The notes below the pieces were generated by a model. That model saw only the letters and a list, made by a program, of their open reading frames with translations. It was not told where the DNA came from and ran no database searches. This document shows positions 1 through 64,000 of a stretch of DNA of 64,000 bases, in pieces. Position 1 is the first letter of the stretch; the number at the start of each line of letters is the position of its first letter. The stretch comes from Bixzunavirus cane17. Taxonomy: Duplodnaviria > Heunggongvirae > Uroviricota > Caudoviricetes. The stretch is from IMG/VR virus record IMGVR_UViG_2974759174_000001. One strand, written 5' to 3'. The position numbers and the translations under genes are program-made.

Positions 1-14
1 GAGGAGCACGAGCT

Positions 15-269
15 GTGACCCACGAGCCGGTCCGCGTCGAGATCCCGAGCGAGCTGCTGCCCCTGATACACCTGGTGGCCGAGCATCATGGCGTCTCGCC
101 TCAGGCCATCGCTGTCGCCTGGATTACCTACGGCGCCGAGAACGCCTGCACCGAGGACGACATCAGGGACATGGCTGCCAAGCAGGGTGAGCGCATCCAT
201 GCCGGATTCCAGCGCTTCCTCAAAGATCACCTCGTCGGCAATCGCAAGAACCGGCTCGGCGGACGATGA
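15..269 (+). CDS. hypothetical protein (84 aa). GTG start. The frame is open to the window edge, so the gene may begin upstream.
   Basis: GAGGAG at 1-6 upstream of GTG 15; ATGA overlap with next gene; balanced composition unlike the overlapping Arg/Pro-rich frame. Confidence 0.5.
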   Translation: MTHEPVRVEIPSELLPLIHLVAEHHGVSPQAIAVAWITYGAENACTEDDIRDMAAKQGERIHAGFQRFLKDHLVGNRKNRLGGR

Positions 270-466
270 CCATGTCCTGTCAGCAGAAGGTCCAGATCGC
301 CTTCGCCATCGCTGTGTTGGCCCTCGTCATCGGCCTGATCGGGTGGGTGCACGAGACGTGCCTACAGGACGAGACAAATCAGAATCCTGGCGTGCAGCAC
401 ACCGACTACAATTGTCCTGTTGCCACACTGTCACACCCCTACACCCACACTGCAGGAGGACTATAG
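266..466 (+). CDS. small membrane protein (66 aa, one TM helix)
   Basis: hydrophobic stretch IAFAIAVLALVIGLIGWV; ATGA coupling to upstream gene. Confidence 0.5.
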   Translation: MTMSCQQKVQIAFAIAVLALVIGLIGWVHETCLQDETNQNPGVQHTDYNCPVATLSHPYTHTAGGL

Positions 467-469
467 GCT

Positions 470-2335
470 ATGAGTGTCAGGCCCACAGAAGAACTACAGC
501 CCCAGGATGTGCTCCACGAGCCGGTCCAGGGCGCCTTCGAAACCTCGCATTCGTCCTCACATCATCAGCAGATCGCCCTGGACGGGTTGATCTATCTGAG
601 CGAGGTGGGCTCGACCCTGCACGGGGTGAGCACCGATGCGACCAGCGACGATATCGACGAGATGGGCATCGCCATCGAGCCGCCCCGCTGCGTGATCGGC
701 TTCGAGCGCTTCGACCTCTACGAGTACCGGACCAAGCCGGTCAGCGTGCGCTCACAAGCAGGCGATATCGACCGGACCATCTACAGCCTGCGCAAGTACG
801 CCAAGCTGCTGGCCGACGGCAATCCGACCGTGCTCATGCCGATGTTCGCCCCGGCAGACAAGCTGCGCTATGTCCATCCGCTGGGCCAGGTCCTGCGTGA
901 GAACGTGGGGCACTTCCTGAGCAAGCAGACCGGTTGGCGCTTCCTGGGCTACCTCAATCGTCAGCGCTCTCGCTACCTGGACCCCGAGCGCGCCGACTCC
1001 ACCCACGGCGCCCGACCCGAGCTGATCGAGGCCTACGGCTGGGATTGCTACTTGGACGACACCGAGTTCCTCACCCGCCGGGGGTGGATGCTGGCTGATC
1101 AGGTGCAGGACGGCGAGGAGATCGCCACCATCAATCAGGTCACCGGGCGCATGGAGTTTCAGCACTTCACCGAGCGGGTGGACAAGCCCTACACCGGCCC
1201 CATGCTGGTGGGCAGCACCCAGTACAGCCAGTGGGTGGTGACGCCCAATCACCGCATGTGGGTGCAGAAGATGTCTCGCGGCGCGAACGGCAGGAATCCA
1301 CGTGCGTACAGCGTTGAGACCGCAGGGCTGCAGCACTTCCGGCGTGCCGACGAGGTGACCACCTTGGACTGGTACCAGCGGGTGGTTGCCGAGCCTGGCC
1401 AGGTCGAGTTTCCGGTCAGTGATGCGTATCTGGCGCTGGTGGGCGCGTACGTTTCCGAGGGGTACGTGTGCAAGCGTCGTCAGGACGGCACCGCCTCGGT
1501 GTTGCGTTTCGATCAGAAAGACGGTGGCAGGCTTCATGGGACCATGGCGCTCGTCGGCACCGAGTACGCCCTGCGTGCGTACCGCTACCCCGATCGCAGG
1601 CCGGTGACGACCTGGACCCTGGCCGACCGTGATGTCGCACAAGACCTCGACAAGTCCTGTGGTGTAGGTAGCGTCAATAAGCGGCTGCCATCGTGGGTGT
1701 TCGACTTGTCTGGCCGTCAGGCCGACGTGCTGCTGCAGCACCTACTCAACGGCGATGGCACGCTCTCTCCGCGTGGTTGGGTGTACTACACCCAGTCTCC
1801 TGGTTTGGCTGGTGACGTGCAGGCCTTGTCGATCCTGGCGGGACGACGGTCGATCATGCGTGGACCCTACGACCCGGCAGCCATGTACCAGATCTCGGTG
1901 CAGGAGCGAGGAGTCACGCACACCTCATTCCGTGGTCGAGATGTCGCCACCGAGCAGGTGGAGAATCGACGCATCGTGTGCTTCACCGTGCCCAACGAGA
2001 CGCTGGTGACGCGCAGGAACGGCAAGGTGGCCATGCACGGCAACACCAAGACCGGCTATCACGCGCTGCGCCTGGCCATCCAGGGCGCCGAGCTGATGAA
2101 GCATCGCACCATCACGCTGCCGATGGAGCCCGAGCGCCGAGAGTTCCTGCTCAACGTGCGCAATGGGCAGTTCACCAAGGACCAGGTGATCACGTGGCTG
2201 GAGAGCACCTTCGTCCCGCTGCTGGAGCACGAGATTGAGCAGTCCACGCTGCCCGAGCAGCCGGAGTGGCGCTACATCAACCATCTGCTGGTGCACCTGC
2301 ATCAGGAGTACTGGACCGACCACGGGTGGGTCTGA
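470..2335 (+). CDS. Pol-beta superfamily nucleotidyltransferase (RlaP/YcgL-like) interrupted by an intein; 621-aa precursor with an extein of about 288 aa
   Basis: N-extein motif LSEVGSTLHGVSTDATSDDID (GS...G.....SD.D NTase signature); intein starts CYLDDTEF, has two LAGLIDADG motifs (LALVGAYVSEGYV, LQHLLNGDGTLS), ends VAMHGN followed by T. Confidence 0.75.
   Translation: MSVRPTEELQPQDVLHEPVQGAFETSHSSSHHQQIALDGLIYLSEVGSTLHGVSTDATSDDIDEMGIAIEPPRCVIGFERFDLYEYRTKPVSVRSQAGDIDRTIYSLRKYAKLLADGNPTVLMPMFAPADKLRYVHPLGQVLRENVGHFLSKQTGWRFLGYLNRQRSRYLDPERADSTHGARPELIEAYGWDCYLDDTEFLTRRGWMLADQVQDGEEIATINQVTGRMEFQHFTERVDKPYTGPMLVGSTQYSQWVVTPNHRMWVQKMSRGANGRNPRAYSVETAGLQHFRRADEVTTLDWYQRVVAEPGQVEFPVSDAYLALVGAYVSEGYVCKRRQDGTASVLRFDQKDGGRLHGTMALVGTEYALRAYRYPDRRPVTTWTLADRDVAQDLDKSCGVGSVNKRLPSWVFDLSGRQADVLLQHLLNGDGTLSPRGWVYYTQSPGLAGDVQALSILAGRRSIMRGPYDPAAMYQISVQERGVTHTSFRGRDVATEQVENRRIVCFTVPNETLVTRRNGKVAMHGNTKTGYHALRLAIQGAELMKHRTITLPMEPERREFLLNVRNGQFTKDQVITWLESTFVPLLEHEIEQSTLPEQPEWRYINHLLVHLHQEYWTDHGWV
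1046..2044 (+). mobile_element. intein (333 aa) with LAGLIDADG homing-endonuclease domain inside the nucleotidyltransferase gene
   Basis: Cys1 at TGC 1046-1048; block B TPNHRMWV; C-terminal HGN then Thr+1; two LAGLIDADG-like motifs. Confidence 0.7.
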
Positions 2336-2344
2336 TGAAAGGAC

Positions 2345-2530
2345 ATGGAAATGGGTCTGTTCTGGATGGCTTCCGGCGTCGGCTTGGCGTTCTTCTTGGT
2401 GCTCTTGGGCCAAGGCGTTCAGTCCTGGCTGCGGTCAAGAGCCGCGCTGGCCAAGGCGCAGGCACTCAGGGAGCTGCGCGAGGCGGGGTATCCGGTGCCC
2501 GACGGAACGCAGTTCAACTTCCCCCTCTGA
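2345..2530 (+). CDS. small membrane protein (61 aa)
   Basis: AAAGGA upstream; TM segment LFWMASGVGLAFFLVLLGQGV. Confidence 0.45.
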   Translation: MEMGLFWMASGVGLAFFLVLLGQGVQSWLRSRAALAKAQALRELREAGYPVPDGTQFNFPL

Positions 2531-2624
2531 CCACCCGTGACGGCTGGACCGGCCCTGGTCCAGTACTGCATGAACCTGCGCCTGGCCGTGGCCCAGTCGC
2601 CTGCGAGGAAGGACTGACGCCAAC

Positions 2625-2834
2625 ATGAACCCGTTCGAGGTCTATGTCGCCATCGGCGCAATCATCGGCATCATCACCTGGACCGCCATACTCGTGCACG
2701 TGGCCCGTGAGGACGGCTTCGTCGAGACCATGCTCTTGGGCGTGATGCTCAACACGGTGGTCTCGGGGATGGTCGCCTTTGCGTGGCCGCTGTTCGCCTT
2801 CGGTGCCCTGATCTACTTGGGGGCGAACCGGTGA
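2625..2834 (+). CDS. small membrane protein (69 aa, 2 TM)
   Basis: two hydrophobic helices; AGGAAGGA upstream. Confidence 0.5.
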   Translation: MNPFEVYVAIGAIIGIITWTAILVHVAREDGFVETMLLGVMLNTVVSGMVAFAWPLFAFGALIYLGANR

Positions 2835-2926
2835 GCCCGTTCGACACCCTGTGCGTGGCGGTGCTGGTCTTCGGCGTGCTGGTGCAGACCATGCACGCGC
2901 TGGGGAGATGGATGATGAAGCGATGA
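2831..2926 (+). CDS. possible 31-aa membrane micropeptide (VSPFDTLCVAVLVFGVLVQTMHALGRWMMKR)
   Basis: GTGA overlap with upstream stop and ATGA overlap with downstream start; too short for the ORF track. Confidence 0.25.
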   Translation: MSPFDTLCVAVLVFGVLVQTMHALGRWMMKR

Positions 2927-3222
2927 CCGACACCCTGCTGGCGCCGAACCTGGCCGACCTCGTCGACATGAAGTCCCAGCCTGCTTGCGAGTGCAAGAGC
3001 AGTCTCGCCGACGAGGACGAGTGGGAAGAGTGCCCGCACGCGGCCACCTGGTGTGCTGTCAGCAGGTGCTGTGCGCTGACCCTGCTGATATGTGACGACC
3101 ATCGACTCTGGTATCTGGACTACGTCGCGAAGATGTCGGTGCACCAGTCGTGGGTATTCATTTGCGGGCGGTGCCGGGCCGCGATGCAGGGCAATCCGTT
3201 CGCTAGCCTGGAGCGCCTGTGA
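2923..3222 (+). CDS. Cys-rich small protein (99 aa), possible zinc binder
   Basis: 9 Cys including CECK, CPH, CC, CGRC; start chosen at ATG 2923 by ATGA coupling, alternative GTG 2851. Confidence 0.5.
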   Translation: MTDTLLAPNLADLVDMKSQPACECKSSLADEDEWEECPHAATWCAVSRCCALTLLICDDHRLWYLDYVAKMSVHQSWVFICGRCRAAMQGNPFASLERL

Positions 3223-3425
3223 CCGCCGCGATCGTTGTCACCTATCTGGTGGGCATTGTGGCCATGGCCGCGATCGTCCTGGCCACCGGGATACTCGACG
3301 AGCCGGTCTATGCCGACATGAGCGAGCTCAGGAAGCTCTATGCCCTGACCTGCATAGTGCTGGGTTGGCCGTTGATCATCATGGCCGCGCTGGCCCTGAC
3401 GCTGCTCTACTTGCTCAAACGCTGA
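3219..3425 (+). CDS. membrane protein (68 aa, 2 TM)
   Basis: GTGA overlap; hydrophobic helices. Confidence 0.5.
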   Translation: MTAAIVVTYLVGIVAMAAIVLATGILDEPVYADMSELRKLYALTCIVLGWPLIIMAALALTLLYLLKR

Positions 3426-3440
3426 AAACATCGAGCGCTC

Positions 3441-3513
3441 GGGAGTGAAATCCCCTGTAGATGCGCTATAGTAAGGTAGTCTGAACACGCACACACTCAC
3501 CAAGGGAGACCAT
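3441..3513 (+). promoter_or_regulatory. conserved intergenic promoter-leader element (variant box GGGAGTGAAATCCCC, -10 TATAGT, CA-rich leader, AAGGGAG RBS)
   Basis: member of the repeated element family; see findings. Confidence 0.5.
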
Positions 3514-4206
3514 ATGCCCAGACTCATCACGGACAAGCGCGGCGCCAAGCTGGCCCGCGAGATCCTCACCCAGATCGAGGCCGAAGTGGAGGCCCGACTG
3601 GTACGCGAGTCGTCTACTTCTACTGAAGGCCCGGTGTGGAACCAGAGCGTGTGGGTCATGGTCGACCTCGACCTGCTTCCTCCGCGTTCATCGGTCGAGC
3701 TGATCGATCCCGCCACGATCACCGCCCGTCGATCGCTTGACTATGTTCCGAACGGGCACGCCGTTCGGTCAGGCTTGGCGGCGGCGATCGACAGCGGGGT
3801 CGGTCCCTCCTGCGGCACGGCCCTGTGCTTTGCCGGGCATGCCTCGATCATGGCAGGCGACCGGTACCTCATCCCGGTGAGACCGGAGGTCGCCCAGAAG
3901 CTCAGGACCGGAAGGGTCCGGCGCAGTCTGCGGCACTTCGTGAACAACTATCGGCACAAGCTGCCTCCCTCCCTCTCCGACATCCTCGGTTCGACAGTGA
4001 TCACGCCGGACAACGAGGTGACGACGGTCGAGATCCGCGCGCGGGAACTGCTGGGCCTCACTGCAGGAGAGGCAGAAACGCTTTTCGCTGGCGGAAACAC
4101 CCTCTCCGACCTGCGCAGGTACGTGGAGATGATGGAGCGGGGCCAGAACCTGAGCACCGGCAAGCCGAAGCGAGGCGTGCGGCGGCGCACCTCGGGGGAG
4201 GACTGA
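3514..4206 (+). CDS. hypothetical protein (230 aa)
   Basis: long ORF with RBS AAGGGAG; high GC3. Confidence 0.7.
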   Translation: MPRLITDKRGAKLAREILTQIEAEVEARLVRESSTSTEGPVWNQSVWVMVDLDLLPPRSSVELIDPATITARRSLDYVPNGHAVRSGLAAAIDSGVGPSCGTALCFAGHASIMAGDRYLIPVRPEVAQKLRTGRVRRSLRHFVNNYRHKLPPSLSDILGSTVITPDNEVTTVEIRARELLGLTAGEAETLFAGGNTLSDLRRYVEMMERGQNLSTGKPKRGVRRRTSGED

Positions 4207-4373
4207 TGAACTGGCCAGCGGTCCTCGGTGTCCTGGCGGGAGCAGCGGGCATTGTCGCCTTCGTCTTGTTCATTATCAATCCGTTCCTGGAGGAACCCAA
4301 GAAGCGGCGGATGATGATCGTCGCGTTCGGCATCGGCGTGGTCTGTGCGGCGCTGGCCGCAGGCCTGTCATGA
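4206..4373 (+). CDS. small membrane protein (55 aa)
   Basis: TGATG overlap; MNWPAVLGVLAGAAGIVAFVLFII TM helix. Confidence 0.45.
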   Translation: MNWPAVLGVLAGAAGIVAFVLFIINPFLEEPKKRRMMIVAFGIGVVCAALAAGLS

Positions 4374-4389
4374 GGGGAGAGAGGGACGC

Positions 4390-4998
4390 ATGACCAACAC
4401 CATCACCCTGCACCAGGTCTCTGACGACGAGGTGGTGCGTCCGGCCACCGTCGACATCCGGCATATCCGCACCACCCGGTGGAACAAGCAGACCAAGCTC
4501 ACCGAGGTCGGGCTGGAGGCCGGGCTGCACAGCACCGCGCCCATCTGCGTGCTCGAACATCCTCGGCGCATCTCTCTGCTGATCAGGCGGGCCCACCAGG
4601 CCCAGGTTGTCAAGGAGAGCCTGAACAGGGTTGCGCGGACGCAGCCACAGTCAGGCGATACGCTGTTGCAGCGCAAGCTCAAGGAGGCCGTGACACAGGC
4701 TCAGGCGCCTCGTGACGACGCCGATCTGGCCAGCTATGAGGCCTACGCCCAGGACGTGGCCAACCAGCGCGCCGAGCGATCCGCGCGCAAGGCTGCCGCC
4801 GAGGAGCAGTGGAAGACCGATGTGAGCCAGCAGATCCGGGGCGTCATCGAGCGACTGGAGACCCTGCAGGCTGCGCGTCAGGTCGACGCCAACAACAACC
4901 GGGTCATCATGAGCACCATGAGCAACCTGCTGGCCGAGGTCAAGCAGACCAACGGCCTGCTCGCCGAGGTTGTCAAGCACCTGGCCAAGGAGGCCTGA
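4390..4998 (+). CDS. hypothetical coiled-coil protein (202 aa)
   Basis: RBS GGGAGAGAGGGACG before ATG 4390; C-terminal heptad-like region. Confidence 0.65.
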   Translation: MTNTITLHQVSDDEVVRPATVDIRHIRTTRWNKQTKLTEVGLEAGLHSTAPICVLEHPRRISLLIRRAHQAQVVKESLNRVARTQPQSGDTLLQRKLKEAVTQAQAPRDDADLASYEAYAQDVANQRAERSARKAAAEEQWKTDVSQQIRGVIERLETLQAARQVDANNNRVIMSTMSNLLAEVKQTNGLLAEVVKHLAKEA

Positions 4999-5318
4999 TG
5001 AACACCGCAGAGCGGTTTGTCACTCTCGACCGCGACGATGACGGCAAGAGTGTCCGCTTCGAGATGATCGAAGACGAGGACGGCGACGTCTTCTGGGCCT
5101 ACGGCCACGTGCCCAGCGAGTCCATGGTGGCCGAGGTCAACCGCTGGCTGACCCACTGCGAGCTGGAAGCCGACGTCCTGGCGCCCTCGTCGGCGACCGT
5201 CGACCACGTGTGGGCCCGGTTCACCGACAACGAGCGCTTCAGCCTGGAAGAGCCGATCGGCAAGGAGACCGACACCGAGCTGTTCCCCGTGACCCGTCTC
5301 TACTGGTTCGTGGCCTAG
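4998..5318 (+). CDS. hypothetical protein (106 aa)
   Basis: TGATG overlap; balanced composition. Confidence 0.6.
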   Translation: MNTAERFVTLDRDDDGKSVRFEMIEDEDGDVFWAYGHVPSESMVAEVNRWLTHCELEADVLAPSSATVDHVWARFTDNERFSLEEPIGKETDTELFPVTRLYWFVA

Positions 5319-5320
5319 CG

Positions 5321-5425
5321 ATGTCGCAGCCGAGCGAGACCCGCATCCCGCAGGTCCTCGGCTACGCCTGGGGCGAGGTGGACTCGGTGCTGCGCGGCTT
5401 CATCGACACCCTCAAGGGCGACTGA
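5321..5425 (+). CDS. possible small protein (34 aa)
   Basis: ATG right after upstream stop; weak RBS. Confidence 0.3.
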   Translation: MSQPSETRIPQVLGYAWGEVDSVLRGFIDTLKGD

Positions 5426-5460
5426 ATCCGACACGCCGATCGAGGAACAAGCCCGGGCGA

Positions 5461-5479
5461 CTGTAGGTTCACTACAGTA
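5461..5479. promoter_or_regulatory. inverted repeat ACTGTAG-gttca-CTACAGT abutting the start codon of the next gene (operator-like)
   Basis: perfect 7-bp arms seen directly. Confidence 0.4.
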
Positions 5480-5763
5480 TGACTATGAGCCTGGACTTGA
5501 ATTTTGTAGATCTGCCGGAGAAGAAGATGGGTGGCGAGCGCAACCGGTCGCGCATCCGTCTGGAGACTCTGGCCGACGCGCTTCGTGCGCAGCGCGGCAA
5601 GTGGGCCGAATGGCCCTGGCCGTCCTCGTCGCCGTATCAGACCGGCAATCACATCAACCAGGGCCGCTATGCCTCGCTGCCCAGCGAGGAGTTCCAGGCC
5701 ACGGTGCGCAACCGGGTGCTCTACGTACGTGCCCGCACCGAGGAAGAAATGAGGCAGCTGTGA
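5479..5763 (+). CDS. hypothetical protein (94 aa)
   Basis: ORF with high GC3 preceded by palindrome. Confidence 0.6.
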   Translation: MTMSLDLNFVDLPEKKMGGERNRSRIRLETLADALRAQRGKWAEWPWPSSSPYQTGNHINQGRYASLPSEEFQATVRNRVLYVRARTEEEMRQL

Positions 5764-5987
5764 TCAGACTCCTGCTCCGAGGCATCACCGTCGGCCTGTT
5801 CGGCATCGCGCTGGCCTTCAGCCTGCTCGCCATCTTTGCCGAGCTGACCGACTACAACCTGCCGCGTCCCGGCGGCTCGTCGTCCGGCATTGGCATCACG
5901 CGTAACGGCATCGGCATCGACATGGGCGGCGGCATCATGCTCGACCCGTCGTCCGGTCGGCTCACACCCGGGATTCCGCTGCCATGA
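5760..5987 (+). CDS. membrane protein (75 aa) with Gly-rich tail
   Basis: GTGA overlap; TM helix ITVGLFGIALAFSLLAIFA. Confidence 0.5.
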   Translation: MIRLLLRGITVGLFGIALAFSLLAIFAELTDYNLPRPGGSSSGIGITRNGIGIDMGGGIMLDPSSGRLTPGIPLP

Positions 5988-6012
5988 CCGCGTTGATCGC
6001 AGGCGGTGAGTG

Positions 6013-6156
6013 ATGGCCATGACCAATCCCCTGGTCGTCCCGATCCAGCGCGACTGCCCGCGCGCGGCCTGCGCGGCCATGGGCATCCAGTGCAAGGACC
6101 GCCGCGAGGGCCGGACGTGCGAGTCCGGCTACCAGCCGCCCGAGGAGGAGCCGTAG
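6013..6156 (+). CDS. possible small Cys-containing protein (47 aa)
   Basis: ATG after GTGAG; the competing 101-aa frame is Arg/Pro-rich and looks like an off-frame artefact. Confidence 0.25.
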   Translation: MAMTNPLVVPIQRDCPRAACAAMGIQCKDRREGRTCESGYQPPEEEP

Positions 6157-6290
6157 CCATGGACGCCGACGACCTCTGTCGCTTCCGCCGCCGCCGGACC
6201 GGGCATCACACCGCCTGGCAGTCCAGGCCGCACCGGGTCGACCCTCACCCGCAGACCGACGACAACACGCCTCAAGGCGAAATAAAACAG

Positions 6291-6378
6291 CCTGTAGTAC
6301 CGTTACAGTAGATGTAGTAAACTCCCAGGTATGGGAACACAAATCGCCCCACACACGCACACAGAAAGGCACACACAC
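6291..6378 (+). promoter_or_regulatory. AT-rich promoter-like region (CCTGTAGTACCGTTACAGTAGATGTAG, -10 TACAGT) with CA-rich leader
   Basis: local AT richness; the ACACACGCACACAGAAAGG leader resembles the element family. Confidence 0.4.
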
Positions 6379-6672
6379 ATGAAGAGCGCATTGGTGGCCG
6401 TCCTGGCCGCACCCGCACTGACCATCACCGGTCTGTTCTTCGTCGCACCGGCCAGCGCGAGCCCCAACTGGCAGAACGACGTCCTCTGTTCGTCCAACAT
6501 CGCCTACCGCAACGCACACAAGGCGCTGTGCACGGACATCTCCATCGGCAGCCACGGCGGCGGTGGTGGCTACCAGGAGCCCGAGGCAGAACCTGCCTCA
6601 GGCGGTGACACTGGCGGCGGTGACACTGGGGGCAGCACGGGCTCCGGAGGTGGAGGTGGGGACAGCGAGTAG
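6379..6672 (+). CDS. secreted Gly-rich protein (97 aa) with N-terminal signal peptide
   Basis: MKSALVAVLAAPALTITGLFFVAPASA then SPNW; start at ATG 6379 with RBS GAAAGG. Confidence 0.55.
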   Translation: MKSALVAVLAAPALTITGLFFVAPASASPNWQNDVLCSSNIAYRNAHKALCTDISIGSHGGGGGYQEPEAEPASGGDTGGGDTGGSTGSGGGGGDSE

Positions 6673-6751
6673 TTTGCTGTCCGCCCAGGGAGGCTGATTC
6701 CCTCCCTGGGTCCACATTCCCACCCACCTGCACAGAAGGAAACACGCCCAC

Positions 6752-7108
6752 ATGAAGAAAACCTTTGCTGCACTGGCCCTGGCCGCAGCCGCTGTCCTAT
6801 CTTCCGCCCCGATCGCCACCGCCGACGAGTACGTCCCGGGCTGCGAGCGCATCCGCTGGGGCTTCTTGGCCTCGGGCTACCGCACCATCTGCGACGGCCC
6901 GCGTCAGCCCGACGGCTCGTGGCTGCGCTGGCGCCGCGAGTGGACCCCGGCGGGCTACGTGCCCGGCTGGTGCTCGCGCTACTCCTGCTCGTCGGGCTAC
7001 TACCGCAGCGAGACCACCCAGCGCCAAGAGACCTACCCGGTCACCGACGCCACCGTGCTGCCCGGCGAACCTGGTTGGATTCCCCCTGGCACCATCCGCA
7101 TTCTCTGA
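6752..7108 (+). CDS. secreted Cys-containing protein (118 aa) with signal peptide
   Basis: MKKTFAALALAAAAVLSSAPIATA then DEY; RBS AGAAGGAAA. Confidence 0.65.
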   Translation: MKKTFAALALAAAAVLSSAPIATADEYVPGCERIRWGFLASGYRTICDGPRQPDGSWLRWRREWTPAGYVPGWCSRYSCSSGYYRSETTQRQETYPVTDATVLPGEPGWIPPGTIRIL

Positions 7109-7118
7109 GAGGCCGCAC

Positions 7119-7226
7119 ATGAACCGCCACGACCCCGAGCAGGACGAGCAGCAGTCCTCCGACGCCACCGCCTTCACCATCCCGCGCTGGGAGACCTTCA
7201 GCGTCGGCGAGGAGGACAGCAACTAG
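7119..7226 (+). CDS. small acidic protein (35 aa)
   Basis: RBS GAGAGG 6 nt upstream. Confidence 0.4.
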   Translation: MNRHDPEQDEQQSSDATAFTIPRWETFSVGEEDSN

Positions 7227-7426
7227 TGAGCTGGCATCTGACCCGCAGGGGCATCAAGCGCGTGCGCACCGGCTGGACCATCGTCGGCGAGGACCCGACT
7301 CCTGACGGTTACCGCGACCACCTGCTCTACAAGGGCATCTCGCGCTGGCAGGCCTTCAAGGCGGTGCGGGCCGCTCTCAAGGAGGACATGATCGTCACCA
7401 TCACCCCCTATCTCGTCACCAAGTAG
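7226..7426 (+). CDS. hypothetical protein (66 aa)
   Basis: GTG overlapping upstream TAG. Confidence 0.55.
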   Translation: MSWHLTRRGIKRVRTGWTIVGEDPTPDGYRDHLLYKGISRWQAFKAVRAALKEDMIVTITPYLVTK

Positions 7427-7458
7427 CTCCACCCCATCTCGACAGGAAAGAGATCCCC

Positions 7459-8403
7459 ATGGCAATGCTTGCCACTGTCGTACTGGCCCTGCTGGCCCTT
7501 GTCGTCATCGGAGCCGTCATCATCCTGCTGCTCACCAACGACAAGGACACCTGGGCCGGTTCGTTTCTCACCGCCGCTGGCGCCCTGGTGCTGTTCCTGA
7601 TCGTCGCCTTCTTCGCCACCTTCACCGTGGTCTCGACCCGCAACATCGGCGTGGTCACCACTTTCGGTCGCCCGGTCGGCACCCTGAGCAATGGCCCGCA
7701 CTTCGTCTGGCCCTGGCAGAGTGTCGAGGAGCTCGACGGCGCCATCCAGATCGACTGGCACAAGGACAACGATCCCAATGGGGACAACCATGACGGCGCG
7801 ATCGTGGTCCGTTTGGCCAACAACTCCAACGCTTGGGCCGACACCTCGGTGAGCTGGGAGATGAAGCAGGACAAGGCCGACGAGCTGTTCCTGCAGTACA
7901 AGACGTTCGACAACATCCGGACCAATCTGGTCACCCGCAACCTGCAGACCGCGATGAACGAGGTCTTCGCGACCTACAACCCGCTGGGTCAGATCAAGAC
8001 CGAGCAGACGCCCGAGGGTCCGAAGACCACCGTCGTGCCGGTGACCGAGTCGCAGCTGCCCACGCTGGCCACCCGGGTCCGCGACATCATGCAGAGCAAG
8101 GTCGGCGACTACGTCTCGATCAAGGAGGTCCAGATCCCCACGATCGCCTTCGACGGCAACACCCAGCAGCGCATCGACGAGCTCAACCAGCAGAAGGCCG
8201 CGACAGCGGTAGCCATCGAGAAGCAGGCCACGGCCAGCGCCGAGTCTCAGGCCAACGCCGAGATCGCCGCGTCGATCAACAAGGACCCCAACGTGCTGGT
8301 CAACAAGTGCCTCGACATCGTGCGCGAGAAGGGCGGCAACGTGCTGGGCTGCTGGCCGGGCACCAACGTCGTGCCGACCGTCCCGGCCAACCCGCAGGGA
8401 TGA
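7459..8403 (+). CDS. SPFH/band-7 (stomatin/prohibitin-like) membrane protein (314 aa)
   Basis: N-terminal TM helices then SPFH core STRNIGVVTTFGRPVGTLSNGPHFVWPWQSVEELD and a C-terminal coiled coil. Confidence 0.8.
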   Translation: MAMLATVVLALLALVVIGAVIILLLTNDKDTWAGSFLTAAGALVLFLIVAFFATFTVVSTRNIGVVTTFGRPVGTLSNGPHFVWPWQSVEELDGAIQIDWHKDNDPNGDNHDGAIVVRLANNSNAWADTSVSWEMKQDKADELFLQYKTFDNIRTNLVTRNLQTAMNEVFATYNPLGQIKTEQTPEGPKTTVVPVTESQLPTLATRVRDIMQSKVGDYVSIKEVQIPTIAFDGNTQQRIDELNQQKAATAVAIEKQATASAESQANAEIAASINKDPNVLVNKCLDIVREKGGNVLGCWPGTNVVPTVPANPQG

Positions 8404-8759
8404 TCATGGGTATCTCCAGGGGTGCGGTCGTCCAGATCGATGGCGCGTTCAGTATCGATCATCTGTCGGCTCTGGTGGACCGGATGAAGATGTCGGGCGT
8501 CGGCACGACGACGCCGATCGAACTCTGGGGTCAGGGCGATCAGTTAGTCCTGGTCCCGGCGTTCGTCGAGATGCATCTGCGTGAGCAGGGGTGGACGCTG
8601 CTGGTCGGCGTGCATGGTCCCGTCGGCGTCAGAGCTGCGGACCAGGCCAAGGCCAGAGCCCAGGACTCGAAGAAGACCACGACCACGCGTCGTGGCCCGA
8701 TCGGCTGGTTCCAGCGACACTGGAGCGGCGAGGCCTTCAAGGAGAAAGAGTCGTCATGA
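8400..8759 (+). CDS. hypothetical protein (119 aa)
   Basis: ATGA overlap with band-7 gene. Confidence 0.65.
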   Translation: MIMGISRGAVVQIDGAFSIDHLSALVDRMKMSGVGTTTPIELWGQGDQLVLVPAFVEMHLREQGWTLLVGVHGPVGVRAADQAKARAQDSKKTTTTRRGPIGWFQRHWSGEAFKEKESS

Positions 8760-8887
8760 ACTGTCCGAACTGCGACACCGAGCTGACCGACACCACTGAG
8801 AACACCATCATCGACGGCAAGGAGGCCCGTATGCGGGTGCTCGCCTGTCCCAACGGCTGTTTCCGCAGCGCCACACCCGCCCAGTAG
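8756..8887 (+). CDS. zinc-ribbon protein (43 aa)
   Basis: CPNC ... CPNGC; ATGA overlap. Confidence 0.5.
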   Translation: MNCPNCDTELTDTTENTIIDGKEARMRVLACPNGCFRSATPAQ

Positions 8888-9042
8888 CAAACAACCACCC
8901 GGACGAGGATGCCCAGGTCGCTGGGCAACTCGCTCCAGCAAACATGATGTGGATGAATAATCCGAGGTCGAATCCATTATGAGTTACCATTTAAAGATGG
9001 CCCGGATCAAACTGCCACCCACTCAGGCCGGGCGCCGACCGG

Positions 9043-9150
9043 ATGGACGAGGCTGCCAGCTGGACCTACAACCGGATCGGCTACGCCCTGACCGACGTCC
9101 GCAAGGACCTCAAGCGCTGGGACCAGACCGGCGAGTGGCTGGAGGACTGA
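9043..9150 (+). CDS. possible small protein (35 aa, MDEAASWTYNRIGYALTDVRKDLKRWDQTGEWLED)
   Basis: balanced composition versus the overlapping Arg/Pro-rich 8979 frame. Confidence 0.35.
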   Translation: MDEAASWTYNRIGYALTDVRKDLKRWDQTGEWLED

Positions 9151-9311
9151 TGCCCCACACCCCCGACTTTCGCGACCTCGTGATCGCCGACCTCTCCCAG
9201 TACCTGCGTGAGCGCTGTGGCATGAGCGAGGAGACGGCACGGAAGAAGGCCGACCAGCTGCTCGACCAGGCCGTGAAAGATTTTGAGAAATCTTTGGAAT
9301 CCGGGGAATGA
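9150..9311 (+). CDS. small protein (53 aa)
   Basis: RBS GGAGGA, TGATG coupling. Confidence 0.45.
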   Translation: MPHTPDFRDLVIADLSQYLRERCGMSEETARKKADQLLDQAVKDFEKSLESGE

Positions 9312-9375
9312 TCTCTCATACCGCTCCGTTATACTAGGTGTAAGACACAGACACACTCACACAAGGAGCCCCCAA
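9304..9375 (+). promoter_or_regulatory. conserved promoter-leader element (GGGGAATGA box, -10 TATACT, GTGTAAGAC, ACACTCAC leader, AGGAGCC RBS)
   Basis: family member; the box includes the stop codon of the upstream gene. Confidence 0.55.
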
Positions 9376-9624
9376 ATGAACGCCAAGACCGCCACCATCG
9401 TCCAGATCGACGAACTCGCCGCCGCCAACGGCTGGGTCCGCACCGACGAGTGGGACTCCCCCGGATTCCGCACCTGGCAGCGTGGCGAGGACAAGCTGTT
9501 CGTCTCGATCGGCGGCGACTACAGCAAGGTCCGCCCCGTGGTCATCTCGGGCATCCGCTTCAACAAGGCGCCGGTGCGCGGCGGCGACCGCCGGGCCAAG
9601 ATCATCGAGATCCTGAGCGCCTGA
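9376..9624 (+). CDS. hypothetical protein (82 aa)
   Basis: strong RBS AAGGAGCC. Confidence 0.7.
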   Translation: MNAKTATIVQIDELAAANGWVRTDEWDSPGFRTWQRGEDKLFVSIGGDYSKVRPVVISGIRFNKAPVRGGDRRAKIIEILSA

Positions 9625-9627
9625 CCC

Positions 9628-9699
9628 GGGAATGAATCCCCATAACGCGCCGTTATACTGAGTACACCACCACCACCACTCACCCACACAGGAGCCGAA
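9628..9699 (+). promoter_or_regulatory. conserved promoter-leader element (GGGAATGAATCCCC, TATACT)
   Basis: family member. Confidence 0.55.
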
Positions 9700-9963
9700 A
9701 TGTCCAAGGTCATCGTCAACAAGGTCGCCATCGCCCGCTTCCTGCGCGAGCGCGGCATCCCCGCCCGCGAGGCCATCTTCGCCTCGGTCATCCTGGGCGA
9801 CGCGGGCATCGACCTGCCCGAGATCGCCGACTCCTTCGACGTCGCGGTCGAGAACCCGCCCCGCTTCCAGGCGGTCTACGACGCCCTGGAGGCCGCGCAC
9901 GTGCAGGCCCAGTCCCCGACCGCGCTGGCCGACGAACTGGCGCTGAACCGAGTGGAGGTCTGA
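9700..9963 (+). CDS. hypothetical protein (87 aa)
   Basis: RBS CAGGAGCC. Confidence 0.7.
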   Translation: MSKVIVNKVAIARFLRERGIPAREAIFASVILGDAGIDLPEIADSFDVAVENPPRFQAVYDALEAAHVQAQSPTALADELALNRVEV

Positions 9964-10253
9964 TGCCTAACCAGATCCTGCGCAATCGCATCACCGTGGC
10001 CGGACCGGGCCAGCTGTTCGGCGCTATCGACGTCTCGACCGCCGACGCCAACAACTGGATGGTCTTCACCCCCGAGACCTGCCTGTTCTGGGGTCACGGC
10101 AACACCCTGGTCGTCGAGCGCTATGAGACCTGGGACGAGGCGATTTCCGGCCACAGCCGCTGGTACAACAACCCGGCGCGCTGCGTCGAACGCATCCTGG
10201 CCTACAACGCCGAGCGCGATCGGGCCTACCGAGAGGAGTACGAGAATGCGTGA
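9963..10253 (+). CDS. hypothetical protein (96 aa)
   Basis: TGATG coupling. Confidence 0.65.
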   Translation: MPNQILRNRITVAGPGQLFGAIDVSTADANNWMVFTPETCLFWGHGNTLVVERYETWDEAISGHSRWYNNPARCVERILAYNAERDRAYREEYENA

Positions 10254-10491
10254 ATGCAGCTGCCCGGTGCCGGTGATGAACTTCGCTATCCGGTGCTCGG
10301 AGACGGAGGGCCCGTACGGCGAGGATGAGAACTGCGAGGCGTCCTGGCACGCCGAGCCGCCGGTGATCCGGCACTCCTCCAGCGAGGAGGCCATGGCCGA
10401 GGACCTGGAGAACGACGGCTGGCTGGTGCTGCGCGAGCGGAATGGCTGGAGTCTGATCTGCCCGAACTGCCGCAAGCGAGAGGGCCTGTGA
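10246..10491 (+). CDS. Cys-rich zinc-ribbon-like protein (81 aa)
   Basis: CSCPVP ... CPNC; RBS GAGGAG 7 nt upstream. Confidence 0.55.
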   Translation: MRECSCPVPVMNFAIRCSETEGPYGEDENCEASWHAEPPVIRHSSSEEAMAEDLENDGWLVLRERNGWSLICPNCRKREGL

Positions 10492-10673
10492 TGGAAGGGA
10501 TGCATATCGGGCGCAGCTGGGTCGACCACCCTGTGGAAGACGCCTGCTCCTGCCCCAAGGCGCCGTGTGGCCTGGTCATCGCCAGCCAGGCTGTCTGCGA
10601 TGAGCACCGACTCGACGGCGGCAAGACCATGCGTCAGGGCCACTCGGCTGATCATTGCCCCGGGGAGTCCTGA
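10488..10673 (+). CDS. Cys/His-rich small protein (61 aa)
   Basis: GTGA overlap. Confidence 0.5.
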   Translation: MMEGMHIGRSWVDHPVEDACSCPKAPCGLVIASQAVCDEHRLDGGKTMRQGHSADHCPGES

Positions 10674-10924
10674 TGCGCTGGCCCTGGCAGAAGCGCCCGC
10701 TGACACCCGAGCAGCTGGAAGAGGATCGCCGGGTTGCAGTGATCCGGGAGCGATGCCCCCACGTCTCGCGCGCGACGGCCCTGCGCTGGTACGAGGAGGA
10801 CGTCGCGTTCGGACGTTTCGCCGCCGCCGTACTCGACGCCGCCAGCCGGGGCGTGGACACCTCGTTCCTGCACTCCTGCCCGGACCTGCACGCCCTGGCC
10901 CTCATGCACGCGAAAGGCCTGTGA
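10673..10924 (+). CDS. hypothetical protein (83 aa)
   Basis: TGATG overlap, RBS GGGGAG. Confidence 0.55.
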   Translation: MRWPWQKRPLTPEQLEEDRRVAVIRERCPHVSRATALRWYEEDVAFGRFAAAVLDAASRGVDTSFLHSCPDLHALALMHAKGL

Positions 10925-10942
10925 CGCAGAACACACCAGGTC

Positions 10943-11012
10943 GGGAATGATCTGCGGGCATATCCCGTTGATATGAGTGTAAGCGAAACACTCACTCACC
11001 CAGGAGCCCGAA
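10943..11012 (+). promoter_or_regulatory. conserved promoter-leader element (GGGAATGATCTGCGGGCATATCCC, TTGATAT, GTGTAAGCGAAACACTCACTCAC)
   Basis: near-identical to the copy at 11461. Confidence 0.55.
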
Positions 11013-11441
11013 ATGTCCAGCACCCGCAAGGTCCAGGCCACCAACCCCCACACCGGCGCCACCACCGTTCGCACCAGTAAGAGCAAGGTCTACACCCACG
11101 CGCTGGTCGTCAAGCAGAGTGCCCAGGAGTCCTTCATCCTCCCTGCCGGGACCTACACCGTGCCTGCCAAGCGTGTTCGGGGTCGTCACATCCGCTCCTA
11201 CCAGACCACTCTCAGCTTCGACGAGGTCGTGGAGGCCCGCGAGGAGAGCTGGGCCGTGTGGAGCTTCCACACCAGCTATGACGCCGCCGCCAAGGCCGGA
11301 CGCAGCGAGGTCTCGCAGTCTGTGACCCGCAACGACGAGGAGAAGGCCATCTACGGCGACCTGGCTGCCAAGCGGACCCCGTTCATCGGCGACTTCGAGG
11401 TCGTCGAGGTCGAGGTCCTCGACGAGGGCTTCAATGCCTGA
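11013..11441 (+). CDS. hypothetical protein (142 aa)
   Basis: RBS CAGGAGCC. Confidence 0.7.
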   Translation: MSSTRKVQATNPHTGATTVRTSKSKVYTHALVVKQSAQESFILPAGTYTVPAKRVRGRHIRSYQTTLSFDEVVEAREESWAVWSFHTSYDAAAKAGRSEVSQSVTRNDEEKAIYGDLAAKRTPFIGDFEVVEVEVLDEGFNA

Positions 11442-11460
11442 GACGCGGATCACATGCCCC

Positions 11461-11532
11461 GGGGAATGATCCTGAGGCATATCCCGTTGATATAAGTGTA
11501 AGCGAAACACTCACTCACTCAAGGAGCTCACG
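11461..11532 (+). promoter_or_regulatory. conserved promoter-leader element
   Basis: family member. Confidence 0.55.
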
Positions 11533-11820
11533 ATGATCACTCTCGCCGCCGCCCCCGCCAGCATCAACCTCGCCGACTACAACGAGGTCCGCCTCGTCGG
11601 CAACGTCCGCACCGGCGACATCCTGAGCCGCGATGGTCACCTGCTGGTGGTCACCAAGGTGGTCCGCACCGCCAAGACCATCGAGATCCGCGCCGAGAAC
11701 GCCAATGGCGAGGCCGAGTACGGCAAGCGCCTGTGGACCAGCAAGCACCGCAGCTCGACCCCGGTCGCCCGGGCCCTCGGCGACACCACTCACATCTTCC
11801 GGAAGGCGGTATGGGCGTGA
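11533..11820 (+). CDS. hypothetical protein (95 aa)
   Basis: RBS AAGGAGC. Confidence 0.7.
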   Translation: MITLAAAPASINLADYNEVRLVGNVRTGDILSRDGHLLVVTKVVRTAKTIEIRAENANGEAEYGKRLWTSKHRSSTPVARALGDTTHIFRKAVWA

Positions 11821-12086
11821 GCACCAAGACCAACACCGAACTGGCTCAGATGATCGACGCGTTCGCCCTGAACGCCGTCACGACCTCCGACGCTCTCGAC
11901 AACGTCCTGGAGTCCCTCGACGACCTGCTCTACCAGGCCGCGTATGCCAGCGACACCGGCCTGCCGATCAACCGCGACCAGGCTGGCGGCGCCGTCATCG
12001 AGGTCCAGGACGGCCTGACCCGGCTGCGCCAGGCGATGGAGCAGCTGCGCGACGAGCTGCGGCCCCACCTCGGGGACCGGTCCTGA
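11811..12086 (+). CDS. hypothetical protein (91 aa)
   Basis: 10-nt overlap with upstream gene. Confidence 0.6.
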   Translation: MGVSTKTNTELAQMIDAFALNAVTTSDALDNVLESLDDLLYQAAYASDTGLPINRDQAGGAVIEVQDGLTRLRQAMEQLRDELRPHLGDRS

Positions 12087-12262
12087 TGGCCCTCAAGAAC
12101 CTCCAGCACTACAGTCCGGAGGAGTTACGCCTGATTCTCGACGTGCTCGTCGACGTCCACGAGTACGGTCAGCAGAACGACCGTGAGGAGATCATGGGAT
12201 ACCTGACCCAGCGCAAGCGCACCGTGCGCAACCGGCTCAAGGCCGTCAAGAATCGGGAATGA
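12086..12262 (+). CDS. hypothetical protein (58 aa)
   Basis: TGATG overlap; its stop lies inside the next GGGAATGA box. Confidence 0.55.
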   Translation: MALKNLQHYSPEELRLILDVLVDVHEYGQQNDREEIMGYLTQRKRTVRNRLKAVKNRE

Positions 12263-12326
12263 ATACCCATACCACTGCGTTATATTCAGTGTAAGACACA
12301 CTCAGTCACCCAGAAAGGCCAGAGCC
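12255..12326 (+). promoter_or_regulatory. conserved promoter-leader element (GGGAATGAATACCC, -10 TATATT)
   Basis: family member. Confidence 0.55.
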
Positions 12327-12692
12327 ATGACCCAGACCTTCGTCCGCATCAACGCCCGTCGCGCCGAGCTCCGCGAGTTCGCCGAGGCCCACGGCTGGAC
12401 CAACGTGAGCATCTACCAGTACCACGACCGGTTCGAGCGGACGATCACTCTCGACGCCGACGAGCCGATGGCCAGGGTTGCCGCGTCCATGGGCTGGGAG
12501 CTCAAGGAGTCGCTCTACGTCGGCTACACCCACGACAACCGCGTTCACGACGTCGCCTACCACTCGCCCGCCGACCAGGCCGCACTCGACGGCAGCTTCG
12601 TCACCAGCCACGTCGCCAAGGGCACCAACAAGCGCGACAAGGCCTTCGCCCACCTGGCCCAGCCCGCCTGGACCCCCGCGCGAGACGCCTAG
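12327..12692 (+). CDS. hypothetical protein (121 aa)
   Basis: ORF after element. Confidence 0.7.
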   Translation: MTQTFVRINARRAELREFAEAHGWTNVSIYQYHDRFERTITLDADEPMARVAASMGWELKESLYVGYTHDNRVHDVAYHSPADQAALDGSFVTSHVAKGTNKRDKAFAHLAQPAWTPARDA

Positions 12693-12728
12693 CCCACACA
12701 TCACTCATTCACGCAGTCAGGAGTCATC

Positions 12729-12989
12729 ATGAAGGTCACCGTCACTGCCGAATGGCAGGAGTTTCATCGCAACGACGTCCACGGTCATAGGATCGAAGTC
12801 GCCGGATACACCGCCGTCGTCGAGCAGGTGTCCAAGGCTGACTGGAAGAACGGTGACTACTCGCCGGTCTGGCAGTTCACCGTACTGCAAGACCATCTGC
12901 GCATCGTCGAGGTCGGACAGCGTGACGCCCTGCAGGACGCCAAGAGCGCCGCCGAGGCCGTCATTCAGGCTGACATCCAGAGGAATTAA
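12729..12989 (+). CDS. hypothetical protein (86 aa)
   Basis: RBS CAGGAG. Confidence 0.65.
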   Translation: MKVTVTAEWQEFHRNDVHGHRIEVAGYTAVVEQVSKADWKNGDYSPVWQFTVLQDHLRIVEVGQRDALQDAKSAAEAVIQADIQRN

Positions 12990-13052
12990 CTGAGATACCC
13001 ACGTGTTATACTCAGTGCACACCACCACACAGACACCCACAGGAGAATGACA
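12982..13052 (+). promoter_or_regulatory. promoter-leader element variant (GGAATTAA box, TATACT)
   Basis: family member. Confidence 0.45.
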
Positions 13053-13292
13053 ATGGCGCTCCCTACCCTCACCTGGCGCACCGAGACCAACGGGCGCAAG
13101 AAGGTCGCCACCACCCACCTGCGCACCAAGTACATCCTGGAGAAGATCGACGGCACCTGGGTCGCCCTGGTAACCGTCCCCCAGACCCGCAACCGCATCG
13201 GCGGAGGCACCGAGACCCTGGTGTCCGGCGTGACCTTCGCCCAGGCCCGCGCTGCCGCTCTGGACGACTACAAGCGCAACGGAGGCAACTGA
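13053..13292 (+). CDS. hypothetical protein (79 aa)
   Basis: second ATG chosen (AGGAGA spacing 6); the first ATG at 13047 abuts the RBS. Confidence 0.65.
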   Translation: MALPTLTWRTETNGRKKVATTHLRTKYILEKIDGTWVALVTVPQTRNRIGGGTETLVSGVTFAQARAAALDDYKRNGGN

Positions 13293-13293
13293 G

Positions 13294-13599
13294 ATGGCCA
13301 AGATCACCGAGAGCCCGCTGGGCATCTACCTCAAGCGTGGCGTGAGCGTCAGCATGGACGTCTTCTACCACGACCTGGGTCTGGTGATTCCGCAGAAGCA
13401 TGTCGGCCAGCCCAAGCACGACTGGGTCGAGGTGTCCCGAGCCCGTGTCTTCCGCCCCCGCATCGTCACGATGCCCCAGGGGGAGGACTGGGTGCCGGTC
13501 GGCGGTGTCGAGCACGCCCGCACCGATGCCACCATCACCACCGACGAGCTGGCCTACCAGCTTCGTCGGGTCGCGCGCGCCCTGATGCCCAAACACTGA
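13294..13599 (+). CDS. hypothetical protein (101 aa)
   Basis: RBS GGAGGC. Confidence 0.65.
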   Translation: MAKITESPLGIYLKRGVSVSMDVFYHDLGLVIPQKHVGQPKHDWVEVSRARVFRPRIVTMPQGEDWVPVGGVEHARTDATITTDELAYQLRRVARALMPKH

Positions 13600-13613
13600 A
13601 AGGACTTACCCAC

Positions 13614-14054
13614 ATGGCTTACTATCGACTGCCCGCCGACGCCGACCCTGAGACTCGAATGGTCCCCGGCCCGGTCTACTACAAGATCAACAAGACCCCG
13701 GCCAGCTATCGGGACGATTACAACCTGTTCTACATGGACCTCGGTCGGCTCGACGGCTACAAGAATCCCAGTGCCTGGCTGGGCTTTGACACCCGCGCCG
13801 AGGCCGTCGAGTACGCCGAGAGCCGGGGCTGGATCAAGGTGGACAGCTGGAAGCAGGCCAGGGAGCTGGCCAAGCCCCACCTCGAAGAGCGGGCCCGGCT
13901 GCGGGAGGAGCGTGCCCGCGAGCGCGACCGTCAGACCTTCACCAATCCTGCTGCCGTCGGCATCGCCGTGAGCGACCTGGTCGCCGGAGGCCCCGGGATC
14001 AGGGTCTGGGTCGGCGCGGACGGCCAGATGCGCATGATCAAGGAGAAGAGCTGA
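13614..14054 (+). CDS. hypothetical protein (146 aa)
   Basis: RBS GAAAGGA. Confidence 0.7.
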   Translation: MAYYRLPADADPETRMVPGPVYYKINKTPASYRDDYNLFYMDLGRLDGYKNPSAWLGFDTRAEAVEYAESRGWIKVDSWKQARELAKPHLEERARLREERARERDRQTFTNPAAVGIAVSDLVAGGPGIRVWVGADGQMRMIKEKS

Positions 14055-14269
14055 TGCCCAAGCTGTCCGAGCTGTCCAACGAATCGGTCTACCATGCCGC
14101 CGAGGTCGCGCTGAAGCAGTACCGGCTGCTGACTGAGGGGGGATCTTCCTCGCCGCGCCTCTGGGAGGCCTACCGCGTCAGCGCCGAGGAGTGGACCGCG
14201 CTGGCCCTGGAGCGGCTGCGTGCGGCCAAGGACGGCGGCACGATCGATCTACCCACCAGGGAGACCTGA
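14054..14269 (+). CDS. hypothetical protein (71 aa)
   Basis: TGATG overlap. Confidence 0.6.
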   Translation: MPKLSELSNESVYHAAEVALKQYRLLTEGGSSSPRLWEAYRVSAEEWTALALERLRAAKDGGTIDLPTRET

Positions 14270-14466
14270 TGCCCGCCACGAGGATGCAGATGGTTCGGGG
14301 CGGCAGGACCGTCCTGAAGTACTCGGTCAGCATCCCGGGACACTGGGACCAGGTCGACGATGAGGTGCGTGCGGCCTGGAACCGGGCCACCCACGCCCTG
14401 GGCGAACTGGCCGCACTGATCGAAGAACGCGCTGCCGACGAAGCTGAGGAGGAGTTCAACTCATAG
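14269..14466 (+). CDS. hypothetical protein (65 aa)
   Basis: TGATG overlap. Confidence 0.55.
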   Translation: MPATRMQMVRGGRTVLKYSVSIPGHWDQVDDEVRAAWNRATHALGELAALIEERAADEAEEEFNS

Positions 14467-14471
14467 CATCC

Positions 14472-14538
14472 GGGAATGGATGCGGCTATAGTCGCGTTAC
14501 GCATCACGTATCGCCCACCACACACGCAGGAGCACCCC
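14472..14538 (+). promoter_or_regulatory. promoter-leader element variant (GGGAATGG, -10 TATAGT)
   Basis: family member. Confidence 0.5.
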
Positions 14539-14769
14539 ATGTTCGTTCTCTCCCTCACCCCGACCGGCACCGTCGACACTCAGCGCACCGAGCACCCCAA
14601 CCTCGTCGAGGCCCGCCGGGCCCTGACCGAGTTCGCCCGGGCGCGCGGGCTGCGCCTCAACACCAACGACACCGGCGCCGGTGTGGGCCGGGGCTCGCTG
14701 AGCTACTCGCCCTCCGGCACCTTCCACCAGGCCACCCATACCTGGGTCATCGACGAGAAGGAGGCCTGA
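14539..14769 (+). CDS. hypothetical protein (76 aa)
   Basis: RBS GCAGGAGC before ATG 14539. Confidence 0.65.
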   Translation: MFVLSLTPTGTVDTQRTEHPNLVEARRALTEFARARGLRLNTNDTGAGVGRGSLSYSPSGTFHQATHTWVIDEKEA

Positions 14770-14868
14770 GCACCGCGAGGTCCTCAACCGGATGGCTCGC
14801 GAGCTGCGCGAGCGGTTCGTTCCCGACGAGACCGCCTGACCCCTCACCCACGAGAGAAGGAGAAACTC

Positions 14869-15171
14869 ATGGCCCGATCCAAGGTGGTGTCCATCCAGGC
14901 CACCCCGCGCCGGTCCTACAAGTCCTCGACGGCCAAGATCCAGGCCGAGACCCTGCGTAAGGCCTCGCGCGCCGGGCTGCCCTGGGAGGACGACGAGGTC
15001 GCCCGCCTGGCCCAGGGCATCGCTGCCGACGAGACCAGCCGCGAGATCGCGCTGTCGCTCGGGCGCACCTATTACGGCGTGATGGGCGCGCGCACCCACG
15101 TGCGCTTCGCGCTGGACCACTGGGACGCGCTGGCGCCGGTGGCCAAGGACGCCCGGAAGAAGGTGCGCTAG
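14869..15171 (+). CDS. hypothetical protein (100 aa)
   Basis: RBS GAGAGAAGGAGAAA. Confidence 0.7.
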   Translation: MARSKVVSIQATPRRSYKSSTAKIQAETLRKASRAGLPWEDDEVARLAQGIAADETSREIALSLGRTYYGVMGARTHVRFALDHWDALAPVAKDARKKVR

Positions 15172-15311
15172 TGGACCCGAACCAAACCCTCGGCGACCTG
15201 CGCGACTGCATCGAAGGCGAGCGCTGGGACGAGGCTGCCGAGTACTTCCAGGCCCTCGACACCTGGCTGACTCAGGGCGGCTTTCTGCCGACAGATTGGG
15301 CGCGTCGATGA
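15171..15311 (+). CDS. small protein (46 aa)
   Basis: GTG overlapping TAG; ATGA coupling downstream. Confidence 0.4.
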   Translation: MDPNQTLGDLRDCIEGERWDEAAEYFQALDTWLTQGGFLPTDWARR

Positions 15312-15559
15312 CCATCACCAATCCCAAGCATCAGTTTCGCCTGGTCTTCAAGACCTGGCTGGGCAACTACAAGGGCGAGCAGCCGTTCACCAGCGCGCCG
15401 CAACGCAACCTCGACGAGGTGATCGACCTGGTCCGCCAGACTCAGGCCAGCGCGCTGCATCCGCACATCCGCAGCTATGTCGTGCAGGAGAACCTCGGCA
15501 CTACCCACGCCCCGCACTGGGTCACCCTGGACCTCTCAGACTGGATGGACCTGCTGTGA
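15308..15559 (+). CDS. hypothetical protein (83 aa)
   Basis: ATGA coupling. Confidence 0.6.
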   Translation: MTITNPKHQFRLVFKTWLGNYKGEQPFTSAPQRNLDEVIDLVRQTQASALHPHIRSYVVQENLGTTHAPHWVTLDLSDWMDLL

Positions 15560-15882
15560 GTAAACCCCCACTTCGCTACATCACCGCCGACGGCGTCCTT
15601 TGGTACCCGGTCAGTGCCGAGCACGGCGGTTCGATGGCTTTCGCCCGGGTGAGTGACGTCGACGCAGGCCTGGGGCCGGGTTACCTGTCGCTCAACGAGG
15701 TCCTTCGACAACATGGCGCCCTGGAGATCTATGACCCGATCGTGCATACAGCGCGAATCCTGATGGCCGCTGCCGAGGAGGTCGGTCGCGAGATGTCGCA
15801 GTCAACTGCCGAGGACCTCGTCGTAGGCCTGAAGAACCTGGGCCGGGAGATCGTCAAAGTGACCGACGACACGCCGGATTAG
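15556..15882 (+). CDS. hypothetical protein (108 aa)
   Basis: GTGA coupling. Confidence 0.6.
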   Translation: MSKPPLRYITADGVLWYPVSAEHGGSMAFARVSDVDAGLGPGYLSLNEVLRQHGALEIYDPIVHTARILMAAAEEVGREMSQSTAEDLVVGLKNLGREIVKVTDDTPD

Positions 15883-15894
15883 GTCATGGCAGCG

Positions 15895-15962
15895 GGGAAT
15901 GAACCCAGGTAAAGTGTGGTTGTAGAAGGTGTAAGGCACTCACACACACAAGGAGCCCCGAA
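15895..15962 (+). promoter_or_regulatory. conserved promoter-leader element (GGGGAATGAACCC, TAAAGT)
   Basis: family member. Confidence 0.5.
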
Positions 15963-16250
15963 ATGAACGCCACCACCACCTCCCCCGCCGTCACCATCAA
16001 CGCGCTGCAGGTTGCCGCAACTGCCTTTGGCTGGCACGCGCAGTCTGCCCGTTTCGACAGCTACTACGAGGAGACCTCCTACGGATTCGTCCGGGGGGCC
16101 GAGAAGGTCGTGGTGATCGTCAACGGTTCCGACGTGGTCACCCACTACAGCTGGACCGACAGCGCCAGCGATAGCTGGACGGTCGCTGGCGAGAACAGCG
16201 ACGTCCCGCCCTCCCATCTGGCGCTGGTTCGACTGAGCCAGGTCGACTGA
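15963..16250 (+). CDS. hypothetical protein (95 aa)
   Basis: RBS AAGGAGCC. Confidence 0.7.
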   Translation: MNATTTSPAVTINALQVAATAFGWHAQSARFDSYYEETSYGFVRGAEKVVVIVNGSDVVTHYSWTDSASDSWTVAGENSDVPPSHLALVRLSQVD

Positions 16251-16256
16251 TCTCCG

Positions 16257-16295
16257 CCTCCCCACCCCGGGTGATACGGCCCCGGGGCGGGGAGG
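16257..16295 (+). terminator. GC-rich hairpin (CCTCCCCACCCCGGG-loop-CCCCGGGGCGGGGAGG), likely an intrinsic terminator without a U-tract
   Basis: 15-bp stem with one mismatch. Confidence 0.5.
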
Positions 16296-16340
16296 TCACC
16301 AACCTACCGAATACCCACTTCACACGAAGGAGCCACCACC

Positions 16341-17036
16341 ATGGGCGCACGAGCCAACTTCCTCCAGACCGTCCGGGTCCACGGCTGGGAGCCCGACCCC
16401 CGCCAGACCGTCACGCGTAACTGGTCGGACCGGGAGCGGGTGCAGGACCCGCATGCGTTCACCAAGCCCGCCGCCCACGGCGGCACCTGGCACATCTACC
16501 TGGACTACCGCAATCGGTCCAGCTACCACCAGAACTACGACGACACGCTGCGCAAGGTCGAGGTCCGTCACCGCGATGCCGAAGGCGAGGTCACCCTGCA
16601 ACGCACGCTGGTGCGGCCTGACAGCTACTACACCTCTGTCCCGTTGTGGACGGCCACCGATGACCCGGCCAAGCCCAATGGCGGGTCGCTGCGCGAGCAT
16701 GCCACCCTGCTGGTGGCCGACGTCGACCTGGTGGCGTGGCTGGCCGAGGAGGTCCAGCACAGGATCGAACTGCAAGACCGGGCCGAGCGGGAGCGCCGCA
16801 AGCAGGATCGCCGTGAGCGCGCACGTCCGCTGCCGCTGACCCCGGAGGGCCAGCAGGACTGGCGGCGACGCAAGAGCGAGTTCAAGGACGCCGCCAGCAA
16901 GATCTGGGATGCCGACGGCAAGAGCGATCTGGCCGAGCTGATCGTGGCCGCGCGCCGGGCCCTGGCCCGCGTCGAGGACGCCGTTGACGCCGACGTGCAG
17001 GCGCGCATCGAGGCCCTGGAGACGGTGAACGTCTAG
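16341..17036 (+). CDS. hypothetical protein (231 aa)
   Basis: RBS GAAGGAGCC. Confidence 0.75.
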   Translation: MGARANFLQTVRVHGWEPDPRQTVTRNWSDRERVQDPHAFTKPAAHGGTWHIYLDYRNRSSYHQNYDDTLRKVEVRHRDAEGEVTLQRTLVRPDSYYTSVPLWTATDDPAKPNGGSLREHATLLVADVDLVAWLAEEVQHRIELQDRAERERRKQDRRERARPLPLTPEGQQDWRRRKSEFKDAASKIWDADGKSDLAELIVAARRALARVEDAVDADVQARIEALETVNV

Positions 17037-17347
17037 TGGGCGCCCAGCTGACCTCCGACGAGCTGGCAGGAGCGGCGATGAGGCCGCGCTACCAGCAGTT
17101 GACGCCGGTGATCGACTACGAGGCCGCGCTGCGCCGGTTTCTCGCCGAGGAACTGCCGCCGGACACCATCTTCGACGCCGAACACCTCAACCTGGGCCTG
17201 CAGCTCGTCATCGAGTTCAATCGCGACATCTGGCAGCACCGCGTCCCGAGCACCTGGGAGATGGTGCTCGCCGACCGGGCCGGACGTCTCGAAGAGCACA
17301 TCGCCGAGATCGAGGCCGAGTACCAACGAAGCAAGGAGAAGAAATGA
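17036..17347 (+). CDS. hypothetical protein (103 aa)
   Basis: GTG overlapping TAG. Confidence 0.6.
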   Translation: MGAQLTSDELAGAAMRPRYQQLTPVIDYEAALRRFLAEELPPDTIFDAEHLNLGLQLVIEFNRDIWQHRVPSTWEMVLADRAGRLEEHIAEIEAEYQRSKEKK

Positions 17348-17550
17348 CAACCAGCGTTGTCCACAATCAGCTGCAGGTCGAGCTGATCCACAAGGTCACC
17401 GAGGGCATGGAGGCCAACGGGTGGTCTCAGGGCGATCTGGAGCGCCATTCGGGCGTGGCCCAGCCCAACATCAGCAACCTGCTGTCCGGCAAGCGTCTGG
17501 GCACCCTGAGCACGTGGAATAAGTTGCTCAGAGCGGTCGAGGCGCCATGA
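17344..17550 (+). CDS. helix-turn-helix (XRE-like) DNA-binding protein (68 aa)
   Basis: GWSQGDLERHSGVAQPNISNLLSGKR is a typical HTH_3 signature. Confidence 0.7.
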   Translation: MTTSVVHNQLQVELIHKVTEGMEANGWSQGDLERHSGVAQPNISNLLSGKRLGTLSTWNKLLRAVEAP

Positions 17551-17855
17551 GCGGGCTGACACCGACCCAGGAGCTCGTCCTGGAGGTGCTCGCCGCCCGC
17601 ACCCGGCTGGGAGAGCAGGCCTGGACCTTCCTGTCCCGCCCGGCGGTCGTGAGCGCGGCCAAGGCTCTGGACGAGCGGGGTCTGGTCTGGTGGAAGTACG
17701 CCTCGACGCCGCACGCCATCCTGGTCGGGCTCACCGACCAGGGCAGGCTGGCCTGCATCGATCCCGGTTACGTTCCGCCCGTCGAGCGCACCGACCGCGA
17801 GGCCATCCGTAAGCGGATGCACGAGATGATCGACAACGTCTTGGACGGTGTCTGA
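17547..17855 (+). CDS. hypothetical protein (102 aa), possible winged-helix
   Basis: ATGA coupling to the HTH gene. Confidence 0.6.
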   Translation: MSGLTPTQELVLEVLAARTRLGEQAWTFLSRPAVVSAAKALDERGLVWWKYASTPHAILVGLTDQGRLACIDPGYVPPVERTDREAIRKRMHEMIDNVLDGV

Positions 17856-18190
17856 TGGTGGAGCTTGTCCTCTTCGACGAGTTGACCCCGCAGCAGCAGG
17901 AGGCCTGGCTGCACGACGAGGCCCTGGATATGGCGCACCGCTGGCTGCGCGGTCGGCGCCAGCGCGAGATGCTGGCCAAGATGTACCGCCACGAGCGCGT
18001 CTACGGCCCGCGCGGCTCGCGCTGGGGCTACAGTGCCGACCCGCGTCGGATACTCATCGCGCTGCTCAGCCGTGGTCTGGTGATCAAGTGCGACAGCGCG
18101 GTCCCGCCGCCGCGTCCGGGCCTGCAGCTCTGGCGTCTGAGCGACATGGGCCGTCGCACTGCCAAGATCATCGTCGAGGAGAAACTGTGA
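17855..18190 (+). CDS. hypothetical protein (111 aa)
   Basis: TGATG coupling. Confidence 0.6.
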   Translation: MVELVLFDELTPQQQEAWLHDEALDMAHRWLRGRRQREMLAKMYRHERVYGPRGSRWGYSADPRRILIALLSRGLVIKCDSAVPPPRPGLQLWRLSDMGRRTAKIIVEEKL

Positions 18191-18216
18191 AGATGTGGCA
18201 CGGGTCACATAACTCC

Positions 18217-18260
18217 GAGGAATGAGTCGCCCTACAGCAAGGTTATAGTGGGTGTAGCAC
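18217..18260 (+). promoter_or_regulatory. orphan copy of the promoter element (GAGGAATGAGTCGCCC, -10 TATAGT) with no CA-rich leader, RBS or ORF behind it
   Basis: family box plus TANNNT; downstream 450 bp is non-coding. Confidence 0.5.
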
Positions 18261-18700
18261 CGAACATCGACAACTCAAGAGAGCATCTGGACCACCGAGG
18301 CACCGTGCAAGTACCCCTGTGAAACATCCCCTGACGGCTAACGACCACGACCTCACCCCAGAGACCGGACCGAAAGGCCCCATCGCGATATACCCCAGCC
18401 ACGTGTGGCGGGGCCGGTGGGAACCAGCCCCAGAGAAGCCGGAGACGGGTGTGAGGCGACCCCTGAACGAAGGGATGTGGAGGGCGAAATCCGCCGCGAG
18501 AGAAGGTGAGGCCAAGAGCCATCGAGCGCGCCGACGGGCGCGGGAAGGATGGACAAGCGCCGCGTCAAACAGACAGGTCTAGTACCGATGGGAACCGGGG
18601 AGTGCGCACGAACCGGGGAGACTAGGGAACGAAACCGGCTGGCCAGATGCCCCCTTGGGTTGTCGATGTCGGCACCCACTACCACCACCCACCGAAAGGA
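18260..18700 (+). ncRNA. candidate non-coding RNA: 440-bp purine-rich non-coding stretch downstream of the orphan promoter
   Basis: the only ORF here (18319-18582) has about 24% A at codon position 3 versus under 10% in flanking genes; GA-rich with repeated GAACCGGGGAG units. Confidence 0.35.
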
Positions 18701-18707
18701 GGGCCGC

Positions 18708-18938
18708 ATGGCCCACAATGATCTGGTCAAGCTGGCCAGCGACCTCAACGAGAAGGCGTTCTCGGTCCGCGAGGACCTCGAACACCGGGTCGGCGACGTT
18801 CCTGCCGATCTGCTCGCCCTGCTGGCCGCTGTCGACGCCCTGACCGGCGCCGTGGTCGAGCTGGCCGCGACTGACGACGTCGCCACCGAACTCGAAGAGC
18901 TCAAGGCCAAGTTCGATCGCGTGCGGACCTGTCGGTGA
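18708..18938 (+). CDS. hypothetical protein (76 aa)
   Basis: RBS GAAAGGAGGG before ATG 18708. Confidence 0.6.
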   Translation: MAHNDLVKLASDLNEKAFSVREDLEHRVGDVPADLLALLAAVDALTGAVVELAATDDVATELEELKAKFDRVRTCR

Positions 18939-19402
18939 GAGTCTTCTTCGGCGCCCGCGAGGTTACCGAGGAGGAGGCCAAGGCCCTCGAAGCCGAGGGC
19001 CGGGCCCACTTCTCCTACGTCGACGACGAGGGCAACTTCATCCTGGAGCGTGGGCCGGGCAACAAGTGGCTGGAGACCCAGCCCACCTGGGAGGAGACCA
19101 ATGCGCCGGGCACGATGCTCTACCACGTCCGGCTCAACAGTGGCCGCGTGGTGACCATCACCGACAGTGCCGACGGACGTGTGGCTGTCCGGGTGGATCA
19201 TCAGCACGTCTACCGGGAGACCAACCGGATGCGCAACGGCCAGCGTGAGCGGGCCGTCACCCAACTGCAGTCACAAGAAGCCTACGAGCGCGAGCTCGCT
19301 CAGGAGGAGCGCAGGGAGGCCCTGCGGGCCAAGCTGGGCACCGACATCATTCACTCACCCACACAGGAGCATCATGACCAAGATCCTCGCCACGATCGCT
19401 AG
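18935..19402 (+). CDS. hypothetical protein (155 aa)
   Basis: GTGA coupling. Confidence 0.55.
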   Translation: MRVFFGAREVTEEEAKALEAEGRAHFSYVDDEGNFILERGPGNKWLETQPTWEETNAPGTMLYHVRLNSGRVVTITDSADGRVAVRVDHQHVYRETNRMRNGQRERAVTQLQSQEAYERELAQEERREALRAKLGTDIIHSPTQEHHDQDPRHDR

Positions 19403-19580
19403 CGTGGCCGTCCTCTCCGCCTGCGCCGTCCAGGCGCCCGCTGCCCCGGAAGTCTCGACCCCGCAGGGCAGGCCGTTCATCGAGAAGCTGATCGAAGACC
19501 TCAAGAACCCGCCGACGACCACCGTGGTCCAGCCGACCACCATCGCCGACATGCTGTTGCCGCCCGACTACAAAGGTTGA
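19374..19580 (+). CDS. lipoprotein (68 aa)
   Basis: MTKILATIASVAVLSAC lipobox; RBS CAGGAG. Confidence 0.6.
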   Translation: MTKILATIASVAVLSACAVQAPAAPEVSTPQGRPFIEKLIEDLKNPPTTTVVQPTTIADMLLPPDYKG

Positions 19581-19598
19581 GTTCAGAAGAAAAACTTG

Positions 19599-19690
19599 CC
19601 TATAGCGGAATTAAAGTCGTAGAGTCTCGGTTGTACGGTTTGTACGACGCTCACCCAGAGCACCACCACCCACCCACACAAGGAGTACCT
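19599..19690 (+). promoter_or_regulatory. promoter-leader element variant (CCTATAGCGGAATTAA, -10 TAGAGT, CACCCACACAAGGAG leader)
   Basis: shares the 10-mer CCTATAGCGG with the copy at 22411. Confidence 0.45.
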
Positions 19691-20926
19691 ATGAGCACCA
19701 TCACCAACCTCCCCGAGGTCCCCGCCCAGGTTCTGCGCAGCGCCGACCTGGCCCAGGCCGTCAAGGTCCTGCGGTCGCGCCGAGCCCAGAAGCTCGACGT
19801 GGTCGTCCCGACCAACCAGCTCTCGCTGCAGAGCGGCAACCTGCTCGTGCAGGGTCTGGACTCGGTCCAGGTTCCCGAGCACACCGTGCTGCGCGAGGAC
19901 GGCGTGGAGACCATCCCGGGCTTCACCTATAACCCCTCGGGCCTGTACCGCCCGACCTCGATCGTCGACCAGCACATCGCCTCGCTGTTCGAGATCCCGG
20001 TCCGCTACATCCGCAAGCTGCGAGACCAGGACGTCGAGCTGCTCGACATCAACGTCAACCGGCACGCCGAGCGGGCGACCGGCTCGAACCTGGTCCGGCT
20101 GATCTGGGGCCAGACCCCCGGTGACGAGGTCACCACCGGCATCGTGCGCGCGGTGCTCTCGGACCGCTACGCGATCATCGACCACCTGGACACGGTGATG
20201 TCGATCCTGGCCGGTCTCGACGAGCTGGGTATCTCCGGCGACAGCCTGATCCGCCTGGATCTCTCCGAGCGCAAGCTCTACATGGAGATCGACGCCCCGC
20301 AGATCGCGGTGCACGGGCGCGAGCTGGTGCAGAACTACCGCTCGCCGTTCACCGGTCAGACCGGCGCCGAGCTGCCGCTGATCAACGCGGGCATCAAGAT
20401 CACCAACTCGGAGATCGGCCACGGCGCCTTCGAGGTCAAGCCTTTCGCCCGGTTCCAGGTCTGCATGAACGGTGCGACCATCGACGCGATCGGTCAGGAC
20501 AAGGTGGGCCTGCGCAAGGTGCACGTCGGCAAGCAGCTGGACTCCGGCGTCATCAACTGGAGCCAGGACACCATGCGCGCAGCCAACGAGCTGGTCCGCA
20601 GCCAGGTCAAGGACGCCGTCGGCCAGTACCTGTCGGTGGACTTCCTGCAGGCCGCTGTCGACGAGTGGCGGGCCCTGGCCGGTGTCGAGGTCAAGCGTCC
20701 CGCCGACACGATCAAGGTCGTCGCCGACGAGCTGTCGTGGACCGAGGCCGAGATGGACAACATCCTCAACAAGTTCACCACCGGTGGGCAGACCCACGCC
20801 TTCGGTGTCGGCCAGGCGGTCACCGCCGCCGTGCAGGACATCACCGACCCCGACCGGGCCCACGAGCTGGGCGAGCAGCACCTCAAGGCTGCAACCATCG
20901 CCGCCCGCGAGGCTGCGAAGGCCTGA
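19691..20926 (+). CDS. hypothetical protein (412 aa)
   Basis: long high-GC3 ORF; start at ATG 19691 with RBS AAGGAG. Confidence 0.8.
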   Translation: MSTITNLPEVPAQVLRSADLAQAVKVLRSRRAQKLDVVVPTNQLSLQSGNLLVQGLDSVQVPEHTVLREDGVETIPGFTYNPSGLYRPTSIVDQHIASLFEIPVRYIRKLRDQDVELLDINVNRHAERATGSNLVRLIWGQTPGDEVTTGIVRAVLSDRYAIIDHLDTVMSILAGLDELGISGDSLIRLDLSERKLYMEIDAPQIAVHGRELVQNYRSPFTGQTGAELPLINAGIKITNSEIGHGAFEVKPFARFQVCMNGATIDAIGQDKVGLRKVHVGKQLDSGVINWSQDTMRAANELVRSQVKDAVGQYLSVDFLQAAVDEWRALAGVEVKRPADTIKVVADELSWTEAEMDNILNKFTTGGQTHAFGVGQAVTAAVQDITDPDRAHELGEQHLKAATIAAREAAKA

Positions 20927-20935
20927 GGCCTGACG

Positions 20936-20963
20936 GGAGGGCCGGAAGATCCCGGCCCTCCCT
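20936..20963 (+). terminator. perfect hairpin GGGAGGGCCGG-aagat-CCGGCCCTCCC
   Basis: 11-bp stem directly after stop. Confidence 0.55.
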
Positions 20964-20997
20964 CCCCTCACCCACTCACACAGGACAGGAATTTCAG

Positions 20998-21243
20998 ATG
21001 GCCACCGAGATCTATATCAACTACCGCATCGAGTGGGACATCCCCGAAGATGACCCCACTGTTCAGCTGGGACGTCCGTCGCACCTGGAGGTCGTCTTCG
21101 ATGGCGCCGAGGGACAGAGTCAAGGCGAAGAGCGCCTGCAGATCCTGCGCGAGGCCGAGAAGCGCGGCATGTGCTCCAACATCAAGGTGGCCCACCGCCG
21201 GGTCACCGTCGAGACCGAAGAGTGGAAGGACGGTCAGCCATGA
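20998..21243 (+). CDS. hypothetical protein (81 aa)
   Basis: ORF after terminator. Confidence 0.6.
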   Translation: MATEIYINYRIEWDIPEDDPTVQLGRPSHLEVVFDGAEGQSQGEERLQILREAEKRGMCSNIKVAHRRVTVETEEWKDGQP

Positions 21244-21923
21244 CCCTCAACACCAACATCGCCGTACGCCTGCCCGCCGAACACAACCTCACCCCGCGTC
21301 AGGTCTTCGACGAACTGGTCAAGGCGCTGATCCACGCCGGTGGCCCCTGGTCCAGAGATCTCTCGGAGAACATCTTCGACCCCGATCCGACCCTGGCCCC
21401 GGCTAGCATCGAAATGCCGAAGACCGAGGAATCCAAGGGCAAGGAGACCGGAAGTATCTACACCGTGCTCGGTCAGGGCTTCCACGGCATCACCGACATC
21501 GAATATCGTGTCGACGGCTCGCCGCTCTACCCCAAGGACGTAACCAACGGGGAGTTGTATCCGGAGGACTACGATCCGAACGACCCCGACGACGTCAGGT
21601 GCGCCCAGAACCTGGCCTATCCGGCCTGCTGGTATCTGCTCTCGGTTGACACCGCTTACGGCTACCGGCCTGATGCGGGCCACATGCCCGGGGTGACCGG
21701 CTGCACCAGCCTGCATGCGGCGGCGATCGGCGTCTTCAACGAGTGGGTGGTCGCCCAGGGTGGCTCGGTGATCTGGGAGAACGAGTACGCCGGGACCTGG
21801 CACACCATGGACGACGAAGAGGGCTGGGTCGACTTCACCGGGAACGGCAGCGAGGCCATGAGCTGGTTCCGTGGCACAGCCCTGCCCGCCATCGCGGCCC
21901 AGATTGCCGCCGACAAAGACTGA
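21240..21923 (+). CDS. hypothetical protein (227 aa)
   Basis: ATGA coupling. Confidence 0.7.
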   Translation: MTLNTNIAVRLPAEHNLTPRQVFDELVKALIHAGGPWSRDLSENIFDPDPTLAPASIEMPKTEESKGKETGSIYTVLGQGFHGITDIEYRVDGSPLYPKDVTNGELYPEDYDPNDPDDVRCAQNLAYPACWYLLSVDTAYGYRPDAGHMPGVTGCTSLHAAAIGVFNEWVVAQGGSVIWENEYAGTWHTMDDEEGWVDFTGNGSEAMSWFRGTALPAIAAQIAADKD

Positions 21924-22053
21924 TCACGTGGTGGTGGTCACAGAGGAGCCCCGGGGCTGCGGCCTCGGGGTCTCCTCGCCTTCACTGGAGACAAGTACGA
22001 CGTGCCGGTCCACGTCATTGTCAGGGTGGAGCGGGCGACTTACAGTTGACGCC

Positions 22054-22428
22054 ATGACCGCCAGCGGCATCGCGTTTCCCGCGACGCACCCGATTCACGA
22101 GAAGGTGCGTGCGTACCGCGAGGAACGCGAGCGTCAAGAACGGGAGCTGGACGAGGCCACCGGAGGGTATGACGCCGACAAGGCCGACTACTTCGCCCGG
22201 GGAGGCCAGCCGCTGATCACGTTCAAGGACTGGCTCAAGAGCACCAAGGCCTCCGACGTCGAGCAGGCCGAGCGCGCCGGACCGGTCACCAACGAGACTT
22301 ACATCCCCGACGTTGACGCCTGGGGGTCCGATGACGACATTCCCGAATGGGCCAAGATGGCGCGTCGTCGTCGTTTCGCCATCCGCATCCGGTCTGCCGA
22401 AACAAATCGCCCTATAGCGGTGTTATAG
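22054..22428 (+). CDS. hypothetical protein (124 aa)
   Basis: ORF with basic C-terminus overlapping the next promoter element. Confidence 0.65.
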   Translation: MTASGIAFPATHPIHEKVRAYREERERQERELDEATGGYDADKADYFARGGQPLITFKDWLKSTKASDVEQAERAGPVTNETYIPDVDAWGSDDDIPEWAKMARRRRFAIRIRSAETNRPIAVL

Positions 22429-22465
22429 TAGAAGTCACTCACTCACTCACTCAAAGGAGCCCGCC
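22411..22465 (+). promoter_or_regulatory. promoter-leader element variant (CCTATAGCGG, -10 TATAGT, CACTCACTCACTCA leader, AAAGGAGCC RBS)
   Basis: family member. Confidence 0.45.
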
Positions 22466-23200
22466 ATGGGACAGTATTACCGCCCGACCGTCGTCGATCA
22501 GCACAACAACATCCTGTTCACCGCCTACAGCCACGAGTTCGACAGCGGACTCAAGCTTATGGAACACAGCTGGATCGGCAATGACTTCGTCCAGGCCTTT
22601 GAGACCCTGCTCGTCGCCGACGGGCCGGTACGCGTGGTGTGGGCCGGTGACTACGCCGACCCCGAGACCGACGCCGAGGGCAACCCACGGAAGGTGACCG
22701 GCACAGATGGCAACGAGTACGACGCCAACCTGCACGACCTGGCCGCACGCGCCGAGGACAAGCACTACCGTCCCGACATACCGGCCTGGAACCGTCGGCG
22801 GAATTACAGCTGGACCTACGCCAACGGCAGGCGCCGCGAGGAGCCCAAGATCACCTACGGTCTGTACGACGAGGACCTCAAGCCCAACGCCTTCCCGGCA
22901 GTGTTGCCCACGATGACCAGCCACCCGTATCTGCTCAACCACGACAAGGGTCTGGCCGTCGACAAGCGCCGGGTCCCCAAGGATGCGAACGGCTGGCGCA
23001 TCCACCCGCTGCCGCTACTCACCGTGGAGGGCAACGGTCGCGGCGGCGGCGACTTTCACGTCGACCCGGACTACTTCCGCACCGGTGGCAATCGGGGCAA
23101 TTTCGACCTGATCGGCTCGTGGTCGCGCGATCGGATCTCGTTGTCCAAGACTCTGCCCAAGGGTTTCGAGCGGACCGACTTCGACTTGGTGGAAGGGTGA
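22466..23200 (+). CDS. hypothetical protein (244 aa)
   Basis: long ORF. Confidence 0.75.
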   Translation: MGQYYRPTVVDQHNNILFTAYSHEFDSGLKLMEHSWIGNDFVQAFETLLVADGPVRVVWAGDYADPETDAEGNPRKVTGTDGNEYDANLHDLAARAEDKHYRPDIPAWNRRRNYSWTYANGRRREEPKITYGLYDEDLKPNAFPAVLPTMTSHPYLLNHDKGLAVDKRRVPKDANGWRIHPLPLLTVEGNGRGGGDFHVDPDYFRTGGNRGNFDLIGSWSRDRISLSKTLPKGFERTDFDLVEG

Positions 23201-23409
23201 TCTTCGCCAGGCCCGTCTGGGCAGACAACAGGAAGTCGCCACTGCCCGATGTCATTCCGCTGCGCGAGGCCCCGTTTGCCGGAGATGGCATTCGGTTGCA
23301 AAACGGGGCCGAGTTGCTCGTAATCCGTCGTACATTCCTGGAGTTGCCTGACGATCCCGCACAGGCGTCCGGCCATGTCGACTTAATTCTGACCGTAAGG
23401 GAGAAGTGA
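23197..23409 (+). CDS. possible small protein (70 aa)
   Basis: GTGA coupling. Confidence 0.4.
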   Translation: MIFARPVWADNRKSPLPDVIPLREAPFAGDGIRLQNGAELLVIRRTFLELPDDPAQASGHVDLILTVREK

Positions 23410-23411
23410 GA

Positions 23412-23606
23412 ATGTCCGACTCTGTCTACAGGTGGGACCAGCGTGTAAAGGAATGGCGTGAGGAGCAGCTGGCGAAAGGACTCTGTCTGACGTCGTACGA
23501 CCATCAGGTGTGCCGTGCCGCCGAGGAGATCATGGACGAGGACGATCCGGCGCCGGACTGGCCCAAGGACATGGACGCCTATCGCAAGCTCACGCAGGAA
23601 GATTGA
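23412..23606 (+). CDS. hypothetical protein (64 aa)
   Basis: RBS AAGGGAG 8 nt upstream. Confidence 0.55.
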   Translation: MSDSVYRWDQRVKEWREEQLAKGLCLTSYDHQVCRAAEEIMDEDDPAPDWPKDMDAYRKLTQED

Positions 23607-23616
23607 CCCTGCACAC

Positions 23617-23657
23617 GGCCCTCCCGGTCCCTCGAATAGGTAGAGGGATGGGAGGGC
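23617..23657 (+). promoter_or_regulatory. stem-loop with conserved loop TCGAATAGGTAGAG (hairpin family B) upstream of GTG 23662
   Basis: GGCCCTCCCGGTCCCTC / GAGGGATGGGAGGGC imperfect stem. Confidence 0.45.
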
Positions 23658-23661
23658 TGTT

Positions 23662-23988
23662 GTGAGCAACGACGACGACAAGGTCAAGGTCTGGGTGCAC
23701 CTGTACGGGGGCGAGCAGGACGGCTGGCGGCGCCAGATCGAGCTCGGCGACACCGACCCGGACAGGGCTCCGCAGATGTTCTACGTGTGCCGGATCAAGG
23801 ATGAGTCCAAGATTGCCGAGGCCGGGTCACAGACCGCCCGGATGGCCCTGCAGAACAAGCTCTCCCAGCTCGCCTACGAGCTCTACGACGACGTCGCGAT
23901 CTCGTGCGCCGGAGGCCGTTCCGAGCGCGAGTTGCGCTATCGCCGCCTGGCGTCCGCCGACAAGGTCGTGCCCAACGCAATGGGATAG
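23662..23988 (+). CDS. hypothetical protein (108 aa)
   Basis: GTG start after hairpin. Confidence 0.6.
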   Translation: MSNDDDKVKVWVHLYGGEQDGWRRQIELGDTDPDRAPQMFYVCRIKDESKIAEAGSQTARMALQNKLSQLAYELYDDVAISCAGGRSERELRYRRLASADKVVPNAMG

Positions 23989-23997
23989 GGTCATTTT

Positions 23998-24020
23998 CCT
24001 CCTCTAACAGGTAGAGGAGG
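23998..24020 (+). promoter_or_regulatory. RBS-sequestering hairpin CCTCCTCTA-acagg-TAGAGGAGG (family B)
   Basis: perfect 9-bp stem; the 3' arm is the Shine-Dalgarno GAGGAGG for ATG 24027. Confidence 0.55.
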
Positions 24021-24026
24021 TCACCC

Positions 24027-24737
24027 ATGTTCCGTTCCGCATCGGTCGTCGAGGCCGAGGCCGCTCAGCGCAAGCTGGACAAGCTGCGCGAGGATTGGCA
24101 ACGCACGGCCAACACCTGGTTTGACGGCTCTGCCGAATCGGTGGAGCGCCGCATCGCCCAGATCGATCGGGTGATCGCGTTCGCATCGCGCACCGCCCAG
24201 CGTTCCGGTGACCCGGCCAAGTTCTGCCTGGCCGCGCTGCCCACGCTCAAGGCCAACCGGGAAGAACTCGTCGAGCTGCACCGCCAGCTGGTCGGCGGGT
24301 CCTGGTACACCGGCCCGGAGGACCACGGGTTCCCCGTGAATCCGCACGACTATCCCAGCATGCGTGAGTGGATGGACGCGTCCAACATGCGCAGCTATAT
24401 CCAGGACGCGCACGAGAAGCACCCGCAAGAGGGCTGGGACCGCGCCAAGGGCGACTATGCCGTCGACGAGAGCTGGATGGACCCGCACGGGCCCATGCTC
24501 AACCACGCCGCGCTCGACTTCATCGCCGAGCAGGACACCACCGACCCCGGAGAGCTCAGAATCCGGGCTCAGCGCCTCGTGGCGGCACGAACTTCCACAT
24601 GGTCACGTGAGGCATCGGCCCGGGCAGTCCAGGCCTTTGTGAAGGCCGTGGAGGACAACAGTCCCCGACCGGTTCGGACAGCATCGGCTCCAGTACGGCA
24701 GCTGCCCGACTTCGAGGACCACCTCATGTTCAGTTGA
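24027..24737 (+). CDS. hypothetical protein (236 aa)
   Basis: ORF after hairpin-RBS. Confidence 0.75.
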   Translation: MFRSASVVEAEAAQRKLDKLREDWQRTANTWFDGSAESVERRIAQIDRVIAFASRTAQRSGDPAKFCLAALPTLKANREELVELHRQLVGGSWYTGPEDHGFPVNPHDYPSMREWMDASNMRSYIQDAHEKHPQEGWDRAKGDYAVDESWMDPHGPMLNHAALDFIAEQDTTDPGELRIRAQRLVAARTSTWSREASARAVQAFVKAVEDNSPRPVRTASAPVRQLPDFEDHLMFS

Positions 24738-24750
24738 GCCAGAGAGGCTG

Positions 24751-24960
24751 GTGGGTCCGATGATGTCACCAGAAGAAAAGTGGGAGATCAAGCAACTGGT
24801 CCACCAGGAGCTTGCCGCCATCGAGTACGAGATTGCGCACAACGCGGGGAGCTATCGGTACCTGTGTGCGCTGGGCGGAGTCACGTTTTTTAGTCACACC
24901 CCCGTCGGGACGGTAGTGCGCAGCATTCCGCCCCGAACGCACTTGCCGGTCAATGTGTGA
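24751..24960 (+). CDS. hypothetical protein (69 aa)
   Basis: GAGAGG upstream of GTG. Confidence 0.5.
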   Translation: MGPMMSPEEKWEIKQLVHQELAAIEYEIAHNAGSYRYLCALGGVTFFSHTPVGTVVRSIPPRTHLPVNV

Positions 24961-24997
24961 CCGAGCTAAGTGAGTGTCGTGATAAGGAGAAACCGTA

Positions 24998-25294
24998 GTG
25001 GCGAGCTGGCGCAATCCGCTCCGAGACATCAGGCCGCTGACCGTCACGATGTTTCTGATCCTTGGCATGTGGGCGACCTTCCAGGCTCTGGACCCCACGC
25101 CTCCGCCCGTGCTGGACCAGATTCTCATCGCCATCTTCGGCGCCTGGATTGCTCGTGAGACGGTTGATCGGAAAAACGAGCGGACAAAGGGCGACGAGCC
25201 GAAAGATGATACCGCTGCTCCCGCGTCAATAAGTAATGATGGGGAGAAGGGCAAAGTCGGGGACAAGCAGACCGAAGAGGATGAGACGGGCTGA
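24998..25294 (+). CDS. membrane protein (98 aa) with charged C-terminus, holin-like
   Basis: RBS TAAGGAGAAA; TM helix PLTVTMFLILGMWATF and IAIFGAWIA. Confidence 0.6.
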   Translation: MASWRNPLRDIRPLTVTMFLILGMWATFQALDPTPPPVLDQILIAIFGAWIARETVDRKNERTKGDEPKDDTAAPASISNDGEKGKVGDKQTEEDETG

Positions 25295-25455
25295 TGATCG
25301 AGCTGGTCGCAGATCTCTTGGGCGGGTTGTGGACATGGCAGACGCCAGTCTCCTTCCTGGCCGGTATTGGGGCGACCAAGATTTACGACGCTTGCCTCGA
25401 CGCCTACCGACGACGCCCTGAGGGGGAGCAAATTCATGTTCAGAAGGAAGAGTGA
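25294..25455 (+). CDS. possible small membrane-associated protein (53 aa)
   Basis: TGATG coupling; not in track. Confidence 0.4.
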   Translation: MIELVADLLGGLWTWQTPVSFLAGIGATKIYDACLDAYRRRPEGEQIHVQKEE

Positions 25456-25924
25456 CGGCACCTACGCGCTGTCGGCGCGGTTCTGGACCTACGCCGTCAT
25501 CGCGACGCTGATCATCGTCTGGATCGGTATCCGGACTCAGCGCACGGCCAACATGCAAGAAGAGCAGGCCAAGAGCACCACGGCCTTCGCCGAGGCCACC
25601 AACAAATGCCTCAACCAGGTGATCGACGTACTGACCACCCGTGTGGGGTACAACGACCAGATCGCCGAGCTCGACCGCCGGTGGTCGGTGCTCGACGCCC
25701 GCCGTCAGGCCATCTGGGACCAGCTGGTGTTCGACCTGGCCCAGGCCAACAACTCCGACGGCCTCAACAAGCAGGCTCTCGACCGCTTTCTGACCTCCAA
25801 CGCCCAGCTCAAGGACGAGATCGGCGCCATCCGCAGCGAGCAGGCCAAGCTCGGCGACCGCCGCGAAGAGGTCCAGTACCCTGACTGCGCAGCGGCGCTG
25901 GCAGCCGACGGCCCCGGGAAGTAA
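25436..25924 (+). CDS. membrane-anchored coiled-coil protein (162 aa)
   Basis: RBS GAGGGGGAG; TM FWTYAVIATLIIVWIGI. Confidence 0.65.
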   Translation: MFRRKSDGTYALSARFWTYAVIATLIIVWIGIRTQRTANMQEEQAKSTTAFAEATNKCLNQVIDVLTTRVGYNDQIAELDRRWSVLDARRQAIWDQLVFDLAQANNSDGLNKQALDRFLTSNAQLKDEIGAIRSEQAKLGDRREEVQYPDCAAALAADGPGK

Positions 25925-25926
25925 CG

Positions 25927-27441
25927 ATGTGCTACGGCTGCCAGCAGGTCCTCGCTGACTTGCAGGACTACTACGAGGGCGCACGGATCACCGCCGCCGA
26001 GTGCCAGGTCCCGCCGGAGTGGCAGCGCTACTACGACCACATGAGCGGTCAGCCGGATCGCTCGCAGGCCGCGCACCTGATGATGCCGACCGAGCTGGTG
26101 CACCACTACCGCGAGTACGACCGTGACCCTGCCGACCCGAACTACCAGGTGCTCAAGAAGGTCATCCGGGAGCACGGCAATCAGATCCGTCAGCCGCTGG
26201 TAATCAACGCCGACGACACCCACGGCGTGCTAACCGAGGGCAATCACCGCGCGGCCATCGCGCGCGAGCTGGGCATCACTCATCTGCCAGTGCGGGTCCA
26301 GTACGGCCCCAAAGCCCAGGCCAACGAGGGCACCCCGGTGCCGCACCATCCTGCATTCAAGCAGTGGCTGGACGCTAACATCGGAGGACTGCAGCGTCAG
26401 GCTGGGGCCAATGGCGATATGCCTGCGGGCATCAGGATTCAGCAATTGCCCCGGATTCAACGCAAGCAACAGATTGAACCGTGGCTCGGGTTGAAAGAGA
26501 ATGGCGTTCACGCCTTGCATCCGGACGGAACTGAGTTGGGTCACTTGACCTGGTGGGAGCCGGATGGCGAAATTGCCGGAGTTGAAGTTCATCCCGATTA
26601 CCGTCGACGCGGCATTGCCGACGCGCTGTTAGACTACGCACGGTCAAACTTCAATCCGGAGGTGCATCATTCAGAGACTCTGACAGCTGATGGCAGAGCT
26701 TGGTCCAAGCAACGCCAGGCCGGTGTCGACCCGGAGATGACGTCGCTGGTGCACTTCACCAAGCCGCACATCCGCGACAAGATCATCCAGGAGCAGCGGT
26801 TCCAGCAGCATCCGCAGGGTGCTCACAACGACCATTCGTTCTTCACCACCTATGACAACCGTCACGACCCCGACTTCCGGGGCAAGTGGGGATACGGCGA
26901 TGTCGGCGTTGTCGTGGACGTCCCGTCGCACCTGGTGAAGCCGGACGGAGACTGGCCGCATCCCAAGTCGTTCATGGTGCATCGGGACGACTTGGCCGGA
27001 CTGCCGATCCGTTCGCTGGACCGACACGCCGCCGAGGACCGGTGGGACCACCCTGCCGAGGGTGAGGGCTTTGACGCCTGGCGCAACCGGCTGTGGGACG
27101 GTCTGGCCGAGGGTAAGACCTTCCACCCGAACGCCCCGGGCAGCCACTACCGGGCGATGAGCGACGAGGAGTTCAAGGCCGGTATTGCCAACGGCGGCTT
27201 TCACACCCTGCCGGGCAACAAGAGCCTGTTCGTCACCGACGACCCCGATCGGCTGGCCGGTGGCGCCTACGGCGGCAAGGGTGGCGGACACATCGTCGAG
27301 TTCGCCCCGCAGGAGACTCACGACGTCTCCAGCTACTACGTCAACGGCCTCAACGAGAAGGGCGTCAGTCACATCCCGCTCGACGCGGTGCGCCGGGTCT
27401 GGAGCTGGAACGGATCGGACCACCATCCGGCCCCCTACTGA
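25927..27441 (+). CDS. ParB-like nuclease (sulfiredoxin-fold) and GNAT acetyltransferase fusion protein with a 230-aa C-terminal domain of unknown function (504 aa)
   Basis: ParBc motif QPLVINADDTHGVLTEGNHRAAIARELGITHLPV; GNAT motif A VEVHPDYRRRGIADALLDYA. Confidence 0.8.
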   Translation: MCYGCQQVLADLQDYYEGARITAAECQVPPEWQRYYDHMSGQPDRSQAAHLMMPTELVHHYREYDRDPADPNYQVLKKVIREHGNQIRQPLVINADDTHGVLTEGNHRAAIARELGITHLPVRVQYGPKAQANEGTPVPHHPAFKQWLDANIGGLQRQAGANGDMPAGIRIQQLPRIQRKQQIEPWLGLKENGVHALHPDGTELGHLTWWEPDGEIAGVEVHPDYRRRGIADALLDYARSNFNPEVHHSETLTADGRAWSKQRQAGVDPEMTSLVHFTKPHIRDKIIQEQRFQQHPQGAHNDHSFFTTYDNRHDPDFRGKWGYGDVGVVVDVPSHLVKPDGDWPHPKSFMVHRDDLAGLPIRSLDRHAAEDRWDHPAEGEGFDAWRNRLWDGLAEGKTFHPNAPGSHYRAMSDEEFKAGIANGGFHTLPGNKSLFVTDDPDRLAGGAYGGKGGGHIVEFAPQETHDVSSYYVNGLNEKGVSHIPLDAVRRVWSWNGSDHHPAPY

Positions 27442-27553
27442 TCGGCCCGATAGGCGCGACTCGCAGATACCCGCAGACAAGCTCGACAAAGCCTGATACA
27501 GTCATCCCTATGTTCGCTTTCCGCCTGAGTTTGTCCTCATCGCTACTTAGCTA

Positions 27554-27574
27554 GCGGAGGGCTCACTCCTCCGC
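27554..27574 (+). other. hairpin GCGGAGG-gctcact-CCTCCGC immediately 5' of tRNA-Ser (acceptor-stem-like remnant or processing signal)
   Basis: perfect 7-bp stem; the CCTCCGC motif recurs four times in the tRNA region. Confidence 0.35.
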
Positions 27575-27580
27575 GTCTAA

Positions 27581-27663
27581 GGAGGGTGAGCATCAGGTGA
27601 TGCAGCGAGATTGCTAATCCCGTACGGTAACCACCCCGTGAGGTTCGAATCCTCCTCCCTCCG
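27581..27663 (+). tRNA. tRNA-Ser (anticodon GCU) with long variable arm
   Basis: acceptor GGAGGGT/TCCCTCC, T-arm GAGG-TTCGAAT-CCTC, anticodon loop TTGCTAA, variable arm ACGG-taaccacc-CCGT. Confidence 0.6.
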
Positions 27664-27689
27664 CGTAGTACATCCATGGAGGATGAAGC

Positions 27690-27735
27690 AGCCGCGTAGT
27701 GCGGCGACCGGATTCGAAACCCGGGTAGCGCGTCA
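27690..27735 (+). other. tRNA-like remnant (T-arm-like CCGGATTCGAAACCCGG) without a foldable acceptor stem
   Basis: T-loop-like sequence seen; no complementary acceptor found on either strand. Confidence 0.25.
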
Positions 27736-27856
27736 TGGCGCTTGGGGAGCGTGCCCTCCTTCCTCCGCTTGGGAGAAGAAACCGTCAAGGCTGACGGGAC
27801 CGCTTGGAAAGCGGCTCGTGGGTAACACCATGAGGATCGTGCCCTCTCTTCTCCGC

Positions 27857-27942
27857 GCCTCGGTGACGTAATGGAAGCCGTGCTGCACTCAGACTGCAGT
27901 GTCCGAAAGGGCGTGAGGGTTCGACTCCCTCCCGAGGTACCA
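27857..27942 (+). tRNA. tRNA-Leu (anticodon CAG) with long variable arm and encoded CCA
   Basis: acceptor GCCTCGG/CCGAGGT (G-U at 1-72), anticodon stem CTGCA/TGCAG perfect, loop CTCAGAC, T-arm GAGGG-TTCGACT-CCCTC, 3' ACCA. Confidence 0.7.
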
Positions 27943-27943
27943 A

Positions 27944-28016
27944 GCCCCTGTATCCCAACGGCAGAGGAAGCGGTCTGAGAGGCCGTTCAGTGAGGGTTCG
28001 AATCCCTCTGGGGGCA
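27944..28016 (+). tRNA. tRNA, type I (short variable arm); the anticodon loop reads CTGAGAG (GAG), so the isotype is ambiguous
   Basis: acceptor GCCCCTG/TGGGGGC, T-arm GAGGG-TTCGAAT-CCCTC; a Leu anticodon without a long arm is anomalous. Confidence 0.5.
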
Positions 28017-28017
28017 C

Positions 28018-28091
28018 GCCGCAGTATGCAAACCGGAAAAGCAGCCGTACTCAAAATGCGGTGCGTGCGGGTTCGATCCCCGCCTGCGGTA
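28018..28091 (+). tRNA. tRNA, type I; the anticodon loop reads CTCAAAA (CAA), so the isotype is ambiguous
   Basis: acceptor GCCGCAG/CTGCGGT, T-arm GCGGG-TTCGATC-CCCGC. Confidence 0.5.
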
Positions 28092-28458
28092 CTTTGGCTC
28101 GTTGACGTTGCTGCGCCTGGGTGTTGGCGGCAGTGCAGGCCTTGCACCGGCACTTGATCTTGGGGTTGCGATACCTCCCCACAGTTCCATGCTGGTGATA
28201 TCCCATGTCGTTCGCCGTCTTCTCCTGATGACAGGGCTCGCAAAGCACCTGACACTTGGTCAGCTCAGCTTCTCGCCGTGCGGCGCTCCAAGACCAGATC
28301 TTGTGGTCGACTTTCTGAGTCGGGTCGATGTGATCAAGTCGGAGATCTTCTGTGGCACCGCACTCCACACAGGACTTCCCTGCGAAGTACTCGGTTCGCC
28401 GTCGCGCCACCCATTCACGTTGATACTGGCGCTGGGCTTCGGGGTCCTTGTAGGGCAC
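28051..28458 (-). CDS. HNH homing endonuclease (135 aa); its 3' end overlaps the last tRNA on the opposite strand
   Basis: CVECG ... LDHIDP ... KCQVLCEPCH HNH motif; GTG start with GGGATAGGA RBS. Confidence 0.8.
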   Translation of the reverse strand: MPYKDPEAQRQYQREWVARRRTEYFAGKSCVECGATEDLRLDHIDPTQKVDHKIWSWSAARREAELTKCQVLCEPCHQEKTANDMGYHQHGTVGRYRNPKIKCRCKACTAANTQAQQRQRAKVPQAGIEPARTAF

Positions 28459-28504
28459 GGGTTCATCCTATCCCTGAGTACACATGGCGCAGTGCCGGTC
28501 TACA

Positions 28505-28514
28505 ACCTGTAGAA
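28505..28514 (+). promoter_or_regulatory. copy 1 of conserved motif tCAACCTGTAG, 68 bp upstream of the giant acidic-protein gene
   Basis: identical 10-mer also at 36596 and 39576. Confidence 0.35.
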
Positions 28515-28572
28515 AACCTACCGACCTGTTCTAACCAGTAGGAGCAACACCTTCTATCTGGCAGGAGCAGGG

Positions 28573-31500
28573 ATGAGTGACTTTGGTCTGTTCGAGGCGG
28601 CAGCTGACGCCGAACAGGAGCCGAGCCGTAAGCACCGGATCGCCGCGCGCAAAATGGCCGCAGCGCTGGTCGACGTGCACGCCAAGTTCGGGTCGTTCAT
28701 GACCAACGCTGACGGCGTCGACAACTTCGAGGACCGGTTCTCGATGAGTCGTCGTGACATCGCCAAGGTCATGGTGGCCCACGGTGTGGGCGCCTATCCG
28801 GCGGTGATGCGTGAGGTCCACGGCAGCCTCAAGAGCGCTTGGTACGAGAAGCACGCTGAGTTCGACGAAGACGCGGGCACCACCGAGGAGTCCAACTTCG
28901 AGGACGGCGATGACTCCGGCTCGGACAAGCCCGGCGGCAAGGAGGCCCGGCGCCGCAAGGTCGCTGAGGACCGCGACGCCCCGGTACAGGCCATCCAGGA
29001 GACCTACGCCCCGTCGGGCGGCAACTTGGTCCCCGAGGGTGACTTCGACGGCTACCTGGACCGAGTTGACCAGGGTGGTCCTGAGAACGTCAGTGGCCAC
29101 GACTTCACCCCCGGCGGCGACTCGGGTGTGGACTCCCACCACCACGAGGCCCGCCAGCTGGTGGCCGACCTCTACACCGACTGGGCCGAGAGCAATGGCC
29201 TCCGTGTCGCGTCGATGAACACCCTCGACGTCTACGCGGCCAACGGCCTGCACGACGACGACTACTACCTGCTGGCCGCGATGATCCGCAAGGCCGAGTG
29301 CGAGTGCGAGGACGACGACAAGGAAGAGTCCGACTCGGACGATTCCGACTCGGACAGCGATAGTGACTCGGACAGCGACTCGGACGACGACGTCGACGAG
29401 GACGGCCCCGAGGGTCCGGACACCGACAGCGACGGCCCGCCTGCGGGTGCTGCCGAGAAGGGCGGCGAGATCTCCGACGAGGGCGGATCCGAGGACGACT
29501 CCAATCCGTTCGACGGCGAGGATGAGGCCCCCGAAGAGGATGGCGAGGACTTCCCGGCAGACCCCAATGGCCTGGAGGACGCCGGTCCTCAGGACGCGCC
29601 CGTCGACGACGGCAGCGCTGGTGGCCAGGAGTTCACCGTCCCCGAGCAGGCCCCTGAGCTGCCACAGGACGAGATGAGCCAGCTGCAGGACTCCGGTCCA
29701 CAGAGCGTGCCGCCGGAGGTTATCGACGACATCCTGGGCCTGCCTCCGGGCACCCTGGAGCAGCTCATCGCCGAGGAACTCGGTCAGGCTGGCGGCGGCA
29801 CTCCGCCGCAAGGGTCGCCTCCGCAGTTGGCCCGCCGACGTCGTCAGGCGGCAGAGGACCCCACCGGGGCCGCTGAGTCTGCCGACCAGGGTGACGCAGC
29901 GGCGGCAGCAGCCCCGGCAGCCGCAGGCGCGGGCAGTGCTGGAGCCATCCCGCCGCCTGGATCGGCCTCGGTCGCTCCTCCGCCCGCACCGGCGCCGCTG
30001 GAGAACCAGCCCGCCGAGGACGCACTGCTGGACACCGCCGTCCAGTCGGTCACCCAGATGATCGACCGCGAGACCCAGGAGTACCAGCAGATCATCGACC
30101 CGCTGACGCAGGCCCTGCAGGCGATCGAGTTCGCCCAGCAGGTCGAGCAGGCCGAGAATCCGCTCGACGTCACCCCGCCCGAGGGCACCGTCGATGCCAG
30201 CCCGGCAGCAGCCCCTGGTGGCGCCAACAGCCTGCAGCAGCAGGCCAGCCACGCGCGGCGCATGATGGCGCGCACGGCAGGCATCGCCAAGCAGTTCGGC
30301 CTGACCAAGCGGGCCGAGGCCATGATGATCCACGCGATGAGCCGCAAGCACTACGAGCACGTGGCCGAGGCCATCCGTATGGTGCCGCCGGAGATGCGCG
30401 GTCCGGTCGCCGAGCACATTGGCGCGATGTTCCGTGAGGACAACCCCCGGTTCAACCACGACCTGTGGATGCAGCACGTCGCCGGAAACAGGCGCGCCAA
30501 GAGCACCGACGACTTCCACACCTACAACGACCGTGGCGGCGAGCCGGGTGATTACGAGCGCAACAACCGGGGCTACAGCGAGATCGGCAACGGCATGGTG
30601 CAGGACTGGGAGACCGGCGAGGTCTACCCGCACCCCGGACGCACTGCGGGCCGCTGGAACACCCCGCCGGGCGGGACGCCGTGGCTGGATGCCACCCCAG
30701 CGAGCCGCCGCCCTTTCGTCGTTAGCCGTACCGCCGGGGAGACCTGGAAGAACACGCCCACCATGGACGCGTTCGAGTTCCCCGGCCACGGCGAGACGCC
30801 GGAGATCTCCGACAACATGAAGATCAACGACCTGCCGAAGACGACCAAGAACGCCGCCCTCGACGTCGAGGCCAAGGGCGTGCTCGACATGTTCGACGAC
30901 TTCACCAAGAAGCGCACCGACAAGGGCCTGAACCTGGGCCCTGCGGCCAACGTCGAGACGTTCAAGCAGGAGAAGGGCGACAAGGTCGGTCCCAAGGCTC
31001 TCGACAAACTGGAGAAGACCATCGAGGCCAACCGCAAGGCGGCGTCGTTCTTCACCCGCAAGGTGCCGGGTTGGACCTGGAACGACCACCTGGCCGGGTA
31101 TGTCACCGACGCCCGTCGGCAGTTCATCTGCTCGTGCGGCGCCGGTATTGAGACGCCGAGCTATACCATGTGCCACTGCGGCAAGATCTGGAACAGCTAC
31201 GCGATCGGCGACACCCAGCACCTGGCCAGCGACTCCGCCGAGCAGTTCATCACCCGCGAGATCCCGGTCCGCAAGGACGTGATCCTGGCCAACCGTCAGA
31301 TGGCCGATGGGCCGCTTACCGGCGACGAGAGGCTGCCTCAGGACGACCCTGAGAGTCTGGCCTATCAGGACCGCCAGGGGATCTCGAACGCCCCTGGGTG
31401 GGGCACCTGGCCGCAGCATCAGATGAAGATGATCGTCGACAGCCCGGAGTTCCGTGTCCCGGAGCACTACTTGCCGGGTCGTGACCGAATGAGCCACAAG

Positions 31501-31995
31501 CAGGCCTGGACCTCTGACAGTGGCTGGACCCCGCCGGACCAGCGCGACGTCGACTGGGTCGAGGACGAGGACCGCGAGGACGCCGATGGCCCGCAGGCCC
31601 CGGGCAAGACTGCCGGTGCCTTCGACACCTACATGAACGGCCTGTCGCAGCTGCCGGAGTTCGACGAGTGGGCCATGGGCAGTGATCATGTCCCGGCGCC
31701 GGAGTCCACACCTGCTCCTCCAGCACCAGCACCGGCTCCCTCGCTCAAGGACCGGGTCCGCCAGCATCTGATCGACCGGATGAACCGCACCGGTCCTCCC
31801 GGAGGCTTCGCCGGTGGCCGCTCGGCCAAGCTCAAGGACGAGGACTACATCGTCAAGTACACCGACGATGAAGATCCGGCGCGTCGGTCCGGCCCAAAGA
31901 AGCCTCCGTCCACCACGATCAAGGGTGGAGATCAGAAGTGGCACTCTCGCGGTGATGGAGGGAAGTTCACGTCCACTTCTCCATTCGGTGAGTGA
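28573..31995 (+). CDS. giant acidic low-complexity protein (1140 aa) with an (SD)n repeat, Pro/Ala-rich linkers and a C-terminal SWIM-type zinc finger
   Basis: DSDDSDSDSDSDSDSDSDDD at about 29330-29390; CSCGAGIETPSYTMCHCG fits CxCxnCxH; high GC3; the opposite-strand 1190-aa ORF is a shadow. Confidence 0.8.
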   Translation: MSDFGLFEAAADAEQEPSRKHRIAARKMAAALVDVHAKFGSFMTNADGVDNFEDRFSMSRRDIAKVMVAHGVGAYPAVMREVHGSLKSAWYEKHAEFDEDAGTTEESNFEDGDDSGSDKPGGKEARRRKVAEDRDAPVQAIQETYAPSGGNLVPEGDFDGYLDRVDQGGPENVSGHDFTPGGDSGVDSHHHEARQLVADLYTDWAESNGLRVASMNTLDVYAANGLHDDDYYLLAAMIRKAECECEDDDKEESDSDDSDSDSDSDSDSDSDDDVDEDGPEGPDTDSDGPPAGAAEKGGEISDEGGSEDDSNPFDGEDEAPEEDGEDFPADPNGLEDAGPQDAPVDDGSAGGQEFTVPEQAPELPQDEMSQLQDSGPQSVPPEVIDDILGLPPGTLEQLIAEELGQAGGGTPPQGSPPQLARRRRQAAEDPTGAAESADQGDAAAAAAPAAAGAGSAGAIPPPGSASVAPPPAPAPLENQPAEDALLDTAVQSVTQMIDRETQEYQQIIDPLTQALQAIEFAQQVEQAENPLDVTPPEGTVDASPAAAPGGANSLQQQASHARRMMARTAGIAKQFGLTKRAEAMMIHAMSRKHYEHVAEAIRMVPPEMRGPVAEHIGAMFREDNPRFNHDLWMQHVAGNRRAKSTDDFHTYNDRGGEPGDYERNNRGYSEIGNGMVQDWETGEVYPHPGRTAGRWNTPPGGTPWLDATPASRRPFVVSRTAGETWKNTPTMDAFEFPGHGETPEISDNMKINDLPKTTKNAALDVEAKGVLDMFDDFTKKRTDKGLNLGPAANVETFKQEKGDKVGPKALDKLEKTIEANRKAASFFTRKVPGWTWNDHLAGYVTDARRQFICSCGAGIETPSYTMCHCGKIWNSYAIGDTQHLASDSAEQFITREIPVRKDVILANRQMADGPLTGDERLPQDDPESLAYQDRQGISNAPGWGTWPQHQMKMIVDSPEFRVPEHYLPGRDRMSHKQAWTSDSGWTPPDQRDVDWVEDEDREDADGPQAPGKTAGAFDTYMNGLSQLPEFDEWAMGSDHVPAPESTPAPPAPAPAPSLKDRVRQHLIDRMNRTGPPGGFAGGRSAKLKDEDYIVKYTDDEDPARRSGPKKPPSTTIKGGDQKWHSRGDGGKFTSTSPFGE

Positions 31996-32002
31996 GGGAC
32001 GA

Positions 32003-32473
32003 ATGACAGCTGTCGAGGATCGCTTTTGGTCCAAGATCGATGCATCTGATGGATGTTGGCTCTGGACGGGGTCTCTCACGCACAACGGATACGGTCGATT
32101 CAAGGTTGACGGGAAGATGGTCCGAGCACATAGGTTCGCCTATCAGATGATGATCGGCGACATCCCTGAAGGCATGGAGCTGGACCATCGGCACACCTGT
32201 CCCAAGAGGTGCGTCAATCCAGAACACCTGCGACTTGTAACGCACAAACGCAATCAGGAGAACCGGTCAGGAGCCATGAGAAACAGCTCCACCGGCATTC
32301 AAGGGGTGTATTGGGACAAGAGGAACTCCTGCTGGCATGCGCGGGTGGGACATCACGGCAAGCGCGTCCACGTGGGGCGTTTCTTGACCTCGGAAGAGGC
32401 TGAGGCTGCCGTTGTTGCCAAGAGGCTGGAACTCTTCACTCATAACGACGCAGACCGGTTGGTGACCGTATGA
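32003..32473 (+). CDS. HNH endonuclease with C-terminal AP2 DNA-binding domain (156 aa)
   Basis: DGCWLWTGSLTHNGYGRF ... ELDHRHTCPKRCVNPEHLRLVTHKRNQ (HNH_3); GIQGVYWDKRNSCWHARVGHHGKRVHVGRF (AP2). Confidence 0.8.
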   Translation: MTAVEDRFWSKIDASDGCWLWTGSLTHNGYGRFKVDGKMVRAHRFAYQMMIGDIPEGMELDHRHTCPKRCVNPEHLRLVTHKRNQENRSGAMRNSSTGIQGVYWDKRNSCWHARVGHHGKRVHVGRFLTSEEAEAAVVAKRLELFTHNDADRLVTV

Positions 32474-32838
32474 GGGACTTGTGCTTCGGGTGTAAGGGCT
32501 TCAAGGAGATCGTCCACACCGAGGGTGGGACGGGCCATCCTTACTGCCAGGACTGCGCCCTGATGCAGCCGCCGACGTCTGACGAGTGGGCGCTGGTCTT
32601 GCTCAACGCCCCTTGGTCGCCGTACTCGGCCCCGTTCAAGCCGGGCGACAAGGTGGAGGCCCGCACTGCGGGTCAGATCTTCGACGGGGTCGGCGAAGTC
32701 GTCGACATGTCCGTCTCGCTGGAACACGGGGGAACTCCCGTGTATCCGACGTTCAAAGTGGTCCTGGCAGAGAAGGCACACGACTTGGCCCCGGATGAGG
32801 CTTGGTACACCGAATGCTGCCTTACACGAGTGGAGTGA
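32470..32838 (+). CDS. hypothetical zinc-ribbon protein (122 aa)
   Basis: CFGCKG ... CQDC; ATGA coupling. Confidence 0.65.
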   Translation: MRDLCFGCKGFKEIVHTEGGTGHPYCQDCALMQPPTSDEWALVLLNAPWSPYSAPFKPGDKVEARTAGQIFDGVGEVVDMSVSLEHGGTPVYPTFKVVLAEKAHDLAPDEAWYTECCLTRVE

Positions 32839-32841
32839 TAC

Positions 32842-35800
32842 GTGAGTAGCCCCATCTACAAGGCCGGGTCCAACTGGTCGGCAGAGGTCAATCGCCTGCG
32901 CAAGGCGGGCGTGAACATGCCGAACAGCCCCACCATGGCCCGCGCCCAGGCTGCTGCGCTCCAGAACACCGTGGACAACAAGCCGCTGATCGACTACTTC
33001 CAGGGGCGCCGCCGCGCCGCCGAGGCCAACCGCCAGCGCCTGGCCAGCTACCGCAAGCAGGGCAACTTCGGCTCCAACATGCAGATCGCCATGCCCAAGA
33101 TCCGCCAGCCGCTGGGCACGCTGGCCGACAAGGGCATTCCGTTCAATGTCGAGGACGAAGAAGAGCTTCGGGTCATCAGACACTGGTGCAGACTCTTCTA
33201 TGCCACCCACGACCTGGTCCCGCTGCTCATCGACATCTACTCGAAGTTTCCGGTCGTCGGCATGGAGTTCGACTCCAAGGACCCGCTGATCAAGACGTTC
33301 TACGAGGACCTGTTCTTCGGCGAAGACCTCAACTACCTGGAGTTCCTGCCCGACCAGTTCGCGCGCGAGTACTTCACCGTCGGTGAGGTCACCTCGCTGG
33401 CGCACTTCAACGAGTCACTTGGCGTCTGGAGCTCCGAGGAGATCCTTAACCCCGACATGCTGCGTGTCAGCCGGTCGATGTTCGTCCAGCGCGAGCGTGT
33501 GCAGCTCATGGTCAAGGACCTCGTCGACCACCTGCGTCAGGGGCCGACCACGGCGGGCGGCAACATGTCGACCGTCGAGGAGACGCCGTCGGAGCGTGAG
33601 CAGCGGATGCGCGAGTTCCAGGACCTGCAGCGCCGCTACCCCGAGATCATCCAGGCCGCGATGCAGAACGACGGCCTCGACATCTCCGAGGCCCTGATCA
33701 GCCGCGTGGTCAACCGGCCCACCGCCTGGGCCACCCGGGGCGCCCCGCACCTGCTGCGCAGCTTCCGGACCCTGATGGCCGAAGAGTCGCTCAACGCCGC
33801 CCAGGACGCGGTGGCCGATCGCCTCTACAGCCCGCTGGTGCTGGCCACCCTGGGCATCGAGGACATGGGCGACGGCGAGCCGTGGATTCCCGACCAGGGC
33901 GAGCTCGACGAGGTCCGCGACGACATGCAGTCGCTGCTGGCCGCTGACTTCCGCCTGATGGTGCACAACTTCGGCCTCAAGGTCGAGAACGTGTTCGGGC
34001 GCGAGAGCGTGCCCAACCTCGACGCCGACTACGACCGCATCGAGCGCAAGCTGCTGCAGGCCTGGGGCATCGGTGAGGCGCTGATCTCCGGCGGCACCGG
34101 TGGCGCCTACGCCTCCAGCGCGCTCAACCGTGAGTTCGTCACCCAGATCATGACAGGCTTCCAGAACGCTCTCAAGCGCCACATCCGGCGCCGGTGCGAG
34201 GTGGTCGCCGAGGCGCAGGGTCACTATGACTACGACCTCAAGGGCGGGGTCCGCGTCCCGATCTACCGCGAGATCGTCGAGTACGACGAGGAGACCGGCC
34301 AGGAGTACATCCGCAAGGTCCCCAAGCTGCTCATCCCGGAGATCAAGTTCTCCTGCGTGGTTCCTGGCACCCAGGTTCTCACCCCGACCGGCCAGCGCAG
34401 CGTCGAGGACATCCAGCCTGGCGACGAGGTCATCGCCTGGGACGGCACCGGCTACGTCATCGACACCGCCCTACACACCGGCATCGAGCATCGCGACCGT
34501 CTGGTCGAGGTGACCACTGCGACCGGACGCACGGTGCGCTGCACCGCCGATCACCCGTTCTGGACTGACCGGGGATGGGTGCTGGCTGAGAACCTCACTA
34601 CCGACAGTCTGATTCGCACGTCTGCCGGTCAGTTGGCGGCGCACATCGAGTCTGATGACGACCTGGACATGCTGCGGTTTCTGGGTCTGCTGGTTGGTGA
34701 CGGCAACTACTCGACCACCCATGTGTCGCTTTCGGTCAGCGACCCCGAGGTGGATGCGTTCGTCTGCGAGCAGGCCGAGCGGATGGGCCTGACCGCCCGA
34801 CGGAAGGCCGATGCTCGCACCGACAAGGTGTGGTACCGGACGTTCGTCCGGCCCGCGCCGTGGAAGGGCAACGCGCTCCGCAACCCGCTGCACACGCTGC
34901 TGCGCGAGCAGGGCATGTGGGGCAAGAATGCCCACACCAAGCGGGTGCCGCCGATGGTGTGGGCGGCGGGGGCCAAGGGGCGCGCGGCGTTCCTGTCCGG
35001 CTACTTCGACGCGGACGGCTACGCCTGCCGCACCTCCGGCCTCAAGATCACGTCGGTCAACCGCCTCCTGCTGGACGACTGCCAGGTGCTGTTTGAGTCG
35101 CTGGGCATCCGCGCCCAGGTGCGCTCTTACGCCTACCGCTACGACGGCCAGAAGAACCCCGGCGTGCAGTCGGTCAACCACTTGACGGTCAGCAACAACC
35201 ACTACTTCCAGATGCTGCGGGACACCCTGTCGCCGGTAATCGGCAGCAAAACCGCCGCACTAGACGACATGGCCCGCCCGTCCACGCGGGGCCGGAAGGC
35301 TCCGCGCCCGGTGGAGTGGGATCAGGTCACGTCGGTGACCCACCTGGCTGAGGGCGGCGACATCGTCACCCTGGGCATCACCAGCACCCATACTCATGTC
35401 ACGGCGGGCCTGGTGTCGCACAACACGCTCAACCTGCGTGACGAGGCCCAAGAGCGTGCCTTCATCGCCCAGCTCAAGGGCATGGGCGTGCCGGTCAGCG
35501 ACAAGACGCTGGCGGTCAACATCGACATGAAGTTCGACCAGGAGCTGGAACGTCAGGCCGACGAGACCGTGCAGAAGCTCATGGCCACCGCACAGGCCAT
35601 GAAGAAGGTCCAGGACCTGTGCGACGCGCAGAACCTGCCCTACCCGCCGGAGCTGGCCCAGCACCTGCAGTCCACTCTGGCGCTGCGCCAGGGCAAGACC
35701 CAGACCGAGCTGGGCGAGGCCCAGGCGGTCGCGGGCGGGGCTCAGGCCGAACTGCAGACCAAGCAGATCGAGATGCAGGAAATGATGATGGACCAGCAGA

Positions 35801-36537
35801 TGGCCGGTGGGGTGATGCCCGGCCAACCGATGCTGCCCCCGGGCGCTGCCGGTCCGCCTCCGGGTGCTCCCGGCGATCCTGCTGCCGGTGGCCCGCCCCC
35901 GCCCGCCGGTGGTCCGATGGGCGGTCCTCCGGTGGCCCCGGCGCCTGGCGTCGCCGGGCCGGGCAACGCCCCGGCGAGCTTCTACGCGGCCAGCCTGCGC
36001 ACGGCGGACGCCATCAACGGCCCGACCGGCACCGGCCCGTCGGCAGACGGCCCGCTGGGTCCGACCGGCCCCGAGTTGCCGCCCGGTGTGCCCGAGCCGA
36101 CTGAGGTCCCGCGTAACCGTCAGCGTCCGGCGGAGTCCGACGACAACCATCCGGGTGGCAACCTCAAGCCCGCCAGCCGGAACCGCAAGCGCACCCGCAA
36201 AGGCCAGGAGGAGCCCCGTCGGCTCACCCGCTGGGAGAAGGGTCCCTCCAGCTACGGCAAGAGCAAGATGGCTTCCGAGGAGCATGTGGTTGCTCAGATC
36301 CGTCGGCGCGAGGTCGTTGCCAACTGGGACTGGTCACAGTTTGGTAACGCTCCCCGCGTTGCTGACTTGGTAGCTGACCCGCACTTTTACCAGGCCACCA
36401 ACATGCAGGCGTATCAGGGACAGTTGCAGGCTGACTGGCCCGAGATCCAGGCCGGTGGCGCCGAGGAGAGCCGCCGGATTCTGGACGATATGCTCAGCCA
36501 GTTTCAAGAGATCTTTGGTGTCGAACCGCAGTGGTAA
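32842..36537 (+). CDS. putative portal (head-tail connector) protein interrupted by an intein; 1231-aa precursor, 874-aa extein; no Walker A motif, so not a terminase
   Basis: intein starts CVVPGTQVLT after EIKFS and ends VSHN followed by T; Pro/Gly-rich C-terminus; the portal call is an inference from size and position. Confidence 0.6.
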   Translation: MSSPIYKAGSNWSAEVNRLRKAGVNMPNSPTMARAQAAALQNTVDNKPLIDYFQGRRRAAEANRQRLASYRKQGNFGSNMQIAMPKIRQPLGTLADKGIPFNVEDEEELRVIRHWCRLFYATHDLVPLLIDIYSKFPVVGMEFDSKDPLIKTFYEDLFFGEDLNYLEFLPDQFAREYFTVGEVTSLAHFNESLGVWSSEEILNPDMLRVSRSMFVQRERVQLMVKDLVDHLRQGPTTAGGNMSTVEETPSEREQRMREFQDLQRRYPEIIQAAMQNDGLDISEALISRVVNRPTAWATRGAPHLLRSFRTLMAEESLNAAQDAVADRLYSPLVLATLGIEDMGDGEPWIPDQGELDEVRDDMQSLLAADFRLMVHNFGLKVENVFGRESVPNLDADYDRIERKLLQAWGIGEALISGGTGGAYASSALNREFVTQIMTGFQNALKRHIRRRCEVVAEAQGHYDYDLKGGVRVPIYREIVEYDEETGQEYIRKVPKLLIPEIKFSCVVPGTQVLTPTGQRSVEDIQPGDEVIAWDGTGYVIDTALHTGIEHRDRLVEVTTATGRTVRCTADHPFWTDRGWVLAENLTTDSLIRTSAGQLAAHIESDDDLDMLRFLGLLVGDGNYSTTHVSLSVSDPEVDAFVCEQAERMGLTARRKADARTDKVWYRTFVRPAPWKGNALRNPLHTLLREQGMWGKNAHTKRVPPMVWAAGAKGRAAFLSGYFDADGYACRTSGLKITSVNRLLLDDCQVLFESLGIRAQVRSYAYRYDGQKNPGVQSVNHLTVSNNHYFQMLRDTLSPVIGSKTAALDDMARPSTRGRKAPRPVEWDQVTSVTHLAEGGDIVTLGITSTHTHVTAGLVSHNTLNLRDEAQERAFIAQLKGMGVPVSDKTLAVNIDMKFDQELERQADETVQKLMATAQAMKKVQDLCDAQNLPYPPELAQHLQSTLALRQGKTQTELGEAQAVAGGAQAELQTKQIEMQEMMMDQQMAGGVMPGQPMLPPGAAGPPPGAPGDPAAGGPPPPAGGPMGGPPVAPAPGVAGPGNAPASFYAASLRTADAINGPTGTGPSADGPLGPTGPELPPGVPEPTEVPRNRQRPAESDDNHPGGNLKPASRNRKRTRKGQEEPRRLTRWEKGPSSYGKSKMASEEHVVAQIRRREVVANWDWSQFGNAPRVADLVADPHFYQATNMQAYQGQLQADWPEIQAGGAEESRRILDDMLSQFQEIFGVEPQW
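34354..35424 (+). mobile_element. intein (357 aa) with LAGLIDADG homing endonuclease domain inside the putative portal gene
   Basis: Cys1 TGC 34354; block B TADHPFWT; LAGLIDADG motifs LRFLGLLVGDGNYS and AAFLSGYFDADGYA; terminal HN 35419-35424, +1 Thr. Confidence 0.75.
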
Positions 36538-36595
36538 TTGTCTTCCTCGTCAATGAAACTTTAGGGTGACCTGGCCAGGGGTGGAGTGCTATTCT

Positions 36596-36605
36596 CAACC
36601 TGTAG
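36596..36605 (+). promoter_or_regulatory. copy 2 of motif tCAACCTGTAG in the low-GC intergenic island
   Basis: identical 10-mer. Confidence 0.35.
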
Positions 36606-36643
36606 TCGAATCAAAGTGATCGACGGTTCGAGGGGTCAGTTCA

Positions 36644-37003
36644 TTGCACGCAGACGTAGACGTCGTGGCCGAATTTGAGATCGGTCTCGAATTGCCAGAC
36701 GGCACACAGATATTTCCACCCGAAACCTTCCGAGGCAGGTCGCTAGCCACTCCTGAAGACCGAAAGGTCATTCATGACTCTTTGCTGGTGGCCATGGATA
36801 ACATGGGTTATCCCCGGTCTCGAGCCCTGGAGGACTACCACTGGGTCCGGCGCGAGACCGAGGTTGTAACCATCAGGCGCTCTATAGCGATCAACCGGTT
36901 GGCGATCGACGACGGGTTCGTCATCTCCAGTCCCGAGAGCGCCGATGCGATCGTTGAAAACGAGACTTCTGGACCGCCGGGTCCGGACGGAGATAGTGGC
37001 TGA
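36644..37003 (+). CDS. hypothetical protein (119 aa) with atypical codon usage (low GC3); possible recently acquired moron
   Basis: TTG start with GAGGGG RBS; many A/T-ending codons, unlike neighbours. Confidence 0.45.
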   Translation: MHADVDVVAEFEIGLELPDGTQIFPPETFRGRSLATPEDRKVIHDSLLVAMDNMGYPRSRALEDYHWVRRETEVVTIRRSIAINRLAIDDGFVISSPESADAIVENETSGPPGPDGDSG

Positions 37004-37073
37004 GACCCTCCTAACCACTCGCTGAGCGGCTCGAATAGATGTCCACTTCTCCATCTATTTGAGAGGACGACCT

Positions 37074-37229
37074 CATGCTCGTTCTTGGCATCATCCTGCT
37101 GCTCCTGGGCTACCTGCTCGGAGTTCACGTCCTGTTCATCATCGGCGCCATCCTTGCGGCTGTCGGCGCCCTGCTGCTGGTTCTCGGCGGTCTGGGACGC
37201 CCGGTCGGCGGTCGCCGGTACTGGTACTA
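37074..37229 (+). CDS. small membrane protein (51 aa, two TM helices)
   Basis: RBS GAGAGGA; MLVLGIILLLLGYLLGVHVLFIIGAILAAVGALLLVLGGL; the track's alternative frame is Cys/Ser-rich off-frame. Confidence 0.45.
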
Positions 37230-37294
37230 ACCACCGGCCCGGGAATAGTTCCTGGGCCCCTTCCACCCACACCAAGTGAAGAAACGGGAGCAAA

Positions 37295-38761
37295 GTGCTC
37301 GATATTCAGTTCACCGATGAGATTGTCGTCGAGGTGCTCGACAGCAACTTCTCCGACAGCCGGGTCTGCGTGGCAGCCCGGACGTCGACAGCAGGTGCTG
37401 GCGCCGATGACAGCGAGCGCTACGGGCTGATCAACGCCCTGATGCGTGACCGTCACGGCACGCCGTTCGAGCACATGAACGCGACCTTCCGGGTGACCGC
37501 GCCGATCTTCGTCTGGCGCGAGCACCACCGGCACAGGTCGGGCTTCTGCGTTGCAGGGTCCACCCGCGTGCCTGTTGGTTCCGGCAAGGACGGCAGGACC
37601 AAGACCATCGAGGACATCTACCGTGACTGGCACCTGGGGGTCCCCGATTCGTTGGGGAGGAACAGGAAGCTGCCAAGCTGTCGCAACCTTGCTACCCGAA
37701 CGGTCAACCTCGACACCGGATTGGTGGAAGCCGCCCGCATGGTCGACGTCTTCCAGTCAGGCGTCAAGCCGATGATCTGGCTGCGGTGGGAGAACGGCAA
37801 GGGGCTCCGGTGTACTCGGGAGCATCGAGTGTGGACTCCCGAGGGTTGGGTCAAAGCGGGCGACCTGCAGGTCGGTGACTTGGTCGGTCGCATCGGTCTG
37901 GTCGCCTACGGCGAGGCTCCCCGCTTCTACTCCAAGAAGCTGCGCGAGGGTATCGGCATCTGGACTTCGCAGCAGCGCGATCTGATCCAGGAGGTGGACA
38001 CCTGTCATCGCTGCGAGGGGGTGTTCTCCAAGAGTGATCTGGAACTCGATCATGTCATTCCGGTCTGTGAAGACCTCAAGCTGGCGCTGGACAGGGATAA
38101 TCTCGCTCCGATCTGTGCTCCCTGCCATGACGTCAAGTCTCGTGAGGAGACGTCACGCAATTACGAGAACCGCCGCCAGCGTGCCAATGGTGTGCGATTC
38201 GAGAAGGTGACGTCCATCGAGGACGGCGGCGAGGAGATGACTTACGACCTGGAGATGCCGGGTCCGTATCACAACTTCATTGCCAATGGTCTGGTTGTTC
38301 ACAACAGCTACAACGAGGAGTCCGGGCGCTACAAGCAGCTCGATCCGGTCTTCTACGTCCCCGGAGAGACCCGACCGATCGCCAAGGTCGAGGGCACCCG
38401 AAACATGGACTACGTCCTGGAGAAGGGCACTGCCGACCAGCACGCCCTGATCGCCAACGCGATGTGGGCCACCTGTTCTGGTGCCTATCGCCAGTACGAG
38501 GCCATGCTCGACGCGGGCATCGTGCGCGAGGTCGCACGCATGGTCCTCCCGGTGAACATCATGAGCACCTGCATCGTGACCTGCAACGCGCGGTCGCTGA
38601 TGCACTTCCTGTCGTTGCGGCAGCGCCACGACGACGCCAAGTTCCCCAGCAAGCCCCAGTACGAGATCAACTTGGTCGCCAATGGGTACGAGCGGCTGCT
38701 GGCCGAAGAAGCACCGTTGGTGCACCGCAGTTATGTCGAAAACGGGCGAGTCGCCCCGTAG
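37295..38761 (+). CDS. thyX: flavin-dependent thymidylate synthase ThyX interrupted by an HNH-type intein (488-aa precursor, 235-aa extein)
   Basis: ThyX signature REHHRHRSGF then intein then SYNEESGRY (RHR-x7-S motif split by the intein). Confidence 0.85.
   Translation: MLDIQFTDEIVVEVLDSNFSDSRVCVAARTSTAGAGADDSERYGLINALMRDRHGTPFEHMNATFRVTAPIFVWREHHRHRSGFCVAGSTRVPVGSGKDGRTKTIEDIYRDWHLGVPDSLGRNRKLPSCRNLATRTVNLDTGLVEAARMVDVFQSGVKPMIWLRWENGKGLRCTREHRVWTPEGWVKAGDLQVGDLVGRIGLVAYGEAPRFYSKKLREGIGIWTSQQRDLIQEVDTCHRCEGVFSKSDLELDHVIPVCEDLKLALDRDNLAPICAPCHDVKSREETSRNYENRRQRANGVRFEKVTSIEDGGEEMTYDLEMPGPYHNFIANGLVVHNSYNEESGRYKQLDPVFYVPGETRPIAKVEGTRNMDYVLEKGTADQHALIANAMWATCSGAYRQYEAMLDAGIVREVARMVLPVNIMSTCIVTCNARSLMHFLSLRQRHDDAKFPSKPQYEINLVANGYERLLAEEAPLVHRSYVENGRVAP
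37547..38305 (+). mobile_element. mini-intein with HNH endonuclease domain (253 aa) inserted in the ThyX active-site motif
   Basis: Cys1 TGC 37547; HNH CHRCEGVFSKSDLELDHVIPV ... CAPCH; ends LVVHN then Ser+1. Confidence 0.8.
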
Positions 38762-38781
38762 CCGCTTTGGAGGACACAGTC

Positions 38782-39030
38782 ATGCCTATCATCCGCAACA
38801 TCAGCTACCACACCATCCAGACTCACCATGCCGACGAAGCCGAGTCCCTGGCGTTCTATCTCAACGAGCACGGAGTTTGTGCTCAAGCCAAGGGTGACGC
38901 CATCGACGTCCCGGTGCCGGACCGAGAGACCTTCGACAAAGTCGAGAAGCTCAAGGAGACCTGGGAGATGTTCTGGGAGACCTCGGACTCGGGTTTGTTC
39001 GGCCTGCCTCTTTATGTAAAGGAGGGCTAG
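38782..39030 (+). CDS. hypothetical protein (82 aa)
   Basis: RBS GGAGGA. Confidence 0.6.
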   Translation: MPIIRNISYHTIQTHHADEAESLAFYLNEHGVCAQAKGDAIDVPVPDRETFDKVEKLKETWEMFWETSDSGLFGLPLYVKEG

Positions 39031-39585
39031 GTGGAGTTCGTTGCCGACGACCGAATCCCGCCGGGCTATCACATCCCATCATCGTGGATGTTGCGTTCTG
39101 CCGACGCCGAACAGGCCAAGCAGACCGGCGGCATGGTCGCGCTCTATCCCTCGACGGAGTCGGCGCAGAAGATCGTGGTGCCCGGCGGGGAACCGATCGA
39201 CGACCTGCACCTGACGGTCACCTACTTCGGGCAGGACGTCACCGGGCAGGACCCGACCGAGCTGGTCGACTTCCTGTACTACCTGGCCCCGCAGTTCCCG
39301 CCGATCGAGGCGAACATCTTCGGCACGGCGGTGTTCAACTCGACCGGCGAGGACCCCTGCATCGTCTACCTGGTCGGCAACTCTCCGCACCTGACGCCGC
39401 TCTTCCAGCAACTCAAGCGGTTCGCGCTGGAACACTACCCCGGCGCTGCCGAGCAGCACGATCCGTGGATTCCGCACATCACTGCGGCCTACGGCTCAGG
39501 GGCGATGATCGACTACGAGGGCCCGGTGGTCTTCGACCGCATCGGCATCCGCTGGCCTGGCGCTGATCAGGACTTCAACCTGTAG
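39031..39585 (+). CDS. 2H-phosphoesterase superfamily protein (LigT-like 2'-5' RNA ligase / cyclic phosphodiesterase), 184 aa
   Basis: two H-x-T/S-x motifs HLTVTY and HITAAY at the expected spacing; RBS AAAGGAGGG. Confidence 0.7.
   Translation: MEFVADDRIPPGYHIPSSWMLRSADAEQAKQTGGMVALYPSTESAQKIVVPGGEPIDDLHLTVTYFGQDVTGQDPTELVDFLYYLAPQFPPIEANIFGTAVFNSTGEDPCIVYLVGNSPHLTPLFQQLKRFALEHYPGAAEQHDPWIPHITAAYGSGAMIDYEGPVVFDRIGIRWPGADQDFNL
39576..39585 (+). promoter_or_regulatory. copy 3 of motif tCAACCTGTAG (overlaps the LigT stop codon)
   Basis: identical 10-mer. Confidence 0.35.
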
Positions 39586-39595
39586 TAGGCCCAAG

Positions 39596-39631
39596 TTCCT
39601 CCTCGAATGGATAGGAGCCTTCGAGGAGGAA
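39596..39631 (+). promoter_or_regulatory. RBS-sequestering hairpin TTCCTCCTCGAA-tggataggagcc-TTCGAGGAGGAA (family B) upstream of ATG 39634
   Basis: 12-bp perfect stem; the 3' arm is the SD. Confidence 0.5.
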
Positions 39632-39633
39632 CA

Positions 39634-42600
39634 ATGGCGACGGTTTACACCGATTACGGTCCGGGCGAGATCATCGCATCGGAGACCGTGCGGGGCCGCA
39701 CTCAGTACCAGGTTCGAGTGGCCGGGTACGGGGAGTTCTGGCTGGACGCGACCAAGGTGGGCAGCGTCCACGAAGCGTGGGCCCCGCTGGACACCGACAA
39801 CTCGGTCAACCTTCCGTACGACCCCTCTCCGCAGTACCCCGCGCTGCCGGGCGACACCGAGAGCACCATTCAGCCGATCCACGAGATCGACGCCGACGAG
39901 CGGCTGTCCCCGGCGGACTCGATCACCTTCGAGGACCGCAGTGACGACGAGTCGATCATCGACGGCCACAGCGACAACTTCGCCAAGAGCGCTGCCTACG
40001 GCGACCCCACCACAAGCGAGCCCGGCTACAGCCACGGCCTGGAATGGGACGCCCCGGAGCGCAGCGAGTACGCGCACCCCGACTTCAAGCACTTTCACGA
40101 CGACCAGTACGAGGAAGAGGACCCGCTTCAGCAGGCCATGGCCGAAGAAGACGGCGCCCCCGACTGGCACCCCAGCGACCAGTACGGCGACCTGAACAAG
40201 CCGTACCCGGCGGACACCTGGCGCGGGTCGCATCCGGACCTGCCCGGCCACATGGCCAGCTCACACGAGGCCGCTGCCTTCCTCATCCCGCTCATGGGCG
40301 CCGGAGCCGGTGCTGCCGCTGGTGGAGCCGGGGCCGGTCTGGGCGGCGCGGTCGCCGGAGGCGTGGCCCGTGGCGTCGGCATGGGCGTGGCTCAGGACAT
40401 GCTCGGTGGTGGCGGCGACGGTCAGCAGGAGCCCGGCATGGTCGACCAGGCGATCGACACCATTCAGCCCGGACCCGGCTGGGGAGAGCTGCAGAAGGGC
40501 GCCGCTCTGGATCGGTGGCTGTCCGGACAGGACCAGGGGACCGGCACTGCTGCTGGACTCGGCGATCGCTACATCGACGTCACCGCTGCCGTCGACCCCA
40601 GCGACCCGATCTCGATGTTCCGGCACGACCCGGTCGCCTACATCAGCCGCACCGGCCACGTCCACGACGAGCCGGTCAGCGAAGAGATGCAGCACTACGG
40701 CCAGCTGGTCGAGGCCAACCCGCAGATCCGCGAGGCCGCGTGGAAGGACGTCCGGGCCAAGGCGATGCGTCTGCGCCGCGAGGGCCGGGTGCATGTCAAG
40801 GACGTCGCGCCGGACCGGATCTACGCCAGTGTCGACGGCGACCACGGCACCTATGAGGTGATGATCGCCAAGGGCGGTGCCTTCGGTGGCCTCGGTGGCG
40901 GTCACGCGATCAGCAACTGGCGTTGCGCGTGCGAGTGGGGCAAGTGGGCCTTCCAGCGCCGGATGACCTACGTCGGTCGTCTGTGCAGCCACGGCTACGC
41001 CGCTTACCTCACCATGCAGTCCGAGCACATGAAGGGCAAGCCGAGCCAGCGTCGTCGCTCGCCGTACCGCAAGCGTGCCGACGCGCTGCAGAACGGCCCG
41101 CAGCGCTTGGTGCCCGAGCTGGCCGTCAACGACCTCGACGACGCGCACACCTTCCTCGACGTCACCGAGGACGAGCGCAAGGAGACCGGGCCGGACGACA
41201 TCGTCAGCGAGAAGGACATCGTCCACTTCTCCCGGCTGATGGCCAAGTGCGACGCCGAACGTCTGCCCTACCCCCGGACCCTGGTGGCCTTCCTGGAGCG
41301 TTACGCCGACGACCAGTCCAAGGAGGACTGGAAGATCGAGGACACCGGCAAGGCGGGACCGGCGCTCGAAGAGCTGCGCGACTGGGCCGACACCTCGCAG
41401 GAGGACTACCTCGGCAACATGGAGGAGCGCGTCGAGGACATCCGCGACGCCGTCGACACCGCGCGCGAGCACGGCGTGGACGCCTCGCAGCTGACCGCCG
41501 GAGTGCACTTCCGCACCGCCGCCCCGAAGCCCGAGGTGACCTCGGATGGTTCGGGCGGCAAGATTCAGCAGACCCGGCAGTTCTCCCGTGACCCGGGAAC
41601 CTCGATCAGCGACTGGCTGGGTGTCGGCGGGACCCCCGGTGCCGCTGGCACCCGGTCCAACGGCGCAGGCCAGTCGATGAACCAGAGCCGTGACTCCGGA
41701 GGAGTTCAGGACACCGATTCCACCCAGGCCAAGTCGAGCGGCGGTGGCTTCGACCCGAACATGAACGACCGCAGCAACCGTCCGGTCTCCGAGGGCGGCG
41801 GTGCCACCAACGGCACTCCGGCAGGATGGTCGGCGGCTGACGCGGCCAGCCCGGGCAGCAACAACGGCCCGCATGGTGCGGCAGGCAGCGCGACCAACCC
41901 GACACCGGGCCAGCCGGGCAACAACACCCCGGCTGTGCCGGGTGCGGCCCCGAAGAACAACCTGGCCGGACCGGCAGGGACCAACACCCCCAGCGCTACC
42001 CCTCCCGGCGGCGGACAGATCGGCCAGGGTGAGTACCAGATCCAGTCCGGCGACACCCTGAGCGACATCGCGCAGCGTGCCGGATACGGCGGCGATTACA
42101 ACTCGCTGGCTCAGCAGAACAACATCGCCGACCCCGACAAGATCTTTGCGGGCGACACGATCAACATCGGCACCCCGGGCGGCGGAGCGACGACACCGGA
42201 CGTCGACCTCTCGGCAGCGACGCCGGGCGGCGGAGCGGATGCCAACAACACCGCCTCGGACTTCGCGGGCACGAGCACCAGCGGCGCGACCGACTCCATG
42301 GGGACGAACAACACCCCGACCGACAACGCGGCGGCGCAGACCACCACCGAGACCAACAAGACAGGCCGTCGTCGGCGCCAGGCGGCGCCGTCGGGCAGCT
42401 CGGCCACTCCGGCTCCGTCCACCACGCCGGATGACGAGGGTCTGGTCGACTCGATGGACAACCCGGCAGCGCCGACCGGAGGCACCCCGGCCAGCAACAC
42501 CGCGCTCAGCTCGCCGAACAACGATCTGGGTGACCCGAGCAGTGCGATCGACACCGGAGCGACCACCGGCGGTACGCCGGACGCCACCGGTGCGGGCACA

Positions 42601-43437
42601 GACGCCTCCACTCCGGGCGGGTTCGACCTGAGCCAGTTCAACGACACCATCAGCGGTGTCGGGGACGCGGTGAACACCGGCGTCGGTATCGCCAGCGACA
42701 TCGCCGGTGGTGTGGGTGACGTGGTCAGCGGCATCGGCTCGATCTTCAGCTCGCGTCAGGACTACGACGACTGGCACCGCTACGCCTACCCCGAGGCGGG
42801 CGACCACAAGCCGTTCGCCGGTTCGGGCCCGCAGGAGCCGCTGAAGTTCACCCCGTCGACCGAGTACGCCGACAAGGCCCGCCGGAAGATGGACGACGTC
42901 ACCGACCTGGACTACGACCACAGCAAGCCGGTCAATCCCCGACAGTCGTCGGCGGGCGGCGGCATCCAGCGCGCCGGACGTGGCGCGCGCCGGACGGTCG
43001 AGCCGGTGGTGGTCCGCGAGCAGCGTCCGGGTGGGCGTGTAGCCGCGCAGCAGCCCCACGTGCCGGACGACTTCGACCCACTGGCCCCGCGCACGGCGGC
43101 GAGCTTCGACGACCCGTACGACGCTCCTGATGTCGATCAGGCCGCAATGCGCATCGCGGCCAACACCGAGGGCGACATCGTCGCGGCCTTCCAGCGCAGC
43201 GCCGGAGCCGAAGCCATCATGTCCAGCTCGGGTGGCGGCGCAGCGAGCCAGTACGACGACTTCTCCTCGTCGCCTGCGGTGATCGCGGCCATGCAGCGCA
43301 CCGCCGGACGGCACTACTCGCCATCGGAGCAGGCCGAGCTGATCCGCGAGGGCGACCGTGGCGGGGCCGGAAACCTCGACGCGCTGGACCTGCGCGGAAC
43401 TCACTACGAGGCAGAGCACAGCGTCGGCCTGTGGTGA
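39634..43437 (+). CDS. giant virion-associated-like protein (1267 aa) with Gly/Ala-rich hydrophobic segment, SWIM zinc finger and LysM peptidoglycan-binding domain; candidate internal/ejection protein
   Basis: SWIM CACEWGKW ... RLCSHGYAA; LysM YQIQSGDTLSDIAQRAGYGGDYNSLAQQNNIADPDKIFAGDTINIG; GAGAGAAAGGAGAGLGGAVAGG. Confidence 0.8.
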   Translation: MATVYTDYGPGEIIASETVRGRTQYQVRVAGYGEFWLDATKVGSVHEAWAPLDTDNSVNLPYDPSPQYPALPGDTESTIQPIHEIDADERLSPADSITFEDRSDDESIIDGHSDNFAKSAAYGDPTTSEPGYSHGLEWDAPERSEYAHPDFKHFHDDQYEEEDPLQQAMAEEDGAPDWHPSDQYGDLNKPYPADTWRGSHPDLPGHMASSHEAAAFLIPLMGAGAGAAAGGAGAGLGGAVAGGVARGVGMGVAQDMLGGGGDGQQEPGMVDQAIDTIQPGPGWGELQKGAALDRWLSGQDQGTGTAAGLGDRYIDVTAAVDPSDPISMFRHDPVAYISRTGHVHDEPVSEEMQHYGQLVEANPQIREAAWKDVRAKAMRLRREGRVHVKDVAPDRIYASVDGDHGTYEVMIAKGGAFGGLGGGHAISNWRCACEWGKWAFQRRMTYVGRLCSHGYAAYLTMQSEHMKGKPSQRRRSPYRKRADALQNGPQRLVPELAVNDLDDAHTFLDVTEDERKETGPDDIVSEKDIVHFSRLMAKCDAERLPYPRTLVAFLERYADDQSKEDWKIEDTGKAGPALEELRDWADTSQEDYLGNMEERVEDIRDAVDTAREHGVDASQLTAGVHFRTAAPKPEVTSDGSGGKIQQTRQFSRDPGTSISDWLGVGGTPGAAGTRSNGAGQSMNQSRDSGGVQDTDSTQAKSSGGGFDPNMNDRSNRPVSEGGGATNGTPAGWSAADAASPGSNNGPHGAAGSATNPTPGQPGNNTPAVPGAAPKNNLAGPAGTNTPSATPPGGGQIGQGEYQIQSGDTLSDIAQRAGYGGDYNSLAQQNNIADPDKIFAGDTINIGTPGGGATTPDVDLSAATPGGGADANNTASDFAGTSTSGATDSMGTNNTPTDNAAAQTTTETNKTGRRRRQAAPSGSSATPAPSTTPDDEGLVDSMDNPAAPTGGTPASNTALSSPNNDLGDPSSAIDTGATTGGTPDATGAGTDASTPGGFDLSQFNDTISGVGDAVNTGVGIASDIAGGVGDVVSGIGSIFSSRQDYDDWHRYAYPEAGDHKPFAGSGPQEPLKFTPSTEYADKARRKMDDVTDLDYDHSKPVNPRQSSAGGGIQRAGRGARRTVEPVVVREQRPGGRVAAQQPHVPDDFDPLAPRTAASFDDPYDAPDVDQAAMRIAANTEGDIVAAFQRSAGAEAIMSSSGGGAASQYDDFSSSPAVIAAMQRTAGRHYSPSEQAELIREGDRGGAGNLDALDLRGTHYEAEHSVGLW

Positions 43438-43472
43438 CCACGACGACCGCCTAGAAGAAGAGAGGAGGTGTC

Positions 43473-46400
43473 GTGGCTACCAAGCACGTACTGCACGCCG
43501 AACGCCGGGATGTGACGACCCGGCCTACGGACAAGGCGATCCGGCGCAAGCTGAAGCACGCCGAGACTCTCGGCGACTTCAAGATGCGCCCGGGTTACCT
43601 CTACACCGTGGTCAGGGCCATCTCGGCGCGAGTTAACCAGAACTACGATGGTTGGCCATCAGACGAGCTAAAGAAGGCCGCGCACACCTTCATCGGAAAG
43701 CCGGTCTTCGTCAACCACGAGAACTACGACCCCAAGAAGGCCCGGGGAGTTGTTGTCGCGGCTCGTTACGTCGAGAACGGCAATGACAAGTTCATCGAGG
43801 TCATTCAGGAAATCGATGCCAAGCGTTTCCCAAAGCTGGCCCACGAGATCCGCACCGGCGGACTTGACTCTGTGTCGATGGGCGCCGAGGCCGGATTCAC
43901 GATCTGCTCGTACTGCGGCAACAAGGCGACCGATGTCCCCGAGATGTGCGACCACGTCCTGTACCACAAGGGCGAGCGTTTGCCACGGCACAACCGCAAG
44001 ACGGGCAAGGTCGAGGACGTTCTCGTCTACGAGTCCTGCCACAAGATCAGCTTCTTCGAGTTGAGCTACGTCTTCGACCCCGCCGACGAGACCGCTGTGG
44101 CTTCGCGCGTGCTGGTGGCCAACAACAAGACCGCCGGTGACTGCCCGCCCGGCCAGGACTGCACGGTCGGCGGCAATCCCGAGGACCAGATCACTCCGGA
44201 CTCGGCCAACAATCCGGTCAACGGCGGCAGCAACGACAGCAGCAGCACCGGCGGCGGTGCTGGAGCGAGCGCGGCCACCACGGTTTCTGGCGGCGAATTG
44301 GGCGAGCCTGGCGAGTCGGTGTCCGCCGGAGGAGGAGCCGGGGCCGACGGCATCATGGACGCCTCGCGCCCGCTCTATGACCAGCTCAAGACGATCGACC
44401 CGAACGCCGATATCGGCGGCTACCGCCCTGGCGGCGACGGCTACGACGAGCACAACAACGGCGCGCTCGACTACATGACCACCGATCCGGCAGTGGCCGA
44501 GCAGGTCAAGCAGAAGGCGTTCGAGAACGGCGCTCCGTACGTCATCTGGCAGCAGCAGCTGCACTACCCCGACGGCTCCACCAAAGCGATGGAGGACCGA
44601 GGTAGTCCGACGCAGAACCACATGGACCACGTGCACACGGGCCCGCTGACCGGACCGAAGGCTGCCCGGATCGAGCACACGGTTCTGGTTACCGCCGGGT
44701 TCGTCGATCCGGCTGTCGACTGCACCGTGTGCCGTCAGGCCCGGGTGGCCACCAAGTGCCACTACTGCGCCGGAGACGCCGAGGAGGGCTTCTCCTCGTG
44801 TGCCGCGCATCGGCCCATGGAAGAGAAGAAGTTCAGGGCCGCACAGCGAGAGGAGGCCGCGATGACATTCGAGGCTAGCGTGATTCGTGAGTTCCTCGGT
44901 GGCCCGCCACCCCCGGCCCGTCCGATGACCGGCATCGAGCACCAGCCTGGTCTCAATCCCGAGGACTATGTCGTGCCGTACAAGGGGCGCGGCTACCAGC
45001 CCGGCATGCCGGTAGACGTCTACCGCAACTTGCACTCGGAGAAGACCGGCACCGGTCTGTGGTCAGTCCGGCACAAGGGTCAGGTGGTCGGTCACGCCGA
45101 CTTCATCCACATGCCGCAGGGCAAGTTCTTCGTGGGCGAGGGCGGCAACGCCAAGGTTCAGGAGACCGGCCAGAAGAACGTGCACGCCGGTGCGCGTGGC
45201 GTGCTGGGCCCGGTCCCGCACGACCACGACCCGTCGCAGTACGTCGGCATCACCTACAACCCCAAGGCCGGAGACACCAGCTTCTACCAGCGCGAGACCA
45301 AGGAGCCGGTCTGGGAGGCCGATCATGTGCACCTGGGTCCCGACGGCAAGGCCTACACCCTCGGTCCGCGCAGCGGCATGGCCAGCGCCGACCAGAAGGT
45401 GTTCGAGGCCATGGTCCTGCAGGCCTACGGCGAGACCGAGGCGCCCACCCGTGTGGACACCCTGCGTGAAGAGGGCTCGGCGCCCGAGGACGACAACAAC
45501 GACTTCTACCACTACGTCGAGCCGCCCAAGGAGCTGCAGACCCCGGATCTGTCCGAGGCCGCACAGATCGACCGTCAGCAGGCCGAGAACCAGGGCGACA
45601 CGATGGACGTCGACGGCGACCCCGGACCGCACAGCGTGATGAACCAGGAGCCCGTCCCGGGCGCCGGTGGGGCCCCGCAGCAGCAGTTCATGACGCTGCA
45701 GATCCCGATCCCGCCACAGGGCCAGGCGCCCGGCGTGCCGATGCAGTCGTTCGCGCCGCCCGCGCCCGCCCCGGCGCCACCCATGCCTCCCCAGCAGATC
45801 GCCGCGTCGACGCTGGACTTCTTCGACCGGTACTACGGGCGCCGCGTGGCCAACTGGCTCGACGCCATTGAGGCCGGACGCGAGTTCACCGCCGAGGAGG
45901 CCTCGGACTACAGGCGGGAAGCAATGAAGCTGTCGACCCTGCAAAAAGCACCCTCAGCTTCAACAACAAGTAGGAACCCCATGAAAGGAACCGCCAACAT
46001 GGCACGCAGCAATCTCGCCTCGCGCGGCAAGGTGGTGACGGCTGGTCGTCGGCAGCACTTCGCCGAGGGTCCGTTGGTGGACTCGGGCGACCAGAGCCGT
46101 AACGACCAGGGCGAGCAGGAAGAGGCCTTCATCTCGACCACGCCGCCCGAGGAGTCCGTGGTGGCTCCCACCGACGACACCCCCAACATCTCGAACACCG
46201 AGCAGAACCTCGTCGCCCGCGTGAAGCGAGGCCGTGCCCAGCTCATGGCCGACGCGCAGAAGCTGGCTCAGCTCCAGGCTCAGCGCCAGCGCCGCATGGC
46301 CAACGAGGCCGGTGGCCCGGTGGCTACCGAGGTCAACCCGACGGTGAACTCGGGCCCCGGCGCCGAGGAGCTCACCGGCGATGACTTCGAGTCGGCCAAC

Positions 46401-47195
46401 CCCAACGACGGTGTCGTCGAGACTCAGCCCAAGGATGCGAGCCTGCATGCGTTCCGCACCTTCGACTCGTGGCTGAAGCGCAAGACGGGCAAGTCGGCGC
46501 GGTACCACACCAGCGCGACCATTCGCCGTGCGGCGGACGACTTCAGCCGTCAGTCGAACGTCTCGGTCCAGGCCCTGTTCCCGGCCCTGGGAATCGTGCT
46601 GCGAGAAGCACGAAAGAACGAAAAGGCAGCAGCCAACACCAAGGGAGCCAACATGCGCAAGCGTGCCGACGAGAAGCTGGAAGTCGCAGCTCCGGATGGA
46701 CGTGTTGACGTCGAGGCTCCGACCCGAGGAACGACTGACGCCGAGGCGCAGGCCTCGCAGTTCGACCTCAACGACTTCGGCAACAACGCCGGAGACGACA
46801 TCGCCGATCCGGATCTGAGCACCGATCAGAACTGGGCCCCCGGTGAGGCCAAGAAGTCCAGCAAGGTCAAGACGGCAGGTGGCGTTCTCGCCTTCCGTCT
46901 GGCGGAAGCCATGATCGCTGCTGGCATCGAGCCGAACACCGTCGAGCGGAAGTATGCGCTGGCGGCAGAGTTCGAAAACATGAATCGCGGTGCGGTCCAG
47001 GACCGTATCGCACTGTGCGAGCGCTTCGTGCCGGTTCTGGCCGCAGCTCGCCGACAGGTCGCCAGCGGTAGTACTCGCGGGGCCGCACTGAAGTCCCCCA
47101 TCCCTTCGGGCCTGGTGCAGGGCGCACAGCGCACCGCCGGACGCGCAGTGGTGGCGGCAAACGACCCCCGTAACGACGCTTCGCTCTTCATCTAA
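43473..47195 (+). CDS. giant fusion protein (1240 aa): N-terminal prohead-protease-like domain (S78/U35-like), M15-family zinc peptidase domain, zinc ribbons, Pro-rich and coiled-coil C-terminus
   Basis: VNHENYDPKKARGVVV ... GGLDSVSMGAEAGF (His/Ser protease-like); GGYRPGGDGYDEHNNGALDYMTTD ... DHVHTG (M15 SxHxxGxAxD ... DHxH); GTG with GAGGAGG RBS. Confidence 0.8.
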   Translation: MATKHVLHAERRDVTTRPTDKAIRRKLKHAETLGDFKMRPGYLYTVVRAISARVNQNYDGWPSDELKKAAHTFIGKPVFVNHENYDPKKARGVVVAARYVENGNDKFIEVIQEIDAKRFPKLAHEIRTGGLDSVSMGAEAGFTICSYCGNKATDVPEMCDHVLYHKGERLPRHNRKTGKVEDVLVYESCHKISFFELSYVFDPADETAVASRVLVANNKTAGDCPPGQDCTVGGNPEDQITPDSANNPVNGGSNDSSSTGGGAGASAATTVSGGELGEPGESVSAGGGAGADGIMDASRPLYDQLKTIDPNADIGGYRPGGDGYDEHNNGALDYMTTDPAVAEQVKQKAFENGAPYVIWQQQLHYPDGSTKAMEDRGSPTQNHMDHVHTGPLTGPKAARIEHTVLVTAGFVDPAVDCTVCRQARVATKCHYCAGDAEEGFSSCAAHRPMEEKKFRAAQREEAAMTFEASVIREFLGGPPPPARPMTGIEHQPGLNPEDYVVPYKGRGYQPGMPVDVYRNLHSEKTGTGLWSVRHKGQVVGHADFIHMPQGKFFVGEGGNAKVQETGQKNVHAGARGVLGPVPHDHDPSQYVGITYNPKAGDTSFYQRETKEPVWEADHVHLGPDGKAYTLGPRSGMASADQKVFEAMVLQAYGETEAPTRVDTLREEGSAPEDDNNDFYHYVEPPKELQTPDLSEAAQIDRQQAENQGDTMDVDGDPGPHSVMNQEPVPGAGGAPQQQFMTLQIPIPPQGQAPGVPMQSFAPPAPAPAPPMPPQQIAASTLDFFDRYYGRRVANWLDAIEAGREFTAEEASDYRREAMKLSTLQKAPSASTTSRNPMKGTANMARSNLASRGKVVTAGRRQHFAEGPLVDSGDQSRNDQGEQEEAFISTTPPEESVVAPTDDTPNISNTEQNLVARVKRGRAQLMADAQKLAQLQAQRQRRMANEAGGPVATEVNPTVNSGPGAEELTGDDFESANPNDGVVETQPKDASLHAFRTFDSWLKRKTGKSARYHTSATIRRAADDFSRQSNVSVQALFPALGIVLREARKNEKAAANTKGANMRKRADEKLEVAAPDGRVDVEAPTRGTTDAEAQASQFDLNDFGNNAGDDIADPDLSTDQNWAPGEAKKSSKVKTAGGVLAFRLAEAMIAAGIEPNTVERKYALAAEFENMNRGAVQDRIALCERFVPVLAAARRQVASGSTRGAALKSPIPSGLVQGAQRTAGRAVVAANDPRNDASLFI

Positions 47196-47225
47196 GCGAA
47201 GCAAGGACCCAGGAGGACAACGGAA

Positions 47226-47768
47226 ATGACTTTCCGTCCACCAGCGTCCAATCCCGGCCAGAAGCGGACGCTCGTTCCGCGCTACGCCAACACTCAGGCC
47301 ACGCCCTGGGCAGGCTTTCTGGACCCGGATCTGGACGTTGACTTCGACATCCTGCCCGGCACCGTGATGCAGCGGCTGTACGGCGACGTGTTCGCTCCGT
47401 ACACCGGTGAAGCGGGCACCGTGCCCTTCGGCCTGTCGGCCCTGTTCCACGCTCCTCGTCTGGGCGTGACCGAGGTCTCCAGCGCGGGCACCGGCCTGTT
47501 CACCGTGTGGGTGGGCGACAGCCAGGCCGTCTTCGACGTGCTGGCACCAGCATTCGACGTGGAAGCCGACTGGCCCGCCGCAGGCGAGACCGGCCCGGCC
47601 CGCGTCATGTTGACGGCGAACAGCAAGGGACGACTGACTCCCGAGGGCGTGACCCCGGAGAACGTCATCGCCGAGCTGATCGACATCCCGTCGACGGACA
47701 AGATCACCATCCGCCTCAACCGCCTCGACCTGGCGGCGACCGGCGGTGGTCTGGCGGGAGGCAGCTAA
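47226..47768 (+). CDS. hypothetical structural protein (180 aa), possible scaffold or decoration protein
   Basis: RBS CAGGAGGA; position just upstream of the capsid gene. Confidence 0.65.
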   Translation: MTFRPPASNPGQKRTLVPRYANTQATPWAGFLDPDLDVDFDILPGTVMQRLYGDVFAPYTGEAGTVPFGLSALFHAPRLGVTEVSSAGTGLFTVWVGDSQAVFDVLAPAFDVEADWPAAGETGPARVMLTANSKGRLTPEGVTPENVIAELIDIPSTDKITIRLNRLDLAATGGGLAGGS

Positions 47769-47771
47769 GCC

Positions 47772-48773
47772 ATGACTCTTCCAGTTGCAGTCGGTAGCGG
47801 CCTCGGTCGCTTCGCCAAGGCATCCGACGACTACGTGGCCGACATTGTCGAGGCCAAGCAGCGCATGGGCGGACGCAAGCTCAGCGCTCGCGAGAAGCAG
47901 GCCAAGCTCGCTCACATCCTGAGCGACAAGGTCGGCGGCATCCAGCGCCTGGGCCAGTCGATGATCGGCCCGATCCAGCTCCAGCTGCGTTACCAGGGCA
48001 TCCTGCGTAACGTCCTGCTGGAGGACACGCTGACCCCCGGCGTGCCGATCCAGTACGACGTGCTGGACGACCTGGGCCAGGCCTACATGCTGCACGGCAA
48101 CGAGGGCGAGATCCGCATCACCCCCTTCGAGGGCAAGCGCATCGAGGTCCAGCTGTTCCGCATCGCGAGCTTCCCGCAGATCAAGAAGGAAGACCTGTAC
48201 TACCTCCGCAGCAACATCGTGGAGTACACGCAGGACATGACCAAGCAGGCCATCATGCGCCAGGAGGACTCGCGCCTCGTGACGCTGCTGGAAGCTGCAG
48301 CGGTCTCCTACCGCGTCGTGGACAGCTCGGCTCAGCCGGGCGTCGGCGCACTGCCCAACGAGATCACCATCGCAGGCTCGCACCTGATGCCCGATGATCT
48401 CTACACGGCGGTGACCTACACCGACCAGCGTCAGCTGGACAGCTCGCGCCTGCTGGCGAACCCGCAGGAGTACCGCGACCTGTACCGGTGGGACATCAAC
48501 ACGACCGGTTGGGCCTTCAAGGACTCGGTGGTCGCTGGCGAGCGCATCGTCCAGTTCGGCGAGTTCCAGATCGGCAAGTCGATCATCATCCCGCGTGGCA
48601 CCGTCTACCTGACCCCGGAGCCCGAGTTCCTCGGCGTCTTCCCGGTCATGTACTCCCTCGATGTCGAGGAGGACAACAAGGTGGAGCGGTTCAACAAGGG
48701 CTGGGTCATGGACGAGCTGGTCGGCATGGCCGTGCTCAATCCAAGAGGCATAGTCATCCTTAGGAAAGCCTGA
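47772..48773 (+). CDS. putative major capsid protein (333 aa, HK97-fold-like)
   Basis: size, position after protease/scaffold, followed by the strongest terminator in the window; fold assignment is an inference. Confidence 0.6.
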   Translation: MTLPVAVGSGLGRFAKASDDYVADIVEAKQRMGGRKLSAREKQAKLAHILSDKVGGIQRLGQSMIGPIQLQLRYQGILRNVLLEDTLTPGVPIQYDVLDDLGQAYMLHGNEGEIRITPFEGKRIEVQLFRIASFPQIKKEDLYYLRSNIVEYTQDMTKQAIMRQEDSRLVTLLEAAAVSYRVVDSSAQPGVGALPNEITIAGSHLMPDDLYTAVTYTDQRQLDSSRLLANPQEYRDLYRWDINTTGWAFKDSVVAGERIVQFGEFQIGKSIIIPRGTVYLTPEPEFLGVFPVMYSLDVEEDNKVERFNKGWVMDELVGMAVLNPRGIVILRKA

Positions 48774-48820
48774 CCTAACCGGTCATAGGTGAATCCTACA
48801 GGAACACCTGGTCAAAGACT

Positions 48821-48850
48821 AGACCCCCTCCTTCGGGAGGGGGTCTTTTC
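48821..48850 (+). terminator. rho-independent terminator AGACCCCCTCC-ttcg-GGAGGGGGTCT plus TTTTC
   Basis: perfect 11-bp stem with U-tract. Confidence 0.8.
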
Positions 48851-48993
48851 TTATGCAGTAGGTACGCTTTACTTAACAAACCCAAACCCAGATTAGGAAT
48901 GACCATAACGACCAGTTCATTCTTGTTTGCCCCAAAAAGAATCTCCCTGCATACTGAGGATTGTTCAGGTCCATCAGCAGCAGGGAGATCTTC

Positions 48994-49932
48994 GTGAGTG
49001 TATGCGCCAACCCCGAGTGCGGCAAAGAGTTCGAGCAGCCCAACAAGTACCGCACCACCAAGACATGCTCCAAGGAGTGCCGATACGCGGTCTCGGCCAG
49101 CACCACCAAGGCCTCCAGTGGCCGGTGGGAGACCAAGGTCTGCCCATGTGGAGTCGAGTTCCAGAGCGCCGTCAATAAGCCCAAGACGTATCACGACTGG
49201 GACTGCATGATGAAGCATCGGCAGGAAGACGCTCGGGCGTCTCGGACGTGCGAGAATCCTGAATGCGGCAAGGAGTTCACTTACTTCAAGCGCCAGAATC
49301 AGCGGACCTGCTCGCCGGAGTGCCGCAACAAAGTCACCGCCATGAAGCGTGAGAACAACTATCCCGAGTGCCAGACGTGCGGTGTCTCCACCGGCTCCTA
49401 CAACCGGATCTACTGCGACGAGCACCGCCCTAATCGTCCGGGCCGCAAGCCCGCACCTCGGATCACTGCGACCTGCCTGTGCTGTGGTGAGGAGTTCACT
49501 CGCCCGGAGAACTACCCCGGCAAGATGAAGTACTGCTCGAACGCCTGCAGTCATCGTCAGGTGAAGAAAGTCCGGGACAAGTTCATCGCCGACCTCCCCG
49601 AGGGTGCGATCGTCTTCCACAGCATGTGGGAGGTGCGCTTCGTCGCTGCCTGTGAGCGGTTCGACATCCCCTGGCGCTCCTACGACGGTCCCGACATCGA
49701 GACCTCTCAAGGCGTCTACCGTCCTGACTTCATCATCGGCAAGCCGGGCGAGGAGCGCGTGGTCGACGTCAAGGGATGGCTGCGGCCTGAGTCCGAGGTC
49801 AAGTGCCGCGAGGCCGGGGTGCATCTGGTGACCAAGCAGGAGCTGCTGCGGCTGGAGTCCGGTGACAGCTTGGACGCGCATCGCGCATTGCTATGGAACT
49901 CGGGAATGAATGCCCATACCGGTCTGTTATGA
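48994..49932 (+). CDS. zinc-ribbon-repeat protein with C-terminal PD-(D/E)XK nuclease-like domain (313 aa)
   Basis: four repeats of C.NPECGKEF ... RTCS.ECR; C-terminal PDFIIGKPGEERVVDVKGW (D ... E.K); GTG 48994 with AGGGAG RBS. Confidence 0.7.
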   Translation: MSVCANPECGKEFEQPNKYRTTKTCSKECRYAVSASTTKASSGRWETKVCPCGVEFQSAVNKPKTYHDWDCMMKHRQEDARASRTCENPECGKEFTYFKRQNQRTCSPECRNKVTAMKRENNYPECQTCGVSTGSYNRIYCDEHRPNRPGRKPAPRITATCLCCGEEFTRPENYPGKMKYCSNACSHRQVKKVRDKFIADLPEGAIVFHSMWEVRFVAACERFDIPWRSYDGPDIETSQGVYRPDFIIGKPGEERVVDVKGWLRPESEVKCREAGVHLVTKQELLRLESGDSLDAHRALLWNSGMNAHTGLL

Positions 49933-49971
49933 TGAGTACACGACACGCACTCACACACGAAAGGCAGACCG
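49902..49971 (+). promoter_or_regulatory. conserved promoter-leader element (GGGAATGAATGCCC, -10 TATGAT, CACTCACACACGAAAGG leader), partly inside the upstream coding sequence
   Basis: family member. Confidence 0.5.
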
Positions 49972-50604
49972 ATGAACACCTACCCCGCCTCCGACGCCCA
50001 GATCCGCTTCATCAACACCCTGCTCGCCGAGCGCGACGTCCCGCAGGCCTCCCGCGACTACGTCGCTCACCTGCTGGACACCGGCATCAGCAGTAAGCGT
50101 GCCAGCGACGCCATCGCCCACCTGAAGGGCTTCGTCAAGATCCAGGCCCAGCAGGAGCTGGCCGTCGCGGCCATCGCTCGTCCCCGTCCCACCGAGCCCG
50201 GCTTCTACCTGGTCGACGGCGAGGTCTTCAAGGTCGTCGAGACCCGTGACGGCGAGCGGCTCTACGCCAAAAAGACCACCGCCCACGGCCTGGAGTACGT
50301 CCCCGGCGCCATGGCCCGGATCTTCGCCGACCAGAAGCTCTCGCCCGAGCAGATCGCCGAGCAGGGTCTGACCCAGGGCTTCTGCATCGTGTGCTCCTCG
50401 GAGTTCGAGGACCCGACCTCCAAGCACATCGGCATCGGCCCGGTCTGCGGCAAGAAGATCCTGGGCGCCGAGGCCTACAAGGACCTGCGCCTGAGCGTGG
50501 CCGATCGTCCCGACGTCATCGCCTTCGAGGCGGCGAAGAAGGCAGCGGCCAAGGCCCGCCGCGAGGCCAAGAAGGCCGAGAGCGAGCAGCTCTCCCTGGT
50601 GTGA
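49972..50604 (+). CDS. hypothetical protein (210 aa), possible tail component
   Basis: ORF after element; followed by terminator. Confidence 0.75.
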   Translation: MNTYPASDAQIRFINTLLAERDVPQASRDYVAHLLDTGISSKRASDAIAHLKGFVKIQAQQELAVAAIARPRPTEPGFYLVDGEVFKVVETRDGERLYAKKTTAHGLEYVPGAMARIFADQKLSPEQIAEQGLTQGFCIVCSSEFEDPTSKHIGIGPVCGKKILGAEAYKDLRLSVADRPDVIAFEAAKKAAAKARREAKKAESEQLSLV

Positions 50605-50615
50605 CCCACCAGCCC

Positions 50616-50645
50616 AGAGGCCCCTTCTCCGGAGGGGGTCTCTTC
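50616..50645 (+). terminator. hairpin AGAGGCCCC-ttctccgga-GGGGGTCTCT then TTCG
   Basis: 9-bp stem. Confidence 0.55.
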
Positions 50646-50686
50646 GCATGTCCGAGGTCCATGAATAGGTGAGGAGGACTTTCCCC

Positions 50687-52300
50687 ATGACTTTGCCTGG
50701 ACCGCCGCTGACCCCGCCGGGCGCGGACTCCCCCGCATGGCCTCCGGTCATTCGCGGCAACCCGGACCACGTCCCGCCGGAGAGCATCCCCACCCACAAG
50801 GAGATTCCGATCTCGGCTGTCGACGGCCTCCAGGAGGCCCTGGAGAGCCTGCAGGGCGGCACGGACAGCGGCGTGCAGCCGCGAGTTCTGTACGGACCGC
50901 GCGTTGTTCTCGATGGCGATTCGATTACTCTTGGCTCGACTACTACAGGAACCTGGAATCAAGGTCGCGGCGGCTGGGGGATGGAGCTGGCCCGACTGTC
51001 CGGCGGACGCATCGACATCGTCTACAACGCAGCCATCGGCGGCACGGGCATCGACACGCGGCTGGAGAACTTCGACAGCAAAGTCGCACCACATAACCCG
51101 CAGACGGTCATCTTGTCCAACGGGACAAACGATGTGGCCAGCATGCCTCTGACCGAATATCTGACCAAGCTGACGACCTACTATCAGAAGGCGCGGGCCA
51201 TCGGTGCCCACCTGGTGTTAGGCGGCATCTATCCGAAGAACACGAATGCCTCGACCATCGCTCGGTGGAATGTCGCCCTGCAGGAGTGGGCTGCATCGCG
51301 GGGCGTGGTCGTGATTCCGTTCTGGAGTCTGGCAGACCCGGCCACCGGAGCCTGGCCATCCGGATGGAGTTCGGACGGCACGCACCCTCTGCGAGAGACG
51401 CCCGCGTACGCCGCTCTCGGGCGGCTGGCCTGGGACACTCTGGCCTCCTCGTTCACCGAGCCGGTGGCGCCGACGGCCTTCTATGCGGGCGAGGGCCTCT
51501 ACACGAACTTCTTCACCGACCTCGCGGCGACGATCACCGGCACGGCCACGATCTCGGTGATCGCGACGACGACAGGGTCCCTGGCGCCCGGAGAGTATTC
51601 GTACCGGGTGGTTCCGAGGAACTACTGGGGCAAGAACAACAACTTCGACGACGACACCATCACGCTTTCAGAAACAGGCGGGGTGTCGCTCACGGTGACC
51701 GGATCGGGCACGTACACACGCCGCGCGGTGTACCGCAAGGGGCCTGGCGACACGACGTTCCGATACATCGGTCAGATCACCGCCACTGGCACGCAGACGT
51801 TCACCGACGGCGGTCTGACGGCAGGGTACGACTGGGAGGACGGAGACAGCTCCCGCATTCCCAACGGACTGGCCAACGGCGCCACTCAGGACCTCCGCAC
51901 CCTGGCGTACGGTCCGCCGGTCCGACCCGGCAACGGCGAGGTCCGGGGAAACATTCTGCGACTCACACGGCACGAGGGATCAGGCGTCTCGCACATCGAC
52001 CGATTCACCGTCACCGGCCTGACGGCAGGGCAGAAGATCACTGTCTCCTGCAAGTGTCGAGGAGCGAACACCACAAACGCGACAGAGCGCATTCAGGTGT
52101 ACTTCCGCGACCCCGCCGATGCCACCAACGTCGAACTGGTCCCCCTGATCTTTCATCGACTCTCGGCGGACTGGGGCCTGGTGTTCAAGACCATGGTCGT
52201 TCCCGCCGGATCGGACCGTCTTCGAGTTTCGTTCGAGGGGGACGCGACGTCGCCGTACATCGACGTCGCCGAGCTGTATGTAGCCCAGACCGCTGTCTAA
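50687..52300 (+). CDS. tail-fibre-like protein with SGNH/GDSL hydrolase (esterase) domain (537 aa)
   Basis: GDSL blocks VVLDGDSITLG, ILSNGTNDVAS, DGTHP; N-terminal MTLPGPPLTPPGADSPAWPPV module shared with the next gene; RBS GAGGAGGA. Confidence 0.8.
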   Translation: MTLPGPPLTPPGADSPAWPPVIRGNPDHVPPESIPTHKEIPISAVDGLQEALESLQGGTDSGVQPRVLYGPRVVLDGDSITLGSTTTGTWNQGRGGWGMELARLSGGRIDIVYNAAIGGTGIDTRLENFDSKVAPHNPQTVILSNGTNDVASMPLTEYLTKLTTYYQKARAIGAHLVLGGIYPKNTNASTIARWNVALQEWAASRGVVVIPFWSLADPATGAWPSGWSSDGTHPLRETPAYAALGRLAWDTLASSFTEPVAPTAFYAGEGLYTNFFTDLAATITGTATISVIATTTGSLAPGEYSYRVVPRNYWGKNNNFDDDTITLSETGGVSLTVTGSGTYTRRAVYRKGPGDTTFRYIGQITATGTQTFTDGGLTAGYDWEDGDSSRIPNGLANGATQDLRTLAYGPPVRPGNGEVRGNILRLTRHEGSGVSHIDRFTVTGLTAGQKITVSCKCRGANTTNATERIQVYFRDPADATNVELVPLIFHRLSADWGLVFKTMVVPAGSDRLRVSFEGDATSPYIDVAELYVAQTAV

Positions 52301-52317
52301 GCGAAGGAAACGTCTCC

Positions 52318-52857
52318 ATGACCATGCCTGGACCCCCGCACACCCCGCCCGGCGCCGATTCTCCGGCCTGGCCTCCGGTCGTCTCTGCCAACGGTTACGT
52401 GCCGCCCGAGAGCATTCCGACCCGCACCACGGTGACCTCGGTCGAGGGTCGGTCCGGTGATGTCGACGTCACCATGGACGACATCGAGGGTCTGCAGGAA
52501 GCGCTGGACGAAGCGAGCGCCCCGGCGACGTGGGACACCCTGTCCGGCAAGCCTGCCGTGATCGCTGCTGGGGCCACCCAGGCCGCTGCTCGGTCGGCCA
52601 TCGGCGCGGGTACTTCCAGCCTGGCCCTGGGCACCACGGCCTCCACCGCACTGGCGGGCAACACCGCGCTGGTGCCGCCCACGCGCACCGTCAACGGCAA
52701 GGCCCTCAGTGCCAACGTGACGCTCGGTGGTGGTGATGTGGCACTGACTGGCTACGCCGCCGGGACCGCCGAACCGGTGTCCGCCACCGACACGGTCAAC
52801 GCGGCCATCGCCAAGCTGGAGGCGAGGATCGCCGCCCTGGAGGCCGGACAGCCGTAA
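52318..52857 (+). CDS. tail-fibre-like protein (179 aa) sharing the N-terminal anchor module, Ala/Gly-rich with C-terminal coiled coil
   Basis: MTMPGPPHTPPGADSPAWPPV ... VPPESIPT paralogous to the 50687 gene N-terminus. Confidence 0.7.
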   Translation: MTMPGPPHTPPGADSPAWPPVVSANGYVPPESIPTRTTVTSVEGRSGDVDVTMDDIEGLQEALDEASAPATWDTLSGKPAVIAAGATQAAARSAIGAGTSSLALGTTASTALAGNTALVPPTRTVNGKALSANVTLGGGDVALTGYAAGTAEPVSATDTVNAAIAKLEARIAALEAGQP

Positions 52858-52859
52858 GT

Positions 52860-52926
52860 GGGAATGAATCCCCATATCCCTGTGTTATACTAGGTGCACA
52901 TTCACCCACACACAGAGGAGTCCGGC
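52860..52926 (+). promoter_or_regulatory. conserved promoter-leader element (GGGAATGAATCCCC, TATACT, CACCCACACACAGAGGAG)
   Basis: near-consensus copy. Confidence 0.55.
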
Positions 52927-53145
52927 ATGATCATCGACGATCTCAACGGAGAACTGGTCGACATCGAGGACGGCGGCGTCTCGAACGAGAAGCTCGTCGA
53001 AATGGAGCGCGAGTACTTCTCGCACCTGATCGATCCGCACACCGCGCGCTACTGGGGCAAGGACTACCTGCGCCACTTGGGCCAGGACTACGACTCGATC
53101 GTCGAGGAGATCGGCTACCGTCGACGCGACCGGGAATGGGTGTGA
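52927..53145 (+). CDS. hypothetical protein (72 aa)
   Basis: RBS AGAGGAG. Confidence 0.6.
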   Translation: MIIDDLNGELVDIEDGGVSNEKLVEMEREYFSHLIDPHTARYWGKDYLRHLGQDYDSIVEEIGYRRRDREWV

Positions 53146-53160
53146 GGAGGTGACCATGAG

Positions 53161-53325
53161 ATGGAGCGCTACCTGTTCGCCGGAAGCGAGTTGACCCGCG
53201 ACGAACTGGAGAAGGCTTTGGCTCCAGAGCTGGACGAACTTAACGCCGCCCAGGGCACCAAGATCGGCTTCGACGAATACCTGGCCGCAGCTCTGAACAC
53301 CGGCACCATCACCGAGATCCTGTAA
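53161..53325 (+). CDS. possible small protein (54 aa)
   Basis: GAGGAGG upstream; not in track. Confidence 0.4.
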   Translation: MERYLFAGSELTRDELEKALAPELDELNAAQGTKIGFDEYLAAALNTGTITEIL

Positions 53326-53337
53326 GGCGGGGCGGGA

Positions 53338-53359
53338 CCTCCTCTAATAGGTGAGGAGG
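53338..53359 (+). promoter_or_regulatory. RBS-sequestering hairpin CCTCCTCTA-atagg-TGAGGAGG (family B) upstream of ATG 53369
   Basis: stem plus conserved loop. Confidence 0.55.
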
Positions 53360-53368
53360 CCTGTCCTG

Positions 53369-55252
53369 ATGCGAATCACCACTGCTCGCGAGCAGTTCGA
53401 AATGCTCTTGCCCTGGCGAGAGGCCGACGTCGCTATTCGCCCAGACGCCGTTCCGCCAGGAGTTCCTGGTGCTGGCAATCAGCCTCAGATCCCGGCCCGA
53501 GGGAAGAACATCGGCGAAAACACGCCATGGTCGCAGGTCGACTGGCGTACCGCCGACGATTACGGGGCGCATCGGTCCACCAGTCGACCACCGATGTCTT
53601 CCGACATCCCGCACCCGACCGAGCTGCTCGATCCCCGCAAGGCCGGTCATCGTGCACGCTTGGAGCGTGCGACGGCCAGCGAAGACCCGGTGAACGATCC
53701 ATGGAACGTCCTCGGCGGCACACCCTGGACATTCGAAGACCTGGTCCAGAACCACATGAGCCACCACCAGAACATGAATCCCGAGCAGGAGTTTCAGGGG
53801 CGTGTCTGGTACCCAGCGGCCCATGACTCCACCAAGGACGTGGCCCAGCGGACCATCGGTGACCACGAGCGCACGGTGGCCGTCGATTCGGCGCTGTCGC
53901 CGGTCAAGGACTGGGACCTCAACAACGAGCAGATGATCCACTACCTGACCAACTACGAGGGCCAGGAGGGATACAAGTCTCCGACGAAGAACTGGAAGGG
54001 ATTCAGCCGCGACGCGCCCGAGCGCGACCCTGAGAACCGGTTCCGGATCAAGGCGCCCGACGATCAGAACGAGAAGGCTCATCGGCTGATGGACGCCCCG
54101 GCAGGATCGCTGGGGCGAGAGGACTACCTCAACATCCTGTCCGGCCCCAAGACCAGCTCCTTCTTCAACAACATCCTCGACGAGACCCCGCTGCGCGAAC
54201 CGCGCTCAGGCGTGCCGGACGACGAGGGGTTCTACGAGCACCAGATCAATCCGAACACCGGCAAGCCGGACTGGCGCTACGGCGATCAGGACGTCACCGT
54301 GGACACCCATCACGCCCGGGTTCAGACGATCCCGCACGGCGCCGATCTCAGCCAGGTGGGGTACGTGGTGCCCGACCACTTCGGCGAGAAGCTCACGGTC
54401 AACAAGAAGGCCTACCACCCCGGTTACGACCTGCACGCTCGTGCGTCGGCGGAAGCAACCCGTCGGCTCAACGCCATGCAGGAGGACGACCTGCGGACTT
54501 TGAAGCCCAAGCAGGCTCAGGCCGGTCCGTGGGTCAAGTTCAAGAAGGACGTCGTCGACGCCGGTGTGTCGCCGAACATGCCCGAGCCCGGCCAGATGCC
54601 CAAGTCTTTCAATCCCGACAAGCCGACCCAGCTGAGGGGCCCGTATCCGAACACTCCGGACCAGCCTCGTTATCAGCGTGACGTTGGCGACTTCTGGGTA
54701 CATCCAGACCGTCCGGACCCGGACCTGCGCCGGGCTCCGAACTGGAACAACCGCACGCCCAGCTGGCGTAGTGAGAAGAATCGTCGACAATCGTCGGTGC
54801 GAGTGGGCTTCGTCGAGGAATGGATCGCTCAGCACTTCCCGCATCGGGCTCATAGTCCCGAAGACGGCAGCGTCCAGCAGGTGGTTCAGGCCAGCTTCAG
54901 CGACGACTTCGAACCGATCGCGATTCATCCCGAGCCGCACAAGATCCACCCGGACTGGGGCGGCGGAGAGCCAGACATCGAACATCGTGGCTACTGGCAG
55001 CACGGCCCGTCCGAGATGTCGGTGATGAGCGACTGGGGTGACGAGAACGGGAACATCAACTACTCGCTCATCCACCAGGGCGACACGATCGACGTCGCGC
55101 AGGACCCGCACGAGTTCCTCTCGCGGTCTCCGCAGGAGCTGGCTGACATGTTCGGCCTGAATCCGGAGACGCACGACGATCGCGGTCACTACGGGTCTCG
55201 GCTGACTGCTGAGACTCTCTCCTTCGCCGATGAGGTGCTCAAGAATGTGTAA
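53369..55252 (+). CDS. hypothetical large protein (627 aa) with conserved N-terminal RITTAREQFEMLLPW module
   Basis: long ORF; N-terminus paralogous to the next gene. Confidence 0.8.
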   Translation: MRITTAREQFEMLLPWREADVAIRPDAVPPGVPGAGNQPQIPARGKNIGENTPWSQVDWRTADDYGAHRSTSRPPMSSDIPHPTELLDPRKAGHRARLERATASEDPVNDPWNVLGGTPWTFEDLVQNHMSHHQNMNPEQEFQGRVWYPAAHDSTKDVAQRTIGDHERTVAVDSALSPVKDWDLNNEQMIHYLTNYEGQEGYKSPTKNWKGFSRDAPERDPENRFRIKAPDDQNEKAHRLMDAPAGSLGREDYLNILSGPKTSSFFNNILDETPLREPRSGVPDDEGFYEHQINPNTGKPDWRYGDQDVTVDTHHARVQTIPHGADLSQVGYVVPDHFGEKLTVNKKAYHPGYDLHARASAEATRRLNAMQEDDLRTLKPKQAQAGPWVKFKKDVVDAGVSPNMPEPGQMPKSFNPDKPTQLRGPYPNTPDQPRYQRDVGDFWVHPDRPDPDLRRAPNWNNRTPSWRSEKNRRQSSVRVGFVEEWIAQHFPHRAHSPEDGSVQQVVQASFSDDFEPIAIHPEPHKIHPDWGGGEPDIEHRGYWQHGPSEMSVMSDWGDENGNINYSLIHQGDTIDVAQDPHEFLSRSPQELADMFGLNPETHDDRGHYGSRLTAETLSFADEVLKNV

Positions 55253-56546
55253 CCGCCGTCGCATCATCACCGCCCGCGAGCAGTTCGAGATGCTGCAACC
55301 CTGGCACCGCGAAGCTGCTGCGCACCCGGAGGCTCACCCGGATCTGCACCACAGCTTCGCCACGCACGGCTCGGTGCACACCACCGGTGGCCGCGTGCTG
55401 CCGCAGCGCACCGCCAACTCGCCGACCTTCCAGGATCCGGCGGGATGGACCTTCCATAAGTCCTTCGAGCCCAGCCAGCACGCATTGCAGGGCGCACGGG
55501 CCTACGCCTCGCTGGTCGGCCTGCCGGACCCGCACTCCGGTCATGTGGACTACCTCAACGCCCGCCGGACGCCCGACAGCGTGGCCAAAGTGGCCAAGGC
55601 CTACGACAGCCTGCCGGACATGGACCGCAGTGCCGTCCCGCACTTCCAGGCGATGGCCGACGAGGTGGCCAAGCAGCACGACTTCATGACCAATCGTCTG
55701 GGCATCAAGACCCAGTCGGTGGACTACGACCCGTACACCGACGTGCACGAGATGCTGCACGACATCAACCACAACAAGACCCTCAAGGTGATGGGCACCC
55801 ATGTCACCGGCGGGCATCCCTTGTTCAGCAACAAGCAGAACGACATGTTCCGCGCTGTGCACGACTTCTTCGGTCATGCCGCGACCGGGCGCAGCTTTGA
55901 CCGACATGGCGAGCAGGCTGCATACCTGGCGCACGCGCAGATGTTCTCTCCGCACGCGCTGCCCGCGCTGGCCAGCGAGACCAAGGGTCAGAACAGCTCG
56001 CTGATCTACAACGGCCAGTTCGGTCCGCAGAAGGTCGGCATCATGTCGCCGGAGCACTACACCGACGGCCTGGCGCTGCATCGACCGCGTGTGTCATCCT
56101 ATAGAACAGCTGTAGGAGATCCACAGTGGCAGAACGAGGTAGAGAAGGCCGTGCGCGAGACGGGCGGGTACACCTTCCGCGATCGTCCTGGTGACGGCCC
56201 GCAGAGCGGATTCATGGTGGCCCTGCCGGGCGCCGAGAAGATCGTTCCGCGTGACGAGTTCTCCGGGGAGGATGCCGCCCGCTACCGCCAGGAGTGGGAC
56301 GACAGGATCCGGGAGGATCCCGATCGCTATCAGGGTGGCTGGGACGACGTCGAGTCGGGCAACTTCTACCACGACGTGGCCAAGCACTACGACGACCTCT
56401 GGGAGTCGGGTGTGGCCGGACGCGCCGAGAACGACGAAGATGCCCAGCACGGTATCTACCATCTCGACTCCGACACCACGTTCAGCCCTCTGGAGGTCAA
56501 CTACGGCGGCACGCCGGGATACATGATGGCCAGGAGGGAAGACTGA
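55245..56546 (+). CDS. hypothetical protein (433 aa) with paralogous N-terminal RIITAREQFEMLQPW module, His-rich
   Basis: 8-nt overlap with the upstream gene. Confidence 0.75.
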   Translation: MCNRRRIITAREQFEMLQPWHREAAAHPEAHPDLHHSFATHGSVHTTGGRVLPQRTANSPTFQDPAGWTFHKSFEPSQHALQGARAYASLVGLPDPHSGHVDYLNARRTPDSVAKVAKAYDSLPDMDRSAVPHFQAMADEVAKQHDFMTNRLGIKTQSVDYDPYTDVHEMLHDINHNKTLKVMGTHVTGGHPLFSNKQNDMFRAVHDFFGHAATGRSFDRHGEQAAYLAHAQMFSPHALPALASETKGQNSSLIYNGQFGPQKVGIMSPEHYTDGLALHRPRVSSYRTAVGDPQWQNEVEKAVRETGGYTFRDRPGDGPQSGFMVALPGAEKIVPRDEFSGEDAARYRQEWDDRIREDPDRYQGGWDDVESGNFYHDVAKHYDDLWESGVAGRAENDEDAQHGIYHLDSDTTFSPLEVNYGGTPGYMMARRED

Positions 56547-56758
56547 TGGCGCTGGACATGGAGAAGCTGCGCGCGTTCGCCAGCGAGGTGGGTTACTGGC
56601 CTGCCACCGACGATGACGATGAGCTGGAGGCCCGGCGCCAGGCGCACGCTGCCGACACCGGCTCGCTGGAGCGCACTCACGCCAAGTACGGCCATCTGCG
56701 TGAACACAAGCGTCAGGTCGAGGCTGAGGCTGCCGCGCGGCGCGATCTCAAGGACTGA
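56546..56758 (+). CDS. hypothetical protein (70 aa)
   Basis: RBS CAGGAGGGAAG; TGATG coupling. Confidence 0.6.
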   Translation: MALDMEKLRAFASEVGYWPATDDDDELEARRQAHAADTGSLERTHAKYGHLREHKRQVEAEAAARRDLKD

Positions 56759-56760
56759 CC

Positions 56761-57132
56761 ATGACGATGCCCACCGAGGAAAGCGGCAAGCCGGGTCTGT
56801 TCGACCGGTTTGCCGACCTCATCAACCAGTTCACCTCGCGCGCGTGGTTCTTCCTCGCTTGCGTTTTGCTCGTGCTGATATGGGCACCCAGCTTTCTGGT
56901 GGTGGGCAACATCGACACCTGGCAGCTGCTGATCAACACCCCGACGACGGTGATCACGTTTCTGCTGGTGGCCCTGCAGGCCAACACCTCCAAGCGCTCC
57001 GACGCGTCGGAGCAGGCCAAGCTCAACGCGATCGCCGACGGACTGGCCGACCTCATGGAGCACTTCGAGGTCACTGAGCACGCCCACGAACTACGAGAGG
57101 CCGTGGGACTGGAAGAGAAGGAGTCCACCTGA
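56761..57132 (+). CDS. membrane protein (123 aa, two TM helices), holin-like candidate
   Basis: WFFLACVLLVLIWAPSFLVVG and TTVITFLLVALQ. Confidence 0.65.
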   Translation: MTMPTEESGKPGLFDRFADLINQFTSRAWFFLACVLLVLIWAPSFLVVGNIDTWQLLINTPTTVITFLLVALQANTSKRSDASEQAKLNAIADGLADLMEHFEVTEHAHELREAVGLEEKEST

Positions 57133-57362
57133 TGCCGAACGAGACTGATACCGTCCGGGGAATCCAGGGCCACCCGGAGCTTCCGGGTCCGCCCAACACC
57201 CCGCCGACGACCCAGGTCCCGCCGGAGTACTGGCGCAAGAACCCCGAGGGCGACCCTGACCACGGCCAGTACCAGACCGTGGAGCGTGGCCGCGACGACG
57301 TCGTCAAGGTGCCGGTCGAGCCGGGCTGGGACAACAACGTGGTCATCGGCGGATTCGAGTAG
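57132..57362 (+). CDS. small protein (76 aa) with VRGIQGHPELPGPP motif
   Basis: paralogue of next gene. Confidence 0.6.
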   Translation: MPNETDTVRGIQGHPELPGPPNTPPTTQVPPEYWRKNPEGDPDHGQYQTVERGRDDVVKVPVEPGWDNNVVIGGFE

Positions 57363-57364
57363 CC

Positions 57365-57586
57365 ATGCCCGAGATCGATCACGTGCGGGGCATCGAGGGA
57401 CATCCGGAGCTCCCCGGCCCGCCGTACGACCCGCCGACCCACACCTGGGCGGTGCCGGTCAACGACCTGGTGCGGACCCCGAAGGGTGACCCCGACGGTA
57501 AGCGCAAGCAGTACATCGAGATCCGTGGACCGCAGCTGGAGTTCATCGAGGCGCGCGACGACGCGCCCGAGGACGACGGAAACTGA
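57365..57586 (+). CDS. small protein (73 aa) with VRGIEGHPELPGPP motif
   Basis: tandem paralogue. Confidence 0.6.
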   Translation: MPEIDHVRGIEGHPELPGPPYDPPTHTWAVPVNDLVRTPKGDPDGKRKQYIEIRGPQLEFIEARDDAPEDDGN

Positions 57587-57848
57587 CGATCCTCCCCGAC
57601 GGGGCTACACTGTTTTTGCAGCACTCCTTTGCGAGTGCAAAGTCTTCTCATGTGGGTGAGAAGTGGTGGAGGGCAAAGGGACTCAATTCCCCGTCAGCCC
57701 CCAGAGGATCTGTGCTGGCTAGGGCGTGGCTGGCACAGGTCCTCTTACTTTTTGTACCGTTCGACACCAGCGGTTTCCGCTTCCTTGCCAATCTCCTGCA
57801 AACAAACAACAATGAGTTATAGACGACCTACAGGAGACTGACCTCACG

Positions 57849-58115
57849 ATGGGAGGACCACGGGTGAACACCTATCTTGTCCGCCTGGCCGACCGCCACA
57901 CCGGCGAGGGCCAGCGGATTCTTGTCCAGGACCGTAACCCGAGCACCGACCCCGCGACGGCGCTCGATGACATGCAGCGCTGGGTGGACGCTCACAAGGA
58001 GAGCTTCGACCCGCCGCTGCAGATCGCCGATCCCATGGTGATCGACATCCATCTGCTCAAGATGAAGCGTCCGGCGCGGACGGTCCTGCCGACCGCGACC
58101 CGTGTTCCTCTGTGA
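57849..58115 (+). CDS. hypothetical protein (88 aa)
   Basis: RBS CAGGAGA. Confidence 0.6.
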   Translation: MGGPRVNTYLVRLADRHTGEGQRILVQDRNPSTDPATALDDMQRWVDAHKESFDPPLQIADPMVIDIHLLKMKRPARTVLPTATRVPL

Positions 58116-58134
58116 GCGCGATCACATAACGGAG

Positions 58135-58203
58135 CGGAATGATCCTCCACCGGGTGCGGTTGTAAGGAGTGTTCGACACTCACACAATCACCCAGGAGGA
58201 ATC
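58135..58203 (+). promoter_or_regulatory. promoter-leader element variant (CGGAATGATCC, GTTGTAAGGAG, ACACTCACACAATCACCCAGGAGG)
   Basis: family member. Confidence 0.45.
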
Positions 58204-58323
58204 ATGAACCCCAAGGCCCAGATGATGAGCGCCACCGGCTACGTGAAGCGACCCAACAAGGCCACCCGCGCCAAGGAGGCTCGCGCCTGGAAGCGTGATC
58301 AGGAGGTCGCCCGCTACCGCTGA
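58204..58323 (+). CDS. small basic protein (39 aa)
   Basis: strong RBS CAGGAGGAA; follows the element. Confidence 0.5.
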   Translation: MNPKAQMMSATGYVKRPNKATRAKEARAWKRDQEVARYR

Positions 58324-58331
58324 ACACCCTG

Positions 58332-58380
58332 CCGAAGGCCCCTTCAGCCACTCGAATTAATGAGTGGAAGGAGGGGCCTT
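58332..58380 (+). terminator. nested hairpins GAAGGCCCCTTC ... CCACTC-gaattaat-GAGTGG ... GAAGGAGGGGCCTTC whose 3' arm carries the next RBS
   Basis: inverted repeats. Confidence 0.4.
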
Positions 58381-58384
58381 CGTC

Positions 58385-58879
58385 GTGTCTGACCAGCAGC
58401 AGATCATCGAGGTCGAACTCGACCCGATCGGGTACGTGCCGCGACCCGATCTTTTCGTGCGCAACCTCTCCCCGCAAACGATCACCTTCAACATGGGCAA
58501 GATCCGGTGGACCCTACCACCGTTCCCCAACCCGGACTACGAACAGCCGCTGCCCTGGACTGTCGCACGCTCGTCTGGCTTTGGTCGACTCTGGGCCCGA
58601 GGGCAAGTCCTGGTTGCTGGCGATGAAGAGTTCACCCTCATCGTCAACGACCTGCCTGAGGGCGGATCGCTCTTCCGTCCCTTCGTGCACCGCCAGGAGG
58701 TCGCACAGTCTGTCGTCGACATTGACCACGACTTGAACCGCCGGGGTCCGGTCATGGTCTCGGTCTTCAGCCTTGACGGACAGACCGAGTACTTCAACTT
58801 CCACACCGAGATGCTCACCGAGAACCGGTGCCGCGTCTCGTTCGACGACCCGATCTCGTTCGTGGCCACCATTTTCTAA
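58385..58879 (+). CDS. hypothetical protein (164 aa)
   Basis: GTG 58385 chosen over GTG 58364, which lies inside the RBS. Confidence 0.65.
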   Translation: MSDQQQIIEVELDPIGYVPRPDLFVRNLSPQTITFNMGKIRWTLPPFPNPDYEQPLPWTVARSSGFGRLWARGQVLVAGDEEFTLIVNDLPEGGSLFRPFVHRQEVAQSVVDIDHDLNRRGPVMVSVFSLDGQTEYFNFHTEMLTENRCRVSFDDPISFVATIF

Positions 58880-58896
58880 GAGGGAGATAGCCCAGC

Positions 58897-59802
58897 ATGA
58901 CTGCACGCAGGTCCGCTTCGCAGCTGGACATGAACAGCAAGAAGATCATCGAAGTCGGTGCTCCTTCGAACCCCAACGACGCAGCCCGCAAGGCCGACGT
59001 CGACACCTCCTACAACAACGCGATCTCGCGTGCCAACCACACCGGCACGCAGACCGCGTCGACCATCAGCAACTTCGACACCCAGGTCCGGGCCAACCGG
59101 CTCGACCAGATGAGCGCGCCGACGGCGCCGGTGTCGATGAACAGTCAGCGGGTGACCTCGGTGGCCGCGCCTACCGTCGACGGCGACGCGGCCAACAAGA
59201 AGTACGTCGACGACGCGCTGGCCGGTCTGGTCTCCGGCATGGAGCGCAAGGGCGGCGTCAAGGTGGCCGTCGGGGAGAACGTCAACATTGCCAACCCGGG
59301 CACCTCGACCCTCGACGGCGTCAGCGTGAGCAGTGGCGACATCGTCCTGCTCTACGGCCAGACCGACGGCACTCAGAACGGCCCGTACGTCTTCAACGGC
59401 TCCGGTGTGGGCATGACCCGCGCGGCCAACTGGGACACCGCCGGTGAGGCCGTCATCGGCTCGTTCTGGATCGTGGCGCAAGGGTCCAAGGCCGACCACT
59501 TCGCCCTGATGACCAATGACAGCTTCGTGCTGGGCAGCGATGAGATGGACGTCCAGTTCGTCGGCGTGGCCCCGACGGCCAGCGCGCCGTTCGAGGCCGA
59601 CCTCGGCGACGGCTCGGCGACGGTCTTCAACTGCGATCACAACTTCAACACCCGCGCGGTGCACGTGACCGTCTACCGCAATGCCAGCCCGTACGACGAG
59701 CCGCTGGTCTACATCGCCCACCCGACAGTCAACCGGGTGACCATCGAGCCTGACGACGTCTGGTCCAGCGGCCAGTATCACGTGGTGATTTCTCGCGCGT
59801 GA
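58897..59802 (+). CDS. tail fibre protein (301 aa)
   Basis: repeated fibre motifs KKIIEVGAPSNPNDAARKADVD and QRVTSVAAPTVDGDAANKKYVDDA. Confidence 0.8.
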   Translation: MTARRSASQLDMNSKKIIEVGAPSNPNDAARKADVDTSYNNAISRANHTGTQTASTISNFDTQVRANRLDQMSAPTAPVSMNSQRVTSVAAPTVDGDAANKKYVDDALAGLVSGMERKGGVKVAVGENVNIANPGTSTLDGVSVSSGDIVLLYGQTDGTQNGPYVFNGSGVGMTRAANWDTAGEAVIGSFWIVAQGSKADHFALMTNDSFVLGSDEMDVQFVGVAPTASAPFEADLGDGSATVFNCDHNFNTRAVHVTVYRNASPYDEPLVYIAHPTVNRVTIEPDDVWSSGQYHVVISRA

Positions 59803-59833
59803 CCTGGGCAAATAGAGCGAAAGCAGGCTCTTC

Positions 59834-60652
59834 ATGACAACTCGCGCCAGTGCGTCGCGGCTCTCGGTCACCCACGCCCCCACCGCCAATGAGCACGTCG
59901 CCAACAAGCAGTACGTCGACCAGGCAATCGCGGCGGTGCTGGCCAACGACGGCATCACCATGGGTGCCATCGACGGCCTCGAGGAGGCCCTCAACACCAA
60001 GATGGACAAGTCGCTGGTCGACGCCAAGGGTGACCTCGTCATCGGCACGGCGAACAACTCCCCGGGCATCTTGTCCGTCGGCGCCGACCGGACGTTCCTG
60101 ACGCCCAAGGCGGCGAATCCGACCGGCCTGGAGTGGACAACCATTCAGGCCTCCGACATCTCCGGCCTGAGCGACCTGTTGGCCCTGCGTGCCCCGATCA
60201 ACAACCCGACGTTCACCGGCACCGTCTCGGGCATCACCAAGGCCATGGTGGGTCTGGGCAACGTCGACAACACCTCCGACGCCACCAAGAACTCCGCCAC
60301 GGCCACCCTGACCAATAAGCGGATCACCAAGCGGGTCCACGATCAGAACGCGCCGGGCGCCACGCCCACGTTGGCCTGGAACTCCTACGACATGATCGTG
60401 CTGCGTGGCATCAACGCGGCCATCACGTCGTTGTCCTCGGGCATCACCGGCACGCCGACCCAGGGCCAGCCCTGGCTGCTGCGGTTCAAGGACGACGGCA
60501 CCGCTCGGGCGCTTACTTGGGGCGCCTCCTATCGGGCGATCGGAGTCGCTCTGCCTACCACAACCACGGTCGGCAAGACGCTCTACGTGGGCGGCTTCTA
60601 CAACGCCACGGACTCGCTTTACGACGTGCTCGCCGTCGGTCAGGAGGCCTGA
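59834..60652 (+). CDS. tail fibre protein (272 aa)
   Basis: ANEHVANKQYVDQA; PTFTGTVSGITKAMVGLGNVDNTSD classic fibre motif. Confidence 0.8.
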   Translation: MTTRASASRLSVTHAPTANEHVANKQYVDQAIAAVLANDGITMGAIDGLEEALNTKMDKSLVDAKGDLVIGTANNSPGILSVGADRTFLTPKAANPTGLEWTTIQASDISGLSDLLALRAPINNPTFTGTVSGITKAMVGLGNVDNTSDATKNSATATLTNKRITKRVHDQNAPGATPTLAWNSYDMIVLRGINAAITSLSSGITGTPTQGQPWLLRFKDDGTARALTWGASYRAIGVALPTTTTVGKTLYVGGFYNATDSLYDVLAVGQEA

Positions 60653-61260
60653 TGCCGGTCACCTTCTCCCGGTCCAACGGCAACTGGGGCGCCAGCAACC
60701 CCGGTCACGCCATCACGGTCGAGCCCGGAGAGTCCATCGTGGTCTGGCAGTCCTGCCAGAACCCGAACGCCAACCCGCACACCTGCACGATTGCCGGAGT
60801 GTCCGTCCCCTTGATCGGCCAGGATCTCAACGGCTCGCTGTCCAACACCTACTGCTTTGCTCTGCTCAATCCCCCGGTGGGCACCAATCTGACGGTCGCC
60901 TTCCCGGTCATCGGCTCCTACGACGCTGCCTGCACGATCGTGCTCAAGGGCGTGGGCAGCTTCGGCACATCGGTGCAGCACACCACCGGCAACAGTATTA
61001 CGGCGTCAACCGAGGCCGGATGGTACCTCACCTCCGGCTGGTGCAACCGTGGTTCGTTCACCGCCACCAACGGCGTGCAGCGGTTCCGACGTGACACGGC
61101 GGGCTTCGTCAACCTGGCACTGTATGTCGCCGACTTGACCTCAACGACCAGTCCGACGTCGACCATTGAAATTACGGCGTCGGACACCACTATCACCGGC
61201 CTTGCGCTTCCGGTTTTGCCCAAAGCCGAGCAGAACTTCTTCCCGCTCATCGCAGCGTGA
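60652..61260 (+). CDS. tail fibre-associated protein (202 aa)
   Basis: TGATG coupling to the fibre gene. Confidence 0.7.
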   Translation: MPVTFSRSNGNWGASNPGHAITVEPGESIVVWQSCQNPNANPHTCTIAGVSVPLIGQDLNGSLSNTYCFALLNPPVGTNLTVAFPVIGSYDAACTIVLKGVGSFGTSVQHTTGNSITASTEAGWYLTSGWCNRGSFTATNGVQRFRRDTAGFVNLALYVADLTSTTSPTSTIEITASDTTITGLALPVLPKAEQNFFPLIAA

Positions 61261-61331
61261 ACCCTGTGGGAAGCGGTCGCAGGATTCTGAACCAGTGAGG
61301 GCAGTAAACCCCCACTAGTGAAGGAGTCAAG

Positions 61332-61958
61332 GTGACTACACCTACTGCGCAGCGGAAGTCCCTGCGCGAACTGCGTGAATCGACCGGCACCCTGTTCGCC
61401 AAGAACAACACCAGGAACAAGATCACGTGCAACACCGACAAGATCCGCTTTGAGCTGGAGCCCGCCGGTACGGACGACTCGATCCGCATCGTGCCCAAGG
61501 AGTGCCTCAACGAGCCCGGCTTCCAGCGCCTGTGGATGCGCGGACGCATCTCAATCTCCGACGACGAGGCCATGGAGAATGAGGTCATCCTGCTCATGAG
61601 CGGGCAGGTCGAGACCAAGCCCAAGATCTACTCGACCGACAAGGACGGCAATCAGATCGAGGTTGCCCCGCAGCTCACCGAGTCGGCGGAGAGCCGCGAC
61701 ATCGTCTTCCGCGAGCAGGGCGATCCCACCCAGCGCGGCTACACCATCCAGAGCGGCAACACCTGCATCTGGACCGGCTGTGGGGCGCCTGTGCTCATCG
61801 CACAGAAGTTCCTGGACCAGGGCGAGCCGCCGCTGTGCCAGGATCATTCAGACCGTAAGGGCCAGGTGGCATCGACGCCGCAGCCCGACGGCACCTGGAC
61901 CCACCAGGTGATCAGCATGCAGCCGGTACAGAAGAGCGATCTTCCCGCCGGGGGCTAA
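61332..61958 (+). CDS. hypothetical protein (208 aa)
   Basis: GTG with GAAGGAG RBS. Confidence 0.7.
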   Translation: MTTPTAQRKSLRELRESTGTLFAKNNTRNKITCNTDKIRFELEPAGTDDSIRIVPKECLNEPGFQRLWMRGRISISDDEAMENEVILLMSGQVETKPKIYSTDKDGNQIEVAPQLTESAESRDIVFREQGDPTQRGYTIQSGNTCIWTGCGAPVLIAQKFLDQGEPPLCQDHSDRKGQVASTPQPDGTWTHQVISMQPVQKSDLPAGG

Positions 61959-61976
61959 CGAGGAGAAGAGAACACC

Positions 61977-62267
61977 ATGGCAAACGACCTGCCACTCGGA
62001 CCGTTCAGTGACTCGGTGTACGCCCGACCGGGCATGACGCACCAGGTCCGTCAGTTCGACCGCAATCCCGGCAAGGGGGAGACCATCCTCACCGCCGTGG
62101 CCAATCCGTCGGAGATGGCACTGCAGGCCGAGCAGGACTCGCTGGACCGCGCGCGGGAGACCGGCGTCGACGAGCCGCGCAACCCGCGTCCCGAGGTGTA
62201 CGCGCATCGGGATTACTACAAGGAGCAGATGGAGTCGACCTCCATCGACCGCAGCTACGACGGCTGA
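61977..62267 (+). CDS. hypothetical protein (96 aa)
   Basis: RBS GAGGAGAAGAG. Confidence 0.6.
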   Translation: MANDLPLGPFSDSVYARPGMTHQVRQFDRNPGKGETILTAVANPSEMALQAEQDSLDRARETGVDEPRNPRPEVYAHRDYYKEQMESTSIDRSYDG

Positions 62268-62353
62268 GTTCACCTGCTCTCGTTATTCCCCCGACCCCGT
62301 CCGCCCTCGCTCTGAGGGCGGCGGGGAGCGTCGCTGCAATCTAGGAGGGCGGC

Positions 62354-63964
62354 ATGCCAACCGGTTACCCCGAGGACTTCGACACCTTCATCGAGCCCAC
62401 CCTGCCCGAGGAGACCACCCTGTCGTCGTCGGGCACCGGCGACCGCAACCACGTCGAGCACCACCGCGACATGGGCGACGCGATCGAGGCACTGCAGCGC
62501 GGCGCGGCCTACCGTGACCACGACCACGGCGGCGATCCCGACGACATCCGGCACGGTCGCAAGCTCGATCAGGCCAACACCCACGAGAACGCCGACACCG
62601 ACACCGTCGAGGGCATCCACCACACCCTCGGTGAGGGCGCAGGCCAGGCCGCGCCGGGCAACCACACCCACGACTACGCCGGGCCCTCGATCATCAACAA
62701 GGCCCTGGAGATCTGCACCTCCAGCTCGCGTCCGCCGAATCCGAACCCGGGCAAGCTGATCTGGGAGGTCGACACCAACCGGATGCGCGTCTGGGCCCAG
62801 TTCCCCGGCGAGCGCCAGGCGGTGCAGGGCCTGTACTCGATCGACAAGCTGGAGCGGACCAGCAGTGTCGACCTCGGCCCCACCCTGTGGGACCAGTGGT
62901 ACCAGTTCCCCACCGGCAAGGGTGTGATGGCCACCCCCAGCGGACATTCGGCCAGCTGGATCAAGGCCAGCGCTGACGCCAACCGCTGCATCGCGCGGCG
63001 CATCTTCCCGGCGGACCGCTACACCCAGAGCTACGACCAGGTCATCACCTTCACCACCAACGACCACGTCGCCGACTGGACCAACCCGAGTGCGGACAAC
63101 CCGGCCACCAACGACGCCTACTTCCGGATGTCCGACGACGGCCAGTCCTATGTCCGGGCGGCGCTGACCTGGTGGAAAGGCTCGACCGGCGCCATCATGC
63201 TGACCTACACCACCACCGGCCCGACCGGTGAGGTGCTCATCGGCCAGCTTCCGGCGCAGACCAACGCGGCCAACATCATGTGGCAGCTGCGCCTGGTCGG
63301 CAACAAGTTCGAGGTCTACCGAGGTGTTGAGTACATCGGCAGCATCCTCGATAACGAGGGTGTGACCACGCTGCCGTACAAGGGCTGGGGCTTTGGCATG
63401 CAGGCCGGTGACGGCGGCTCGCAGCAGTCGCTGCCCAACGAGATCTCTGAGGTCGGCATCGCCGATGCGACCTACTACACCAGCAACGCGGCCTGGCAGC
63501 TGCTCACGGCGGGCGACATCCCGCGCGTGGGCCTCGGCGCGGCGCGGGCCCAGCCGATCAACCCCACCGGCACCATGATCGAGTGGACTGAGATCGGCGA
63601 AGACAACTTCGACATGTTCAAGCTGGAGAACCCGACTCACGTGGTGATTAAGGAGGCGGGCATCTACCACGTGCACGCCTCGGTCGCCTGGGCCACCCAG
63701 CTGCGCGGCGACCGTGCGGCCACCATCATCACGGTCAACGATCAGCCGACCCCGCACATGCACTGGGAGTTCGTGCGCGGCCAGAACTACGTGCCCGGCT
63801 TCTCCCAGACTGTCGACGTCACGGCCTTCCTGCGCCTCAAGGAAGGTGACCGGGTCGGCGTCGCAGCAGCGCACAACGGTCCGGTCCCTCAGCATACCGG
63901 GGCCAAGAAGAACGCCGAGATCACCCAGGTGAGCCGGTTCTTCCTGTGCTTCCAGAGCCCGTAA
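62354..63964 (+). CDS. tail fibre / receptor-binding protein (536 aa) with C-terminal jelly-roll-like (C1q/TNF-like) domain
   Basis: His-rich N-terminus; the C-terminal 140 aa, AGIYHVHASVAWAT ... RVGVAAAHN, resembles C1q-like domains; RBS AGGAGGG. Confidence 0.75.
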   Translation: MPTGYPEDFDTFIEPTLPEETTLSSSGTGDRNHVEHHRDMGDAIEALQRGAAYRDHDHGGDPDDIRHGRKLDQANTHENADTDTVEGIHHTLGEGAGQAAPGNHTHDYAGPSIINKALEICTSSSRPPNPNPGKLIWEVDTNRMRVWAQFPGERQAVQGLYSIDKLERTSSVDLGPTLWDQWYQFPTGKGVMATPSGHSASWIKASADANRCIARRIFPADRYTQSYDQVITFTTNDHVADWTNPSADNPATNDAYFRMSDDGQSYVRAALTWWKGSTGAIMLTYTTTGPTGEVLIGQLPAQTNAANIMWQLRLVGNKFEVYRGVEYIGSILDNEGVTTLPYKGWGFGMQAGDGGSQQSLPNEISEVGIADATYYTSNAAWQLLTAGDIPRVGLGAARAQPINPTGTMIEWTEIGEDNFDMFKLENPTHVVIKEAGIYHVHASVAWATQLRGDRAATIITVNDQPTPHMHWEFVRGQNYVPGFSQTVDVTAFLRLKEGDRVGVAAAHNGPVPQHTGAKKNAEITQVSRFFLCFQSP

Positions 63965-63975
63965 GGAGCACGACG

Positions 63976-64000
63976 TGACCACCATGGAGATGCCTGGCAG
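63976..64000 (+). CDS. start of next gene, truncated by the window edge
   Basis: GTG after AAGGAGCACGAC. Confidence 0.3.

What the first reader, a model, noticed from the sequence alone, without database searches (positions are those of the whole stretch)
25927..27441. Three-domain ParB-nuclease / GNAT acetyltransferase / unknown-domain fusion
The N-terminal ParB/Srx-fold motif, GNHRAAIARELGITHLPV, is followed by a GNAT motif-A core, YRRRGIADALL, and then a 230-aa His- and Trp-rich C-terminal domain. ParB-like CTP-binding or nuclease domains fused to an acetyltransferase are not a standard phage module. The protein could be a modification or anti-defence enzyme, acetylating a nucleotide, a tRNA or a host protein. 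It sits right before the tRNA cluster.
Basis: partly seen in the sequence, partly recalled or inferred. Interest (0 to 1): 0.6.

Follow-up and report, generated by a model that had tools for sequence, protein, structure and literature searches.

The report
Modular phage effector polyprotein with ADP-ribosyltransferase domain
This mycobacteriophage gene encodes a string of four small, independently swappable enzyme modules (a ParB-like domain, a mini acetyltransferase, an unknown domain and a previously unrecognised ADP-ribosyltransferase-fold domain). The modules are separated by a short peptide motif that otherwise occurs only in a few head-associated proteins of the phage, so the protein is probably cut into separate host-targeting effectors inside the capsid.

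Summary
The ORF is real: Cane17 gp71, 504 aa, window 25927-27441. Profile searches confirm a ParB/Srx N-terminal-type domain (8e-9 to solved ParB proteins) and a GNAT motif-A core above Pfam's cutoff. The GNAT segment is only about 100 aa.

Related cluster C phages gain, lose or swap these modules independently. The protein therefore fits the described class of phage "polyvalent proteins", so the ParB+GNAT fusion is not unprecedented.

The new observation is that every module junction carries R-[T/Q]-A-[G/A] or a near variant. In the whole Cane17 proteome (222 proteins) this motif occurs 12 times. All 12 are in gp71, gp76, gp78, gp85 and gp86, which lie next to the portal and capsid genes. About 5 hits are expected elsewhere and none is seen. 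gp86 carries a head-maturation-protease-like domain that is itself followed by KTAG.

Best reading: a capsid-packaged effector polyprotein cut by the prohead protease. This is inferred, not shown.

The parts
25927..27441 (+). gp71 CDS, 504 aa, 56.8 kDa: polyvalent-type effector polyprotein
   Evidence: ORF; annotation; 203 cluster C phage records hold related DNA, but only 7 hold at least 80% of this architecture.
25927..25983 (+). N-terminal segment before the first junction (aa 1-19, MCYGCQQVLADLQDYYEGA); only its first 13 aa (MCYGCQQVLADLQ) are the conserved leader, and P0007 keeps just MCYGC
   Evidence: Invariant aa 1-13 in all cluster C variants, whichever module follows. A role as capsid-targeting or pro-peptide is inference only.
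25984..25998 (+). Junction J1: R-I-T-A-A (aa 20-24), a degenerate form of the junction motif
   Evidence: Module A of Essence and I3 is inserted or deleted at this point. ARITAAE recurs at junctions in P0004, P0005 and P0006.
26074..26328 (+). ParB/Srx N-terminal-type domain core (aa 50-134), with the EGNHRAAIA arginine motif
   Evidence: Family profile against PDB: ParB family protein 7bnk 8e-9, sulfiredoxin 6ky4 5.5e-6, ParB 6t1f 2e-5, Noc and Spo0J about 1e-4. PHROG ParB-like hits.
26395..26406 (+). Junction J2: R-Q-A-G (aa 157-160)
   Evidence: This is the left edge of the segment missing in I3.
26407..26712 (+). Minimal GNAT-like module (aa 161-262), motif A R-R-R-G-I-A and conserved HHS..LT.DG.AW
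   Evidence: Pfam Acetyltransf_1 26.0 bits (cutoff 20.7) and Acetyltransf_13 24.6 bits (cutoff 22.8), over aa 207-250 only. Profile against PDB hits Naa/RimI-type N-acetyltransferases at about 5e-4, motif A only. Homologous mini-modules occur in P0005, P0006, P0008, P0009 and P0011.
26713..26724 (+). Junction J3: R-Q-A-G (aa 263-266)
   Evidence: The same peptide as J2 is encoded with 4 synonymous differences in 5 codons.
26725..27021 (+). Module C1 (aa 267-365), fold unknown; conserved VHFT, FFTTY, DF.GKYGYG, VVV.VP...K.D.DWPH..S.MV
   Evidence: Found as a discrete unit in cluster C variants and in P0025 and P0045. No Pfam or PDB match. hhalign against C2 is not significant.
27022..27033 (+). 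Junction J4: R-H-A-A (aa 366-369), degenerate motif; I3-type proteins have RHARTAG here
   Evidence: The C-terminal module is swapped exactly at this point.
27034..27438 (+). Module C2 (aa 370-504): ADP-ribosyltransferase-fold domain of a family absent from Pfam. Invariant R409, E415, R442; near-invariant S412, E477
43473..47195 (+). gp86 (1240 aa): N-terminal head-maturation-protease-like domain (aa 61-211, window 43653-44105), followed by KTAG (aa 219-222, window 44127-44138); RTAG at aa 1220
   Evidence: phrog_18299 'head maturation protease' 1.1e-18. Standalone homologues of about 221 aa end where KTAG sits, and homologues carry RTAS, RTAA, TAG or TAS in the same column.
39634..43437 (+). 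gp85 (1267 aa): LysM and transglycosylase-like protein with four motif copies (aa 627, 915, 1153, 1222)
28573..31995 (+). gp76 (1140 aa): unknown large acidic protein with four R[TQ]A[GA] copies (aa 424, 567, 690, 719) plus KTAG at aa 1012
32470..32838 (+). gp78 (122 aa, DUF7245), immediately upstream of the portal gene, one RTAG (aa 65)

Best explanation
gp71 is a small phage polyvalent protein. It consists of a conserved N-terminal leader followed by four autonomous modules of about 100-135 aa: a ParB/Srx-type domain (a likely NTP-dependent nuclease or nucleotide-binding module), a minimal GNAT acetyltransferase-like module, an uncharacterised module C1, and an ADP-ribosyltransferase-fold module C2.

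I propose that it is made with the head proteins and loaded into the procapsid. There the head-maturation protease carried at the N-terminus of gp86 would cut it at the R-[T/Q]-A-[G/A]-type junctions. The resulting 12-16 kDa effectors would be ejected with the DNA and would modify host targets at the very start of infection: NAD+-dependent ADP-ribosylation by C2, possibly acetylation by the GNAT module, and DNA or nucleotide action by ParB/Srx. The junction motif would also make modules exchangeable between phages, because any module flanked by it is released correctly.

Shown here: the domain identities of ParB/Srx, GNAT motif A and the C2 fold; modularity; the exclusive distribution of the motif.

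Inferred: cleavage, packaging, catalytic competence and targets.
For: Domain identities:
- ParB/Srx.
- GNAT motif A above Pfam cutoff.

Class context: proteins carrying C2 also carry ART-PolyVal, Arr-ms, SLT, NUDIX, GNAT and LPD23 domains. ParB-like domains sit next to C2 in three distant proteins.

Modularity: the Essence, I3, Dandelion, Rabinovish and Tonenili versions add, drop or swap modules exactly at the junctions.

Motif:
- J2 and J3 encode the same peptide with different codons.
- R[TQ]A[GA] occurs 12 times in 48,532 aa, all in gp71, gp76, gp78, gp85 and gp86. Expected 0.64 there and 5.2 elsewhere. P about 1e-9 for the 10 hits outside gp71 and P = 0.006 for zero hits elsewhere.
- The 23 permuted-order control motifs show no such skew, and RTAG is the top non-repetitive tetrapeptide of these proteins.
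- K-variants fall in the same proteins.

Protease link: gp86 has a head-maturation-protease-like N-terminal domain. The motif sits exactly at its C-terminal boundary, and this is conserved in homologues of 50-70% identity.

Precedent: head-packaged ARTs such as T4 Alt, and polyvalent proteins encoded next to head genes (PMC5512222, PMC9503650). A standalone C2 protein lies directly after a terminase gene.
Against: - No virion proteomics or N-terminal data for any cluster C phage were found, so packaging and cleavage are untested.
- The protease assignment of gp86 rests on one PHROG family name. Pfam, NCBIfam and PDB searches did not confirm it.
- Two of the four gp71 junctions (J1 RITAA, J4 RHAA) only approximate the strict motif.
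- gp71 lies upstream of the head block, after a long run of small genes that look early or unknown, and is separated from gp76 by tRNA genes. Its expression time is unknown.
- The GNAT module covers only about 100 aa, and C2 lacks the classical STS and ExE motifs, so either could be catalytically inactive or do something else.
- The major capsid protein and the portal (outside its intein) lack the motif.
Confidence: 0.5

Rival explanations
1. gp71 is a cytoplasmic, unprocessed multi-domain enzyme made during infection. It is not packaged, and its domains act together on one substrate, for example modifying DNA, a nucleotide or a host protein. The junction peptides are simply flexible linkers.
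For: The gene lies at the end of a block of small non-structural-looking genes, before the tRNAs. No peptidase domain lies in gp71 itself. Two junctions deviate from the strict motif.
Against: Simple linkers would not explain why the same tetrapeptide is confined to five proteins around the head genes and avoided in the other 217 proteins. They would also not explain why it marks the end of the protease-like domain of gp86 in divergent homologues. Modules occur in any order and combination, which argues against an obligate multi-domain machine.
Confidence: 0.25
2. The junction motif is a footprint of recombination: conserved linker DNA that promotes in-frame module exchange. It would have no role as a peptide signal.
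For: Module gain, loss and swap breakpoints coincide with the motif. Longer shared junction strings exist, such as GTLRTAGANGD and EGARITAAE.
Against: J2 and J3 differ at 4 synonymous positions in 5 codons, and no DNA repeat joins the junctions. The I3-type deletion leaves RQAGANGD|GVDPE, which is not the product of simple recombination between the two RQAG copies. The motif also occurs in gp76, gp78, gp85 and gp86 in unrelated contexts and is depleted elsewhere.
Confidence: 0.15
3. gp71 works on tRNA or RNA. C2 would be a Tpt1/KptA-like 2'-phosphotransferase cooperating with the phage RNA ligase and kinase and the neighbouring tRNA genes.
Confidence: 0.05
4. gp71 is a partition-type or CTP-switch ParB involved in phage genome segregation or packaging.
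For: The best solved-structure matches are chromosomal ParB, Noc and Spo0J N-terminal domains.
Against: Only the roughly 85-aa N-terminal domain is present. There is no HTH or dimerisation domain. The GERRxR CTP motif is replaced by EGNHR. No ParA gene is annotated in the genome.
Confidence: 0.02

Closest known systems
Polyvalent proteins of phages and conjugative elements (Iyer, Burroughs, Anand, de Souza, Aravind 2017, PMC5512222)
   Same: Several unrelated effector domains in one phage polypeptide. ParB-superfamily, GNAT and ART domains are among the commonest components. Extensive domain shuffling. Genes near head genes. Proposed delivery with the DNA and proposed processing into separate units.
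   Different: gp71 is very small (504 aa, four mini-modules). It has no zincin-like MPTase or other peptidase domain, which that paper proposes as the processing enzyme. Its ParB domain does not match the DdrB-ParB Pfam model. Its C2 ART-fold family and C1 are not among the Pfam-described families. Processing is proposed here to be done in trans by the prohead protease at a recurring junction motif, a feature the paper does not mention (one search found no 'linker', and 'cleavage' or 'processed' only in connection with MPTase and DdrB).
T4 Alt and internal proteins IPI-III (head-packaged, cut by the prohead protease gp21 at L/I-x-E; my own knowledge, and for Alt)
   Same: An ART delivered from the capsid. 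A short protease motif shared by head-internal proteins. An N-terminal leader removed during maturation.
   Different: T4 proteins are single-domain and lose only a short targeting peptide. Here the motif lies between every module, so one precursor would yield four effectors. The motif is R-[T/Q]-A-[G/A], which resembles herpesvirus assemblin A|S sites more than L-x-E (own knowledge). Nothing is experimentally shown for Cane17.
phiKZ-like jumbo phage inner-body and head proteins cut at multiple S/A/G-x-E sites by gp175 (Thomas and Black; my own knowledge, not checked here)
   Same: Extensive multi-site processing of head-internal proteins by one morphogenetic protease, recognised by a short motif.
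   Different: Different motif, different phage lineage, and no evidence there for a cassette-like array of enzymatic effector modules.
R-S-E clade ART toxins (TreX, TreTu, Tre1, cholera, LT and pertussis toxins) and minimal ART folds (CC0527/DUF952, Tpt1 C-lobe)
   Different: Sequence identity is 4-16%. No STS motif and no ExE (the local sequence is G-L-N-E). There is a second invariant Arg (DPDR) and a GGAYG loop. The substrate is unknown. No Pfam model matches.
Minimal GNATs (COG2388 / At1g77540-type, Pfam Acetyltransf_CG; my own knowledge) and RimI/Naa-type N-acetyltransferases
   Same: Motif A R-x-x-G-x-A and the beta4-alpha3 region. The best solved matches are Naa/RimI enzymes. Size is about 100 aa, as in minimal GNATs.
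   Different: Only about 30-55 residues align to any model. The N-terminal arm and beta6-beta7 of canonical GNATs are not detectable. Pfam Acetyltransf_CG is not hit by gp71 itself.
MuF-fused polymorphic toxins of temperate phages (cited in PMC9503650)
   Same: Head-associated delivery of swappable toxin or effector domains, including ARTs.
   Different: gp71 has no MuF domain. The anchor, if any, would be the short leader and the protease motif.

Membership tests
Polyvalent proteins (Iyer et al. 2017) | Two or more unrelated effector or catalytic domains in one polypeptide of a phage or conjugative element | tested here: met
   ParB/Srx, GNAT motif A, ART-fold C2 and C1, all in a phage genome.
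Polyvalent proteins (Iyer et al. 2017) | Domains drawn from the class repertoire, with mosaic shuffling between relatives | tested here: met
   Relatives combine the same and other modules in different orders. C2-bearing proteins carry ART-PolyVal, LPD23, SLT and NUDIX.
Polyvalent proteins (Iyer et al. 2017) | Own processing peptidase (zincin-like MPTase), frequent but not universal | tested here: not met
   No peptidase family in gp71 in Pfam, PHROG, NCBIfam or PADLOC scans.
Polyvalent proteins (Iyer et al. 2017) | Packaged in the virion and delivered with the DNA | not testable with these tools
   Indirect only: the motif is shared with head-block proteins. No proteomics found.
ParB/Srx superfamily, N-terminal domain | Profile-level similarity to the ParB N-terminal domain, including the conserved Arg of the G-x-x-R motif | tested here: met
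   8e-9 to 7bnk, 5.5e-6 to sulfiredoxin. EGNHRAAIA aligns to GERRWRAS. G and R are invariant in the family.
Partition/CTPase ParB | GERRxR CTP-binding motif, HTH DNA-binding domain, dimerisation domain, ParA partner | tested here: not met
   The motif is EGNHR. The domain ends at about aa 135 and is followed by a junction. No ParA is annotated.
DdrB-like ParB (Pfam DdrB-ParB) | Match to the DdrB-ParB model | tested here: not met
   Not among Pfam hits, even at E<=5.
GNAT acetyltransferases | Motif A (Q/R-x-x-G-x-G/A) with a score above the curated threshold | tested here: met
   R-R-R-G-I-A. Acetyltransf_1 26.0 bits (cutoff 20.7) and Acetyltransf_13 24.6 bits (cutoff 22.8).
GNAT acetyltransferases | Complete GNAT fold (about 150-160 aa, beta1-beta7 with motifs D-A-B) | tested here: inconclusive
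   The module is about 100 aa and only 30-55 residues align. The full-length AlphaFold model had too low confidence (pLDDT 44).
ADP-ribosyltransferase superfamily (module C2) | ART split beta-sheet fold | tested here: met
ADP-ribosyltransferase superfamily (module C2) | Catalytic triad R-S-E or H-Y-E in the canonical strands | tested here: inconclusive
   Invariant R409 on the first strand, near-invariant S412 and E477. There is no STS or ExE, and no residue-level superposition was available.
ADP-ribosyltransferase superfamily (module C2) | NAD+ binding and ADP-ribose transfer | not testable with these tools
   Needs biochemistry.
Prohead-protease substrates (T4 Alt/IP-like head-internal proteins) | Short cleavage motif shared specifically among head-associated proteins | tested here: met
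   12 of 12 R[TQ]A[GA] sites lie in gp71, gp76, gp78, gp85 and gp86. Permutation controls are negative. The motif marks the boundary of the protease-like domain.
Prohead-protease substrates (T4 Alt/IP-like head-internal proteins) | Demonstrated cleavage and presence in mature heads | not testable with these tools
   No data found.

The most novel reading that the evidence does not exclude
Cluster C mycobacteriophages use a plug-and-play effector cassette system. Small enzymatic modules (ART-fold, mini-GNAT, ParB/Srx and others) are strung together behind a common leader and separated by the recognition motif of the phage's own head-maturation protease (R/K-T/Q-A-G/A/S). Any newly acquired module is then automatically packaged, released as a free effector and injected. 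The motif is counter-selected in the rest of the proteome. Distant C2-bearing polyvalent proteins carry other lineage-specific repeated junction peptides, which hints that protease-site-delimited effector polyproteins may be general.
Probability: 0.4. Interest if true: 0.75.

Novelty: new variant of a known kind. Interest (0 to 1): 0.6.

Why it matters
If the reading is right, it gives three things.

1. An unrecognised ADP-ribosyltransferase-fold family found in about 50 sequence clusters, many of them inside phage or mobile-element giant proteins. This is a candidate source of new host-takeover or anti-defence activities in mycobacteria.

2. A concrete, testable answer to how polyvalent phage proteins that lack their own peptidase are resolved into working units: trans-cleavage by the prohead protease at a four-residue motif.

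3. A simple sequence rule, R/K-T/Q-A-G/A/S, that predicts the set of capsid-internal, injected proteins of Bxz1-like phages (gp71, gp76, gp78, gp85, gp86). Such a rule is useful for engineering therapeutic mycobacteriophages to deliver cargo proteins.

If the reading is wrong, the locus is still a clear example of domain-level mosaicism in a known protein class.

Tried and rejected
- AlphaFold of full-length gp71 with a 12-sequence alignment gave pLDDT 44 and was not used for fold inference.
- phmmer of gp71 against PDB found nothing.
- A C1 profile against PDB found nothing.
- hhalign of C1 against C2 was not significant (probability 0.1%). The idea that C1 is a diverged H-type ART rests only on a shared pattern and on a weak BFVD hit to a C1-bearing protein (Stubby).
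- Module A of Essence and I3 looks like an R-S-ExE ART by eye (YRG...HWT...EQE), but Pfam and PDB profile searches did not confirm it.
- A C2 profile against PDB sequences found nothing. Only structure comparison worked.
- A profile search of the 5.8-billion-sequence database with the C2 alignment returned only 3 proteins.
- The afdb50 fold library was unavailable.
- The large neighbours of the homologues P0008 and P0009 are not gp76 homologues, so there is no conserved gp71-gp76 pair.
- The protease domain of gp86 could not be confirmed with Pfam, NCBIfam or PDB.
- Literature searches for cluster C (Bxz1, I3, Bixzunavirus) virion proteomics or capsid protease sites found nothing usable.
- The partition-ParB and tRNA-repair readings were considered and rejected; see the rival explanations.
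Full report
**Identity of the locus.** The window is the first 64 kb of Mycobacterium phage Cane17, a Bixzunavirus (Bxz1-like myovirus of cluster C). The ORF at 25927-27441 (+) is gp71, 504 aa, annotated "hypothetical protein". The identical gene in Blubba is annotated "ParB-like nuclease domain". A tRNA-Ser gene starts 140 bp downstream.

**Domain checks.**
- ParB/Srx. Pfam does not report ParBc. PHROG ParB-like families match aa 52-128 at 6e-6 to 7e-4. A profile of eight family members hits solved ParB, Noc, Spo0J and sulfiredoxin chains at 8e-9 to 1e-4, with EGNHRAAIA aligned on the GERRWRA arginine motif. Only the N-terminal ParB/Srx domain is present. There is no HTH, no dimerisation domain and no GERR CTP motif, so this is a ParB/Srx-superfamily module and not a partition protein.
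- GNAT. Acetyltransf_1 scores 26.0 bits against a cutoff of 20.7, and several other GNAT models match, but only over aa 200-253. A family profile hits Naa/RimI-type enzymes at about 5e-4, again only around motif A. The whole module is about 100 aa. From my own knowledge it resembles minimal GNATs of the COG2388 type. Its completeness and activity are untested.

**The C-terminus is two modules.** Alignment with the versions in Essence (680 aa) and I3 (575 aa) shows three things:
- an extra 176-aa N-terminal module in both;
- precise absence of the GNAT segment in I3;
- replacement of the last 135 aa in I3 by unrelated sequence.

An exhaustive HMMER search with aa 266-504 found 55 proteins that match either aa 266-368 (C1, few proteins) or aa 369-502 (C2, about 50 proteins, up to 3020 aa). 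C2-bearing proteins also contain ART-PolyVal, Arr-ms, SLT, NUDIX, GNAT and LPD23 domains. In three distant proteins a ParB-like domain lies just upstream of C2.

Foldseek agrees. TreX is an R-S-ExE enzyme that ADP-ribosylates FtsZ (PMC11606950).

C2 has an invariant Arg (R409) on the first core strand, a near-invariant Ser (S412), a second invariant Arg (R442) and a near-invariant Glu (E477). It has no STS or ExE motif. The fold is therefore established, while chemistry and target are not. C1 has no detectable relative in Pfam or PDB. Its resemblance to C2 is not statistically supported.

**Class.** The eleven homologues found in the 5.8-billion-protein database are all mosaics of these and other modules. 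This architecture, together with the ParB/GNAT/ART repertoire, matches the polyvalent proteins described by Iyer et al. 2017. Those authors propose that such proteins are packaged, injected and proteolytically resolved, usually by an embedded zincin-like peptidase (PMC5512222). A later survey stresses head-packaged ARTs encoded next to head genes (PMC9503650). gp71 has no peptidase domain.

**Junction motif.** Every module boundary in gp71 and its relatives carries [R/H]-[T/Q/I/H/A]-A-[G/A/S]:
- gp71: RITAA, RQAG, RQAG, RHAA
- relatives: RTAG, RTAA, HTAA, RAAS, RTAS

J2 and J3 encode LQRQAG and KQRQAG with four synonymous differences in five codons, and no DNA repeat links the junctions. The conservation is therefore at the peptide level.

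I took the strict form R[TQ]A[GA] from these junctions and scanned all 222 annotated Cane17 proteins, 48,532 aa in total; coordinates came. There are 12 occurrences, and all are in five proteins encoded between 25.9 and 47.2 kb: gp71 (2), gp76 (4), gp78 (1), gp85 (4) and gp86 (1). Composition predicts 0.64 hits in these proteins and 5.2 in the other 217, which have none. The probability is about 1e-9 for the ten hits outside gp71 and 0.006 for zero hits elsewhere.

Controls and extensions:
- All 23 permutations of the same residue classes give 0-4 hits in the five proteins and 2-9 elsewhere.
- RTAG is the most over-represented non-repetitive tetrapeptide of the five proteins, 6 against 0; KTAG is 3 against 0.
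- With Lys allowed at the first position there are 17 hits. Fifteen are in the same five proteins and one lies inside the portal intein.

**Link to a protease.**
- gp85 has LysM and transglycosylase-like regions.
- gp87 is a cement protein, gp88 the major capsid protein and gp79 the portal.
- gp86 aa 61-211 match PHROG 18299, "head maturation protease", at 1e-18.
- Homologues of this domain occur as standalone proteins of about 221 aa on phage-sized contigs.
- gp86 continues past that point with NKTAG (aa 218-222).
- Homologues of 50-70% identity have KRTAS, NRTAA, TAG or TAS in the same column.
- The PHROG alignment of gp86 also breaks at aa 218.

This is what one expects if the motif is the protease's own release site. 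The protease assignment itself could not be confirmed with Pfam, NCBIfam or PDB.

**Interpretation.** The best-supported model is that gp71 is a capsid-directed effector polyprotein. Its modules would be released by the gp86 protease at the junction motif and delivered with the DNA, by analogy with T4 Alt and the T4 internal proteins. Predicted products:
- leader, 2.6 kDa
- ParB/Srx, 15.6 kDa
- mini-GNAT, 11.9 kDa
- C1, 11.9 kDa
- C2, 14.9 kDa

Cleavage, packaging, enzymatic activity and targets are all inferred. The rivals are an unprocessed cytoplasmic enzyme, recombination linkers, a Tpt1-like RNA function and a partition ParB. They are weighed in the rival explanations; none of them explains the proteome-wide distribution of the motif.

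**Novelty.** Four things appear to be new:
1. the C2 ART-fold family, which has no Pfam model;
2. the compact cassette architecture with module-by-module presence or absence among cluster C phages (only 7 of 203 related records carry at least 80% of the Cane17 arrangement);
3. the junction motif shared exclusively with head-block proteins;
4. the implied trans-processing by the prohead protease.

I rate this a new variant of a known kind, with interest 0.6.

Noticed in passing
window 32842-36537 (gp79 portal), about 34354-35424: The 1231-aa portal protein contains an intein. Hint, Intein_splicing and LAGLIDADG homing-endonuclease domains lie at about aa 505-861, and the portal PHROG alignment is split around them. 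A KTAA motif copy lies inside the intein.
   Followed up: partly
window 28054-28458 (- strand): An unannotated 135-aa minus-strand ORF lies in the 480-bp gap between tRNA-Leu(caa) and gp76. It matches Pfam HNH endonuclease (21.9 bits, cutoff 21.4). Its 3' end overlaps the tRNA gene.
   Followed up: partly
window 43473-47195 (gp86): gp86 fuses a head-maturation-protease-like domain with an embedded Cys/His zinc-ribbon-like insert (CSxCG...CxH) to about 1000 further residues. These include an L5 gp82-like domain (aa 511-628) and a region similar to tape-measure or endolysin proteins.
   Followed up: partly
window 28573-31995 (gp76): This 1140-aa protein of unknown function has a long acidic stretch with (SD)n repeats and a Cys-rich segment (CSCG...CHCG). 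It carries five copies of the junction motif.
   Followed up: partly
window 24027-24737 (gp66), aa 217-220: The only R[TQ]A[GAS] occurrence outside the five head-block proteins is RTAS, 20 residues from the C-terminus of gp66, five genes upstream of gp71. No Pfam family matches.
   Followed up: no
Distant C2-bearing proteins P0019, P0027, P0038, P0042, P0043, P0047, P0051, P0055, P0064: In these proteins C2 is flanked on both sides by other repeated peptides, for example KGWAPGPNAGWRRLD, PRSLGAAAPEG, FQSSA[QR]GAAV and GGGGRxPxxP. This suggests lineage-specific junction motifs in other polyvalent proteins.
   Followed up: no
Cane17 genome 101064-104003 (- strand), outside the window (L008): A 979-aa gene is annotated 'DarB-like antirestriction', a protein type that is capsid-packaged in phage P1. 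It has no R[TQ]A[GA] motif.
   Followed up: no
L007 (Mycolicibacter kumamotonensis LFOE01000001, prophage-like region): The 975-aa homologue P0008 lies in a prophage-like region with holin, GP17, ADP-ribosylglycohydrolase and histone-deacetylase-family genes, and an intein-bearing large gene. Two neighbouring proteins carry RTAA or RQAS close to their termini.
   Followed up: partly

Follow-up and report, generated by a model that had tools for sequence, protein, structure and literature searches.

The analysed window comprises bases 1-64000 (64 kb) of the genome of Mycobacterium phage Cane17, a member of cluster C1. The region considered here probably consists of six tightly packed tRNA genes on the same strand, three for Ser (anticodons GCU, CGA and GGA) and three for Leu (CAG, GAG and CAA), presumably contained in one transcript (Table 1). 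The spacers between the genes measure 1-14 nt and a C74 follows every gene. ARAGORN finds Ser(gct), Leu(cag), Leu(gag) and Leu(caa), the four tRNAs that the initial annotation had already folded. Upstream of them stands a leader hairpin, and a hairpin of different sequence, GAGGGC-GCTT-GCCCTC, occupies the equivalent place in Bxz1, Myrna, Roots515 and Bigswole. A promoter scan of positions 27300-28700 gave no sigma-70-like site. Two terminator-like matches in this same interval were discarded, both being on the minus strand and one of them corresponding to the D arm of Ser(GGA) in reverse; low-scoring Rfam matches (plastid UTR families, mir-87 and sR7) were ignored as antisense or partial views of the tRNAs. 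The minus-strand HNH gene that had been noticed over the last tRNA is borne out by an open reading frame with a Pfam HNH score above the cut-off. The final 13 codons and the stop of this frame lie over the opposite-strand 3' part (last 41 nt) of tRNA-Leu(CAA). It is unannotated in the Cane17 record, and phage Lukilu has an annotated HNH endonuclease at the same place.

Table 1. Features of the tRNA cluster of phage Cane17 (positions in the 64-kb window)
Feature	Position	Strand	Evidence and remarks
Leader hairpin GCGGAGG-GCUCACU-CCUCCGC	27554..27574	+	From sequence; ends 6 nt upstream of tRNA-Ser(GCU)
tRNA-Ser(GCU)	27581..27664	+	ARAGORN default; gene 72 in NC_054716
tRNA-Ser(CGA), unannotated	27678..27768	+	ARAGORN only at -ps80; weak Rfam tRNA-Sec match 27678-27766; model R1
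tRNA-Ser(GGA), unannotated	27772..27856	+	ARAGORN at -ps90; model R1
tRNA-Leu(CAG), type II	27857..27942	+	ARAGORN; Rfam tRNA 46.9 bits; annotated gene 73
tRNA-Leu(GAG), type I	27944..28017	+	ARAGORN; Rfam tRNA 46.7 bits; covariation
tRNA-Leu(CAA), type I	28018..28092	+	ARAGORN; Rfam tRNA 52.3 bits; covariation
HNH endonuclease ORF, 135 aa	28051..28458	-	ORF list; Pfam PF01844 21.9 bits (cut-off 21.4)

The annotated tRNA-Ser(GCU) has an 8-bp acceptor stem, a 4-bp T stem, a 5-bp D stem with a 4-nt loop, a long variable arm, G73 and an encoded C74. The long arm ascribed to it is thus present, but it does not belong to a proper class II molecule, since the structure is of the 8/4 kind and the best Rfam match is tRNA-Sec (39.5 bits, gathering score 47). 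The interval between this gene and Leu-CAG had been interpreted as the site of older, decayed tRNA genes. It is instead filled by two complete tRNA-Ser genes with covarying stems and E values of 3e-7 (40.6 bits) and 1.4e-8 (46.4 bits) under R1, a covariance model built from six sequences of other phages, Cane17 being left out. With the same model Ser(GCU) scores 78.6 bits, the three Ser genes are the only matches at E < 1e-6 in the 64-kb window, and Ser homologues are detected also in C1, C2, cluster M and Sparky phages.

In tRNA-Ser(CGA) the 8/4 shape is accompanied by a 5-nt linker (AAGCA), a 5-bp variable stem, an odd T loop, AGCGUGC, and G73 and C74 at positions 27767 and 27768. The stretch 27690-27735, taken before as a remnant with a T arm only, corresponds to the D arm and the anticodon arm of this gene, with the anticodon loop UUCGAAA. 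An alternative 5' register starts at 27681, both acceptor registers being equally paired. The gene shows compensatory changes with respect to its homologues in Nanosmite and MrMagoo, and several irregularities: U55 is replaced by G55, the acceptor stem contains a U.U mismatch, the 31:39 pair is mismatched and the linker is 5 nt long; its fold z-score is -1.4 and its Rfam tRNA-Sec score 22.5 bits. tRNA-Ser(GGA), also of 8/4 shape, has a 6-bp D stem with a 4-nt loop, the anticodon loop UUGGAAA, a T loop (AUCGUGC) in which A54 and U58 are swapped, G73 at 27855, C74 at 27856 and a fold z-score of -4.5, and it covaries with the Ser(GGA) gene of Bigswole and the Ser(GCU) genes of cluster M.

The 8/4 fold was analysed in a hand-segmented, N-padded alignment of 18 distinct phage sequences kept in register, since unpadded MAFFT misaligned the 5' halves owing to the different lengths of linkers and arms. 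Pairing was found in 93.1% of the stem cells, compared with 63.4% after shuffling and 45-51% in slid controls, and 26 of the 31 pairs present two-sided changes. The eighth acceptor pair is formed in all 18 sequences, by four types of pair, whereas the alternative fifth T-stem pair of a 7/5 arrangement occurs in two. G73 and a variable stem of 3-6 bp are present in the 18 sequences, and ARAGORN draws the three Cane17 molecules as 8/4. The D arms of the latter (GCAUC-AGGU-GAUGC, GCCGCG-UAG-UGCGGC and CCGUCA-AGGC-UGACGG) resemble that of tRNASec, their stem boundaries being fitted, that is, chosen by a best-hairpin search. As predicted from these folds, the Cane17 trio has the structural features of the (8/4) tRNASer/allo-tRNA group, namely the 12-bp branch and the long arm with G73, which (with U73 as an alternative to G73) make up the SerRS identity set.

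Among the Leu genes, tRNA-Leu(CAG) has, as had been proposed, a long variable arm (15 nt) and its own CCA (27940-27942), together with G1.U72 and A73. The two genes downstream are short-armed and carry GAG and CAA anticodons, in agreement with the earlier fold: ARAGORN and Rfam concur, both tRNAs are present, at 27944 and 28018, and the anticodons are unchanged. In tRNA-Leu(GAG) the variable loop is UCAGU, with a 3-bp D stem, A73 and C74; in tRNA-Leu(CAA) it is UGCGU, with G1.U72, A73 and C74. tRNAscan-SE assigns both to the Leu isotype, with scores of 51.1 for the former and 58.4 for the exact sequence of the latter (supplement, PMC10264068). The long arm of more than 10 nt canonical for class II is hence found in Leu-CAG and is missing from Leu-GAG and Leu-CAA, with 5 nt each. 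The gathering score of the Rfam tRNA model is 29, to be compared with 46.7-52.3 bits for the three Leu genes. A reverse-strand reading of the short tRNAs as Glu-CUC and Gln-UUG was rejected, the T loop GGTTCGAATCC and the Rfam matches both lying on the plus strand.

In 12 homologues of the type I Leu genes all the stem cells (100%) pair and 16 of 20 pairs show two-sided changes. U8, a 3-bp D stem, U48 and A73 are present in all 16 phage Leu tRNAs compared, of types I and II, and G1.U72 in 14 of them; the tRNALeu core (U8-A14, G18G19, 3-bp D stem and U54-A58) is kept in the 16, Leu-GAG and Leu-CAA included. Removing the hairpin from the type II arm UG[UCCGAAAGGG]CGU yields the type I loop UGCGU, and the anticodon arm is identical in the type II Leu-CAG of Cane17 and the type I Leu-CAG of Myrna. 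In related phages short-arm and long-arm forms interchange within one anticodon slot, with the anticodon arm unchanged. The D-arm motif of the phage Leu tRNAs occurs also in 60 bacterial type I tRNA-Leu genes, chiefly of Actinomycetota and Planctomycetes; three mycobacterial matches from a scan of a genome collection belong to a 14-tRNA array or to adjacent pairs of Leu(CAA) and Leu(UAA) and are not clearly core genes. By their predicted structures, 7/5 cloverleaves with a variable loop of 5 nt, the short-arm Leu tRNAs of Cane17 belong to the type I tRNA-Leu family known in Actinobacteria.

The four CCTCCGC repeats described in the initial annotation are three exact copies (27568, 27658 and 27762), but the fourth, at 27850, reads TCTCCGC. 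Three of the four sites are the acceptor 3' strand, G73 and C74 of the three Ser tRNAs, and the site at 27568 forms the 3' arm of the leader hairpin, which matches on both strands (27554-27560 and 27568-27574). The window shows no excess of the motif, with 11 copies versus about 25 expected.

The anticodons of the cluster were compared with codon usage, as the initial annotation had advised, and the six of them correspond to the three commonest Leu and the three commonest Ser codons. In the window the Leu codon fractions are.563 for CTG,.255 for CTC and.130 for TTG, and those of Ser.363 for TCG,.293 for AGC and.210 for TCC, values with which the published C1 codon table agrees (PMC10264068). 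The unannotated Ser(CGA) and Ser(GGA) would be the decoders of the first and third commonest Ser codons of the phage. No annotated Leu or Ser tRNA gene is present in the other tRNA arrays of the phage, the main array included.

On the ground of what is observed, that is, the folds, the anticodons, their conservation with compensatory changes in several phage clusters, the codon match and the lack of annotated Leu or Ser tRNAs in the other arrays, we propose a working model for the cluster. RNase P would cleave the 5' end of each tRNA and, given that C74 follows every gene, a CCA-adding enzyme would complete the 3' ends. The host SerRS would be expected to charge the Ser tRNAs through the long arm and G73 rather than through the anticodon, and the host LeuRS to charge the three Leu tRNAs as the actinobacterial enzyme does with type I tRNALeu. 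Through these steps the cluster would supply the phage with decoders of its own that cover about 95% of its Leu and Ser codons. In a more tentative and indirect step, the non-host shapes would be poor substrates for the mycobacterial toxins that attack class II tRNAs, either VapC-type anticodon nucleases or nucleotidyltransferases of the MenT3/AbiEii type reading the long variable arm, so that translation of Ser and Leu codons would survive such defence.

Phage tRNAs have been proposed to stand in for host tRNAs that VapC-type toxins deplete (van den Berg et al., eLife 2023, PMC10264068). In that work VapC is reported to cut Ser(GGA/CGA/UGA) inside the anticodon, and Ser(CGA) and Ser(GGA), neither of them among the C1 tRNAs obtained with ARAGORN and tRNAscan-SE, are classed as "only encoded by the host", which was read as anticodon avoidance by C1 phages. 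The predicted Ser(CGA) and Ser(GGA) genes contradict this avoidance: Cane17-type phages carry Ser(GGA), and Ser(CGA) is carried by C1 phages of the Cane17 and Bxz1 types alike. Since both anticodons are present in C1 phages, any escape would rest on the overall shape and not on loop mutations or avoidance. MenT3 picks tRNASer by the long variable loop and the length of the acceptor-T arm (PMC11162799). The cluster may tentatively be viewed as an anti-defence module, a full replacement of the two class II tRNA families of the host reshaped in the features that toxins read; deletion of the Leu arm and, in Ser, the 8/4 branch, the Sec-like D arm and the swapped T loop may be such changes. Counting against evasion, the toxin evidence comes from M. 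tuberculosis and not from M. smegmatis, and the phage Ser tRNAs keep the long arm and the anticodon GA.

A plainer possibility, to which we give rather little credit, is that the six tRNAs simply boost decoding of the most used Ser and Leu codons in the large, late burst of structural-protein synthesis, their odd shapes being unselected quirks inherited from a tRNA pool circulating among actinobacteriophages. The anticodons do fit the commonest and not the rare codons; the same tRNA families are present in unrelated clusters (A, L, M and Sparky) and in bacterial genomes, suggesting a shared mobile pool, and relatives swap the long-arm and short-arm Leu forms freely. However, simple supply does not account for the fact that just the two class II families form a separate cluster, nor for the departure of all three Ser genes from the 7/5 host shape across several phage clusters. 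Moreover, codon use of phage and host is similar and therefore the host tRNAs should already meet the demand of the phage.

It is unlikely that what separates Ser-GCU from Leu-CAG in Cane17-type phages is a pair of tRNA-like elements in decay or without a part in translation, which might act as processing signals or decoys, with only the four annotated genes working. Such a view draws on their non-standard T loops, on G55, the stem mismatches and the linker of Ser(CGA), on the rejection of both sequences by default tRNA finders, and on the minimum free energy fold of Ser(GGA), which extends the variable stem at the cost of the T stem. Default ARAGORN makes no call at either gene, and no tRNA-Ser feature is found over this stretch among the 40 listed of 95 matching C1 records; most of the listed Bxz1-type records likewise leave their own Ser(CGA) unannotated. 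Against it, cluster M phages keep the same odd T loops together with compensatory stem changes, one such gene being the annotated Ser(GCU) of SirSheldon, and in Bxz1-type and Myrna-type phages the same slot is occupied by a Ser(CGA) whose T loop is canonical, the Bxz1 copy even encoding CCA. U33, A37, G73 and C74 are retained, and the anticodons fit the first and third commonest Ser codons. The loss of pairing or constraint relative to homologues that would mark a pseudogene is not seen, given the compensatory changes with respect to cluster M and Bigswole and the R1 scores, and the unusual T loops leave some doubt about Ser(CGA).

The short-arm tRNAs had also been considered atypical and possibly recoding; atypical for bacteria they are, but the Leu isotypes, the slot swaps and the substitution profiles of CUC and UUG speak against recoding. 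In 24 orthologue pairs of Cane17 and Myrna from the replication region (7827 aligned codons) CUC and UUG substitute like CUG: 60% of the Cane17 CTC codons (n=200), 55% of TTG (n=20) and 59% of CTG align to Leu, with the same spectrum of I/V/M replacements. The flanking genes 71 and 76 were set aside, being too distant in Myrna (29-41% identity) and too close in Bxz1 and Tonenili (92-98%), and the comparison of DnaB with its PDB homologue was left out for its weak alignment (~20% identity). CUC and UUG thus behave as Leu codons and recoding is unsupported. That the GAG and CAA tRNAs would carry another amino acid and recode CUC/CUU and UUG is highly improbable: LeuRS, SerRS and AlaRS ignore the anticodon, so that a codon might in principle be reassigned by an altered tRNA body, and in most bacteria it is abnormal for a Leu anticodon to sit on a type I body, but the isotype models say Leu, G3:U70 is absent and A73 kept, long-arm Leu tRNAs fill the same slots in relatives, Streptomyces has a type I tRNALeu that is charged and works (PMC6614811), CTC and TTG align to Leu much as CTG does, about a quarter of all Leu codons are CUC, and the same tRNA family is present in Actinomycetota genomes.

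The tRNAs that had been flagged are hence probably neither recoding tRNAs nor gene debris. The unannotated Ser genes remove the basis for inferring that C1 phages avoid Ser(CGA) and Ser(GGA) owing to VapC cuts in the anticodon. Phage tRNAs of non-canonical shape are under-counted by standard tRNA finders. If the cluster were indeed an anti-defence module, decoding of Ser and Leu codons would continue while VapC-type or MenT/AbiEii-type toxins disable the host isoacceptors, and whole-tRNA architecture would replace anticodon avoidance as the escape route of C1 phages. The cluster is moreover a compact natural test set for the tRNA features read by mycobacterial toxins and synthetases, since both normal and swapped T loops occur among its 8/4 Ser tRNAs, and its Leu tRNAs either have or lack the variable arm in the same slot.

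The study on phage tRNAs and VapC-type toxins deals with the same phage cluster, C1, and takes in the four annotated tRNAs (PMC10264068). Bacterial tRNA-Sec (Rfam RF01852), with its long acceptor, D stem of 5-6 bp with a 4-nt loop and long arm, is the best Rfam match of Ser-GCU and Ser(CGA). These differ from it in a branch of 12 bp (8+4) instead of 13 and in the anticodons, GCU and CGA instead of UCA, and their membership was rejected on these grounds and because neither score, 39.5 or 22.5 bits, reaches the gathering score. The (8/4) tRNASer of the allo-tRNA group (Mukai et al., Nucleic Acids Res 2017, PMC5389517) have, like the Cane17 Ser tRNAs, a 12-bp acceptor/T branch split 8+4, and share with them the long tRNASec-like D stem with its tetraloop, the long variable arm, G73 and serine anticodons. 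They were reported in bacteriophages, as false positives of tRNA-Sec models, and the same holds for Cane17. The source organisms given there are proteobacterial phages and rumen bacteria, with no match to "mycobacter" in the text. Beyond the (8/4) shape, A54 and U58 are swapped in Ser(CGA) and Ser(GGA) and a 5-nt linker joins the acceptor and D stems of Ser(CGA), features stated here of the Cane17 genes alone.

For the Leu tRNAs the closest system is the type I tRNALeu(CAA) of Streptomyces coelicolor (Fan et al., Nucleic Acids Res 2019, PMC6614811), which has a 5-nt variable loop and, as in the phage, an actinobacterial setting. In both cases the short form coexists with long-arm tRNA-Leu, and U8-A14, G18G19 and the T loop are kept. 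The single LeuRS of S. coelicolor leucylates type I tRNALeu(CAA), which was shown for this actinobacterial enzyme only, whereas E. coli LeuRS is described as charging type II only (PMC6614811). In S. coelicolor type I is confined to the CAA isoacceptor, while the short-arm form of the phages also carries CAG, GAG and UAG.

A 2-kb query (27000-29000) matched the Cane17 record (NC_054716 / MH697579) with 100% identity and at identical coordinates, which places the window at Cane17 bases 1-64000, and the region is common to 203 related records. Cane17 is a 160 kb myovirus of cluster C1 (genus Bixzunavirus) that infects M. smegmatis, and its record carries four tRNAs here (genes 72-75) within an interval, 27441-28573, without CDS. 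These four, already known from GenBank, are the only tRNAs found by ARAGORN in the whole window under default settings. The initial annotation had described them largely correctly: the anticodons agree with those of ARAGORN, Leu-CAG has a long arm and encodes its CCA, and the short arms of Leu-GAG and Leu-CAA correspond to variable loops of 5 nt. With the Rfam tRNA model the three Leu genes reached 46.7-52.3 bits (gathering score 29), and in a permissive Rfam search Ser-GCU was best fitted by the tRNA-Sec model at 39.5 bits, below its gathering score of 47. Spacers between the cluster genes measure 1-14 nt, and each gene is directly followed by C74, as part of the full CCA in Leu-CAG.

Features of the tRNA cluster in the Cane17 window
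Feature	Coordinates	Strand	Detection
tRNA-Ser(gct)	27581-27664	+	ARAGORN
tRNA-Ser(cga)	27681-27768	+	relaxed ARAGORN, -ps80
tRNA-Ser(gga)	27772-27856	+	relaxed ARAGORN, -ps90
tRNA-Leu(cag)	27857-27942	+	ARAGORN; Rfam tRNA
tRNA-Leu(gag)	27944-28017	+	ARAGORN; Rfam tRNA
tRNA-Leu(caa)	28018-28092	+	ARAGORN; Rfam tRNA
HNH ORF	28051-28458	-	Pfam HNH 21.9 bits, cut-off 21.4

The permissive search gave a second, weak tRNA-Sec match at 27678-27766, in whose alignment GGAUUCGAAACC, at first taken for a T-arm remnant, reads instead as the anticodon loop UUCGAAA of a Ser tRNA with anticodon CGA. ARAGORN drew Ser-GCU, Ser-CGA and Ser-GGA alike as (8/4) molecules (8-bp acceptor and 4-bp T stem) with a long variable arm and G73. 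Since relaxed ARAGORN also yields false positives, independent evidence was sought for the two hidden Ser genes. R1, a covariance model of (8/4) tRNASer built from six sequences, all from other phages and all with canonical T loops, recovered homologues in other phages and detected in the 64-kb window 27581-27663 at 78.6 bits, 27772-27855 at 46.4 bits (E 1.4e-8) and 27681-27767 at 40.6 bits (E 3e-7). Beyond the three Ser genes the window gave no R1 match with E < 0.01, and the 66 kb of remaining Cane17 sequence searched with R1 gave no additional (8/4) Ser copy. Ser-CGA admits two 5′ registers, 27678 and 27681, each with 7 of 8 positions paired; the former would be the better one, because the copies in cluster M phages share the linker (A/C)AGCA.

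The Ser genes have relatives in other phages. The slot order in Bxz1 is Ser-GCU, Ser-CGA, Leu-CAG, Leu-GAG, Leu-CAA, and it is the same in Myrna (cluster C2), whose second gene is already a tRNA-Ser reading UCG in GenBank. All three Ser genes are present in Roots515, Tonenili and Bigswole, and Ser-CGA/Ser-GCU pairs of the same build occur in cluster M (MrMagoo, Nanosmite, SirSheldon) and in phage Sparky. Eighteen distinct sequences were hand-segmented and aligned with the register fixed by N padding, since plain MAFFT misaligned them. In this alignment 93.1% of the cells of the (8/4) cloverleaf pair, against 63.4% in shuffles and 45-51% with slid partners, and in 26 of the 31 stem pairs both partners vary. 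No fitting went into the acceptor, anticodon and T stems, whose offsets were fixed; the 100% pairing of the D and variable stems is partly by construction, because these were picked by a best-hairpin search. The eighth acceptor pair is formed in 18/18 sequences by four pair types, while the pair required by a 7/5 reading is formed in 2/18.

Both hidden tRNAs have odd features. In Ser-GGA the T loop is AUCGUGC, the usual U54/A58 being swapped to A54/U58 with U55 and C56 retained. Ser-CGA, the weakest member of the cluster, combines the T loop AGCGUGC, with G55, with a 5-nt linker, a U.U mismatch in the acceptor stem, a mismatched 31:39 pair and a fold z-score of -1.4. The idea that tRNA genes have decayed here finds no support, since R1 detects both genes and the stems compensate across phages: identical T loops in cluster M phages are accompanied by compensating T-stem changes (GAGG/CCUC vs GUGG/CCAC), and the acceptor stems that go with them change likewise. 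This comparison argues for constraint on the hidden Ser genes rather than decay. In MrMagoo (locus L006), an (8/4) tRNA-Ser(GCU) at locus positions 1589-1673 has the acceptor stem, the T arm and the odd T loop of Cane17 Ser(GGA); it lies partly under the hypothetical-protein CDS gp155 (1647-1793), probably a mis-annotation, and just upstream is an unannotated Ser(CGA) at 1494-1586.

The CCTCCGC copies had also been read as traces of decayed tRNAs. Three of the four reported are exact on the plus strand (27568, 27658 and 27762), the fourth, at 27850, being TCTCCGC, and the motif is not enriched across the 64-kb window. The sites at 27658, 27762 and 27850 are the acceptor 3′ strand, G73 and C74 of the three Ser tRNAs, and that at 27568 belongs to a leader hairpin (27554-27574) as its 3′ arm. 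C1 and C2 phages share a conserved leader, 27480-27574, with blocks such as ACAGT..ATGTTCGC..CCTGAGTTTGTC; it ends in this hairpin just 5′ of tRNA-Ser(GCU). The position of the hairpin is constant but its sequence is not, differing in Bxz1 and Myrna. The leader may act as a promoter or in processing; a sigma-70 scan of 27300-28700 gave no site.

In 12 short-arm (type I) Leu tRNAs (clusters A, C1, C2 and L) 100% of the stem cells pair, with covariation at 16/20 pairs. One slot can hold either the type I or the long-arm (type II) form. For Leu-CAG, Cane17 has type II where Bxz1, Roots515 and Myrna have type I; for Leu-CAA, Cane17 and Bxz1 have type I and Myrna has type II. The anticodon arms of Cane17 type II and Myrna type I Leu-CAG are identical, and the type I loop UGCGU equals the type II arm UG[UCCGAAAGGG]CGU minus its hairpin. 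U8, a 3-bp D stem, U48 and A73 are common to 16/16 phage Leu tRNAs of both types, and G1.U72 to 14/16. In Bxz1 (L004, 1766-1884) and Roots515 (L003, 1861-1979) a 119-nt spacer separates Leu-CAG from Leu-GAG, which can be read in one frame as a short peptide containing CxxC..CxxC motifs; this spacer is absent from Cane17.

A bacterial scan with the D-arm motif of the phage Leu family, one genome per species, gave 77 loci that together contain 60 type I tRNA-Leu genes, with anticodons CAA (34), GAG (16), CAG (7), UAG (2) and UAA (1); the CAA genes are mostly from Jiangellaceae and other Actinomycetota, the GAG and CAG genes mostly from Planctomycetes. Phage-like type I tRNA-Leu(CAA) occurs in M. 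alsense (L023), Mycobacterium sp. (L046) and M. talmoniae (L055), one within a 14-tRNA array and two beside a 76-77 nt tRNA-Leu(UAA); they resemble mobile arrays or pairs rather than clearly core genes. Five cyanobacterial loci (L037, L041, L053, L077, L084) hold a tRNA of 77 nt whose D arm is Leu-type, GTAGGCAAA..GG.AAAGCC, with a short variable loop, anticodon UUC (Glu), G73 and encoded CCA; anticodon and body appear to disagree.

Recoding by the short Leu tRNAs, suggested initially, is unsupported. For exactly these Cane17 sequences, published tRNAscan-SE output leaves the anticodons unchanged and assigns a Leu body (Leu-GAG, score 48.7, top isotype Leu 51.1; Leu-CAA, 54.4, Leu isotype 58.4; PMC10264068 supplement). 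Across 24 Cane17/Myrna orthologous proteins (7827 aligned codons, 51.6% identity) CUC and UUG gave no sign of a non-Leu meaning: CTC aligned to Leu in 60% (n=200), TTG in 55% (n=20) and CTG in 59% (n=407), the remainder of all three following one I/V/M spectrum, and TCG, AGC and TCC exchanged mutually and with Ala/Thr/Gly. The likely genes of the window use CTG, CTC and TTG as.563,.255 and.130 of Leu codons and TCG, AGC and TCC as.363,.293 and.210 of Ser codons, in agreement with the published C1 codon table (PMC10264068). CAG, GAG, CAA, CGA, GCU and GGA are thus the cognates of the three commonest Leu and Ser codons and, including G34 wobble, account for roughly 98% of the Leu and 96% of the Ser codons. 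The main Cane17 tRNA array (92.8-100.1 kb) and two genes at 129.5 kb serve the remaining amino acids, and neither has a Leu or Ser annotation. We consider it probable that the cluster comprises six working Ser/Leu decoders, which would be processed by RNase P and the CCA-adding enzyme and charged by host SerRS and LeuRS. The type I tRNALeu(CAA) of S. coelicolor is leucylated by the organism's single LeuRS, and E. coli LeuRS is described as charging type II only (Fan et al. 2019, PMC6614811). ARAGORN also finds 71-72 nt tRNAs with the amber-suppressor type anticodon CUA in Myrna (L005, 2557-2628) and Phabba (L014, 2139-2209), adjoining a peptidyl-tRNA hydrolase gene and labelled in GenBank tRNA-Ser (UCG) and tRNA-Arg(tct), respectively; a different CUA-anticodon tRNA, termed suppressor, is listed for 3 C1 phages (PMC10264068 supplement).

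The minus-strand HNH gene reported over the last tRNA is present and shares 41 nt with the 3′ end of Leu-CAA; the Lukilu record labels it HNH endonuclease, and the Cane17 record does not annotate it. In Bonray and others the match to the 2-kb region falls into two segments and lacks about 290 nt, a pattern suggesting that the gene is an insertion. It accompanies a minority set of Leu tRNA alleles (Cane17-type Leu-CAG in 15/161 and Leu-GAG in 14/161 C1 phages; PMC10264068 supplement), and co-conversion by a homing endonuclease could account for this association. Three further annotated HNH genes (32003-32473, 37295-38761 and 48994-49932) occur where the window carries structural genes, a high density of homing-type nucleases.

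VapC is reported to cut Ser(GGA/CGA/UGA) inside the anticodon (PMC10264068), and MenT3, an AbiEii-family nucleotidyltransferase, blocks tRNASer, selecting it by its long variable loop and by how long the acceptor-T arm is (PMC11162799). Taking into account that: (i) mycobacterial toxins are reported to hit the Ser and Leu families, and (ii) the phage class II tRNA set has non-host architecture, the cluster would fit a role in replacing tRNAs attacked by such toxins or escaping them. We hold this anti-defence reading only tentatively and think it rather unlikely: the long arm and GA dinucleotide are retained in the Ser tRNAs, work on the toxins was done outside M. smegmatis, and the shapes could be merely inherited. 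Gene 84 (39031-39585, +), annotated 'RNA ligase', scores 25.6 bits with the Pfam 2′-5′ RNA ligase superfamily, below the cut-off of 27; a predicted RNA repair enzyme would fit a phage contending with tRNA damage. Elsewhere the Cane17 genome encodes a peptidyl-tRNA hydrolase, an RF-1 domain protein, a tmRNA and an RNA-binding protein whose Myrna counterpart is annotated Ro-like.

What is new here is the pair of unannotated tRNA-Ser genes in Cane17. The stretch holding them is matched over at least 80% of its length by 92 C1 records, 89 at no less than 99% identity, and 0/40 among the matches listed have a tRNA-Ser feature over it; the Bxz1-type Ser-CGA is present in another 105 records and annotated in few among the matches listed. 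Ser(CGA) and Ser(GGA) were described as 'only encoded by the host', which was read as avoidance (van den Berg et al. 2023, eLife, PMC10264068), and the Bxz1-type Ser-CGA sequence is missing from the tRNA list of that study. The hidden genes take away the premise of anticodon avoidance, a modest correction to the literature. The cluster itself adds further members to two non-canonical kinds of tRNA already known: the Cane17 Ser tRNAs have the same shape as the (8/4) tRNASer already described in phages (Mukai et al. 2017, PMC5389517), and type I tRNALeu has already been described in an actinobacterium (Fan et al. 2019, PMC6614811).
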